Positions 1 to 64,000 of a stretch of 64,000 bases of DNA are shown piece by piece. The stretch's first letter is position 1. The number at the start of each line of letters is the position of its first letter. The position numbers were made by a program, and so were the translations under genes. Origin of the DNA: Callorhinchus milii (taxonomy: Eukaryota); assembly GCF_018977255.1 (NCBI RefSeq), contig NW_024704742.1, positions 129,954,001 through 130,018,000 on the forward strand, in the 5' to 3' direction. The notes beneath the pieces were generated by a model that saw only the letters and a list, made by a program, of their open reading frames with translations, ran no database searches and was not told the origin of the DNA.

Positions 1-123
1 CATGCAACTTCTCTCCCCCATCCACACCGTACCTGAGTCACAACCCAACAACACATGGGGAGGGAGGGGGGGGGAGAGGAAGAAATGGTCAAATTCAAAC
101 TGACAACAGTTGTAAATTGCAAA

Positions 124-200
124 AAAAGGGGTAAAATGCAATAAAAGGGGTAAAATGCAATAAAAGGGGGTAAAACGCCAAAATAAAAAGGTAAAACGCC
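124..200. repeat. Short minisatellite, about 4 degenerate copies of a ~19-bp unit (aaaaggggtaaaatgcaat)
   Basis: Directly visible tandem units. Confidence 0.7.
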
Positions 201-269
201 CCCCACACCCCCCCCCCCAAAAAAACTTTTTTAAAATTAAAAAAAAATCGAGTTTTGAGAGAGAGAAAG

Positions 270-925
270 GTGGGATGTGGGGGGTGGGGGGTAGGGGTGA
301 GGGGCGTGAGGGGGTGGTGGGGGGTGAGGGGGTAGTAGTGGGGGTGAGGGGGGTAGTAGTGGGGGGTGAGGGGGTAGGAGTGGGGGTGAGGGGTAGGAGT
401 GAGGGGGTAGGAGTGGGGGTGAGGGGGTAGGAGTGAGGGGGTAGGAGTGGGGGGTGAGGGGGTAGGAGTGAGGGGGGGTAGGGGTGGCGGGGTAGGACTG
501 GGGGTGAGGGGGGTAGGGGGGTGAGAGGGGACTGGGGGTGAGGGGGTAGGACTGGGGTGAGGGGATGGGGTGAGGGGGGTGTACGGGTGGCGGGGTAGGA
601 CTGGGGGTGAGGGGGGGGTGGTGGGGGGTGAGGGGGTAGGAGTGAGGGGGTGGGGGTGAGGGGGGTGTAGGGGTGGCGGGGTAGGACTGGGGGTGAGGGG
701 GGGTGGTGGGGGTGAGGGGGTAGGAGTGAGGGGGTGTAGGGTGGCGGGGTAGGACTGGGGGTGAGGGGGGGGTGGGGGTGAGGGGGAGGTGGGGGTGGGG
801 GGGGGGTGGGGGGGGTGTTGGTGAGAGGGGGTGGGGGTGAGGGGGTGGCGGGGTAGGACTGGGGTTGAGGGGGAGTAGGACTGGGGGTGAGGGGGGTGGG
901 TGGGGGTGAGAGGGTGGGGGGGGGT
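270..925 (+). repeat. G-rich low-complexity/minisatellite tract (ggggtaggagt / ggggtgag units), G-quadruplex-prone on + strand
   Basis: Dozens of G4-G8 runs separated by short tga/ta/ct spacers; lies in the intron just downstream of TPM2 exon 1b. Confidence 0.9.
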
Positions 926-966
926 GTTGGTTGTTATATTAAATGCAGATAAAACATGTCCCTCAC

Positions 967-1110
967 TCTCTCTCTCGCCTGTCGCTCCTCATCCAACTCC
1001 CTCTGCAGATGCTCGGCTTTCTCCTCGGCATCGTCCGCCTGCTGCTGCAGAGCCTGGATCTTCCTCTTCACCCCCTCGATCGAGGAGCCCGACACGTTTC
1101 TTTGTTCCAT
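967..1110 (-). CDS. TPM2: Tropomyosin beta, internal first exon 1b (short cytoskeletal isoform): [48 protein letters not shown]
   Basis: Manual translation matches the tropomyosin exon-1b pattern (VKRKIQ.LQQQAD.AE...LQRE...ER..RE); ATG in gaaATGG context with in-frame TAA upstream; donor AGA|GTGAGG phase 0; 144 nt. Confidence 0.93.
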
Positions 1111-2450
1111 TTCTTTTGGAGGGGTTTTTTTTTTGGCGTATGTTTATATATAATTTATCTACAATATTTTTTTAAAAAAAAAACAACACACACACACACA
1201 CACACACACACAAAGAGCCCCGGAGATCCGAAACCGCCTCCAGACGCCCGGCAGGAGGTTGAGTGGATGCGGCTGTGGGGTGCGGTGTGTGTGGGTGTGT
1301 GGGAGGGGTGGGGTGGGGTTGTGGGTGGGTGGGGGGGTGTGTGCAGTGTAGTGACTGGTTAACTGGATGCAATCGGTTGCAATAAAGCAGCAATAAAATG
1401 ATCCCCTGTGTGTGTCTCTCTCTCTCTCTGAGACACTGCGCACCTCTCTTAACCTCTCAGGTAATAGCTCTGCAACCACTCTCTCTCTCTCTCTCTCCTC
1501 TTCTTCTTCTCTCTCTCTCTCTCTCTGGTTCTGCCTCTCACTCCTGAATGGCTTAAATCGCCGGAAATTGCTACGCGATCTCAGAATAGGCGGAGATCTC
1601 AGGATGGATGGAGATGGATTGGATGGGAATAGATCTATGAATCCAGGAAGGCTTTTTTTTTGGGGGGGGGGTGTGATCTGACAGCCCTAAGACGCAGCCT
1701 GAGTTCTTTCCAACCATCCCCCCCATCTCCTCCCCACCCCCCATCTCCCCCCCTCCCTCCCCCATCTCCCCCCCCCACACACACACATTTTCCAAATATT
1801 TCCAGATGAATGGGAGGAAATGATGCCAGAAACACCCTTTCCTCCCCACGATCCCTGCTCCTCCCCTCTTTAAATAAATGATCTCATTTCAGGAGGTGTG
1901 TGTGTGTGTGTGTTGGGGGGTGGGGGGTGGGGGGGGAGGAGGAGGTGGTGGTGGTGGGTGGATGCAATGCTGCAAAGACCGGAGAGAGAACAAGATACGT
2001 AGGGAGGAGCGAACGTTCTCCTTCAAGGCTCTGCCCAGCAGCACGCACGGATTGCGCATAATTCCCTCACGTCGATTCTCCGCAGCGTGCGGCGCTGATT
2101 AGAGACTGGCGTTTGCCTGTTGTTGTGGAAGGTGAGTCAACAACAGGAAATAATGATAATAATAATAAATCATCTTTGCAATTCACACAGGGCCTTATCG
2201 CCGTGTCGAGACGGCTCGGAGCCACTTGGCACTGTAAAGCGGAGTGACCACATTTCGTGGGCGAAACGCGGCAGAGACAATTGGACGCAGTAAACACCCC
2301 ACAAACGGTCACGGATTGAGTGACACGATTTTATTTGGGGGATTGTCGGCCAGGACATCGAGAGGGATGAAGCTCCCGTCGTGTGGACATTAAACAGCGG
2401 CAGGATGGTTAACGTCTACCTGAACAGGCAGACGAAACCTCGGTTTAACG
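1111..2450 (-). promoter_or_regulatory. Putative internal promoter/5'UTR region of TPM2 exon 1b (CpG-enriched patches, CA/CT microsatellites)
   Basis: Immediately upstream of a first-type exon; visibly higher CpG content at about 1215-1290 and 1975-2450 than in the flanking intron. Confidence 0.55.
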
Positions 2451-2929
2451 TCTCATCCAAAACAAATATTAGAAGCCCACACTCTCCCCCCCCCCCCACC
2501 CCCACCCCCACCACCATCACACAAAAAATTCCACTGTGTTATTTTTGAAGTCTGCAATTTCCCAAATAAAAGAATTCCCATTGCATTACTGTAAATGGTT
2601 ATTCACTGCTGTGTTTTTGGATGAAATTCTTGTTGGGATTTTTTGGTCATGACGCAAGAGGAAGTGCATTGCTTTTGCTTAAGAATATTGAAACTAGATT
2701 GAGATCTCCCATTACCACCCACAATTGGAAATCAATTTCCCACGTCTGAAACTGAATGGTACCAGGAACTCATCAAGAGTTTATTGACGAGCAGCACAGC
2801 TCAGCATGAAATGTGCGAGAGCATTGCCACCATCCTGCCCACAGCTCAGATACGCATCCCTTCCCATTGAGTGTTGGTTCCATCCATCCTCACCAGACTC
2901 CACTGCTTCCCATTACACAGAGGATACAG

Positions 2930-3340
2930 TTGCTGATCTTGGTCCTCACCTCCATGGTCTTGCTCCCCCCTACCTCTGTGACTTCCAAACCCGCTACCAT
3001 CCTGCTCACTTCCTCCACTCAGCGGGCTCCGGCCTGCTTCATGTCTCTCGCCTCGCCCATCCCACTATTGGCGGGTGGGCCTTCTGCCACTCTGCCCCCA
3101 CCCTCTGGAACGCCATCCTGCAGTCCCTCCACCTCGTCCCCTCCCTTGCTACCTTCAAGACTCATCTCAAGACCCTCCTCTTCAGCTATGCTTTCGATCT
3201 CGCTGCTTGCCCCCCTGCCCTCCACCCTCCCCAACCCCAACCCCCAGCTCAGGTCTGAAACTCTGTCTGTCCAGTGCCTTGGGACATCCTCTTGACATTA
3301 AAGGTGTTTAATAAATGTAATTTTGTTGTTGTTGTTGCGG
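2930..3340 (+). mobile_element. L2-clade LINE 3' fragment
   Basis: Translates to LHGLAPPYL...GWAFCHSAPTLWN...FKTHLKTLLF (L2 ORF2 C-terminus) followed by a (ttg)n tail. Confidence 0.85.
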
Positions 3341-3438
3341 AGCTTGAGCAACATCTGCCTACCTCTCTGCAAACCAATTGAAGTGGATTCTGAGCCGTGG
3401 ATATATGAAGCTGTGTTCATGAACCCAAACCACAGGTA

Positions 3439-3855
3439 ACAGCCTGGCTCAATGGTAGCACTCTCATCTCTGAGTCTGCAGTTTGTGGGTTCAAGCCCCA
3501 CCTCAGGAGACTCAAACTTCATAATCTAAGATGACGCTCCAATGTAATGCTGATGGTGTGTTGCATTGTCAGAGGTGTCGTCTTTCAGATGAGATGTTAA
3601 ACTGAGGTCCTGACTGCCTGTTCAGATGGATGTAAAAGATTCCATGGCTCTATTCACAAAGAGAACGGAGTTGCTCTCTCCTGTTGTCCTGACCAACAAT
3701 CACCAAGATAATATTGGTCATTTGTTTCATAGCTGTTGGTGGGACTTTGCTGTGTGCAATTAGGCTGCCACATTTGCCAAGAAATACACAGTCACTCCCT
3801 TTCATGGTAAATTCTCTGAAGTACTTTGAGAGATCCTCCTGATGTGAAAAGCAAC
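3439..3855 (+). mobile_element. tRNA-derived DeuSINE-like (SacSINE1-type) SINE
   Basis: Head ggctcaatggtagcactctc...gggttcaagccccac; body gatgagatgttaaactgagg...aaagattccatggc; related copies elsewhere in the window; family name from recall. Confidence 0.7.
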
Positions 3856-4205
3856 AACAACAATAAAATTACATTTGTATAGCACCTTTCATGTTGGGAG
3901 GACATCCCAAGGCGCTGGATAGTCAGAGTTACGGACCTCAGCTGAGGTTGGGTTGGGGGAGGGTGAGGGCGGGGGGAAGCAGGAGATCAAAAGCACGGTC
4001 AAAGAGGAGGGTCTTGAGATGGGTATTGAAGGTGGCGAGGGAGGGGGCGAGACAGAGGGACTGCGGGTTGGAGTTCCAGAGGGTGGGTGCAGAATGGCGG
4101 AATGCCCACCTGTCCATAGTGGGGCGAGCAAGGCGGGGGACGTGAAGCAGACCGGTGCCCGCTGAGCGGAGGAGCGAACAGAGTGGTAGGGGGTTAGGAG
4201 GTATA
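3853..4205 (-). mobile_element. L2 LINE 3' fragment
   Basis: RWAFRHSAPTLWNS...FNTHLKTLLF; caa-repeat tail on + strand. Confidence 0.85.
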
Positions 4206-4469
4206 AAAGCACTATACCAAACACAAGAATTATCATTATAACACCTTAGACCAAATGTCACCCCAAGCCTCAGAGTTTCCTAAACTATCTGATGGACATC
4301 TGCCTTCAGCGTGGTGGGAGAACCTATACATGAAAGTGTTTTTGAGCTCCAAGTTCAATTCTGGGCACCAGGCTTACCCTACACCAACTGCTTAATCCAG
4401 CACCTCACATGAGAAGCCTTGACAAAGAAAGGTGCCCAGCCTATTTCAACTTGTTCGCTACCTCCACTC

Positions 4470-4745
4470 AGCAGGCTATGGCCTGCCCCACCATCGGAGG
4501 TTGGGCCTTCAGCCTGTCTGCCCCCATCCTTTGGAACTCCATCCCATATTCCCTTTGCCTCCCTCCCTCCCTTGCCTCCTTCAAGGCGCGTCTCAAAATC
4601 CTCCTCTTTGACCGCGACTTCGGGCACCCTCTTATCCCTCCTATCCTCCCCCCCTCTGATCGGGTCCAAATCCCTGACTGTCCAGTGCCTTGGGACATCT
4701 TTCTCATGTGAAAGGCACAATACAAATGTAATTTGTTGTTTAATT
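4470..4745 (+). mobile_element. L2 LINE 3' fragment
   Basis: GGWAFSLSAPILWNSIP...FKARLKILLF and conserved tail. Confidence 0.8.
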
Positions 4746-6689
4746 TGTTGCTGATTGGAGAACGCAGGCAGGGTTTGTATGGTTTGAAAATGTCACAGAC
4801 ATAGGGTGGGGCAAGATCTTTGATTTAAACATTAGGATGAGGATCTTGAATTCAATCTTTTAATCAAAATATTTTAATCCTAATTCACCATCCTTTCATC
4901 CCTTAATACCTCCACTACACAAGTATCCATCTATCTCTCCTTTAAATATTCCCATTAATTATGCCTCTACAGTTTTCTAAGGCCACTGAAATCAATGCAA
5001 TTCCTCAGTAGTTCTCAGTCTCACTGGGGTCACCCTTATGAATAGATACTACGATTGCACTCTGGAACACTGACAGTGTGTGTGTTCCTCACACAAGATT
5101 CAATTGACTAGTCTTAGAAGACTCCAGGGCAGGTTGATGGTTCCTGTCATTGATACGTGAGATTCTCACCATCCTCCAATCCCTCACTCAGAGCCGCTCT
5201 TTGTAAGTGCATTAAAACCATCCACACCTGCTATCTTACCATTAGCAATGCAGTGCAGAATCCATTTCCTCCCTGACAGACAGTCATTTAAGGCCTTCAA
5301 TCTGCTCAACATCTTCCGCCAGCTCTTTCATCCTCTATATAGGTGGATCTTACGTATACATGGCCTGTTGGCGTTCAACTCTGCCTAATGCTCCCTCCAG
5401 TCCCCAAGAGTGTAGAGCGATTAAGCCCACAATCCCGGAATGAATAAAGTCTGAATTTATTAAAATAATTTTTTAATAAATTTTAATCAAATCTGAATCT
5501 CTGTTTACCTAGCAGTAAGTAGGAGCCCGGTTGTTAGTAAATTGGCAGATCACTTTTCGGTGGTAATAATCTCTCAAACAAAATGTGGTCACTCAATCTA
5601 CGATTGTTTGTTGGACACTGACTATGCTGTGCGTAAATGGCTGATGTATTTCGCCCACAAAATACACAGTCAATCTATTTTACAATATATTCTGTAAAGA
5701 GCTTTGAGACATCTCCATGCTGATATTTATACTCTGCCTGTATATAATTCTCCACCTCTTCTAATCCCTCCTCCCTTGCTCCCCCCAGATCCTTCATTTC
5801 CCTTTTCTCTCATGTATGCATCAAAAGAGAGAAAAGCATCTTTTTTTTCCCTTGCCCAATCTCAGCTCACTAAACAACATCAGAACAACAGGGAAAATAT
5901 CCGGATCAAAGTTGCCTTATATTTAGCCTCTCTTACTATTATCCTGGAATCAATCAATCGGGGATGGTGGTGGGTGGGGGGAGGGAGGGGAGATGCACAT
6001 GCTTTCAGCACATGACCTTATCAAACTCTTTGCAAGTTAGTGACAGGCTCCAACACTGAGACATAAAAGCATCATTTTTGTTACTTGTTTATGGGAAATT
6101 AGAAACAATTAAATGAAAGATGACTTTGTTTCACAAACAACGACTGGCAATAAAATACTCAGTTGCTACACTTCACAGTAAATCCTGTAAAACCCTTTGA
6201 GACATCTACCTGATGTGAAAGGTGCTACATCAAATGGAAGGATTATTATTAATTGAAAATTGTTTGTTACACTTGTGCAACATAGTAAATCAGTAAATCC
6301 TGAAAAGCACTTTGAGCTGTCTTGATGATGTGATGAGGTGCTTTATCAAATACAAAGATCACTATTATTACACTGAATGTTACTGAACTGCATGCTTATT
6401 TCAATTACATCTTATGGTGTGAAAGTAGTGACCCACACAACATCTGGATCTTCTCCTAGCACAAAAGGCTTTCAAGGATGTCGTGGAAGCATTTCCTCTT
6501 TTAATGCAGAGGGTCCTTCTCCCACCAAAAAAAGTATGTGCTGTGATCGGAAGTAGAAACATTTTGCCCCAGGATTCATTTCCATACATTGGATTTTGCA
6601 ACTTCAAAAACACAGTATTTAATTATTTTTTGCCAATTTCCTCTTAATACCTTACCAAACTGTCCGCTCCCACCATTCGATGGGCACTG

Positions 6690-6925
6690 GCCCGTTCCAT
6701 GTCCCCCACCTATTGGAAGATGGGCCTTCAGCTTTTCTGTCCCCACCCTCTGGAACTCCATCCCCAAATCCCTCTGACTTGCCCACTCCATCACCTCCTT
6801 CAAGGCTCGTCTCAAGACCTTCCTCTTTGACCATGCCTTTGGCCATACTCTTAACTGTCCAGGATCTTGGGATGTGTTTCTGACGTGAAAGGTGCTATAC
6901 AAATGTTGTTATTATTTTATTATCA
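6690..6925 (+). mobile_element. L2 LINE 3' fragment
   Basis: GRWAFSFSVPTLWNSIP and conserved tail. Confidence 0.8.
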
Positions 6926-9900
6926 TCAGGATCAGAAACCCTGACTGTTTTTTTTCCCCTGGTTGGGGCGGGGGGAGGAGTGTATTTGAGAGAAGCTGAG
7001 GTGAATTGCAATAACTGCTAACACTGCCCTGGGGGCAAGGTCCTTTGATGAGGATTCACCATCTGGTCTGTGTTACGAGCAGGTGGTGCTTTCCTTTATC
7101 CCCAGGTTATCGGGGAGCATTGTATGCATTCTCAATGAGACACCTAGACAGCCCCAAAAAAGGAAGAAAATCCACAAACCACAGGCTTCATTACATTGCT
7201 TCATCGCTTCACACATCCATGTTGGTTTATAGCTTCACAAACCACAGTGGATTGTTTTTCAATTGAGTCATTTGAAGGCAAATACTTATTGGGTGCGTCA
7301 GTAGGCACCTTGAACTGAGAGACTATTCAGTTCCTATCCATACTCAGAGCTCCAAAAGGCGCTCCTGCGTGAAGGGCATTATATAATTGCAACTTGTTGA
7401 TGTTGTCCTTTGTGATCTATTAGCAGAGAGAAGGTGCTCAATAGTAACTAGCGGGGGGGGGGGGGGGGGGGGGGGGTGAGACTGAATTCTCCTCATTCAT
7501 CCTGATTGTGGAGTGTATGTGTGTCTCTATCTGTTTGTGTGTGTGTGTCCTTGCTTTGGATCCAACTCCCGTTGACTTTACTTCATGTCCCAACATCCCA
7601 TTAGCCAAAACAGGATAAAAGTTGGATGTGGGAGGTGGCGGTGCCCTCTCCAGCTCTAGCCACCCACCGCCTATGTCTGAAGTCAGGACATAATGAAGCC
7701 AATTGTAATCCTGCCCTGCCTGAGATCAGTAAATCCTGAACATTGGGTTGAAAAAGCCAATGGGCTGAAAAACTGACAGTGTAAATGATGCCTCACAATT
7801 TGCAGGAGATGATTTTTATTTACTGAGATGCTTTAACAGTGCAATTTCCAGTCTATTTCAAACCCCAGTCGATGAGCTTATCCAAAGATCATTTATTCCT
7901 AATGCTGCTTTGAATTATGTCAGGGCGTTGTCAGCCCAAGGTCAGGTGGCCAAGCTTGCAGGTACTTGCGCGCCTGGGAACTGGAATGTTGAAGTTCTGT
8001 GCTGTTTATCCAACAGGAGAGACACGCATTAAGGGAACCGGCTGCGACTGTGAACTAGAAACAGTAACAACATCAAAGATCACAGCGATCTGACCAATAG
8101 GAACACATTTTGTCAGGGTTCCTGTTCTTCATTGCCGTCCATCGACCCCTGCTGAAACATACTTCATGGTAATTGCCGTCAAATGCGGTGACTGTGCATT
8201 TGTAAGCAAACATAGCAGCTATGTGCCACACAGGTGAAGTTTGCTGACTTGAACCCCAGGAGAAATTTTCTTCTCATTTTCTCTCATATCGTAGGATCTT
8301 TAACGTCCACCTGAACAGGCAGATATCTTAATCTTCAATTTTTCTGTCCCTTTTCCTGATGGCACTGACTCATACGCAGTTGGGACGGGAAGGAGGGTAG
8401 GATTGGACTGCAATTGACTTTAATATTCCTGAGCTAGCAGACTGATAATCTTTCCCTGGTCGCTTTACAAAGAGCTCATTGTTTATGCCTGTGTAAGTAC
8501 TATATAATAATAATAATCCTTGCATACCTTTCACACAGGGAGGACGTCACAAAGTGCTACACAGGATATACGGGATATTTAAAGTAAAGTGACTCTATTT
8601 GTAGGCAGGTATTTGGTCTAATTGTTATCATTATTGAACTGTTTGCTAAGAAATACAGCAAAATGAAGGATACGCCTTACTTCAGATCCACTTTGCCCTG
8701 CACAGGTGAGTCTAGGGAAGGCTATAATTCACTTTGGGTTAATGTTTAGTTTTGTGCAGGTGAGGCTGTCTTATCAGGTTTCAACTGAGCTTAAAGAACA
8801 CTAAAATGAGGCACAGTGATGTAGATTGCAATTAGTTTTTTATATCACACTGTGGCAATTTGTGTAGAAAAGTCCGTCAGTAAATGAAAGCGCATTTTAA
8901 GAGGAAATTATTTACATTTACAGCCTATGACTCATTGAATTGCATTGTGTTGAAGGTCATTGCTTCAGGACCTGTAATAAATTTCCTTCTTCAATTATTA
9001 ATCTCCAAAGTGGATTAGTCATTCAAAATCATTTTCTTTTACTAGACCATGAGTCATAATAATAATCCTTGTATTTGATATAGTGCTTTATCACAGCTCA
9101 AATTGCTTCACAGAATATACTGCAAAGTGAATTGACTGTATATTTTGTAGATGAAACACGGTTGCCAATTGCGCACAGCAAGGTCCTGCAAGCAGTCCTG
9201 GATTGAGTGATCAAATTATTATTATTATTGTTGAAGCAATTATTATCCCCGGAAAGCGATCTGCCAAATCACTAACAGCATGGTTCCTCCCTCCCTTCTT
9301 TCAAGGTGCACCTCAAAACGTACCTCTGTCCTTTGACCAAGATTCTACTCATCTTTCCCCTTATCACTCCCCTCAATCACACCCTCAACTCCGGTTCCCA
9401 GACAGACTTGTCATATACAGGGTGTCCACAACGTCCTCTTATCCCCCCACCCGCCCCCCGTGTTACATTACAGCGATATGAAATTACGGACGATCTGAAA
9501 CAAGCTGCCAGAGATGCATTTCATCTCCTCACTCCATCCATGTTAGGGAAGATGTCGCACTGAACATAATGATGGATCATTATCTGCTACGAAAATGATG
9601 GGGCTCACACAGATCCTTTGGACATCTAAATACAGATCAACACTTGTACTGATTAGAATGAAGAACTTCTAAATATAATTCTCATCATTCTTCCACATGT
9701 TTCAGTTGTTGGTCAGTGCATTGTGTAAAAATAATGGGTGTATCAGGACTTTGTGGACTCCCTGTACTTTGGGACATCCTCCTGATGTGGAAGGCGGTGT
9801 AAGTTGTTTTGTATCAAATTGCTGGTGATTTGGTGTCGCCAAAAGATACTGGGAATACTCCTGAGTGAAAAAAAAATTAACAAAATGTAGCATTTCCTTC

Positions 9901-10554
9901 TGGAAGTCCTTACTGTGCTGGAGAGATTTATAGATGTGTGGGAGAGAGATTGAATCACAAGTCCCTGTCTATAAAATGTGTTGCTTGTAAGATAAAGTGC
10001 TTGAGAATAGACATCACATTCCTGTGCATGCTCAGATCACATAATCTGAACACGCCTTAGCCTTCAGAAAGGATGAAGTCTTACTGCACATTTTGGCAGC
10101 AGCACAGAGTAACCACACAAGCAAAACCTGGGCTAATATCAAGCGACAATAATCCCTGAACACACACATCTCACTGGTGCCTATTTTCTTACGTATAAGC
10201 AACAAGATAAACAACAAATGCAAATACACACTTGGTAATAACCTACCATCATAGGGCAAGTTATAATAATTCCTGAATTTGATATAGTGTCTTATCATAT
10301 TTCGAGACATCTCAAAGCGCTTCACATAACATACTGTAAAGTTATGGGCGAAAGTTATGGCTCCACCTTTGGGCCAAGTGGTACAGCCAGTGCTCTGTCT
10401 GGAACTGAACCATACAGACCATGAAGGTTTCCTGGTCTGAGTTGGTTGATCTCAGTTGGGCGATTGACAATTGGATCCAGCAATCTTGGGTTAAGGGTTT
10501 ATGCTCTGGATTATTAATCAATGACTAATGATGGACAGTCAGTGTGTTGGTGTA

Positions 10555-11005
10555 AGGGGTAATAATAATAGTAATCCTTGCATTTGAGACACCTTAAAAT
10601 GCTTCCCAGGATATACTGTAAAGTGGATTGACTGTATTTTGTGGATGAGATGTGGCAGCCAATTATGCACAGCAATGTCCCACAAACAGCCACGGAGTGA
10701 GTGACCAATTTTATTTTAAGACATTATTGGCAGAAAACTAGGAAAAACTCCCTTCCGCAGATCTCAAATAGTGCCATGGATTCTTTAACATCCTCCAGAC
10801 AGACCGATGGGACTTCGGTTTAACGTCTCATCTGAAGTACGCAACTCCAACAATGCAACATTATTATATTATTATTATAATATACCCTTATACTCTCTGC
10901 ATTGCAATGTCACCTTAGATTATATGATTCCACATCCAGATGTGGGGCTTGAACCCACAATCTTCTAATTCAGAGATGAGAGCGCTACCACTGCCCTAGG
11001 CTGAT
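10555..11005 (-). mobile_element. DeuSINE-like SINE
   Basis: Reverse complement of the 3439-3855 element (gtggggcttgaacccaca...gatgagagcgctacca; ggtttaacgtctcatc). Confidence 0.7.
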
Positions 11006-11114
11006 ATAAGTGCGGGGAAGAGTAGGTACGGGGTTGGTGAGATCAGGAAGGCAAACTGCCTCTGGAAGTTCCTAGTTTACATGTAGGTTTTGGGCATTTG
11101 GCAGTGATACTGGA

Positions 11115-11755
11115 GGATGACCTGCTTCACGTCCCCCACTCGCCTGCCCCACTATTGGCGGGCAGGCCTTCTGCCATTCTGCTCTCACTCTCTGGAACTC
11201 CATTTCCGCTTCACCCCTTCCCTTGCCTCCTTCAAGACGCATCTTAAGACCCTCCTCTTCGACAGTGCTTCCGATCACCCTCCCCAATCCTGACCTCCAG
11301 CTCGGGTCCGAAACATTGACTGTCCAGCGTCTTAAGACGTCCTCCTGACATGAATGACACTATATAAATGTAATTTTCATGTTGTTGTTGTGACACAACA
11401 GCAACAACAACAGCAACAAATTACATTAATATAGCGCGGTAGAAGAGAAAGATCTTGAAATGGGCCTTGAAGGAAACAAGGGAGGTGACAAGATGGAGGG
11501 GCTCTGGGATGGAGTTCCAGGGAGTGGGAGCAGAAAGACTAAATGCCCGACCACCAATGGTGGTCAGGGGACGTGGAGCAGGCCAGTACCTGGTGAGCAG
11601 AGGGAACGGACAGGTTGGTAGGAGGTCTAGGAGTAGGAGTTTTAGGAGGTCACAGAGGTTCGGGTCATGACCCAACTGTGCAGCGCCTTGGGACGTCCTC
11701 CTGACATGAAAGGCGCTCTATAAATGGAATCTTGTTGTTGTTGTTGTTGTTGTAG
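11115..11755. mobile_element. Cluster of three L2 3' fragments in mixed orientation
   Basis: Repeated GGRAFS.SAP..WNS motif and (ttg)/(caa) tails. Confidence 0.75.
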
Positions 11756-12189
11756 GGCAGTGCAAGACTGTGGAAGGCTTTAAAAGTGAGGAAAGGATTT
11801 GAAACTTGATCCTCTAGGGGATGAGGAGCCACTGAAGCCGGGCGAAGATGGGGTGTATATGCTCACAGAGTTTAGTGCTCCCACACGTGTTCCCTGGGAA
11901 GAGCCTAGGGCCACAAAACGCATTCTCACAGCTAGGTATGTTCTTCATCGACGCACAAGCCTAGAGATCTACTGCTAAGACTTGTCTTTTTTTTTAGTTT
12001 AACAAAGTCTTAGGGAGCCTCGACTGGAAGCCAATGGCATGAGCAAGGTCCAAAATACACACTGGCAGACATTTCACTCATCTGTTACCCACCAAAAAGC
12101 TCGCAGGGAGTTCCTGATATCCATCTAGTGAGGGCTCAAACCCAGGCTTGTTCGATGTCAAATGACCCACTAGTGACTATCCTCCTTGA

Positions 12190-12635
12190 GGGGGAGGGAT
12201 GGTAAACGGGGTCTCCTCGGAGCGGAACTGGCACCAAGGTGACCTGTTTGGCAATGGAATGTCAGAATCGAGCCAGCCCTCTGTGGTGATCTCGGTAGTC
12301 CAGTTCCTGAGCCAGGATTCAAAGTCACTGCTGATAACAGCACAGCCAGGCTGGGTCATCGACAGCAGCTGGCAAGGCAGACCAGTCACTGGGGCAAGAA
12401 ATCCTCCCAATCAGCTCCTATTTTTCCCGCAAACAAAAGTTCTAACCAGCTAGTGTGGACCTAGCTGTCCAAGCAGCAGGAAAGCTTGCCAGAGAGTGCT
12501 CTCAATGGCAAGCTATGTGGTTTTAGCTGGTTAGACTCCAGCAGTACCCCAGTCACACTCTGGGGTCGCCGAGCCTTGGCTCTTGCCAACCTGCACCTAA
12601 TACCTGCTGGAATTAGGTAAGCAGGATGCTTGCCA
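12190..12635. repeat. Unclassified dispersed repeat; other copies at about 34375-34725 and 19630-19750, inverted copies at about 20255-20460 and 39075-39275
   Basis: Shared blocks such as ggggtctcct.ggagc, cagttcctgagccagg, tttagctggtta, cttgccaacctg..cctaatac. Confidence 0.7.
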
Positions 12636-14734
12636 GACTGATCAAAAAAATAGGGAGGAGCTGGCGAATCTGGCAAGGAGCTGGCGTCCTTGTGTCTGGA
12701 GGTGATGGCAACATGGATGAGGGTATCAGCAGCCACCAAGAATGGATCCTGGTATCACAAGGGTTAATCCCTGCAGCGTGTTCAAGGGGATTATTCCTCT
12801 CCATTGATTTACATGGGGGGGAGGGCTGGATTAGCTCTCCCCGCTCCAACAATCTTTGACCTTTTTATTTACTGAATCACTGTGAAAAAGTACCCTTGCC
12901 TTTTGAAGCTGTGGGGGAAGTGGAGTTCTGGAGCAATCGCCCCGTTTCTAGGAATTGTGCCCAGCCTGAGTAAACTGCAGCATGCTTTGCATACTTTTCC
13001 TTTTATGGTAAAATGATGTCAAGCAAGAAAGAGGAGTGCTCCACGGCTCAGCCCCTTTGCCCAGTGAATCACGGCTTTGCATCTGAAGCTGCACTGCCTC
13101 CAGGCATGTGTCTAACAGTGCTAAAAACATCAGTATGTAGTTAGTAAAAGCATTATTATCCAAGACACTTTTGTCGCGCATACTATACTCTCTGTGAATA
13201 TACTCTGTGTGTATATGTTCAAAATATGATGTTGTCTTTACTTTTACAGGGCCATAGGGAGGGGAGGGGTGGAGGGGAAAGCTGAGGTCTGTAAAGGTTC
13301 AGTTTGTGAAATTCTTTTGAAGTATTTTGACTGCAAAACGGGTCCAACGTAAGTGGTCACCACGGTAACCGAGAAGTACTCCCGGATCTGTTCCGACTGT
13401 TTGGGAACGTCAGTGGACAAGGCTGACAGAATTAGCAAAACCCAGAATCGGAGGAAAAACCGAAACGGCAAAACTACGCCTGCGAAAAGCACCTCAAAGA
13501 ATCATGGAATATTTGCAGCACAGAGACAGGAGAGAGAACAAGAGGGCACAGGTTTAGGGGTAATTAACAGTTGTATCAGGCTGCCAGGAGCCCTTCCTGG
13601 TAAGGTGCTTTTGTCATTTGGCCCAATTGTGTCTGTGCTTGTTCCCCTACTGGAGCCATCTACTCTAATCCCATTTTCTAGCTCCTTCACCATCACACTT
13701 TAATGTTATTCTCCTACATTCTTTTATTCAGTTCCTTTTGAATGTTGTTTTGGACTCTGTTTCAACTACCTTTATTACTATGTCAGTACAGTTTGAGACA
13801 CTCCATAGATGTAGATTCTAAATGGTTTTCAGACCAATAACACTGTCACGGTACATACAAATGGATGTTACTTTTCTTAATACAATAATAATAACCCTTG
13901 CATTTGATAAAGCGCCTTATCATGTCATTGAGACATCTTAAAGATCCTCACAGAATACACTGTAAATGACTGACAGTTTATTTTGTGGGCGAAACATATA
14001 TATGTGATATGTGTTTTATTTTTATTATTATTATGAAAAACAGGCAGACAAATAGAAGAAATATTATTATTAATAATCCATATTTTGCTAGTGCGGTTCA
14101 CAAGACTCCAGTGCCAAAGCTTTCAGTTCCAGGTAATGAATTGCAGTGCCACAGTTTGCAATTCCAGGTAATGGAATCCAATACTATGCTTTGCACTATT
14201 TTTATCTGCAGATAAAAAGAGAAAATCAGCACCTGCAAGAAGATAGGCTAGTACTTTGGGTGTGAACATTCTTCAGAATACAGACTCTGGTACTGGTGCT
14301 CAGTCCCTCATTGCAGATCTCCCCTGTGCAGGGCTGGATTAAGAATTAAAGTACGTGAGGATAAAAAAATGATAAAAATGCAATGACATAGAGGCAGTTG
14401 TCAGGTCAAAAGATTGTCAAGTGGTGCCAAAGGGCGAGGTAGACATGTAGACAAGATAATTTGCAAGTTAAACAGGAGTTAAAAACAAACCTGGAATACT
14501 GTTACAAATAAATGAGAGAAAGAATGAGAGGTAGAGGGAATAAACTGAGAATCAAGTAGGAAAATGAGAAGACAGCAATAAATTGGTACTGGCTGGAGAG
14601 TGGGAAAGAAAACACGACACTGAGATCCCTGTGCATCCATCATTTCAACTCCCTGCCACCCTCACTCTGACCTCCCTATCCTTGCTCTCCAGCACTACTC
14701 TAACCAGCCCAAGGTCGACCTTCAAAATCAGCTT

Positions 14735-15050
14735 CTTGACATCAGTCCAGCCTGATACGCCAGTGCAGTGCTGGGAGAGTGCTAAGTTGTCGGAGGTACC
14801 GTCCTTTGGATGAGATGTTAAGTGCCCGTCTGCCAGTTCAGGCGGTCGTTAAATATCCCATAACAGCACTCGATAAGAGAAGGGAATTTGACTCGGTGCC
14901 CTAGCCAACAATTATCGAAATAAAATCGGGCGTTCACTTCATGGCTGTTCGTGGGACATTGCTGAATGCAAATTGGCTGCTGTATTCACCTACAAAATAG
15001 TCACTAAACTTCACAGTATTTCCTGTGAAGCGCTATGAGATACTTTGATG
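14735..15050 (+). mobile_element. DeuSINE-like SINE, 5'-truncated
   Basis: Similarity to the body of 3439-3855. Confidence 0.65.
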
Positions 15051-15932
15051 ACTTGAAGAAAATGAAATGGATAAGGTACAATGACAAGGTCCTTTAGAGA
15101 GGATAGGGCTCATGTGGTAGTTGTTATCCAGGTCTGGAAAGTGTTTGCTCATTGAGATTGAGTGAGGACAGGATTGGGCTCAGCTCTAATACCCCGAATG
15201 CTATGGGTTACAATCACACCTAGGACATTAAGCTCACAGTTTAGCCTATCCTATCCCTCCAGTGTACCACTGGCGGAGTGTGCAGAGGGAATTAGGGATC
15301 AAGTTCTGTAGACTGGGAATATAGTGTTTAAAGGCTCTGCTACTAATGGTGGGGTGGAGAGAGGGGATGCAGGGAGGGTGATGGAGTAGGGTGGGGTGGT
15401 GGAGATAGTTATGCAGAAAGCCAGGGTTTGCAGACCAGAAGAAGTGAACAGGAGGGTGAGGCTAAAGAAAGTTGCTGAGGCAGGTAGAGCACCCTCCTTT
15501 TCAGCCAATATTCAAGGAATGCCAAACTATTTCACAAGAGACCTCGGTCTCATTGGGGTGGGATTAATTGGAAGGAGCCTCACACAGTATCCATACACAT
15601 GGTCCAGCCAACAAAAATCACTGGGCAATGATCAGGAAAGGGAACTCAGCTAATTTCCCCTCTCGAGGGACTGAAGGCAACTTGACTGCCCCAAATGCTG
15701 TCCAGGTTAAGATCAGTTCAGTCAACGGACACAAGGAATCAATGATGCCTTTATCCACTAGGCCACCGGGGGGAGCTATTAAAATTGCACAAAAGAAACA
15801 AGCATCTTCTGCAGAGAAAGGAGGCCATTCAGCCGACTGTGCTTCTGTTATTGTGTTCAATCTAGTTCCTACACTCTGAAACTAAGGTATTGAATAGAAC
15901 TAACCAGCCTGACAGTCAATGGAGATACTGTA

Positions 15933-16615
15933 ACATAATAATAATCCTTGCACTTGATATAATTCCTTATGTTGTTGAGACGTCTCAAAGCGCTTTCACA
16001 GAATATACTATAAAGTGAATTTTGGTGAACCTGGTGTATTTTTGTACGATTGGTGAAACATGGTTGCCAATCTCCCACAGCAGTGTCCCACAAACAGTCG
16101 TGGATTGAGTGACCAAATTATTATTATTATTTTTTTGAAGGGATTAATACCCCCGGAAAGCAATCCGCCAATCGACTAACAACCGGGTTCCTACTTTGGA
16201 GTCCTGTAGCTCAGTGGTTAGGGCACTCGCTTTGCAAGTGAGAGACCTGAGTTCAATTCCAGGCAGAGGGCCAAACCTTGGGCAAGTTTCCTTACTCCAC
16301 ACGCCTAATAATAATCCCTCCAAAACCCAAAACAATAATAAATTGGTCATTTTCAATCTGCGACTGTTTGTGGAACATTGCTGTGCGCAATTGGCTGCCG
16401 GGTTCGCCCCCAAATATACAGTCAATTCACTTTACAGTGTATTCTGTGAAGCGCTTTGGGACGTCCTCCCGACGTGAAAAGCGCTATATCAAATGCAAGG
16501 ATTATTTGCAAGGATTATTATTACTGCTAGGTAAACAGAAGCGTGCAGAGTAAGGAAACTTGCCTCAGGTTTTGTCCTACTTGGGAATCAAACACAGGTC
16601 GTCTCAATTGCGAGG
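15933..16615 (-). mobile_element. Older long-form tRNA-SINE, interrupted by a younger SINE
   Basis: Tail at 15933-16130, internal block ccccggaaagcaatccgccaatcgact (similar blocks at about 9245 and 25590), head remnant at 16540-16615. Confidence 0.7.
16198..16522 (+). mobile_element. Full-length young tRNA(Ala,TGC)-like SINE with L2-type 3' tail
   Basis: A box tagctcagtgg, anticodon loop ctttgcaag, B box gttcaattcc, tail gtgaaaagcgctatatcaaatgcaaggatt(att)n. Confidence 0.9.
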
Positions 16616-17689
16616 GAAGAAAAACATCTTTCAATAGAATGGCACAATTAGGATTTCCTCCCTTTCCATTATCAGTCGACATACGGGGATTGAAAAGAAG
16701 AGACATATACCTTCTGCTAAAAGCAAGTGCAGGGGAGGATAATTATCTTGGAATCTTCCCAGCTAGTGTACAGAACCTGTCCTCTCCAGGGAAATGGAGC
16801 ACAGATAAACATATTAATACTAAGAATCCTCGCATTTGACCCATTTGACCCTTGTTCTTGGAAAGAGTCAGTGGTTGATCCGAGAAAGAGCTTGAGTGGA
16901 TTTGACAGAAATAGCAGTGCAACATTTGATTTAGGATATGATACTAAAATGCAAGCTCCGTGCTCATTGTTCGCATGTCTCGGCTGACCGGGCGGTCAGC
17001 CTGTTCATTCTAAGGTCACAAGTGAGTGTGGAATGAGATACGGCCATTGGGTCCACCAAGCTCGCTGCTTCCATAGATAATAAGAAACCTACTCTGTCTC
17101 CACACACTCTTCAGAAGGAAAGTCCTGTGCTGTCACTGCCCCAAGGTAAACCAAGTCTTAGTGGCTCAGCCTCTACAGGAGCTGGCTTGACTACCGAGGT
17201 GAATAGAGATCGAGATGTGTGTGCCAGGTGAAATGGGGGGAATTTCTCCAAGGAGTGATTTTGAATGTGTTTCTAGGCCTTCTTTCATGTTCTTGTATGA
17301 AAATTTGTATTGTATTGTCTTAAAGTTAAGAAACTTCAGTGTGTGGGACGTCCTTACAATGCGGAAGGCAAATTATAAATGCAATTTGTTGTTGTTGTTT
17401 CCTAAAATCAGTTTTAATAATTGTTCCAAATTTTAAGGCAATATCTGAAGGCTGAGACTATGAGAGATTTTGAGCCTCTGATATTTATGTAATTCCAAAT
17501 ATTTACCTGGTTAATGTTCACAGCACCAGCTTTTTTTGTTAGCTGGCAATGTATCCCTGGGCCGTGGGAGAAAACATTCTTCTAATTGTGAAATTTTTCC
17601 TCCAGTGAAAACAGTGTGAGGCAGGTACACTGCTTAATGCTTACATGAAGACCATTCTCCTAATCTGGGCACGTTTAGGATTTGAAAAT

Positions 17690-17900
17690 ATAGAAACAGA
17701 GAACAGGAGAAGGCCATTCAGCCCCTTGAGCCTGTTCCGTCATTCTATAAGATCATGGCTGATCTGTACCTTAAGTCCAAATACCCACTCTTGCTTTATA
17801 TCCCTTAATACCCTGACCTAACAAATAGCTATCCACCTCAGTCTTGAAGATATGAATGGATCCAGCATCCACAGCCTTTGGGGGAAGAGAGTTCCAGATT
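17690..17900 (-). mobile_element. CR1-clade LINE 3' fragment
   Basis: aggccattcagccccttgagcctgttcc...gatcatggctgatctg, typical CR1 3' end; related copy at about 32150-32280. Confidence 0.65.
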
Positions 17901-20900
17901 TATGAAAATGAGACAGTGAATCTCTGTGAGATTTATGCTCAGACCTTTACAGTCAAACACATTTTACTTAAAGTTGAGTTAGAGATTCTCTTTTTAGTCT
18001 TCATCATGTCGGTAGTTTCAATGGATATCCTAGTAACACATTCAACAACAATAGCAACTCGCATTTATATGGATCCTTTCACACCTGATAGCATCCCTAA
18101 GCGCTGTACAGTTGGATGCGGAGTAAGGTAGAAGAGGAAAGGGAGGTCACTGTAGTCATTATCGAAGAAATAGGTCTCAAGGTGGGATTTAAGGTAAAGA
18201 GGAGGCCGAGTCAGAGGGATTGATGTAGGGAGTTTCAGGGCATATTGGCCGAAGGCATGGCCTCCATTGGGGAACCTGCAGCAGGCCTGTGTTAGCTGAG
18301 TGAGGGGAGTAGCCAGAAGAGTGGGATATGATTCTGAACGTGATCCTGTCCAACTCTATCCACCTATTACTGTAAATGGGGAATGTTAAAACTGACGTTG
18401 TTATAGATGTTTTTACAGCAGGTTCCCATGACCTGACTACTGCTCCAGCTGAGATCAACCTCCTCAGCACCATCTGAATCGTAGGCAGGTCACTGCATTG
18501 TCACTCACTCTGGGTATTGCAATTACTGTAGGCTACATAAATCAATCAGAGTTAGTTATTTATATGAACTACCCTAACAGCCTGCTTGTATATTAACCAG
18601 CATGTACACAACATGGTACTATCACTCTATTGGTTTCCTCTGTATTCAGCAGGCGCTGTCACTTGGTGACATGTGTACTAATGGTTGCTGAAGTGAGTTA
18701 TGAAGTGTTAATGATTCCCAGGGCAGTCTGACACAGCCTCATCATTCTCAGCTTTCACGGCTGTCAGCAGGATATCGTTTTCACCGCAAGGACCCATTTA
18801 GCTTGTGACTGAAATGTGCCAAACTCTAAGAGCGCACTGGGGAGCCAAGCTAATCAAGTGCCCGGTGCTTGGTTATTCATTCAGTGAACAAGGCCTTTCA
18901 CATCGAGCAACTCTGACCAGAAACTGCACCTCTGCCACTGAGACCTTTAATGGCTTTCCACTTTAACTGGCAGCTTATGGCCACTTGTCAGTGTTTTTTT
19001 TGTCAACCTAATAACAACGTTTTCTCTTTCTCCCCAGTCTTCAACTCCTGCAGTTCTGAAAGTGTGTGCACTCCACTCACTTCACCAAGTTTTTGCCTCT
19101 GAGGCCATTTGACTTGAAACTTGCGATGATACAGAATAATGAAATAATGAATCATTTGGAAGCCGATTCTTGTTTGAGACTTGCATTAAATCAATCTCCA
19201 GTTTTAAAACTGAATTAAAATAAAGTATTCCACAACATTGCATAATGTTAAATTTTAATAAAAAATATGCTACAACTAGATAAAAGTTTGGATCTCAAAT
19301 GTCTACAGATTATTTGGGAGCAGAGGGCATCAGGCAGCTGAATCTGAACCTGCCTCACCTAAAATACATGCATGTATTTTATACTTTTCATCAGGGTCAC
19401 TGAGAAACAGGTGATGTGTCTTGCAATGGAATATCGGAATTGAGACAATCCTCTGTGATGGTCTCAATAATCTGAGTCAGGGAGTTCCTCACTACTCCAA
19501 GATAGTAACAAAGCAGCCAGTTTGGTCATGGGCAGGGCTTGGAGGGACAGAGAGACCAGTCACTTCATACTCGGCTCCTGTTAACCCTGCAAATGTCTGA
19601 CATGCAGGGTGGTCCTCGCTGGATCAGCAATATGAAGCTTGCCCAACAGTATTTGCAATAGCAAGCCAAGTGGGTTTAGCTGGTTAAACTCCAGCAGGAC
19701 CAAAATGCACACACTAAGGTCCCCAAGTCTTGGCTGATGCCAACATGTGCAAAGTGTTTTGTTGGGACTAGTAAGCTGAGTGCAGACCCTCCAGAGAAAG
19801 TGTGTGCACTCCATTCCAGACAAATGGGAAATGACTGCTTATGTAGATCTCTCTATTTGGTCTGGACACTGTAAGCATGGCAGTGGGGTTCTACATGTGA
19901 CTGCACTGCCCCCCACCCCTGCACTCCCTGCACAAATAAAATGTGCTGCAATCAACCCTCAATGCACCTTCACTTACTTTTAACCAATTATTTGCCTGGA
20001 ACTCAATAAAATAATGTGCAATTCCTTCCCTCCTTCAATGTTTCCTTCCTCAGGCAATCTACAAGCATTTGAAGCTGAACCTCACATCTATTTCCGGTTT
20101 AGCTCACCCTCTCACCTCCTGTGTTCAGCCCTGCTGCTGCACTGTACTCTGCATCTTGACCCTTGCAGCTGGGACCTTAATTTAAAACTTGTTTGATGCT
20201 TCAAGCAGGAGGTTTTTTTGGTCAGCCAGGTGTCTGGCACATGCGGAAACCCTTCATCATGTTTAAGAGTATCCAAACCAACTGAGAATTCCATGCATCC
20301 ATCCCACCTACACATGGAAATTCCTGAGATAGATTCTTGTGCACTCTCTCTCTGGAGGGATGCATTCTGCTTACATAACTCCGAAAAGTATTAGGCGCAG
20401 GTTGGCAAGAACCAAGGCTTGAGGACCCCAAAATGTGCATTGGGGTACTGCATAGCTTGCCATTGAGGCAAGAGATGCATCTAAGACAGCTATAAGACTG
20501 AGAATGTCCCAGTTTTAACTTGGCTAGCGACATTCTCTAGTGACTGAAACTTAATGAAATATATCACTTTTTGGAGGTTCACATTGAATCATTAATCGTG
20601 AGGCTGAGAGGCAGGGATTTTACTGCTTCACAACAGTGGGTTGACCAGAAATGTCCAGAAATAATCTCTTATTCCTCCCTCTTTCTGTTACTAAGACATA
20701 CACACAATGAGGCGGGCCTACCCACCTTAACATTAGTAGATGATATAGTAAAGGGATTAACCTTAAGGCAGTACTAGGGCTAACATTTTACCCAAGTTTA
20801 AGTTCTCTATTACGGGAGCATTTCAAATTCTTACACCTAGGAAACCTCACATACGTCATATCGGTTGGGACCATACTTTTAATATGACTGATGCAAAGCA

Positions 20901-21181
20901 TGGATTATGTCAAACTTGCATAGAATCAAAACTCTTGAAAAGGATATGGGCAGATGTACGACTTAGCTGGTTATACGATTTTTACAGATCAGACTTATGC
21001 CAGTTTTACTGTAAGTCCTTTAACTTTGAACCCAGTTTTCTGTACGATTCCTTAAGAACTACAGAAAACTGACTTCAGAGTTAAAACTGAATGCAACAAT
21101 TTACCAAACTCTGAAATGCTACGTTAGAGTAAATCTAGACACGGGTGGAATTTCTACCCCTACATGCTCTGAGAGACTTAC

Positions 21182-21307
21182 GTCAGTTGCTTTCTTCTCT
21201 GCTTCTTCCAGCTTTTCCTGAGCCTCTTTTAGCGATTCTGAATAACCATCAACGTCGTCTTCAGTTCCTTTGACCTTTTTCGCCAAAGCCATGTGCTCTT
21301 CCTCCAC
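21182..21307 (-). CDS. TPM2: Tropomyosin beta exon 2b: [42 protein letters not shown]
   Basis: 126 nt, tttag| acceptor and |GTAAGT donor; closest to TPM2 2b ([42 protein letters not shown]). Confidence 0.95.
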
Positions 21308-21646
21308 CTAAATATCAAGGGAGAGCACATTAACACATGATAATTCAACAGGAAGCAATCCCACATAGAGACAACTGGTATTTTTCCATAGTTATTATTT
21401 GATTCAAAATTATTTTGCTACAATATGAAAGTGATATTAAGTAAATGCAACTGAGATCGAATAAGGCTAAGATTTTTACACTCTTTGCATTGTTCCCTTT
21501 GAAGATCTCACAGTAGATTGGTAGGTTTCTTGACTTGTTAAGAAAGTAACAATTTGGAGTAAGTAACCATGGGTAAAAGACAGTGCAACCAATTAGCCAG
21601 GGCTTCTCTCGATAGACCAGAAATGGCACCTAGTCTTAGTCCGTGA

Positions 21647-21809
21647 GACCATTTTGTCTTAAAATTTAAGGTTGCCCAAAATAGTGCAACATTCTTGTAG
21701 TCTGTCTTCGTTTGGAAACTGCCTTTTTGCAGTTGTTAGAAAGACTTTGCAATTAAGAATGAATTGCATTTTTTTCCCAAACCACCTTAAATTTTAAGAC
21801 AAAAAGGTC
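21647..21809. repeat. Inverted repeat, 26-bp arms with 1 mismatch (MITE-like/hairpin)
   Basis: gaccattttgtcttaaaatttaaggt (21647-21672) vs accttaaattttaagacaaaaaggtc (21784-21809). Confidence 0.85.
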
Positions 21810-22939
21810 GAGAAGTAGGTGGAATTTCAGGCGGCTGATCGCCATTTAGTGACCCTCTGGGTGTTGGACAAGGACAGAATTGGCTTGGCCACCCTTGTCC
21901 CCAAGGTTAAACATGCTGTCAATATTCACCTGTGAATAATGCCCACTTTAGCAAGAAGAGAGCAGAGGTTTCATGCACTCATGTAAAACCTGTCAATAAT
22001 CACCTTCAGGGGAGGAAATTGCTTGGAAGGGCAGGCATGCTAACTAACCAAAAGCCAGTGAATGTATTATACACCTGATATAAAGATAAGCTAGACAGAG
22101 GGTTGGGTGACAAGGGAGAAGCCGTGTACATTTTCACTGAAATATCACCAGTTGGGGATTGGCATTCCATGTGTTGTCTGCCACCCAATATTCAGGTTGT
22201 TCAGTGTGAAATAGGTTCACTTTTTATTTTGCTAATAAATCCTATGATACACATAGTATGTAATTCATCCCATCTACATTAACAGCTTCTGCAGGCAAGT
22301 CTTCTCAGGTAAAACTAAAGGATGGCAAATGAGCCAGAGAAAGTGCAAAAACTGCTTAATTATTTTTCTATTAACTTTCAGTGGGTTACGAATGGCAAAG
22401 CTGGGTTGGTTGAGGATTGGAAAATGTCTTTTATTCCACAATATTTCTAACTCCAAGCTTTAAAAATGTTAACCCAATGGCCTCTGGTTACAAGTAACAG
22501 GTTACCTCACTGTGGACAGAGACTCTTGCAGACAAACTGAATTTTTTAACATGGGTGGAGGGGTGGGGGGCGATGCAAAGTTTATAATAAAATTAAAACA
22601 AAACCATCAAAATAAAAATATAATTTAAATATCAAAATATAAAAAATAAACCACAAAATACAGAGTTAATTCACTTGCCAGTATATTCTGTGAAGCGCTT
22701 TGAAACGTCTCAATGACGTAATAAGGCGCTATAGTCAAATGCAAGGATTATTATTATCATTATTATTATTATTATTATCAAACCAACCAAGTTGCTAAGA
22801 GTTTCCAAGAGATGTAAAAAGTCTGTGCAAGTGCTGATGATGGTTTTGGAAGATTTAGGACAGAAATTGATGCCTAGGTTTCATTTTTTTTGCATACATT
22901 TCAGTTTTATCAAAACCTATAGTCAGAAATATTTCATAC

Positions 22940-23053
22940 CCCTCTCAGTTTGTCTTCAACCACTTTCCTGTCAGCTTCAGCTTGCTCAGCCCTGTCGATG
23001 GCATTTTCCTTGTCCAGTTTCAGCATTTGCATCTTCTTCTTGATAGCATCCAT
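22940..23053 (-). CDS. TPM2: Tropomyosin beta exon 1a: [38 protein letters not shown]
   Basis: Canonical tropomyosin N-terminus, gccATGG Kozak, 114 nt, donor |GTATGA; adjacency to TLN1 supports the TPM2 paralog. Confidence 0.95.
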
Positions 23054-23530
23054 GGCTGAGTTTGGGTTGGGTTTACCTTTTTAGATGAATATAAAACAAA
23101 ATGAAAGCAGAACAATTCTGAGCTTGGGGCTGAAGAGGTCTGATCTGTTGTGCAGGAGAAGTCTGACAATTGCTGAGCTCAACTGGGGGTGGGCTGAACA
23201 CTCAGTCCTGGGAGAGAGGGAGAGAGAGAGGGAGAGAGAGAGGAGGCTGGATTTAAGGAAAGAAATCAATTCCTTTTTTTAGGAAACAGCTGTATATGTG
23301 GAGTGGGAGAGGCGGATCCAGCCGGACCACTACCGTCTCATTACCGTCTTTGGGATCCGATGGAGATAAACTCGGCATCATAGAGAATGGAATGCCTCCC
23401 GTCCTAAAATACCCCTGGCTCCCAGCTCTCCTCGTCTACCACACACTCCTGCTCAGAGCACTGGCCCCTGGGCTGACAGGCTTCACCCCCACCCCCCCAC
23501 ACCTGCTGCTCACATCTATCTTCCACACAA
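23054..23530 (-). promoter_or_regulatory. TPM2 5'UTR and muscle-type promoter
   Basis: E-box CAGCTG 23287-23292, TATA-like CATATA 23293-23298 (minus), MCAT CATTCC 23389-23394, MEF2-like AT tract at about 23404, E-box CACCTG 23500-23505, C-rich boxes. Confidence 0.6.
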
Positions 23531-23687
23531 CAGCGGGCAGCAATAAATAATGTTCCCTCTCACCACCACCACCCTCCCTCCCTCCTTTGATCAAATTCCA
23601 CCCCTTGTTCATTTCCACAGTTTACATTCGACTTTACCCCTAACTCCTATTATCTTCCTCCCTCAATATCACCTCCTTAAGTCTTAA

Positions 23688-24013
23688 TGATAATAATAAT
23701 AATAATCCTGGCATTTGATGTAGCGCTGTTCACGTCTTCCAGACGTCTCAAAGTGCTTCACAGAATAGACTGTAAAGTGAATTGACTGTATATTTGTGGG
23801 CGAAACGCGGCAGTCAATTGCGCACAACAGTGTCCACAAACAATCGTGGATTGTAGTGACCAAATTATTATTGTTTTTTATCTTGAGGGATTATTATCAG
23901 GCGTGTGGAGTAAGGAAACTTGCCCAAGGTTTCGTCCTGCCGGGAATCAAACCCAGGTCTCTCGCTCTCACCCAGGTGAAGTGAGCGCTCTAACCACTGA
24001 GCTACAGGACGCC
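23688..24013 (-). mobile_element. Full-length tRNA-derived SINE
   Basis: Reverse complement of the 16198-16522 family. Confidence 0.9.
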
Positions 24014-24110
24014 ACAGAAAGTCTTTAATCTTTCAGGACTGAATTCTCCCCTTTGATTTCACGAATAACAAATACTTAACACGTTCACAACTACCCAAAT
24101 CAAATACTGT

Positions 24111-24207
24111 ACTTCAATTTGAAATCAATTTGTGTTGATTTCATAAAAAATACTGTATGTACATTTGGTATTTGTCAAATCAACACAAATTGATTTCAAA
24201 TTGAAGT
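24111..24207. repeat. Perfect 31-bp inverted repeat with 35-nt spacer
   Basis: acttcaatttgaaatcaatttgtgttgattt (24111-24141) is the exact reverse complement of 24177-24207. Confidence 0.95.
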
Positions 24208-24639
24208 TTGAAGTTGAGGGGCCAATCCAGGTTTATTACAAAAGTGAAATGTTAATAAAAAAAGTTGTTAAAAAAAATAAAACAGAAGCGAAATGTTAAA
24301 ATACTAACTGTATTTCAAATCTTAAAAACTTCAAAAAAGTGTATAACACAGACACGGATTTTGTTCACAACAGATTCACAATGAGGAGGAAAATAGCCTC
24401 CGTAGGGTGTTTCCACTAAAATTATCTGCAACAACAACAATTACATTTGTAAAGCGTCTTTCACATCGGGAGGACGTCCCAAGGTGCTGAACAGTCGGGA
24501 TCAGGACCAAGTGTGGGAGTGGGAGCAGGGAACGCAGAGTGGGCAGCTGAAGGCACGGTCAATCTACAACTTGGTCAAGACCTTTTCTCATACATATGTC
24601 ACACATATATAGATGAATTTCCCACTGTAATGATGTTGG

Positions 24640-25032
24640 TACAACAACAACTTTCACTTATATAGCGCCCTCCACGCAGGGTAGCATCTCAGAGCGCTTA
24701 ACAGTGGCGGAGCCTGACTCCAAGCCAGGGGGAGAGGTGTCCGTAAGCATGGTCAAAGCGGAAGGTTTTCAGGCGGAACTTGAAAAAGTGGAAAGAGGGG
24801 GCAAGGCAGAGGGATTGAGGGAGAGTGTTCCAGAGGTTTAGGGTGTATAGCTCAAAGCACGACTTTCAATGGTGCGTTGGAGGGTGCGAGGGACGAGCAG
24901 GAGGCCGGTGCCAGTCGAGCGGAGGTGCCAGTTGGTAGACTGGGGAGTGAGGAGATTGGAGAGGTAGGGAGGTGCCAGAGAGTGAATGGATTTGAACACA
25001 AGTGTGAGGATCTTGAAGTTGATCTTTGGTAC
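24640..25032 (-). mobile_element. L2 LINE 3' fragment
   Basis: INFKILTLVFKSIHSLAPPYLSNLL...LRS...RALSY. Confidence 0.85.
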
Positions 25033-25847
25033 CCCAAATAAAAAAAGACTAAAAAAAATGTAGTCTTCTCTGTATTCATTGGAGCCTCTGTCTGTCTTCA
25101 TAACAAAGACACTGACTAACTGTCATGGGCATATCCAGGCTCCGATACAAAGAGAGAAACCCAGAGTTTTTTTTTAGTTTTTTTAAAAAAAAATGTAGTA
25201 ACACTGGTATCCCCATACAGACATCATTTTAGACAGTGAGAAATCAAAAAAAAAAAACACACTAAAATAGCCCTCTGTGCCTATCTGTATCCATCATCCA
25301 TTCTGTCTGTTCTTGTCACTCACTGGATAAAGAGAGACAGTAAATAAAAAATATTTTTTTAATTTGCTGCTGTCTGTAATGATGGGGATACCAGAGTATA
25401 ATAATAATCCTTGCATTTGGTATACCGCCTTATCACATCTTCGAGACGTTTCAAAGCACTTCACAGAATATATTGTAAAGTGAATTGACTGTATATTTTG
25501 TGGGCGAAAGGCGGCAGCCAATTGCACACAGCAGCATCCCACAAAGAGTCGTGGAATGAGTGACCACATTTTTTTAAAAAAGGGTCTATTACTCCTGGAG
25601 AAGCAAAACACCAATCGACTGACAACCAGGTTCCCACCCACTGCTAGGCAAACAGGCATCTTTTAGAGATTGCAGCGCTTCCATCAAAGTGCACTCAAAA
25701 TAGGACAAGTTTCTGTTTGATCTTTCATTAAAAGCCACATTTTGTTTGTTTTCTTAGTTAGCCCTCTTTCTTGTTTTGAACAAGTGCAATTTGACCGCTT
25801 TGTGAAACTGGTTAGCAACCCACTCTGGGCTGAACTCACAAGTATCA

Positions 25848-26082
25848 ATAGAAGTCGCTGGGAACACTCAGCAGGTCAGGCAGTATCTATGGAGAAAGGA
25901 AAGTGAGTCAAAGTTTTGGGTCCACGATCCTTCGTCAGAACTTCGTTGAGTTCTGACGAAGGGCTGTTGACCCGAAACGTTGCCTCACTTACCTTTCCCC
26001 ATAGATGCTGCCTGACCTGCTGAGGGTTCCCAGTGACTTCTGTTTTTGTTTCAGATTTCCAGCATCTGCAGTATTTTGCATT
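25848..26082. mobile_element. Palindromic repeat (arms of about 90 bp), probably derived from Penelope-like element termini
   Basis: gaagtcgctgggaacactcagcaggtcaggcag...ttcgtcagaac / gttctgacgaagg...ctgcctgacctgctgagggttcccagtgacttc. Confidence 0.75.
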
Positions 26083-28859
26083 TTGTCACAAGAATCACAA
26101 AATTCCTTGAATGGGACAAGAATCTTGCTCCCCAAATAAGGTGACACTTGTGGTGGGGGGGGGAAGGAAAGGAAAGGGGTAATCACAGGGTAGACAGGGA
26201 GCAGGGTGGCCCATGTCCCCATCATTTAATCCCATTCTTCCATAATAACCGTTGATATTTTTAAATAATGTTGAAATGTCTCAAAGCACTTAGGTTTCTA
26301 TATAGAAAAGTGACCGTATCTGAGATGACCTCCCAAGGTGAGAGGCGCTATATAAATATAGATTGTGTGATCATATTATATTACAGGTGAGTAAATTCCC
26401 AGTTTCCTGCATTTGTAGGGGTAGCCCACAAAATATGTAGCTCACAAAATATACAGTCAATTCACTTTACAGTATATTCTGTGAAGTGCTTTGAGACGTC
26501 TAGAAGACGTGAAAAGCGCTACATCAAATGCAAGGATTATTATTATAAGAATATTGGCAAAAGATAAATCTACACACTGTATTTAAAACCTTCGGGCTAC
26601 ATTTTGAAACTGATCTTAAAAGAGAAATGAACACACCTTTCACCAGTAATAATCTCCGCTCACTCACTCAGTCCACATGTACTATTGTGCTCTCTTAATG
26701 TCTCGCTCGTGTGATGCAGAAAGAACAGTATTAAAATCTTGAAGCTATTTCAGCCCAAGTGAAACCTCAACATGCTAATCGGCTGGCAAACAGGCATGAA
26801 AGGGATGATTGTCAGCACTTGGAATGTGACACCGCTGGAATCAAAAACTTTCAGTGGATTGATTCCAGGAAAGGTGGAGAGGGGTTTATTGGAGAGGAAA
26901 GAGGTCTTAGAAAAGAACTTCAACATTGAACTACATTTTAGAGTCCTGCTGGTCAGAAGTTTAGCTCTAAATTGAGATATTAGGTCTTGTGGTGAATGGA
27001 AAGATGTTGATATGTGTTGAAGTCTCTATGCCCGATATTTTTGCTGTTATGTTAGCTGCCCATCATTATTTTTTGCAGTTTGCGATACCAATCTAGGCAG
27101 TGTCTGGGGAGATGGGATGTGAGACTGAAAACCACCACCCTCTTTGAAAGCATGATTTGTTTAGCTGACGCTGGAGTAGTGATTACTCAAGAGTTCAGCT
27201 TGCTGAAGTGAAGCAGAATGAGAATTGTACTTAACGACCACACAGAGACTCATTTAGTTCAAAAAAAAAGCTGTCAAATGGATATCCATCAAGCAAATAT
27301 TGTCAAAACTTTCTTATTATTGTAACTGTAAAAGGTGCTATCTAAATGTAAATTTCTTGTTGAATTATACAATACAATTTACATTTTTACAGCCTTTCAA
27401 GTCAGAAGAACGTCTCAAAACGCTTCACATTGCTGACTGGATACAGCTGGGGATGGGAACCGAGTGTGATGGGGGGGGGAGGGAGATAGATCATGAAAGA
27501 GCAGTGAGGAGGTACGTTTTGAGACAGGCCTTGAACGAGGGCAGGGACAGCTGTGTTGGAGAGACTCCAGGATGGAGTTCCAGAGAGTGGGGGCAAAATG
27601 GATGAAAGCCCACCCGTTGATGGTAGGTCAGATAAGGCAGTGGACATAAAACAGGCCAGTGTTCACTGAACACACCATATACAACAACTTGCACTTACCC
27701 AGTGTCCTTCATGTAGGATAATGCCTCGGAGCATTGTAGAGGGACAGAGTTTGTGCCAAACAAGGGAGAAGGGGGATGGCGGGGGGGTCAGGTGGGATTT
27801 AAAGATAAAGAGGGATTGAGACAGGGAGTTGCAGAGATTAGGGAAGTAGAGGCTGCAGAAAAAGATATACTGGTGCTGTGGAGGGGTCAGGGGATGCACA
27901 TCAAGCCTGTGTTAGTTGAGCAAGGAGGTGAGCAGAGTACATGGGGTACATGTTTCCAAAATAAGCTCTCAACCCATGGATAAGCAACAACAACACATTA
28001 CATTACACTTGTTTAGTGCCTTTCACGTCAGGAGGATGTCCCAATGCGCTGGGGGCACCTTGCAATGAACTACTATAGCAATATAGCTATATAATGTTAG
28101 GGGGGCTGAGGGAGTAAGTGATGACTCGTGCGGAGTATAAATACCTTCATAGATGTTTGGGCCGATATATTAAAGGTCTTCGGATTTGAGAACCCCTGTG
28201 CTCTACTCTTACTCAAGGCTCAGTTTAAAGCCATGCCCTTCTTATCTTACACTCACCGTCAATGTCAAATAGTCAGCTTGCATCGTCATCATCTATACTT
28301 CTCGGCATTTTAAAGACACAGATCACATTCTCCTCACTATTTAGTGAATAGCAACTACAGCTCTGTGGTGTCTTGGGGATTTTCATCTGAATCCACTCCA
28401 ATACAACCACAGCCTTTTTGCCCAGAATTGGATGAGGTATTGTAAAGGGTGTCACCTTCAGATGACATGTTTAACTGAAGTCTTGTCTACCTGTTCAGGT
28501 GGGGGTTAAAGATCCCATGGCACTATTCAAAAAGACAAGGGAGTTTCTCCCAATGACCTGGTCAACAATCCTTCAGATAAAATTGGTCTTTCAACAGCTG
28601 CATGTGTTGGACATTGCAGCATTCAGGTTGGTTGCCACAATCATCCACAAATACACTTAACGCTTTGAGACATTTTAATAAAGTGATAAGCAGCTATATC
28701 AAATGCAAGGATTATTAATATTAAATAGAAGCCCATCAATGCTGAAATCCTAGTGAATCTATACTGTACCTTTCCACTGAAAGGCTGCATTTAAACAAGG
28801 AGCCATGGAAGAGGATAGGAGATTTACATTATCTTTATACTGGCCTGATGTGGAAAGTC

Positions 28860-29000
28860 TGAAATCGTAGAATTATACAGCACAGAAGGAGGCCATTTAG
28901 CCCATCATGTCTGTGCTGGCTCTTTAAAAGAGCCATCCAATTCAATCCCACTCCGCTGCTCTCTCCCCATAGGCCTGCAAACTTGTTAAATTCATACTTA
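28860..29000 (-). mobile_element. CR1-clade LINE 3' end
   Basis: Reverse complement of gatgggctaaatggcctccttctgtgctgtataattctacgatt; same family as 52160-52283. Confidence 0.75.
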
Positions 29001-29649
29001 ATGAGAATCAACACTGCCTTCATTGATAGGAGTGCTGGCACTGGATACTCAGTAACACACTAACACATTCTCTAGTTTTACAATTCATTTGCCTCTGCTC
29101 ATTCGATTTGTAAAATGCTGTCATCTCACTTTACAGTAAAATCTGTGAAACACTTGGAGATGTCTTCTCGATGTGAAAGGTGCTATATCAAATGCAAGGA
29201 TTATCGGTATTTGATTATGTGAATAGCTGAGGTTGTATTTCTAATTGAAGGTTTGAGCGTACACAAAACTCTGATACGATTGTGATGACATCAAGACTTA
29301 CAACATCAAATTATATTTGTGTAGCACCTTTCACGTCGGGAGGATGTCCCAAGGCGCTGGACAGTCAGGGATTTGGACCTGAGCTGGGTGTTGAGGTCAG
29401 GAGGAGTGAAGGGTAGGATTTGGAGGGTATGTGCAGGAAGGACATAATTTGCTGTAAACCACATTGCCACTGTCGGGTTTACATTGCCTCCTAATCCCGG
29501 GGGAAGGGGTTACATTGCCTACAGTGGGTCAGAACGCAGCAATGCCTGCAATGAGGTGACGCAGTCAGACTCTAACACTGCATTTCAAAAGCAACATAAA
29601 GGAGGCAAATACAAAAGAAACGCTGTGCAAACTCGTAGTGAAAACCAAC

Positions 29650-29655
29650 TTTATT
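29650..29655 (-). terminator. Distal TLN1 polyadenylation signal AATAAA
   Basis: Followed on the minus strand by a GU/U-rich tract; ends a repeat-free AU-rich 3'UTR of about 1.6 kb. Confidence 0.65.
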
Positions 29656-30376
29656 AAACTGCTTCAAACTTACAATAAAAACAAGTAACCATCCAACTAG
29701 CGCTGGAAAGTTGGTATTCATAAAAATGTTATTAGAAGCATATTGTATCAAAATAAAAAGTGATATTTTAAAGGCAATGGAGCATAAGTAACAAATTAAA
29801 TTTGCAGGCTAAAATATGAACAATGAGGCAATTCTGTAAAACAGGAGGTTTGCCATTTTGGGGGGTAAAAAATTTAAAAGGCCTAAAAACATTTGTGTTT
29901 CCAGTAATAGAAACCAGAGTTGACGGGAATATTATCCACAACCAGTTGAAATTCCAAGTAATGAAGATTGTAAACTCTTAACGAACAAATAACAGTTTAC
30001 AGTCATTTGTATCAGCAACTATTTGCAGAGTTGTTAAGTGCAGATAAAGGCCCATATTATTAATATTTAAAACCACCACAAACAGTTTTTAATTACATGA
30101 GATTCAAATGGAGGCACTTGTGTGAGCTACAACAGTGGGGCAATTTTAAGGTTATTGTTGAACCGTCCCAAACCCCATTTTCCTCTGCCCAAGACCCAAG
30201 ACATGCTCTGCAAACCTGCAATTCTATTTGTTTGTTAGTTGCTGAATTAACACTTATAAGGTTTTGTTATAGGGAACACTTTAAAACAATATGACAAGTT
30301 TTTTTAAAAAAAAATTCTGGAGGTTAAACACATTTTTAAAGAAAACTGTTAAACGTTTCCGTAAAAAAAAGCAACG

Positions 30377-30382
30377 TTTATT
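30377..30382 (-). terminator. Proximal TLN1 polyadenylation signal AATAAA
   Basis: AATAAA followed by U-rich tracts on the minus strand. Confidence 0.45.
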
Positions 30383-31238
30383 CCCATCTTTACTGGAAAC
30401 ACATCAATTTGAAAGGCCAAAAAAGCAGAAGAAAGATGTGCTGCCTGATGTTTATGCACCCTGCTGAAATGCTGCACTATTTATGTACACCTGATTAAAA
30501 ACTTTGAGACAAAGAGTAACATTAATCCAATCAGTATTTTTGACCTGATTTAAGACAACACTATTTCTGGTATTTAGAGGGCAAAATTATTCCATTACGA
30601 ACTTTAACTGATATGTATAGTTTAGTCTCTGTGCAAGTTTAGCTCATGAATGTGAGGCACTGTTTTAGCTTTCCCCCATTGCACCGATAACTCATCTACA
30701 TTAATTTTATATGATTTATAGTGCGTCTCACACACAAAAACCCTTGTGTATCATCTTTGGAATAATCACATATACCTTCCGACTCCATAGAGGTTAAAAA
30801 ATATATCATACAAAAAGCTTCACAGTAAATTTGCAACACAGCATTAATACTGCAACTTTACATTTGCTTTCTCATACCATAGCGTACGCACGTGCAGAGA
30901 CTTTCTCTACGATTAATAGCAAAATATCTAATACATTACTGAATATGTGCAGATGGATTGCTTATAGGACGCAGAAAGATACAGCGAGTGGATTGCACCT
31001 TTACCATACAGATCTAGAAAAATTGGAAAGAAAATCCATTTTGCATGAACTTTTTTTCCCCCCAACAAAATAAAAAAACAATCTGGTCACACAGATGGTC
31101 AACAGTTTGCCTTTCAGGACCAGATGAATTTAATCACCAGATATTTTGCCATCTGACTGCTGAGCTAGATCCATCTATGGCTGACCAGCAAAGACCATTA
31201 GCTGCTTTTAAATGATTTAGTTTAAATTAAAAAAAAAA

Positions 31239-31370
31239 TTAGTTTTGTTCTTCTTCGCGAAGTTCTGAAGGGAGAAATTTGTATTGTTGCTGTCGGATGT
31301 GAGCTAACTTCTTTCGGGCTTCTTCAAGCTCTCTCTCCTTTCTCAGCATCTCTTCTTGGGCTGCAATAAT
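31239..31370 (-). CDS. TLN1: Talin-1 last coding exon (dimerisation helix): IIAAQEEMLRKERELEEARKKLAHIRQQQYKFLPSELREEEQN*
   Basis: Manual translation; cag acceptor; TAA at 31241-31239. Confidence 0.97.
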   Translation of the reverse strand: MIAAQEEMLRKERELEEARKKLAHIRQQQYKFLPSELREEEQN

Positions 31371-32396
31371 CTGCGAGAAGAAAGAAAAAAAGAACCACCA
31401 CAGTCAGCTTTGGTCCTCAGAGTGATTTCACATTGTGCAATAAGAGTGAAGACCATGCGCCAGTTCAAGCACACGATTCTCACCCGGGTCCAGGAAACAC
31501 TTGCTCAAAGCATTTCTATACTGTCCCATCCTTCTGCCATTGCCAATGATCCAGTCAGAAAGAGCTGCAAGCTGCTCCAAGGACTCTGAATAATAATGGG
31601 TTGTGAGGTTTGCAATAGGGACTCCTGAGGTGACTCACACTCATTTTCCTTATTCAGGACCATTTTTCCTTTTCCTAACTCTGAGACACCAAGGCACATT
31701 GTGGAGCCCCTACTTGTCGCTCTGGCTGATAATTCAACTGTGATTCTAACCTGCAACCGTCTGATCTCATGGCTCACCTCTACACTGAAGATGCTTTCAT
31801 CCACTTGGGCATCCCTAGAACATTTATTGTACTTCTAACCATGTCTTTCCACATCAGCTGTCAATCTAATACTCACTAGATCTGATACAGTGACAGAGAT
31901 ATTCCTTCTCCCTCTTCCACTGATACCACATGGAATTACAAGATCATCCACTTTTTACTGTCCAAATAAAGGGGTTACACAAAAAACCTAGATGCTACAT
32001 CGGAGCAAATGACAAGCATCGGCTCTATGGAGAGTGTACATAGCCTACTCTCATGCATTGGTATTTAACAAACAAAACCAGGCAGCATTTAGTCTTCAGC
32101 AACTGTAACATACAGTGGTCCTGTTTCTATTGCTTATGCTGCAGTACATAGGAACAGAGGAACAGGAGCAATTCAGCCCCAGAAGCCTGTTCTGCCATTC
32201 TATAAGATCATGATCTGTACCCCAACTCCAATTACCCACCCTTGCTTCATATCCCTTGATACCTTTACCTAACACAAATTACTCTATTTATAACTATTTA
32301 TAACTCTAATGTGCTACAGCTCAGAAGCTGTAGACCAGGGATTTAAAAGCAGAATCAATTTGGGACCTTGAACTCGAGTTACTGAGCATGGCTTAC

Positions 32397-32525
32397 CTGA
32401 GCAATGCCACCGACCATCTTGCTCTTCACAACAACATTCTCCTCTTCCTGGTCATTGAACGCTGCTGCCTTCTGTGCAGCCTTCACCAGGTGATCTGAAG
32501 CTCTCTTTACAGCATTGCCTGCAGT
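32397..32525 (-). CDS. TLN1: Talin-1 exon TAGNAVKRASDHLVK...KMVGGIAQ
   Basis: 129 nt, GT-AG, talin I/LWEQ region. Confidence 0.96.
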
Positions 32526-33111
32526 CTACAAGAACACACACACGCACACACACAAACAGTCAGTGAAGCTTTAACAGTGAAACCTAATTACTCTATAACT
32601 GCTGAAGTGCTGTCTCAAAATTACAATGTATATATTGTAAACCTCGTGAAGTATATTGAACCACTTTGCAATGATTAGGAACACGTGTCTATGATTTGAT
32701 GGAACCTGGAGACATTGTACAAAGTTTGTGATTTATTTCCACCTTTTGTTACATATTTATAATACACTTTATAATAATGGTCTACCACGTACTCAAGATG
32801 TCTCAGCGGATATATCGTAAAGTGGCATGACTGTGTTTATTTTGTAGGCAAACTGGTTTGGGAATACATCAAATTTGACACAATCTTACCAAAACAGATT
32901 GAACTACTGATCAACAGCTTCAGTTTATCTGACTGCAAAAGAAAGCAGGTCATAAAATTCACTGAATTCTTACACTGGGGAAATTAATTCTTCAATGCTT
33001 GGCTCCTCCGTTAATTAATCCCGATTAATAGGCACAACTGATTTAAACTCTTTCTGAAGGGTAGATGAACTTGGTAAACTAGCCGGGGATTGAGAACAGA
33101 ACACAACTGTC

Positions 33112-33444
33112 TAATAATAATAATAATAATAATAATAATCCTTGCATTTGATATAGCGCTTTTCACGTCGGGAGGACGTCCCAAAGCGCTTCACAGAATA
33201 TACTGTAAAGTCAGTTGACTGTATATTTGTGGGCGAACGCGGCAGCCAATTGCGCACAGCAATGTCCCACAGACAGTCATAGATTGAAAATGACCAATTT
33301 AATTATTGTTTTTATTTTTTGGAGGGATTATTATTAGGCGTGTGGAGTAAGGAAACTTGCCCAAGGTTTCGCCCTCTGCCTGGAATTGAACTCAGGTCTC
33401 TCACTTGCAAAGCGAGTGCTCTAACCACTGAGCTACAGGACTCC
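33112..33444 (-). mobile_element. Full-length tRNA-derived SINE with long (TTA)n tail
   Basis: Near-identical to the 16198 and 40725 copies; ctaataa-like duplication at the flanks. Confidence 0.9.
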
Positions 33445-36400
33445 ACTAATAAGAGGTTTGTTTAAAATGGAAATCTTCAAAGCAGGATTTGACTGAGCTG
33501 TTTGATCTGACAAAGCTGGTGCATTGTGAAATGAGTGCTGGCATCCTCTCTAAACATCTGAAAAGTATGACCATTCACGGGCTTCCGACAACAGCAGCTC
33601 TGCAGTGAGACAATGGATCAGGGCAAATATTTTGGATCACAAAATTCCTGATGTCAGAGATGTGACTACACAGTGCTTCTTGGTCATGTTTTTTGTGAAC
33701 ACTCCCCTCCTCCCTCCCGTGACCCTGGAGGCCCCACTCAATGCTGCCATCCGGCTCTGCCCAAGTGGCTATCCTTCACACTTGAGCTCAGATTATAAAT
33801 GAAGGTTGGCAGGTTATTCAGTTATGAAGGCCATTCACAGATAAGCCCAATCCTGTCCCTCACGGACATCCAGAAGTGATAACAATCAGAAGCAGGAAGC
33901 CTGGCTAATTTTCTCCCTTCCTCACCCAGGGGACAGGAGGGATTTGGAGAGCCCTTACTGCAGCACTGGCTGAGATAACACCAATTCAGCACTATCACAT
34001 ACAAACTTCCAGATTGTGGTCAGATCAGTTTTACTCTAATTTGACACCAATTTAGGAAAGGAAACCAATGAAAATTAAAAACAAGGCGCTTTTAAATCGC
34101 TCCACTGCCTTGCCCCGCCTTACCTCTGTGACTTTCTCTGCCTTGTAGACCTTTCATTTTGACTGTGTTTGTGGTCATATTTCCCCCTCCCCACTCAGCT
34201 CAGGCTCCGTCTCTCTATGAAAAGCTTTGAGATGTCCTCCACCCATGAACGCCACCATATGAACATCAAATTGTTGTGGAGACTATTTTGTTGTTGTTGC
34301 TGTTTTTTTAAACCAAACAGTTTATCATTGTCTATTTGCACATTTGAGGGTCTTTTTGCATGAGCAATCCATCAGCGAGGGAGGTAAGTGGGGTCTCCTT
34401 GGAGCTGAGCTGGCTTCATGGGGATATGCTTGGCAACCGAATAGTGGAAATGAGTCAACTCTCTGTGGCAGTTTTGGTAGTCAGTTCCTGAGCCAGGCAG
34501 GTCCGTAGTATTCCAGCACACTGCTGATGACAGCACAGCCAGCCTGGCTCATTGACCAGACATAGAGAGGCAGATCAGTCACTGGGAGCAAGGACTCATT
34601 CCCCCTCAGCTCCTATTAACCTTGTAAGCCAAAGTCCGAACAGGTAGCATGGTCCTAGCTGGACAAGCAGCAAAAAGCTTGTAGACAAGGCTCTCAATAG
34701 CAAGTTATACGGTTTTAGCTGGTTAACAACAATAAAAGCCCTTCACTTATATAGCAACTTTCATGTCAGGAGGATGCCCCAAGGTGCTGGACAGTTGTGG
34801 GTTTGCAACCGAGCTGGAGGTTGGATTCTGGAGGGATGCGGGCCAGTGGAAAGGGGGGAAGATGACCGAAGATGCAGTCAAAGAAGATATTGAGATGGAC
34901 TTTGAAGGAAGTGAGGCAAGAGGTGAGGTGAAGAGACTCCAGGATGGAGTTCCAGAGAGTAGGGGCAGATAGGCTAAGTTAAACCTCAAGCAGTACTCCA
35001 ACTTACTCTCAAGTCCCTGTCCCTGTACCTCGACTCTTACTGTGCCTAATACTCTCTGGATTTAGATAAGCAGGGTTCATATTCCAGATGCATGGGACTC
35101 TCAGTCTGGTTTAGATACTCTTAAGCATGGTGATGAGTTTCCCACATATGTCAGTCAATCAGAAGACCCAAGATAAAGCTTGATGAACTAGCTGGCTATT
35201 ACAATCTTATTATCATGTGAAATAACTGGGGAGGGGGGAAATAAAGGCAAATAGGTCCTTCCTGGGCTGATTTGGCCCTGAGGAAGCATATGTGACAAGC
35301 TGGGTTGGTCCACAGTAATCCAAGACACTGGTGTTGATTCCTATCAGCTTGTCAGGCTAATCAGTGAGGTTTGGGGGGGGTGATCTCAACCTTCTGAGTC
35401 AAGGCCCCAAAGGGAGGATCGAGTTATGTGGCTCAAATTACTAACAACAACTTCACAAGAGTTACTTGGAGTAAATCACAAGAGAGAACCAGATACAGAA
35501 AGTCCTTTGGCTCTTTTGATCTGATCTTAACCAGAGTCTAAAACCCATCACCTTGGTCTAATAACTTGGGGTCATCAACAAATGTTATAACGTTAGTGGA
35601 AGGAGGCGTGTATGTTAGGACGTCTTCCCACCGTGAAAGGCACTAAAGAAATATAATTTGTTGTTGAAGCATCGCCCTGCATAACATTTCTGCGTAATGT
35701 GAACTGACCACTGTGAGACTCCACTCCTCAGCTCAGACTCCCTCTGCACTCCTCCCCGCCATTCACTCTCACATTCTTCTTTCTGTTGCAATTATTCAGA
35801 ACACCCCTTGGGCTTTAGTATATTGACTATTTTTGTGCTCCAAATTGCAGAGAGTGGGGTATTTATGAGGTTAAATATAGGACAGCGGCTTAACTCAACC
35901 AGTGTCCTGTGAAGTGGGAATTGGATCCTGCCTCGAGTTGATGTAAAACTTATTTTTGTCCCGCTGTAACTGAGCAGGTATTCAAGATGGCGGAAGAACA
36001 AAGAGCCCACAGACCAGACTATTGTGCTGCAATATGGTGTGGGGAGGGGGGAAAAAGGAAAATTATATTCAGATCTGAAAATAGTAGATAATCTGACCTA
36101 AATTCCATAGCATTTGTATAATCCCTCCATTGCTCAATCCCTCCAAAGAGCACAAAATTGCACCAATCTGAAATTCACGGTTTATCACCTTTTGATACAG
36201 ACTTGGAAAGGAGAAACTGAAGAAGCAGGAGGCTTCACATCGAGGGAATGAGTGGCCTTGAGTTTGTATTGAATGGTAACAATATCAGCAATCACACCTA
36301 GAACAGCTAACTACAACCTTCTTGTCAGCATGTTCTGTAGCTAATCCAGGCAGTACCTTTATCCACATCCACCTGGAGAGTGGAGGACTTTTTCCACACA

Positions 36401-36479
36401 AACAAAAAAAACCCAATGCAGTTTTAACTGTGGCTGAAACCAGATGAAATATATCCCACACGGTATAAACGTTCCCTAC

Positions 36480-36662
36480 CTGGAGTCGCTTCATGGCTTC
36501 TGAATCCTGGTCTGCCTTCACCTTGCAGGCCACCAGTAGCTGAGCTGTGGACGCTGCCACCTGTTTGGCTGAAGAGATGAGCTTTTCCTCGCTGGCGTGA
36601 CCCTGAACTGCGGAATTGGCCGCTTCACACAAGCTGCTTGTTGCAGCGGCGACCATTCGAGC
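36480..36662 (-). CDS. TLN1: Talin-1 exon ARMVAAATSSLCEAAN...SEAMKRLQ (R13)
   Basis: 183 nt, GT-AG; seen in ORF track. Confidence 0.97.
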
Positions 36663-37411
36663 CTGTTAGACAGATAATCATCAATGAGCCATCATCCGAG
36701 AGAGAGGTCACAAACCAGTCATTCAAACCCAGAGGCACATATTTCACAGCAAAGCTAACCCTGCTCATTTTATGAGTCCCACCCTACCTCCGTGATCTCC
36801 TGTGACTCGACCAACCCAGCCACTCCCTTCACTGAGTGAACACCGGTCTGGTTCACATCCCCCACCCTTTCCATGCCACCCCATGGTGGTGAGCTTTCAG
36901 TCATTCTACACCGCTCTTTGCAACTCCTTACCAGAGTCTCTCTAACTTGTCCCCACACTTTCAAAGCCTACCACTGGACTTAACTCCTTACCTCTTTAAT
37001 TTTACTTTTGGTTGACTTTCACACCCCCATCCTTCTCAGCTCCCCACCCCTTTCCCAGCTGTGCAACTTTGAAACTTCCTCCCCAGGTGAAAGGTGGCAT
37101 ATAAATGTAAATTGTATTTGTAATATCAAATTCAATTGATTTTACGTATTCTGAAACACCTGAAGGTGAACCTGCAACATTTTAACATGCCTTCATATGG
37201 CTAACTTGAGTCCAGTGCAGGATCAGAGAATTGGGAGCAAAATTCCTTACAAGAGCAATTGTATAAGTTGTATAAGGGAGAAGTCATAAAGCTACAGTTC
37301 GCTAAATGTTTCATTGCAAATATATACAATCAGAATCAACCACCAAATTGACCAACAACGAGGTGGGTGGGTGTTGGGGGGGAAAGCAAGAACCTTGAAG
37401 ATTATACCTAC

Positions 37412-37474
37412 CGCTGAAATCAAGCCTTGAGACCACTGGCCGTCGTCCACTGCGTTTGCTGGGACCGCTCCAAC
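37412..37474 (-). CDS. TLN1: Talin-1 exon VGAVPANAVDDGQWSQGLISA
   Basis: 63 nt, GT-AG. Confidence 0.96.
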
Positions 37475-37980
37475 CTGCAAAAAAGGAAATGGTGAGAAAA
37501 TGTCTTGAACATGAGCATGTGCAGTGTTTCATCAGTTCCCTCACTGCAGCTGTTCAACAATCCAGTCAGACAAGGACAGTTAGAAAAGGACTGGGGCGAT
37601 AGTGAGGTTTACAAATCAGACGTTTCGACTTTGGGCATGACTTTATACCAAGTTCCCATTTGCCAGTTTAGCTGGATACTAAAGGTCCCCTGAAGCTTTG
37701 GAAAAGACAGAAGGGGAGATTCTCCCATTGCCCTGGTCGAAAATCCTCCAGATTAGTCATTCATCACATGACTGTTTGTGTGATCTTGCTATGTGCAAAA
37801 AGGCTGCCAGAATTACCTCCAAGTGCAGTCACTACACATTAATGAGACAATAATTACAGGCCAAACGCTCTGGAGGATTCAATGTGATGCTGCGAACTTG
37901 AAACTCGTCTCTTTGGCAGAGTGAAGGAAAAAATAAAATAATATTTCCACTTAGCGGTTTGTGATTGTGAATATTCTCAC

Positions 37981-38106
37981 CTTGCCTTGAGCCACAAGCT
38001 CTCTCTGAGCAGCGGACGCAGCTTTCACGAGTGCACTGGTTGCTGCAGCGATGGACTTCGCTGCCTCCAGGATCTGTTCTTCGAAGTTGAGGCTTTCGTC
38101 GGCTTG
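37981..38106 (-). CDS. TLN1: Talin-1 exon QADESLNFEEQILEAAK...LVAQGK
   Basis: 126 nt, GT-AG. Confidence 0.96.
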
Positions 38107-38865
38107 CTGTCAAACAAACAAAAAGAAGATTTAATTTGTAAACGAAACCGATGACCATTAAATTCTAGGAGTAAATTCTGCCTTTCTCCCTCCATGAACT
38201 TTTTCCCCTCACCTCTTCTGAGGGCGTTGTCTTCTTTTGGCTATTCCTAGCAATACATTTCCAAGGTCACCATTGTCATGGACAAGTGCCCACAGCTCAT
38301 GAGTGTTGGCAAACTGTTTCTGCAGAGGGCATCACAGCTCAGCCTGATTCTGTCCTCACCTGACGCCCACAGCCAGGTTAGGGGCTGTGTGTGTGGGAGG
38401 GGTGGGTGGGGGGATTGGAAAGGGGATGGGGAGAGAATCTAAGAATCGTGAGGCCCATTTCTCCTTCCCTAATCCAGGGCAATGCAGTCAGTTATAGCAT
38501 TCAGCTATTGTTTGGTTCAGATCCGTAACTCAGCACAGTCTGGCATTCGAACTTGCAACCTTCTGGTTGCCTTGTACCCAATGAGTGAGACAAGAGTCCT
38601 GCACTAAAGTGTATTTTAAGTCAAACAAATTTGCAATGATCAAAATTCACCAAACAAATTAACATGAACTCAAGTGTAAAGAGGTGACCATAAGATGAAT
38701 TGAAATAAACTGAGAAACGCTGAATATTTTACATTTGTAAAAACAAAATGTTAATTATGAAGTTAGCTGAGAAACTACACAATGCTCACGGATGAAGTGC
38801 TAAACACAGGGTTTCATTTACACTCACATTTCAATAAGGCACTTTTGAAATGCTGTACAGACAAG

Positions 38866-38939
38866 AAACTATACAAATATGTTTGATATATCGTTGAGTT
38901 TGAGTAACAACCTAACATAGCAAACATATCAGACAGTCG
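38866..38939 (-). ncRNA. MIR190: miR-190 family precursor, intronic and sense to TLN1; predicted 5p UGAUAUGUUUGCUAUGUUAGGU at 38931-38910
   Basis: 5p differs from miR-190a-5p (UGAUAUGUUUGAUAUAUUAGGU) at 2 non-seed positions; 3p arm CAACGAUAUAUCAAACAUAUU pairs with it over about 20 bp; 11-nt loop. Confidence 0.92.
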
Positions 38940-39407
38940 CTTGTAATAATAATTTGATTTGAAAAACGAATGGTTTTAATCAGTAAATGGACCTGAAGCT
39001 ATGTCTCAGGCCTCGTAAATTTTTTTAATTGTTTTTTTGGTCGGCCGGGTATCTGACACATGTGGAAACCCATCACCGTGCTTAAAAGTATCCAAACCAA
39101 ACTGAGAATTCCATGCATCCCATCTATACATAGAAATTCCAGAGATAGACTGTTGGGATGGAATGCGCACTCTCTCCCTGGAGAGACGGATCCTGCTTAC
39201 CTAATTCCGGAAAGTATTAGGTTGGCAAGAGACAAGGCTTGGGGGAGCTCAGGGTGTGCGTTGGGGCTAACTGCTGGCCTCATAGGGCTCACAAATAAAC
39301 CCCTCACGCCACGGAGCTATAGTACTAGAGGTCACTTGAGCCCCACGCTGCAGGAATGCAATGAAAACTCAGATTGCAGGAGCTGTGCGCTCAATAAGCC
39401 GCATTAC

Positions 39408-39727
39408 ATAATAATAAATAATCCTTGCATTTTGATGTAGCACTTTTCACATCCTGTTGGCGTCTCAAAGCGCTTCACAGAATAGACTGTAAAGTGAATT
39501 GACCGTATATATTTGTGGGCAAATCGCGGCAGCCAATTGCGCAAAGAGGTGTCCCACAAACAGTCATTGATTAAAAATGACCAATTTATTATTGTTTTTT
39601 TGTTTTGGAGGGATTATTATTAGGCGTGTGGAGTAAGGAAACTTGCCCAAGGTTTCGCCTGCCTAGAACTGAACCCAAGTGTCTCGCTTGCAAGTCGAGT
39701 GCTCTAACCACTGAGCTACAGGATTCC
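39408..39727 (-). mobile_element. Full-length tRNA-derived SINE
   Basis: Same family as 16198-16522. Confidence 0.88.
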
Positions 39728-39900
39728 ACATGGGGTTGATATGCAGAAGGGCAGTTGCAGGATTCCTCTCTGATGTATGCCTAAAGAGGCCCACAATTGG
39801 TCTCAATGTCCCTGAAGTGGATGGGAAAATTGACCACGCTGACGTCCAGGTGATCCACGCTATACTGCTGATCGGCAGTGTTTTCAACAATTAGGCTTAC

Positions 39901-40025
39901 CTTGGGTTTCGCCCTTGGCTTCAGCTGTTCGAGCTTCTTGGCTGCAGCCTCAATAGCAGCAGCAGCTCCCAGCAACTCATTCTCAGCGATGACCGTCGGG
40001 TCTTCAGGATCTACCCATTCAGTGC
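39901..40025 (-). CDS. TLN1: Talin-1 exon (G)TEWVDPEDPTVIAENELLGAAAAIEAAAKKLEQLKPRAKPK
   Basis: 125 nt, phase 1/0; AENEL/AAAAIE residues match TLN1 rather than TLN2. Confidence 0.97.
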
Positions 40026-40724
40026 CTGAGGGGTGAAACCAGAACAACCGCTTTAACAACACAACCCAAGCTATGGGAGATCATTTCCCTTCATCGGTGG
40101 CCTGCACAAAATCATAGTGTTTAATGTCTCATCCGTGCACCCTGGCATTGTGACAAATCATCCCCACCTCAATTTGAGGTTGGTTTGTCAGCGCCTTGGG
40201 ACGTCCTCCCGACGTGAAAGGCGCTCTATAAATGGAATGTTGTTGTTGTTGTTGTTGTTGTCCAAAAGTGATCTACAGGTGGCATTTTATGCAAGAAACA
40301 GAGAGAGAGAAAAAAGAATAAGTCAGCCTCTTTGTCCCAAGCTAATTTGATACTCTGTGTTCCAGAGAAACAACATGCACAGATTTGTATTCATCCTCAT
40401 CCTCCCCTCCCGAAGTGAGGTCTTTTCAATAGACTCAGTTGTACCAGTTTGAAAGTCGTTGCAAGCATTGTATGTCTGAGGTTTGCGCCATTTTATTGAA
40501 CTCAATCTTACACAAGGGCCAGGAGTGGGACAGCAGCTTAGCACCATTCCTTGAAACCGTCCTTGCCACAAACACATCACAACCCAAGATGGCATTAAAC
40601 CACATGGCACCACATTAGAACTTCATCCACTTGACTGGATGACTCTCTCCCTCCCCTTCCACCTCCCCCCAGTGCAGCAACTTCAACTGGTGGCATTCCA
40701 TATAAAGAAATCAATTGACGAAGA

Positions 40725-41043
40725 TATTATAATAATAATAATCCTTGCATTTGATATAGCACTTTTCACATCAGGTGGACGTCCCAAAGCGCTTCACAGA
40801 ACACACTGTAAAGTGAATTGACTGTATATTTGTGGGCAAACGCGGCAGCCAATTGCGCACAGCAATGTCCCACAAACAGTCGTAGATTGAAAATGACCAA
40901 TTTATTATTGTGTTTGGTGTTGGAGGGATTATTATTAGGCGTGTGGAGTAAGGAAACTTGCCCAAGGTTTCGCCCTGCCTGGAATTGAACTCGGATCTCT
41001 CGCTTGCAAAGCGAGTGCTCTAACCACTGAGCTACAGGACTCC
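40725..41043 (-). mobile_element. Full-length tRNA-derived SINE
   Basis: Same family as 16198-16522. Confidence 0.9.
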
Positions 41044-41651
41044 TGATTCCTGACTCCTGATATTCTAAAACATTACATCATAACAAATTGTAAATCAGTG
41101 AACCTTACAAGACACTGACTGGGCAAACAATAACCTTCAAAACTATGAATATGTTGGGGTCTAGTCAATTCTAGGAATTTCTTAGTTTATGAATTTGTTT
41201 GTGTGCGTGTGTTTTTAAGCTTCATTTTTTTGCTTGTCGACTCCCGTAGTCAAAACATTCACTCAGCTAGATTGGAGAACACCCAACGCTCTCACTTTGC
41301 CAAAGACCAAATGCCAATTACATTAAGTCAGTGTTGAAGATATGAAGTATTTCTCTCCCCAGAATGTGTACGTGTGAGTGTGTACACGCATGCAAGGCTT
41401 GAACCAAGATTGAAGAGAATTGTACTGTAATTACATTATGCACTTGAACAAATAGATATAGAAGGATAACGTGCAATTTCATTAGGTTCATTGTGTAATT
41501 CAGTTTGAGGCTGTTTGTGGGACATTGCTGTGTGCAAAGCAGCTGCTGAGTTCACCTGCAAAATTCATAGTCACTACACTTCACAACATATCCCATGAGA
41601 CATCCTCCTGACATGAAAGGAACTATATCAAATACAAGGAATAATTATAAC

Positions 41652-42355
41652 TGTATTGGAGTTGAGGAGATCAGTGAGGAGAGCGTTGGGAAAGTACTCT
41701 CCTAGAGATAGTGCCCCGGATGTGGGATTCATCAGCGCTGATGGCAAAGGAGGGAGGGAAGCCGGCAATGTTTCAGAGAGGAAAAGAATATCGTCCCTCA
41801 ATTCATGGGATCTGGGAGTTAAACAGTTCATGTCAAGGGCTATGCCAAAGAATGGACACCACTTGGTTAAGCTAGAACAAGCAACTGGAGAGAGCCACAG
41901 TCAAAGCACCTCAATGTTGGCAAGAGGCAGACGGTTTTAGTTTCGCCGACATGATGTGTAAAAAACGTGGGTTCCATTGGGACTTGATGTCAGACATGGC
42001 AGACAGACAGAAGAGCAATGACCCTGGAATCGAGGGGATACAAGTAGAATTAAATCATCAGTGGAGTGGACATGGATCAGCTGCAGAGCATGCTATGCAT
42101 TTACCCTGCGAGACGTGGAGAGCTCAGAGTGCTGCTAATTAAAGAGTAAAATGCGATCTGAAATTAAACCCTTGGAGCTGCAATGCGATACACAAGCTTA
42201 TCGTGTTCGACAGTCTCAATGCAGTGGGGATTTACAGACTGAATTGCAGCCTGAGATGAATAAAAGTTTCGCTGTTTGCAGAATTGTCTCCAAAACAGAC
42301 CCAAGTCAAAGAAATACTGATGCGAATGTCTCACACTCACACCGACAGTAAAACA
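41652..42355 (+). mobile_element. Solo LTR (704 bp)
   Basis: TGT...ACA termini, flanking 5-bp direct repeat ATAAC (41647-41651 and 42356-42360), AATAAA at 42259-42264. Confidence 0.7.
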
Positions 42356-42708
42356 ATAACCACCGCATTTGATTTAGAGCACTTCACGTCGGGAGGATGT
42401 TTCAAAACGCTTCATGGGATTTGTTGTAAAATGCAGCAACTGTGAATTGCGTAGGTGAAGCCCTATAATGTCTTCCTTTACCTCCTTTCCCTCTCTTTCC
42501 CCTCTTTAAATCACGACCGAGAGCATTCCTCTTCGACCGTGCTTACAGGCACCTCCTCCGTTTCCCTGGCTCGGAGTCAGGTTCCGCCACTGTTAAGCTC
42601 TCTGAGACGCTGCCCCGCGTGAAGGGCGCTATATAAATTCAAGTAGTTGTTGTCTTCTCTATTAGCTCAAGGAATCCTATTGTCCTGTGCCCCCCAGGCC
42701 CTCCTTAC

Positions 42709-42814
42709 CCTTCATGGCCTCTGCGGCCTGGATGAGCTCAGTGACAGAGCCAGCTACACGTTTGGAATATGCGGCAAGTTGCTGCTTGAGTTCTGGTGAT
42801 GGCTTTTGAAGAAT
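42709..42814 (-). CDS. TLN1: Talin-1 exon ILQKPSPELKQQLAAYSKRVAGSVTELIQAAEAMK(G)
   Basis: 106 nt, phase 0/1, GT-AG. Confidence 0.96.
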
Positions 42815-45602
42815 CTGTAGAGAAGACAGACAAGTCCGAAAAAAATTAATTGTTTTGCTTCAATAAAACGTCTCCTTATTAATCCTCCTAAAGATACCTC
42901 AAAGCCGATATTCTGTTCCACACCATAAATTACCAGCTAATATCTTGAGGCATCTTCGAAGATTAATTTGATTCTCGGTTACCATGTCTATTTATAAACA
43001 TCAGTAAAACAACGTAATTGAGGTGAGGAAATGTCAAACTTTTGCACTGAGCCCAAAGTGGCTTTTAGATCTCCTTTAATGTGAAAAATGGGGAAAGAGC
43101 AGGGAATTGGGATTAGAGTAGTTAGCTCTGCAATTTCTAAGATTCTATGAACCTGCTGTGGTTATTATAGCATAACCCTATCATTGCCGCCCTGTCTCCC
43201 TCAAAAATAAAATGTTCTTAAGAGTTATGCAGTCTTAATTCCAACTATTAACACAGTCACTTGGGGTCTTATTCATAATGCCCCCAAGTCCAAGTAGAAG
43301 GAGGCTGTATAAACACTACCATGTTTTGTGGAGCTTCATATTGAACATTGCCTCTTACCAAATCATAAGTAAACTAACAGGTAAATCTACTGCATTACAA
43401 TCTGGGTAAACGAAGGCTCAGGATCCTATTAATGAGGGCAGGAAACCTGATCTTTAAGTTCTGCACATTTTGGCATCTTGATTTGACATTCAAAATTAAA
43501 GAGCAATGTAAACGAGAATATCAGACTGCAGAGTACACTATTACTGACAACAGATTTCAAACCTACTTTGAGAGGGTAACCTTTTCTTTTCAATTTGAAT
43601 TTTAAGGCAGAAGCAAATTCTGCTGTAAAGAAAAAAAGTTTTATCCTTTCCCGCTTTTATCATGTGTTTTCTCCTGTTTAAGCCACTGAGATTGTCTTTG
43701 ACACAAGCTATTTTGATGTTAAACCTTCCTCCCTCTGTGCTCTGAAATGTCCTATAAAGGGAACAGCTGACTTATTTTCCATAAATTGCTCATGGCTTCC
43801 GACATTCAGCTGTCATCGCCTTCATTTAAAGAGCACAGGTTGATACTCAAATTCCTCTCCCTTCAGCAAAGCCAAGGCTGAGATCAGGATCTGATCTGAA
43901 ATGAAATTACTACCAGTGCGCAACTTTTACAGGCTGAACCCCCCCCCCCCCCCCGCCCCCCCAACCCCTCCCCCATTGAATACCCTGGATTGCTGATCGT
44001 GTGGGTGTACTGTGGACCATACACTTCATATGCTGAATAACAGACTTCCTGCATGTTGCATTCCATTTGCAAGAAACATCACCCAGTCATCACTTTGTGA
44101 AGGAAGTAAGGTCAGGAGCAAGATAATGATCCTGGAAGCGGTTGACCGGTGGCCATTTTGTCCGCATGCCTCCTTGTAACACACGACCAGAGCTTACAGA
44201 CCCAAGACCATGTTATAAAGGTGGTGGTGAGCGAGGGAGGGGCGGCAATAATGAGCTCAATATACAATATTTCCTCCACCTGCTTTCATGGCTTTTGGGA
44301 AGCAAATATCAAAAGCCATTGAATTTGGGAATATTCATAAAATGGCTAACCAATTTCAACTGAGGCAGAGAGCTTGCTGGATTCAAAAACATACAAAATT
44401 TAGCCCATAAAAATCCAATTTGCAAATATCGCATATTAGGCCTCAAATTTGAATGGATTTTTGAGTGACAGCCAACCCAAAAGAATCTCGGAAATCTCTC
44501 TATACTCACTGAGCTTATTACTGACAAAGCGGCCCAAAAATAATTCGCAATTCTGTGCATTCTGTGCTTTCATCAAAAAAATGCATGCAATGGAGCTGGA
44601 AATCAGAACACAAGCATGCCATAACACATCTCAGCACTAATCCACAAGCCAGTGCTGTTTGCTCAACACATTGTATTTCCATCTGGTGCTATCGATATGT
44701 TATGTTTGACCAAGCTCCACACAGCTGAGTTTACATAAAGTAACATGTTAGTAGTTCAGGTTAGGGAGGGGGAATTCAATGGGAAAAAAATTATCATTTC
44801 ATCCCTGGAATGAAACTCCACCGTAAGAAGTGAAATTATATTTTTTCAATAATGCAGACATGACCTATTGATATTACAGTATATAGAGCAACTGAATCTA
44901 TTCTAAAACAAGCTCACAAAAAACAGAATTCATCCCCTAAAGTGGTCAACTCCAAGCATCCTCTCACAGTTGTAGGGAGTGGAATTTATTGATATTTCAT
45001 CATATTTCTAAAAAGGTTGGAAAATGGACATCAGATTCAATGAACTGGGTAAAATTTATCAGCAAAGTTTGGTGTGGTGACGCCGTGTGTGAGAACACTC
45101 TGAAATGTTCAATTAAATTACCATCCACCCTGAAAGTTAGTTTCCTCCCAAGAACCCACAGACAGAAGGGGCAACCATCAGATTGCTAAAGTTTTTGTTT
45201 AGTTAAATTAGCAATAAAACTACTCCATTTCACCCTTTTTTTCCCACAAATATTCATTAACCCCCCAACACCAGACCCACTAGGAACATTTCTTAATATG
45301 GTAAACAGGATCCTGGATAAGCTCTCCCTCTCCTTCCCCTCCACCACCCAATGGGGCAGATATAAGTTAGACTAAAAATCTCTGCTGTTAAGATTGACTT
45401 TGTATTTCTAGCCTCAAGGAGACACTGCATGTTTGGTCAGCCATATGATTCTGTCCTACAACTGCATCTGGGATGTTGACCACTGATGGAATTAATGCTA
45501 CGCCTCTTCTCAAGTTCCCGTTCCCTATATCTGTACACACTCATGCACAAGGAGTGAGAGCAGAGGCACATTGCCTGCTGCAACACACTCAGGGCTACTC
45601 AC

Positions 45603-45605
45603 CGG
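45603..45605 (-). CDS. TLN1: Candidate 3-nt alternative microexon of talin-1 (CCG, Pro)
   Basis: Long pyrimidine tract, tttcaaag|CCG|gtgagt, about 150-nt AG-free zone upstream, TGCATG about 55 nt downstream. Confidence 0.45.
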
Positions 45606-46341
45606 CTTTGAAATAAAGAGGAAGGAAAAATATAAGATGGATGGGGTGGGGAAAATAGAAGAAAAGAAAGGGGAAACAAAACACATAGGTGATTCAACAA
45701 AGATGTAATGCAACAAACAAACAAACAAACAAAAAAATGTGGAACGATGGAAGGTTTGCTTTTTTTTAATAAAAACAAAGTCGAAAAACATATTCCCCAC
45801 TTAGGTCCTTGAGGTGCCTGGGATTGATGCTGAAATGTTACTTTCCAAAATTATTCTCTGACACAATGATAGCACCCAATCTATATAGGAATAATCCTTG
45901 CATTTGATGCAGTGTCTTATCACATTGTCAAAACGTCCCAAAGTGATTCACCTGATTTAATGTAAAATGCAGTGACTGTGTTTTGTAGGCAAACTGAATT
46001 AACAGAATGAAATGAACTTATCACGGGTTAGTTTACACTTCCCAGAAGCTCTCTGAAGAAAGTGCATTCTTCATTTTACACTTTAAAATGCATATTTTAA
46101 TATTAAGATCCTCAAAGAATTGAACAATCAAATGCAGAGGGTGCTTTCCTTGCTGAATGTTTTTCTCTCTTATTAAAAAAGCTAAAGCTCTACAGAATTA
46201 ACATTTTGGATGGATGCTTTCCCCCCACTCCCTACATTTTGAGAGCAAGGAGAATGAAAACGGAGAGAGAGAAAAAAAAAGTTTGACCTTTTAGAAGAGC
46301 TTAAACCATTTAAAGCACGCTGCAAGCTCGCCAATACTTAC

Positions 46342-46449
46342 AACAAGAACGTGCTCCAAAAGACCCAGATATCCTTCCGAACATTCTTTGCCAAAACGCA
46401 GGGCGCGGGCGCGAACATCTGGGGACACCTCTGGATGATGGGCTGCTTG
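46342..46449 (-). CDS. TLN1: Talin-1 exon QAAHHPEVSPDVRARALRFGKECSEGYLGLLEHVLV
   Basis: 108 nt, GT-AG. Confidence 0.95.
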
Positions 46450-47034
46450 CTGCAAAGAAGTCAAGTGAACAAAACATCATTATTACATATTTAACTACTG
46501 AATATAGCTGCTAGTTACGAGTACAACACCTGAAGGTGGGTACACAAGCACTCAGCCAGCACCTCTGGATTTTATATCTGAGTAAAAGTCGCCACCTGAA
46601 CTGGTCCTTCACAAGTATTTCAACTCCCCAAAGGGCTCAATTCACAAAGTTGCTGTTGAACACAAAACTGAGCTGTTACAGACCGAGAAGACCCCAGTTT
46701 CAATTTTGGCCAGTGCTGAGTTTGCTGATCTCAGCTGGAGCTACAATTGACCACAATGTCCCTGGGGCTGAGCAGAAGAGGGCCGTTTGTGTACATGTGC
46801 GAGACAGAGAGAAAGAAGAATGACACAGTCAGCGTTAAAGTTCTTGACCATATCCAGTGACCATCCCTTGATGTGACTACACGTGGAGGTCGAGTGTGGA
46901 CAGGATAGGCTCAGCTGCAATACTCTCAGTGACTAAATATGTCATTACCTAATGTTCAGGATTGCAAATGAAGAGCAACAATTTGGGTGAGATACTAGTC
47001 AGCCAATTCCTTAGAAATTATCATGGTCAGCCAA

Positions 47035-47430
47035 TGCTAATAATAATCCTTGCTGATGTGGTACCCTTCACATTAGGAGAATGTCTCAAAATGCTTCAAA
47101 GGATTTACTGTAAAATGTACTGACTTTGCATAATTGATTGCTGCGTTCTACTACAAAATACAACGTCCCACAAAACTGCCATGACCAATTTTATTTGTGG
47201 GATTGTTGGGCAGGGGGAATCTCCCACTCTTTTCAAATAGTGCCACGGGACCTTTACGATGACCTGAATAGGTAGAAGGGACCTTGGTGTAACATCTCAC
47301 CTCAAGTACGGCACTTCCAACAACCCTCAGCACGGCACTGGAGGGTCAGACTGGACTAAGTGTGTTCAAAGTCTTGATGTGGGGCTTGAACCCACAACCC
47401 TCTGATGAGGTAGGAGAATGCTACCAACAA
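47035..47430 (-). mobile_element. DeuSINE-like SINE
   Basis: Reverse-complement similarity to 3439-3855. Confidence 0.65.
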
Positions 47431-47488
47431 GGCCAGTCTGATGCCCGATGATATAAAAAAAATACTACTGGTATTGCAGCTAAGTTAC

Positions 47489-47674
47489 CTTGCAAGAGTG
47501 AAGCATCTCCGCGATAGCTTTGCGACTGAGATTGGCAGTTGCAATGACATCCTCTTGACGGCAGGAGTTTCCTGCTGCCACTGCTTTAGCTGTTGCAACG
47601 GTAATGCCTTTAGTCATACGGATGAATTCCTCAGGTGTAGAGGTGTGTGGTGGCGGATCTCTGGAGGAGAACAC
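47489..47674 (-). CDS. TLN1: Talin-1 exon VFSSRDPPPHTSTPEEFIRMTKG...AEMLHSCK
   Basis: 186 nt, GT-AG. Confidence 0.97.
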
Positions 47675-48246
47675 CTGAAAAAAAACAAGGGGATCGTCAA
47701 TGAATTGGCAAAATCTTCCATTCACCTTCTTTATGCTGTCCCTTCCCTGCCTACAACATATATATTTAATGGCTGGAAGTAAGACTTTCACAACTCCAAC
47801 CCATGACCTGTGTCAAAATAGTACCTGCAGATGATCTTCAAGCATGACAAATAACAAATGTAATTTGTAATCAGATCACCCCTCAACCTCCTAAACTCAA
47901 GGGAATGTAAGCCAGGTGTATGCAACCTGTCTCATAATTTATTCCTTTAAGCCCTGGTATCATTCTGGTGAATCTGCGCTGTACCCTCTCCAGAGCCAAT
48001 GTATCTTTCCTGAGGCGTCATGCAGACCAAAAGGTCGCAGGACTGATATTTTGTCTATGCTGAATTAGATGCACTCACCCAAGGTCACAGTTGGGGATTT
48101 GCAATCGAGATCAGAGTTCTAAAGATAATGTTAGGGTTTTCACTTCTGATAGCTACGCAGACACTCCTACTGGAAGGTATCCATTAGGACATGAGGAGAG
48201 GACAATTTGCCAACATTCATTGTCAAGGCTCTCCATTGCATTTAGG

Positions 48247-49613
48247 CAACAACAACAACAAGATTGCATTTATAGAGCACCTTTCACGTTGGGAGGACGT
48301 CCCAAGGCGCTGGACAGTTGGGTCGGGACCCGAGTAGGGGGGAAATGGTCAAGGTGAGGGAAGGGAGGGAGGGAGCGAGGAGGGGGTAGAGAGTCGAGAG
48401 GGGAGGTGAAGGCACGGTTGAAGAGAAAGGTCTTGAGACCGGCCTTGAAGGAGGAAAGGGAGGAAGCAAGGCGAAGGCACTGGGGGATAGAGTTCCAGAG
48501 CCTCGGGGCTGAGAGGCTGAAAGCCCCGTCACCAATGGTAGGGCGGGGGATGTGGAGCAGACCGGTGCTGGAGGAATGGAGGGTACGGGCAGGTAATTAG
48601 GGGGATAGTAGGTCGGAGAGGTAGGAGGGAGCAAGGCCGTGAATGGCCTTGTAGGTGAGGATGAGGATCTTGAATTCGATCCTCTGGGGGATGGGGAGCC
48701 AGTGGAGGCGAGCGAGGGTGGGAGTGATGTGTTCCCGAAGCCTGGTGCGGGACAGTACACGAGCTGCAGAGTTCTGAATGACCTGCAGCTTGTGGAGGGA
48801 GGTGCCGGGAAGGCCGACGAGGAGAGAGTTCCCGTAGGTGAGGTGATAAAGGCGTGGACCAGTGTTTCAGCAGCGTGAGGGGTGAGGTAGTGCCGTAGTC
48901 TGGCGATGTTCCGCAGGTGGTGGAAGGCGGTGCCAGTTGTGGCGCGGATGTGGGGAAGAAAGGACAGCTCAGGGTCGAACAGAACACCGAGGCTCCTGAC
49001 TGGCTTTGAGAGGTGGAGAGTGCAGCCTTGGATGCTGATGCTGTCAGCGCTTGAGGAGCGGAGGCGCTGACGTGAGCCAATCAGGAGGGCCTCAGTTTTG
49101 CGCACGTTGAGCTGAAGAAAGTTGTCTCTCGTCCAGGACTCGATGTCGGACAGGCAGCTGTCAGGACATCGGTGGTCGTGGAGTTGAGGGTAGAAGAGGA
49201 AAGGTAGAGTTGGGTGTCATCCGCATACATGTGGAAGTTAACCCCATGTCTGCGGATGATGTCACCGAGGGGGAGCATATAGAGGGTGAAGAGGAGGGGA
49301 CTGAGGACAGAGCCCTGAGGGACACCGCACGAGACAGTGCGGGAGCTGGAGGAAAAGCCGTTAGCGTAGACAAAATGAAGACGGTGGGAGAGGTAGGACC
49401 TAAACCATTCAAGGACAGGGCCTTGAAGGTTGAGGTGGGAGGACAAGCAGTGGAGGAGGATAGAGTGGTCGACAGTATCGAATGTGGCCGATAGGTCGAG
49501 GAGGACGAAGAGGCAGAGGGAGCCCTGGTCTCAGATGGTCAAGATGTCATTAGTGATCTTGACCAGGGTGGTTTCCGTGCTTTGGGCAGCACGGAAACCC
49601 GACTGGAGTGGTT
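48247..49613 (-). mobile_element. 5'-truncated L2 LINE with reverse transcriptase remnant (frameshifted)
   Basis: [46 protein letters not shown]; (ttg)n tail. Confidence 0.95.
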
Positions 49614-50217
49614 CAAAAAGTGTATTAAGAGGGCCACCATTATATTAAGAGGGCCCCCATTGATAATAAATTTATTACCCAAAATAATAAATTCACTCAA
49701 TTCACGAATGTTTGTGAGACACTGCTGTGCGCAATTGGCTGCTGCATTTCATCCAGAAAATAGTCAATTCACTTTACAGTATATTCTGTGAAGCGCTTTG
49801 AGACATCTTGAAGATGTAATGAGGCGCTATATCAAATGCAAGGAGTATTATTATTGAACTATAATAATTTATGCAACTGATACAGAGCTGGTGATGTCGA
49901 AAAGGGTGAGTATTTGCAGGCACACCCAGCAGTCAATCTGCACATAGCAATGAACTTGAGGAGAAGTGGGGGGCAATCAAGAGAAGTGAACAGAAGGGGG
50001 AAATTTTCCACAATAAGGAAAATCTAGAAATATAAATACATCCGAAGCAACAAATCACAACTTACATTTACACAAAAAAAATTAAAAAGATCAACAAGGA
50101 ATCTACAAACCAACTGAAGTCTTTTTTTGACAACAAAAAAGTGCCTCGGAGGCACAGAGGTTCTCTATAATAAGCAGCGCTTTGCTCTTTTAAAGAGACT
50201 GAATGTGCAATACATAC

Positions 50218-50334
50218 TGCAAGCTCCTGACGGATGTGCTCAGTGGTCGCTTCCAAGGCTCTGGTGCCTCGAGTGGCTTCATCTTCCACCGCCTTCACTG
50301 TCTTCAGTAGAGACGTCACATTGGTCACCATAAC
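50218..50334 (-). CDS. TLN1: Talin-1 exon VMVTNVTSLLKTVKAVEDEATRGTRALEATTEHIRQELA
   Basis: 117 nt, GT-AG. Confidence 0.97.
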
Positions 50335-50734
50335 CTAACATGGAGAGATTGAGAGGACAGACATCAGTGCTCATTAAAGGCATATTCTTGCCTTTAAGTT
50401 GGTGTGTGTATTTGTTTGTGGGAGGAGGAGGGGGTGAATGGAAAAGGGATTGTCATTAAGAGAATGAATAGTGAGTTTCTCAGTCACAGAGGGAGAGACC
50501 CACACAATACATCAGCAACAAATTCTTGCATTTATATAGTGTCCTTCACACAGGAGAGTGGCTCAGAGCGCTCACACACAAAGAACTGCCACTTTAAACA
50601 AGATACCAGAGGGCACCTGTGGCACTGTACACCCTTACACAAAGCACTCATGCATTTAGGAAAGGCATGGAGTGAAGCAACAGATTTAGGGATTTCAACT
50701 ACACCAGACACGGGGTTTTGTTTAGCAATCTCAC

Positions 50735-50860
50735 CTTGGCCGCATTCTTGAGCTGATACATGGACGGATCATCCGGAGCCTTTCCAGCGGCGCCCTTTGT
50801 GGCACTGATGAGATCTCCCAGGGCCTTTGCCACATCTTTCACCGCATTGATCAGCACGAC
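50735..50860 (-). CDS. TLN1: Talin-1 exon VVLINAVKDVAKALGDLISATKGAAGKAPDDPSMYQLKNAAK
   Basis: 126 nt, GT-AG. Confidence 0.96.
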
Positions 50861-52159
50861 CTGAACAAAGACAACAAGGGGACAGGCTGGTCACCACAAA
50901 CATAAACCTTTACATCACCTAACAAGATCCTATAAGCACAATGCTGGCCATTTCACTGTAGTTTGCTGCCATTGTAATCACATTGTAATCACAAGCACAG
51001 TTGAACAGTTCTCAGTTGGTCAGGTTTTGGACCATAAGGGGGGCAGAAAGCAAAAAAAAACAACCTCAAACGAAACCCGGGGGTGGGGGGGGGGGCAGCA
51101 TGGTCAAAGGTGAAATTATCAGAGTGAACAGATAAAGAAAGATTCTAAAATAGGAACTGAATCACAAGATAACCAATTTGCCACAGTAACCACACTGGCA
51201 GACAAGGCAAGCTTGTTGAATATTTTGTTTTACAAAAAAAATGAATTTTGTATCACAGAATCTTCATGCAAATTAAGCTCCTGCTGCCAATGCCTATTCA
51301 GTGTAGAAATATGAGCAGAATGATCTGTGCTTGTGTTATCGCACTAACCAATGGTGCTGGACTCTACAGGGACATTACACACAGGGTATTCAACTGCCGC
51401 AGTGCACAACAGCACCAAACACTTAGGTACTTGGTTGATTAAGAATTCAATGGCCAATGATCACACAATTTAATATTTCAGATCCAACGCTACTCGTGGT
51501 GGACTGAGGTGGTTTTACGACCAATGTGACAAGTTCTCCACTGTTCACAGCAACTCAAGTTTTAACAGAGAACCTATACGACTGATGCAAATATAATCAT
51601 TACTCTATTAAAATACTAATCCATTGTGACGACTAACTTTGTGAACAAATACCCGGTTGCAGCCACACTGGGCTTGCTGGAATGAGTGATTGCTTGCAAC
51701 AAGCCAATTTCATTGCTTACAACGGTTTCACTGCTGGTTAGGTTACGTGATGTGCCAATGCTGGCAGAGCAACTTTGAGTAACGGGAATTTACATTTGCA
51801 GCAGCATCACAAAATGTGAAATATTTCCTACCCTGCTGTTAAGGAGTTGCAGCATGAAGTGATAATTATTTAACACCCCAAAAGGCACTGGTTTCACTTA
51901 TCATTCCATTTGAAACAAAACTAAGAAACCTGCAGTGAAATGATATGGCGGCTGAAAGCGGTTGTGTGGCAATAGAAAATACGAAACATATGAAGGTGAC
52001 TGTAACTTTCAGGGAAACCAGCTGTGCAACAACAACCAGATGTGCAACCATTACTAGACTGAACCAATGTGGGTTTTCCATTAGGAAAGAACATTTTAAA
52101 TATATCTGTGTGAGTGCAGCAAAACACGCATAGATAATTATTTGGGGAGGACTAGTTTG

Positions 52160-52283
52160 CAGGGCTATGGGGAGAGCGCGGGGGAGTGGGATTGAATTGG
52201 ATAGCTCTTTTAAAAGAGCCGGCACAGACCACGATGGGCTGAATGGCCTCCTTCTGTGCTGTATAATTCTACGATTCTATGAA
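52160..52283 (+). mobile_element. CR1-clade LINE 3' end
   Basis: gatgggctgaatggcctccttctgtgctgtataattctacgattctatga with octamer-type tail. Confidence 0.8.
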
Positions 52284-52515
52284 GTTTGATCTGTATAAAT
52301 CATATAATCGACTAAGTCCCATGTCAAGAGTTTATATTCTATGTAATTTGACATAACTCATACTTTGCATAAATCATATTAAATGTAGGGTTCTAACTGA
52401 TACGACTTGTGTGAGGTTTACTGTAAAGACATTTTGGGGCTCAGGTGGCAAAGAGTATGCAAACTTATGGTTTACCGTCCAGCTCGGGTCCAACTCCTTA
52501 ACTGTCCAGCGCCTT

Positions 52516-52775
52516 ACAACAACAACAACAAGATTCCATTTATTGAGCGCCTTTCACGTTGGGAGGACGTCCCAAGGCGCTGTACAGTTGGGTCAGGACC
52601 CGAGCATTGGGGGGAAATGGTCAGGGTGAGGGGAGGGAAGGGAGGGAGCGAGGAGGGGGTAGAGAGTCAAGAGGGGAGCTGAAGGCACGGTCAAAGAGAA
52701 AGGTCTTGAGACCGGCCTTGAAGGAGGAAAGGGAGGAGGCAAGGCGAAGGCACTGGGGGATAGAGTTCCAGAGCC
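52516..52775 (-). mobile_element. Young L2 3' fragment nearly identical to the 3' end of 48247-49613
   Basis: Long shared stretches, e.g. aaagagaaaggtcttgagaccggccttgaaggaggaaagggagg. Confidence 0.9.
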
Positions 52776-52915
52776 AACCTTAGGATGTCCGCCAGACATG
52801 AAAGGCCCAATCCAAATGTAATTTGTTGTTGTTGTTATAGGCAGAGCAGGCCACCCAAAGTGAACAAAGTTTCGAAGAGTTAAAATAAAGGGTTTTTCTT
52901 GCAAGAACTTTTTAC

Positions 52916-53099
52916 CTGTGTTTCAGGATCTTCAGAGCCCAGACTGGCAGCTCCTAACTTCACAACCTCAGCCAGACGAGTAATAGTGACAACAGAGGAC
53001 TGAGCTGCGTGGGCCAGCTTCTCCTGACTCGCGGCAGCTCCCGATACCAGCAGTTTGGTGTCTTCCACCAGAGCTTTAGCTGTCTTCAGGATATGTTCC
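52916..53099 (-). CDS. TLN1: Talin-1 exon (R)EHILKTAKALVEDTK...LGSEDPETQ
   Basis: 184 nt, phase 2/0. Confidence 0.97.
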
Positions 53100-54234
53100 C
53101 TAAAAACGGTGAACAATTTTATACATATATATATCTTAAAAAAAAGGCCAGAGCTGTGTTTTTTTTTAAATCACTAAGAACATTGTTCAATAATTGTTGC
53201 ATTTGATACAGTGCCTCATCACGTCATGATGACATCTCAAAGCGCTTCACAGGATTTTACTGTATTTGCAGGCGAATACGGCAGCCAATTTGCGCACAGA
53301 AACCCACAAACTCCCACAAACAGCCATGAAGTGTATGACCAATGTTTATCACTGTATGGAGGCCAAAGAGGGAACTTTGCCTGATTTTCTCTCTCAATTT
53401 TTTGTTCTCCTCCCTTGCCCATGGTCACTGAGGACAGCTGTCCTGTCTGAGGATTCACGCACACAGAATTCAGTGGGCATTACTACCAGCATTTGCTGAT
53501 CAGGCTCAAAAAGGAAGCATTAGGGAAAGAGGTGCTGAAAGGATGGGAGGTGCCCATGGTACGGTTTCACAAGGTGCCTTTACTCCCCCTCCCATCAGCC
53601 TAAACATACTCTAGGTTACATTATAAACAAGTTTAAGTTTAAGCGCTCACTACATAAATGGAAGTTGCTGTTAGAACATTTAGCTAATCAGCATACGGGG
53701 CTCAGAATATTTAAACAGGTTCAAGAATCTGAATGATCCTGTCTGATCCAGGTGATTATTACATGAAGCTGAATTGGCATACAGATGAAAATTGGAAGCT
53801 GAATTCCAAAAAGGCATTAAAGTAGCTTAACAACAAGAATTTGCATTTATATAGTGTCCTTCATGTGGGGGAAGTGTCACTCAGTGGTTCATCAATGTCC
53901 AGTGCCTTGAGGTTGTAGAACACAGGTTCCTAACCAAGTTACTGATCTCAGTTAAACCAGTGGGTGGGTGGGAAGAGTGTAAGTTTCCCAAGCTTGGAAA
54001 CAGTTTCTTTGCCCTCCTCGATGGTGGGGTACTACTCATGGTTGGAAGGAGCCAAGATTGAAATTCTCCAAATGACTCTCAATAAAGTGATGTGTTACAC
54101 AGTTTTCAGAATATAGTGCGCTGAATTCCCGATTTGTATGGCGCCTTTCACGTCCTCCCGATAACCAAATGTAATCTTGTTGTTGTTGTTGAATTGATGG
54201 CCCCAACGAGCAGAAGAATGTCAGTCGAACTTAC

Positions 54235-54401
54235 CTGTGATCGGCGAAGGTCTCTGCGTTCTCTCGGTTCAGTGTGCCCGCCGTAGCAAACATGATGGTT
54301 GTATCCAAGTCAGCAATGATGCCAGACACGGTGCTGGCAGCAGTAATACAGGCTTGGGTGCCACGGTTACCTGCCTGTAAGGCTGCCAACACGTGAGAAA
54401 C
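54235..54401 (-). CDS. TLN1: Talin-1 exon VSHVLAALQAGNRGTQACITAAS...AETFADH(R)
   Basis: 167 nt, phase 0/2. Confidence 0.96.
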
Positions 54402-55048
54402 CTATCGTCAGAAAGAAAACACAGTGTAGTAAATTACCATCAACAGATACTCAGTTGACTCGGATTGAATTTCGCCCAATAGCACCTGGTCTTCACAATA
54501 GTTCACTTTTTCAAGCCCTCCCCACTTTCTCAACTGTTTCCTTAACAAGTCCATTGCCATCACACATCCTCCCTCAGTTTCCACACAGGGTTTTGACTGT
54601 GGACTCAGCCACTATTGATCACATCTCATCTGTGCTGGGGGGACAGCAGGGCAGGCATTCTGAAGGGATGAAATGAAGGGCCTTCTTCATCCGAACTGTG
54701 TGATTTAAGTAGCAGTACCCATTCCTCTGTCAAAGGCCAAAGGTTTGCTCCTATTATACTGACACCCATCCATCAGCCTTCTAGGCTGAAAGTAGACAAA
54801 ATGCTACTGAAGCAACAACGATTGCATCGGGTAGCACTTGCAGCGAACTTGTAATCATCTGATCAGAAGTCAGCGGCTCGGCCCATTCTGAGCTAACCAG
54901 CTATTAGAAGGGGCATTTTTACTGCATCCAGAACAGTGGATCAAAGCATTGGGACAATTTGTTTGGAACCAAGTTTAATAAAATTACCCAACAAATTCAC
55001 CAAACACTTGCAAACGTTAACTTATTTTTACATTCATAAATTCTTTAC

Positions 55049-55195
55049 CTTTTCGGACACCTTGCGGGCACATTCAATGAGTTCTTTCTTGGTAAAAGTG
55101 TCGCTAGGGCTACATTGGAGAGCACCAGCCTTGAGAACCAGTGAAGCACAATTGTGACCAAGTTCTTGCACACGGTTCTTTATGTGATTTCCAAT
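55049..55195 (-). CDS. TLN1: Talin-1 exon IGNHIKNRVQELGHNCASLVLKAGALQCSPSDTFTKKELIECARKVSEK
   Basis: 147 nt, GT-AG. Confidence 0.96.
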
Positions 55196-55500
55196 CTGGA
55201 ATTAGATTTGAAAACAAGATCCTTCAAAAACACTGGAATTTTTCTCTCCTTCAACAAATAATAATAATAATCCTTGCATTTATATAGTGACCTATCACAT
55301 TATTGAGACGTCTCAAAGCACTTCAGAGGAGATACTGTCGAGTGGATTGAATTTAATCTGAATGTTGGCCCTCAGTAACGCAAACCCCATTTTGTAGTCA
55401 GATCAACAAAGATGTTACAACACCCCTAAATAGTATGCTGAAAAATACTCATCCCACCTAACATGTTTTGTTCAACAAAGGTCTTACTCTACGACTGATC

Positions 55501-56700
55501 TACAACAACAAGATTATATTTGTATAGCGCCTTTCATGTCAGGAGGACGTCCCAAGGCGCTGGACAGTGTACAGCATTTCAGACCCGAGCTGGGGTCAGG
55601 GGGGAGAGGGGAGGGGAAGGGGGGTTCCAATGGCATGGTCGAAGAGGAGGGTTTTGAGGTGGGACTTGAAGAAGGCTAAGGAGGGAGCGAGGCGGAGTGA
55701 TTGGGGAATGGAGTTCCAGAGGTTGGGGGCAGAGTGGCTGAATGTTTCTCCAGCCAATGGTGGGGCGGGTGGGTCGGGGGACTTTATAGATTCAAAGAAT
55801 GTTACGGCGCAGAAGGAGGCCATTCGGCCCATCGAGTCTATGCCGGCTCTTTGACAGAGCAAGTCACTTTCACTAACCCCAATCACCAGCTTTCTCCCCA
55901 TAACCCTGCAAACCCGTCTTCCCCAGACACCTATCCAGTTCTCTCTTAAAAGCTGTTATCGAATCGGACTTCACTACCCTTTCAGGCAGATCATTCCAAA
56001 TTCGAACAACTTGGAGCAGGCCAGAGCCGGCTGAGCGGAGGGAATGGGGGTGCTGGTAGGGAGTTAGGAGGTCGCAGAGGTAGGGTGGGGCGAGACCATG
56101 GAGGGTTTTGTAGGAGAGGACCAGGATCTTGAACTGGATCCTCTGAAGGATAGGGAGCCAGTGGAGTTGGGCGAGAGTGGGGGAGATGGGGTCATGGAGT
56201 TTGGTGCAGCAGAGGGCACGGGCTGCAGAGGTCTGGATTATCTGCAGCCTGTGGGGGGGGAGGAGTTGGGATGGCCGACAAGCAGGGTGTTTGCATAGTC
56301 GAGCCTGGAGGTGATGAAGGCATGAACAAGAGTTTCAGCGGCCTGAGGGGGTGAGGTAGTGGCAGAGTCGGGCGATGTTATGGAGGTGAGGAAGGCGGAG
56401 CGGGTCATGGCTTGGATGTGGGGAAGAAGAGACAGTTGAGGATCGAACAAGACACCTGGGTTCCTGACTGGCTTGGTGAGTTGAAGTGTGCAACCATGGA
56501 GGTTGATGCTGCCAGAGCCTGAGGTGCGGAGGCTCTGGCGCGAGCCAATCAGGAGGGCCTCAGTCTTGTTCACATTCAACTGTAGGAAGTTTGCCCTCAT
56601 CCAGGACTTGATGTCTGACAGGCAGTCTGTCAGGACAGCAGTGGTCTTGGAGTTGAGGTTGGAGGCAGAAAGATAGAGTTGGGTGTCATCCTCATACATA
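55501..56700 (-). mobile_element. 5'-truncated L2 LINE interrupted by a CR1-type fragment (about 55783-56010)
   Basis: MYEDDTQLY...[16 protein letters not shown]...HAFITSRLDYAN; internal gaaggaggccattcggcccatcg block. Confidence 0.9.
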
Positions 56701-57196
56701 TTTACTTTGATTCTCGCCTCTGTAGTAGTTTTTTAACCTGCACTTTTGAGAGATGCATATTTTACGTGCTGAACAAAAGCCATGCAACTAATATACTAAG
56801 TGATGTTTGTGTGCATTCAATCAGACTTCTGTAGAATGGAAATATTTATAATCATAGAAATTCTTTTACCAAAGCTTATACTTTCCTGAGGTTATAGCGC
56901 ACAAAGAATGGGATTATAACATGCAGCCTGTACAATAATCTTTGCATTTGATTGGTTCCTTATGTCGTTGAGACGTCTCAAAAAGCTTCATAGGATATAC
57001 TGTAAAGTGATGTGCATTTTGTGGGTGAACGTGACAGCCAATTATGTATCCAACAAATCCTCACAACAGCCAACGAGTGACCAATTTTATTTGGGGAATT
57101 GTTGGCCACGACAGGGAGAGACTCTCTTTTCTTTTCAAAGTCCACCTCCTCTACACTTAGTCATCAGGCCTTGCATCAACCGTCCCATAGACTTAC

Positions 57197-57316
57197 CTCA
57201 GCGTTTTCAGCAGTTATGGCTGCAGGTTTAGCTTCCTGTGCCAACTGTCCATAGTCACTGGTGAGCTGATTGGCTAAAGTTCCCAGATCATCGGGATTTG
57301 TGTTCGATTTTGTGAC
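57197..57316 (-). CDS. TLN1: Talin-1 exon VTKSNTNPDDLGTLANQLTSDYGQLAQEAKPAAITAENAE
   Basis: 120 nt, GT-AG. Confidence 0.96.
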
Positions 57317-57607
57317 CTACGAACAAAGAAGCACAAAATGAGAAATAAATAATAATAATCCTCGCATTTCCATTTGATATTGTGTCTTATCACGGCATTG
57401 CAACATCTCAAAGCACTTCACAGAACACACTGTAAAATGAATTGACTGTATATTTTGGGGGCGAACCGCAGCAGCCAATTGCGCACAGCAATGTTCCACA
57501 AACAGTCATGGATTGAGTGACCAAATTATTATTTTTTTTTTCTTTCACCCAATCACCCAATAAATTCACCCGATCGGATGCACCCAATTTTTGGGACTAG
57601 AGCGTAC

Positions 57608-57709
57608 CATTTCCTGTACTGTTACAGCGATAGCTTTGGCCGTCTTCACCATTGTGGTCTGGTAGTCAACAAACGATCCCTCCGGCTCACCTGAAGCACT
57701 TTCATCAAT
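57608..57709 (-). CDS. TLN1: Talin-1 exon IDESASGEPEGSFVDYQTTMVKTAKAIAVTVQEM
   Basis: 102 nt, GT-AG. Confidence 0.96.
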
Positions 57710-57987
57710 CTGTGTTCAAACAAAGAGCACTGAGATTCTTGCCAATTGTACAATTGCTGGTCACATAAATGACGAAGGAAGATACAAAGCCAAGTATCAC
57801 CGATTTATTTGGAAGAGCAGGTGAGGAGTTGATAGAGGGGAGGAGGAGGAGAAAATGTCCTCAAATGTAAGAATCACCGATTGATTTCGAGAAGGGTGAG
57901 GAGATGATAGAGGAGAAAGCGTCTTCAAATCTAAGCAGCAGTGATTGATGTGGAGGATGTAGTGGAGGAGGAGGTGGTTTGCTTTAC

Positions 57988-58137
57988 CTTGTTTATGGCC
58001 TGGTTGATGGAGGCCACCATTCCACTCACTACCCCCGCAGCACTTGCTGCATCGCTCAGCGTTCCCGACAGGTCTTCAACCGCCTCCTTCATCATCTGCG
58101 TAGACTCGTCCAGTGCTTCCTGCGTGTGTGCCGCTTG
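57988..58137 (-). CDS. TLN1: Talin-1 exon QAAHTQEALDESTQMMKEAVEDLSG...SINQAINK
   Basis: 150 nt; QAAHTQEAL matches TLN1. Confidence 0.96.
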
Positions 58138-60398
58138 CTGAAAACAAGTGTAAGGTGTTGGACAAATTTGAAATCACACTGCATCATTACAAAACGTGCA
58201 AGTTACTACAAGCAGCAAGCAAATGAATCTCACTGTTGGAAAATCAGATAGGAGCAACAAGTGTCCATTAAATTTTTTTTAAAAAAAACAGAGGGCCTGC
58301 ATCAAGCTATGGATTACATTTCGTAAAAATGGGGTTTACTTAAAACAGTTCAATCACCAAATACAGGTCATTCCCCGTTACAACCGGTGATCTGGGATTA
58401 TAAACTCAGTCCCAGTGCGTTAAGGAAGTGTGAAGATTCTGCTGTTTTGGTTGTCAGATTACCACTGACATCACTTCCTACGCTTTATGCACAAGAAGCA
58501 CCGTTGACATCACTTCCTTCGTGAAATGATGTCAAAAGCAGTTCCACGCAGTGCACGTGCAATAAGTGACATCAGCCGCGACCTGAACAGTGTTTAGTGC
58601 GGGATTCCAGGTATGCCATACACTCACATTACGATGGACCAGGGCTAAACCATGGCACGGAACAGAAGATACGGTACAGTGATTCAGAAACCGTAACAGT
58701 AAAATGCCATTGGATTCTCACAACGCTGTTCAATATTAATTGTTCATCCAGATTGCCCTTAGCCTGTAACTTTGTCTTGTAATAAAACATCAAGGCACAA
58801 AAGCATGTGGGTTCATGCCTGCAACTTATTCACATGAGTTGCAGGCAATTTTAGTAGAGATCTCCTCTTTCATAAATAACCCAGGACCTCTGCTAAAGAT
58901 ATGGTGGAAACAAGCACACCTGCAGTGCCTATTTTTTCTCCCCTCACTCCCCATCACTCTCTGCGCTGAGCAGACAGCTAGCATTTAAAGTCAAAGGTCA
59001 CACAAAGCAATGTGCCACTTGGATAAGGTACTGGACAGTTCCTACTATGATTTGTGGAAACAATCCCAAGAATGAGTCAATCACTGAAGGGCAAGTAGAA
59101 GTAACAAAATACTCAAGTACATCTCCAAGTTCCCCTCCCCGATCGAGTTAAACAAATTTGGATGAGAAGTTGTTAAAACTTTAAAATTGTTTTTAAAGCA
59201 AGTTTAGAACTTGCGAATGTTACAGTCTGCATAACTGGAAGATAAAAATGGAAACATGACCAGAACTAGTTACGGGAAGGATGCAATTCCCAGGGACATC
59301 AGCCACAGGATGATTTTAGGTTCTCTGCTGTGTAAAAGGACATCAACTCAGGTGAAACTTTTTTTTTTTTTTTTTTGAAAATGCCTTATTCAAACTTTGT
59401 CCTTTATCCAAATAATTCAGGGTTTTCTGATATCCAAGGATGAACAGACATTAAGTTTCCATAAAAGCTGGTTACAGACTTAAATAAGATGACGGTGTCA
59501 AGCTCCTTTTACCTCTCCAATGCTGCAAGCATTATGATTGTGGTTTGATTTCTGGGCGGGTGGCTCAATTGCACAACACTTATTCCCAGATCAGAATGAG
59601 ACAAACAATATTAAGCTTAAAAACATTTTCTGGTCTCTTCATAGGATGCAGGACCATGGTTATTGACATCAACAGCATTATTCAGTTTGTGTCCGCAAGT
59701 ACTCATTTCATTATTTATTCACATTTTAATACAGATGAACTCTGTTATACTGTGCATGGCCTCATATACAGTGGATCCATGCAAACTGGAAATGCAATGC
59801 ACTTGGCTTCTGGCACTGATTAGACATCCTCCCATGTTAAAAATAGTCTGACTTCCAGGTTGTCACCGACGTAGCCTGTGCACTGAGCACAGACTGCAGG
59901 AGGTGCCATAATTGGTGTTCTAACAACCAGGAATTCAGTCTTTTCACGCTTCACTTATAACAGTTGCTGAGATATTGTCCCAGCCAACCAAACAACAACG
60001 AGGTTTCCAGTAACCCCTCCTGGTACCCGGAATTCATATCTAGCCAGACTGGGCCCAAAACTGAAACATTTTAAAAGTTTCTGTGGGCTGCATGTAGACT
60101 CTCACCAGTCCGCTGTCCTAGTGAGCAAGCCCCATCTCACTGTGCTTGCTGACCTTCAGTGGCCAGGGGTATCAACTTTGATCTAGTTTGAATCCTGCGA
60201 GAGGAAGACGGCTTATTTGCTACCTCCTGCTCACGGGATTCAGAAATTTTGGCTTGCCGGACCGGATCTCCCCCCCATTAGTCCAGGCCGCTGGGGTTTC
60301 ACTGTACAATATAAATGATAAGGAGGCATTTGCAGACAAACCAAATACCACAGTAGATTTGATTGAACTCTCCACGTTTTGGATGCATTTGACCTTAC

Positions 60399-60569
60399 CT
60401 TGGGATTGCCGCCCGCCTCTTTGGCCGTGTAGAGCATTTGAAGCGCCGACTCGGCCAGCGTCTTGGTCTGATCCAACAGGTTCATCTGTTGCTGGTGGTT
60501 GATGGCTTTGGATGCTGCGCCAATGGAAGCCATGGTCAGTGGCTCAAAGTAACTGGCCATCTGAGATAC
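60399..60569 (-). CDS. TLN1: Talin-1 exon VSQMASYFEPLTMASIG...KEAGGNPK
   Basis: 171 nt, GT-AG. Confidence 0.97.
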
Positions 60570-61338
60570 CTACAAGCACCGAGAGAATAAATCATAGTGC
60601 ACTTTACTTTTCCTTAGTTTTGTTGTAATATTCCAGGGCACCACGCTCCTTTCTGCAAATCACCTACTGAAGTGCTGAACATTTAAGACAATTTTGACCC
60701 TCTACACTTGCCTCCCCCTCCACCCAGGTAAAAATACAAGGTGAATTTCTGGTGTACAAAGTAGTGAAATATTAAGTCGCATTTCAAGGGCATTGGACTA
60801 TCAATTGGAAGAAGTTATTCCAACGTTGTACTTGTGAGGTCACATTTGGAATATTGTGTCCAGTTTGGACAAACTAGCATTGGAGAGGATTTTAGTAAAA
60901 CACAAAGGATAACAAAAGGGTTGTATGAGGCTTTTGTCTGTACAATACTTGAGGGACATAGATTATGTAATGTAAGCAAGCAGACCTGATGAGAGTAGAA
61001 TGTAAGGGTGCAGGTTTAAACTGCAAAGCAGGAGTAAAGACTAGAAGGTTCTCTTTTTTTTTCTTCCTTCCCCACATGAAATCCATACTTGGAAGAGTTG
61101 GCCAACAGAAGCAGTTAATACTGCTTCGTGAGAACATTAAATGGTCAACATGTTATACGCAAATGTTCTGGGGAGAAGGCAAACAGGATCTTTGGGCATT
61201 AGGAACCTGTGATATTTTATGTTCTTAGATCTAAGACCATTGTCTTAAAACAGACTGGACAAACAGAAGTCTCAAATTCAGTCATAATTTGGAGGCCGAT
61301 ACCAGGAAGCTTCTGTGTTTCCTATGCTACTGTCTCAC

Positions 61339-61440
61339 CTTATGTCCTAACTGAGAAGCCTCAGCCCGAGCTGCCACTGCCACTGGGTCAATCAGGTTGC
61401 TGATCTCATGGACAGCTCCAGCCATCTGGTCATGCAAAGC
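61339..61440 (-). CDS. TLN1: Talin-1 exon ALHDQMAGAVHEISNLIDPVAVAARAEASQLGHK
   Basis: 102 nt, GT-AG. Confidence 0.96.
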
Positions 61441-62283
61441 CTAATGTGGGAGGGAATTAAAAAAACACACACAAAATGAGATTTACCCAGATATCCATCA
61501 CGTTTGATTTCACGGTTGATTTTTTTTTCCTTTGTTCATTTAAATCTCTCTTCCCTCAGTCCCATTTCTAAACATACACCATTATCTGGGCATTGACCAG
61601 ACACAAGACATCTTTTCGAATTTAGTTCCCGAGATCAGACTGTGAGAGGTTGGCTCCACCAATTTTCCTCCTCCTTGTAAATTGCCTCTTCCCAGACAAT
61701 AATAATAAAAAAATCATTGCATTTGATATAGAACCTTATAGATATACTGGAGGATATACTGTAAAGTGGACCAATTGTGGATATTGTGGGTGAATGCAGC
61801 AGCCAAAACAGTCAAGAAGCGAGTGACCAATTTGAGTTGGACATGATTGTGAATTTGCTGATTAGGTAAGGTATTGATTGGATAGCTCCATCAACAACAA
61901 ACAGATGCATCCACTCCCTGTAATATTTTACAATTATATAACAACTTTCACATTGAAAGGACGCTTCAAATTGCTTTCAGGTTTGCTGTCTGGACACCCG
62001 ATCTGGGGGTGGGAGCCGAACGGGAAAGATGACCGAAAGCACGGTCAAAGAGTTAATTCTCATTACGGGCCTTGAAAGAAGTGAGGGAGCCAGTGATAAC
62101 ATTCCCATCTGATTACATCTTCTACAGTAAATAAAAGGTTTTGCTTTTTTTTGAAAAAAACAAATTGTAATCGAGACCCATCTGAGATAACTGGGTTTGG
62201 TATAATATTAAATTAACATTTTGCAGTTGAGAGCAACACTATATAATGAACAACATTATGTAAGACAATGATTTGGAGCTCAC

Positions 62284-62416
62284 CTCTTGTGAGATATCTT
62301 CTCGTGGTGCCAGCTGCTGGCTGATCGCTGCCAAGGAAGCCTGGTCCAAATCCCTAATGCATTGGTTGAGGGCATCAATGGCATCATCACACTCTCTCTG
62401 TCCTGGGGCTTTATCT
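62284..62416 (-). CDS. TLN1: Talin-1 exon (R)DKAPGQRECDDAIDALNQCIRDLDQASLAAISQQLAPREDISQE
   Basis: 133 nt, phase 2/0. Confidence 0.97.
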
Positions 62417-63078
62417 CTGCGAAAGAGTGAAATAAACAATAAGAATCCTTGCATTTGATATAACACCTTATCACATCGTTGAGACATCTCAAAGCACGGC
62501 ACAGAATAAACTGTAAAGTGAATTGACTGTAAATTTTATGGGCAAAATATGAAAACATAAAATATAAAAATAATAGATACTATACAGATTACAAGATCTG
62601 CAACCAATCAATCCAAACCTAGTAGTCTCCACTTCTCCTGAAAGAGATATCGAGCAATGAAAATTGGAACGTAAAAAAAACTCTCATCTTAGTGTCAAAC
62701 TTCCAACTACTGCCCTTTGTTGACCTTGAAACAGCATTTGAAAGAACTTTGAAGCACTGAATGCACTGGCGTCTCTCGTGGTGCACTGATCAGGTGTCTG
62801 ACAGCATAGCTCCACAAACCATCTTGTGGAAGACAATGTCTAACACAAATAAACGGTGCACGTTTCTGCTACACTGGTTCCCAAATCTAACGCAAAGTCA
62901 ACATTTGCGAAACAAAGTACGGTTACAGCTCATTTCACAACAGCAAAGGTTGAAAGAAAACAGCGAGCAAAGCTTTAGATTATAAAGAGAAACAGACCCT
63001 CAGTCACAAATCCTAATCTGTGCTATTAGCTGATCGCAAGCCAGGGAGCAGTAGTGGAGGAGTAAAGCCTTTAAATAC

Positions 63079-63260
63079 CTGATTGAAGTAATGAGTTTCT
63101 TGATCGAGTCCGACACAGTTCGAGAATGTCCAGCCAAGACCGACCACTTTGGTGGGTCTTTGGGATTCACAGCAAGAGAGCGAGCGGTCTGAATGAGACC
63201 AGTGGAACTGTCCAGCATAGTCTTTGCAGCCACCACAATAGGCTCCATGGCATTGAGGCC
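63079..63260 (-). CDS. TLN1: Talin-1 exon GLNAMEPIVVAAKTML...SIKKLITSI(R); gene continues beyond the window
   Basis: 182 nt, phase 0/2. Confidence 0.97.
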
Positions 63261-63750
63261 CTGTCACGAGCAATCACAATTATACACAGATACACACAAG
63301 ATTTTTCTTTTAAGCAGTGATTTGCGTTGATTTATAAATGATTCTGTTACTGCTAACATGACTATTGAAAACAAATCAGCAATGGTTTCAATCCAGCTTT
63401 TGATAACTGCTGCCCTCTTGCGTGCAAAGCATTTCATTGCAGGTTACCTGCATTGATTTTAAACACGGCAAGTTAAGCGCGATGGAAAATGTAGGTCAGA
63501 TTCTGCTGAGATGAATTATTGGATAAATGAGCTGCATAACACCCGCCCCTCAGCAAACACTGGTGACTAAGAACCCGACCTGCATTTTAATTCCCATGGA
63601 TAGTATTCAGCCTGGTTCAATTGCTAATACTTTTGTCTTGTTTTAGAGAGGGGATTGGGGGGTGGAGACTCAGGTGGCATATAAACGCCAACACAGACAA
63701 GTTGGACCAAATGGCCACTTCCTGTACTGTGGAGAATGAACGTAATTCTA

Positions 63751-64000
63751 CAATAATAATCCTTGCATTTGATATAGCGCTTTTCACGTCTTCTAGACGT
63801 CCCAAAGCGCTTCACAGAATAGACTGTAAAGTGAATTGACTGTATATTTGTGGGCGAACACGGCAGCCAATTGCGCACAGCAATGTCCCACAAACAGTCG
63901 TGGATTGAAAATGACCAATTTATTATTGTTTTGTTTTGGAGGGATTATTATTAGGCGTGTGGAGTAAGGAAACTTGCCCAAGGTTTCGCCCTATCTGGAA
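63751..64000 (-). mobile_element. tRNA-derived SINE cut by the window edge
   Basis: Same family as 16198-16522. Confidence 0.9.

Follow-up and report, generated by a model that had tools for sequence, protein, structure and literature searches.

A mir-190 hairpin in a talin-1 intron of the elephant shark, probably the missing 2-alpha paralog of miR-190a

The talin-1 gene of the elephant shark (Callorhinchus milii) carries a mir-190 family hairpin, sense to the host, in an intron homologous to the talin-2 intron that holds miR-190a. We consider it probable that this hairpin is a retained and still-processed 2-alpha ohnolog with the miR-190a seed, i.e., a would-be Mir-190-P2. The locus itself has been on record since 2014; an identification as the missing 2-alpha paralog was not found in the literature searched. 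The window referred to below is the whole stretch of DNA that was analysed, 64,000 nucleotides of contig NW_024704742.1 (here C1), and all coordinates are positions in it.

Talin-1 host gene and its talin-2 counterpart

The host gene and the exons that flank the hairpin are laid out in the window as follows.

31239..63263, minus strand: talin-1, 3' portion, with 21 exons that encode about 950 amino acids and contain no stop codons
39901..40026, minus strand: upstream talin-1 exon, ending in KPRAKPK
38107..39900, minus strand: talin-1 intron with the hairpin (1,794 nt, GT-AG); its homologue in talin-2 measures 923 nt and contains miR-190a
37981..38106, minus strand: downstream talin-1 exon, starting with QADESL

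The original prediction had placed the hairpin in sense orientation in the intron between the exons that end in KPRAKPK and start with QADESL, and the GT-AG intron 39900..38107 bears this out. The 5' part of the gene runs about 54 kb past the end of the window. An exon search of the genome assembly gave two talin loci, one on C1, which holds the window, and one on contig C26. For the talin tree, the joined exons of both loci were combined with 27 database proteins (28 were picked from at least 120 matches, and one stickleback row was left out for its short coverage). In this unrooted tree, which has no outgroup and in which the labels are the source names, the branch between TLN1 and TLN2 has a support of 100/100 and separates the window protein, which groups with TLN1, from the C26 protein, which groups with TLN2. 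The window talin is 81–87% identical to named TLN1 proteins and 72–78% identical to named TLN2 proteins, and, judged by its sequence, the host gene is talin-1. The 21 compared exons span about 32 kb in talin-1 and about 20 kb in the C26 talin-2, and the talin-1 coding span is about 87 kb; the size order in the elephant shark, with talin-1 larger than talin-2, is the opposite of that described for mammalian talin genes in a review (PMC6032930).

On C26, talin-2 has a canonical miR-190a (Rfam 84.1 bits) in the homologous 923-nt intron, so that the occupancy of this intron, which had been put forward as a check, is found in the elephant shark genome itself. The hairpin part aligns between the two host introns over 63 of 75 columns, with a score of 88 compared with at most 32 in 100 shuffles. 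Outside the hairpin, the introns align solely over one high-copy repeat. A second match between them was considered as a conserved element and rejected, as it is this shared repeat. A reading of the talin-1 hairpin as Mir-190-P1 was also rejected, since its host is talin-1 and a separate talin-2 copy is present on C26.

Several repeat-like features were noted in the window. The very high-copy repeat in the host intron lies at 39032-39222, about 90 nt upstream of the hairpin, and has a related copy in the talin-2 intron. Five matches to the tRNA family (40970-41041, 23932-24011, 33376-33438, 16204-16266, and 39658-39722) look like heads of a tRNA-derived SINE and not like tRNA genes; the same repeated sequence adjoins each of them. 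Two more strong single hairpins on the minus strand, at about 24116-24205 (very A+T-rich) and about 11351-11440, have no Rfam match and are probably inverted or simple repeats. Positions 1-2000 and 48001-50000 are G-rich and of low complexity, with a strong GC skew.

Fold, arms, and conservation of the hairpin

The hairpin, its predicted arms, and the places of the processing motifs have the following positions.

38865..38940, minus strand: mir-190 family precursor hairpin (Rfam RF00672, 59.6 bits; fold z −3.5)
38910..38931, minus strand: predicted mature 5p arm (from the alignment and from the miRDeep precursor of 2014, which begins 20 nt earlier)
38873..38893, minus strand: predicted 3p (star) arm (from the fold, with a 2-nt 3' overhang assumed)
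38907..38909, minus strand: apical UGU motif (sequence and alignment; also in miR-190a)
38852..38855, minus strand: CNNC motif, 18 nt past the predicted 3p end; both miR-190a copies have it at an equal offset
38944..38945, minus strand: place of the basal UG, reading UA (UG in both miR-190a copies)

The match to RF00672 covers the full model (1-78 of 78) with an E value of 3.3e-9, and its score is to be compared with a gathering threshold of 48 bits. The stable minus-strand stem that had been proposed is recovered as one stem-loop of −26.4 kcal/mol for 38850-38955 (z −3.5), which none of 200 shuffles equals. The basal stem reaches to about 38861-38944, and the sense and antisense folds of the hairpin give −20.4 and −13.1, respectively. 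The 5p arm starts at 38931 and carries the intact seed GAUAUGU at positions 2-8. Compared with miR-190a, both in the elephant shark's own copy (L001) and in an unrelated one from a metagenome (L072), it differs solely at positions 12 (A to C) and 16 (A to G), exactly the two changes that were named at the outset. The 5p/3p duplex has 16 pairs and the terminal loop 11 nt, where MirGeneDB-type criteria ask for 16 or more base pairs joining the two arms and a loop no shorter than 8 nt, together with mature reads of homogeneous 5' end and star reads that give a 2-nt 3' overhang.

The earlier statement that the 3p arm pairs well holds, yet the pairing is weaker than in miR-190a: the duplex is at −14.1 compared with −18.1 kcal/mol, and the precursor at −14.8 compared with −20.4 kcal/mol. 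Position 12 of the duplex is a C-U mismatch, and the predicted 3p seed is unlike that of miR-190a-3p. The basal UG, apical UGU, and CNNC are optional microRNA processing motifs, and two of the three (UGU and CNNC) are present in the talin-1 hairpin. The mismatch, the weaker stem, and the missing basal UG are what could be expected from the main rival of a working ohnolog, a decaying copy that is barely processed and under little selection, and for which the published call of 2014 would come from few reads. We regard such a relic as unlikely. The hairpin has an undamaged seed and both of its long paired stretches, in an intron that otherwise can no longer be aligned with its paralog, and the UGU and CNNC motifs have been kept.

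A comparison with a second species also bears on this rival. The contig of this species covers the downstream exon and intron positions 38461-39009. At least seven changes are found in the exon, all of the listed ones at third codon positions, and the intron has 56 substitutions and 12 gap letters. At least 33 of the substitutions are in 38524-38789, and all eight indel events are in 38583-38757, which leaves at most 23 substitutions, themselves without placement, and no indel for the rest, hairpin included. About 7 of 37 sampled 31-mers from 38700-39100 are shared by the second species; 23, 18, or 14 substitutions placed at random would give such sharing with P values of 0.001, 0.008, and 0.036, respectively, if all shared 31-mers come from 38790-39009. 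These values hint at a long unchanged stretch and, with the lack of indels across the hairpin region, speak against decay.

The known talin-2 intron copy, miR-190a, belongs to 1-alpha. The talin-1 copy resembles it in the homologous intron and sense orientation, the seed, the placement of UGU and CNNC, and the tropomyosin gene that follows the host (PMC2702505, PMC3675212), but differs in C12, G16, the 3p seed, the weaker stem, and the lack of both the basal UG and the common 5' flank. A more recent origin, in which a later miR-190a copy entered the talin-1 intron by gene conversion or local duplication within the cartilaginous fishes, would agree with the closer likeness of the hairpin to miR-190a (UUAGG tail, 3p arm) than to miR-190b, and with a 3' flank in which the elephant shark's miR-190a matches the window at 22/34 positions, as near as it is to the unrelated miR-190a (20/32). 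Such a late copy is nevertheless very improbable. The precursor of the talin-1 hairpin is 83% identical to that of the elephant shark's miR-190a, which in turn is 95% identical to the unrelated one; in counts, the talin-1 precursor is equally far from both miR-190a copies (50/60 each), and these are 56/59 alike. The greater distance of the talin-1 hairpin from miR-190a is therefore as expected for an older split. The 5' flank that the miR-190a copies have in common (22/31) is not found in the window (15/31 and 13/30).

Invertebrate mir-190 points in the same direction. The single insect talin hosts miR-190, so that the ancestral single talin already hosted it, as far as the published account goes (PMC2702505), and a mite has a mature arm of equal length, which makes the longer arm probably ancestral (PMC10722260). 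The mite sequence differs from the talin-1 copy in having A12 and U16 (PMC10722260), and the host of the invertebrate mir-190 is a single talin.

The talin–tropomyosin linkage group and the published record

Both talins sit head to tail just upstream of a tropomyosin gene on the same strand.

22946..23053, minus strand: first coding exon (1a) of the tropomyosin after talin-1 (PF00261 match)

By synteny, the tropomyosin after talin-1 may be TPM2. Compared with PDB sequences, it scores 48.0 bits against beta and 47.8 bits against alpha tropomyosin, and a protein search with it returned no match. An alternative first exon of type 1b lies at 961-1086 on the minus strand, and a 2b exon at 21182-21307; exon 1b of TPM2 is missing in mammals and present in chicken. 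The assembly has three tropomyosin loci, the third of which is on contig C21. Around it, no talin match was found, nor any mir-190 in the 80 kb scanned. A Rab8-like exon follows the C26 tropomyosin, and RAB8A was not found beside that on C21.

In the nomenclature of Peterson et al., P1 corresponds to 1-alpha, P2 to 2-alpha, P3 to 1-beta, and P4 to 2-beta, and in the parts available to us Mir-190 has just two entries, P1 and P3, in the gnathostome ancestor and likewise in elephant shark, coelacanth, and human; mir-122 serves as the single 2-alpha marker of linkage group C (PMC8789304). We find mir-122 on the contig of the window, C1, at a distance of 4.4 Mb (62 bits, under its cut-off of 70). 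The 1-alpha marker mir-184 is on contig C22 and not on C26, and C26 is therefore tied to 1-alpha solely via talin-2 and miR-190a. Copies of mir-7 and mir-9 are each present on C1, C21, and C22, from which C21 is 2-beta by elimination. The linked marker microRNAs thus place the talin-1 hairpin in the empty P2 (2-alpha) slot; both linkage to the markers of linkage group C and a homologous position in a paralogous host are found. The idea of a third ohnolog of a talin–miR-190–tropomyosin cassette is accordingly upheld by the TLN1 host (100/100), the homologous talin-2 intron, the tropomyosins, and the 2-alpha markers.

We propose that an ancestral single talin carried miR-190 in the homologous intron and that the first vertebrate genome duplication would have produced talin-1 and talin-2, both with the hairpin inside and a tropomyosin gene behind; the talin duplication is placed before the split of jawed and jawless vertebrates in a review (PMC6032930, as far as available). 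The catalogued bony vertebrates would then have kept the talin-2 copy (miR-190a) and the 1-beta copy (miR-190b) only, and the elephant shark also the talin-1 copy. According to the catalogues, mammalian TLN1 has lost miR-190.

The 1-beta copy was not recovered here. In the assembly, miR-190b was not found by an Rfam search in which 68 of about 155,816 candidates were scored, nor by a two-arm pattern or BLAST. A 15-mer pattern gave 19 matches, with the talin-2 one as the sole mir-190. Exactly two mir-190 copies, those of talin-1 and talin-2, were thus recovered. The 1-beta part of the linkage group is probably absent from the assembly, because there are three tropomyosin loci only and no miR-190b was found. 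In mammals, miR-190b lies by TPM3, outside a talin. It shares with the talin-1 copy the family, the seed, and an identical first 11 nt, but has A12 and lacks 2 nt in the stretch from position 15 to the GGUUG tail (PMC8600408). An assignment of the talin-1 hairpin to Mir-190-P3 was rejected, since its sequence differs and mir-122, the 2-alpha marker, is linked to the window. A pattern scan of metagenomes gave 77 loci; among the best 30 of the 77 by fold, there is one true miR-190a (L072) and no talin-1 variant, and none of the 77 has talin exons.

The elephant shark genome paper reported microRNAs from small-RNA sequencing of 16 tissues, and the available parts of its tables list four mir-190 family loci, all of them miRDeep calls; two lie in introns, one is exonic, and one is on a scaffold of 3.2 kb (PMC3964593). 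One of the intronic loci, scaffold52_18604 (JX994456; Supplementary Tables III.1 and III.3), is in an intron of 1,793 nt and is listed merely as family mir-190, homologous to mouse miR-190-5p; its rows in these tables hold no host gene or paralog assignment (PMC3964593). The other is in an intron of 923 nt, the length of the C26 talin-2 intron (PMC3964593). The start of scaffold52_18604 plus 20 nt falls 825 nt from the intron end, which is the window 5p start at 38931, and the published talin-2 precursor likewise starts 20 nt before its 5p arm, at an offset of 603 nt from the intron end. The match of JX994456 to the window is by position and not by sequence; the introns differ by one nucleotide (1,793 compared with 1,794 nt), and the offset from the intron 3' end is identical. 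On the published positions, scaffold52_18604 is almost certainly the talin-1 hairpin locus, and the suspicion that it may already be catalogued proved right in the form of an anonymous "mir-190" entry of 2014. The excision by miRDeep begins 20 nt ahead of a read stack, and the start 20 nt before 38931 therefore gives indirect support for a processed 5p arm with reads that start at 38931, the 5' end named in the original prediction.

The call may derive from cross-mapped miR-190a reads, but C12 and G16 both fall within the first 18 nt, and default mapping would keep copies apart when their differences lie there. Two points of the published record fit the decaying copy better. The published precursor is 109 nt compared with 110 nt for miR-190a, which suggests a shorter dominant read (PMC3964593), and the locus is missing from MirGeneDB 2.1, where the available material gives Mir-190 as P1 and P3 only in both elephant shark and catshark (PMC8728216). 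The curators may therefore have seen and rejected the talin-1 copy. The comparison with the Mir-190 paralogs of this release, which had been suggested for the hairpin, thus shows an empty talin-1 slot (P2). The name "Mir-190-P2" does occur in the supplement, where it is the old ID of P3 in at least 20 of 24 occurrences (PMC8728216).

With two Cmi entries in MirGeneDB and exactly two copies in the assembly, the talin-1 hairpin could in principle already be Cmi-Mir-190-P3, a misfiled paralog for which the label alone would be new, but this is very improbable as well. A third 5p-homologous locus is listed in the table of 2014, on the 3.2-kb scaffold and with another precursor length (PMC3964593). 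In the Cmi sheet, as far as available, P3 is in the first three rows, away from the 2-alpha markers, and P1 is among Mir-184, Mir-147, and Mir-204-P1, where the ordering of the rows appears to be positional (PMC8728216). No fourth tropomyosin was found in the assembly, which therefore probably lacks the 1-beta region. We infer from these partial records that Cmi-Mir-190-P3 is the small-scaffold locus and not the talin-1 copy.

In the literature searched, mostly outside subscription journals, no paralog assignment for a talin-1 mir-190 was found. No paper was found that joins mir-190, talin, tropomyosin, and TPM3, nor one that joins mir-190, talin, host gene, paralog, and duplication. A vertebrate "Mir-190-P2" was not found in the main texts of papers, the name being met in fluke papers; a 13-mer of the talin-1 mature arm was present solely inside an unrelated siRNA; and mir-190 is absent from the main texts of a bamboo shark paper and an ohno-miRNA paper.

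Predicted function, position 16, and evolutionary meaning

From its sense intronic position, the hairpin of the retained ohnolog would be co-transcribed in the talin-1 pre-mRNA. Cleavage by Drosha and then by Dicer is suggested by the stem, by the two motifs present (UGU and CNNC), and by the miRDeep call of 2014. The 5p arm from 38931, with a 5' end that is the weakly paired one, would be loaded as guide and, with a seed identical to that of miR-190a, should repress miR-190a seed targets in cells that transcribe talin-1, probably at a lower yield. The changes at positions 12 and 16 would alter 3' pairing alone.

The talins themselves carry candidate target sites.

30609..30616, minus strand: candidate 8mer site for the miR-190 seed in what is probably the talin-1 3' UTR; the stop codon lies 623 nt upstream, and the AATAAA follows at 30382

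In talin-2, a 7mer-m8 match to the miR-190 seed is found 36 nt after the stop codon (C26:6658333), before the first AATAAA. The shuffle probabilities are 0.021 for talin-1 and 0.016 for talin-2, and about 0.003 jointly for any 7mer, for matches that were noticed post hoc in 3' UTRs with ends predicted from poly(A) signals. Self-regulation of the host via miR-190 sites in the talin 3' UTRs is possible on these predictions, and no claim of host feedback by miR-190 on talin was found in the parts of the literature available. A bolder reading, to which we give little credence, is that the ancestral talin was self-limiting, with an intronic miR-190 and a site in its own 3' UTR, that both talins hold both halves, and that the talin-1 copy is functional and was lost in bony vertebrates. 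If this were true, the published P1-specific change at position 16 would predate the first genome duplication.

A preprint by Peterson et al., in its available part, treats position 16 of Mir-190-P1 as paralog-specific. The talin-1 copy has a G at 16 and shares its longer arm with miR-190a and mite miR-190. The aligned arms agree just as well with a purine at 16 that would be older than the first duplication and a deletion that P3 would have undergone later, and the talin-1 copy thus questions one published paralog-specific change.

With an ordinary microRNA mechanism and a deposit from 2014, the value of the finding is curatorial and evolutionary. As a 2-alpha ohnolog, the talin-1 copy takes a vacant place among the reconstructed microRNA paralogs of vertebrates, and adds one more 2-alpha retention to the counts behind the argument for biased subgenome retention, as presented in the available part of PMC8789304. 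It supports the talin–miR-190–tropomyosin block as a pre-duplication unit. The most recent ancestor shared by all jawed vertebrates would have possessed three Mir-190 genes and not two, and the loss of the microRNA from talin-1 would have been late, lineage by lineage.
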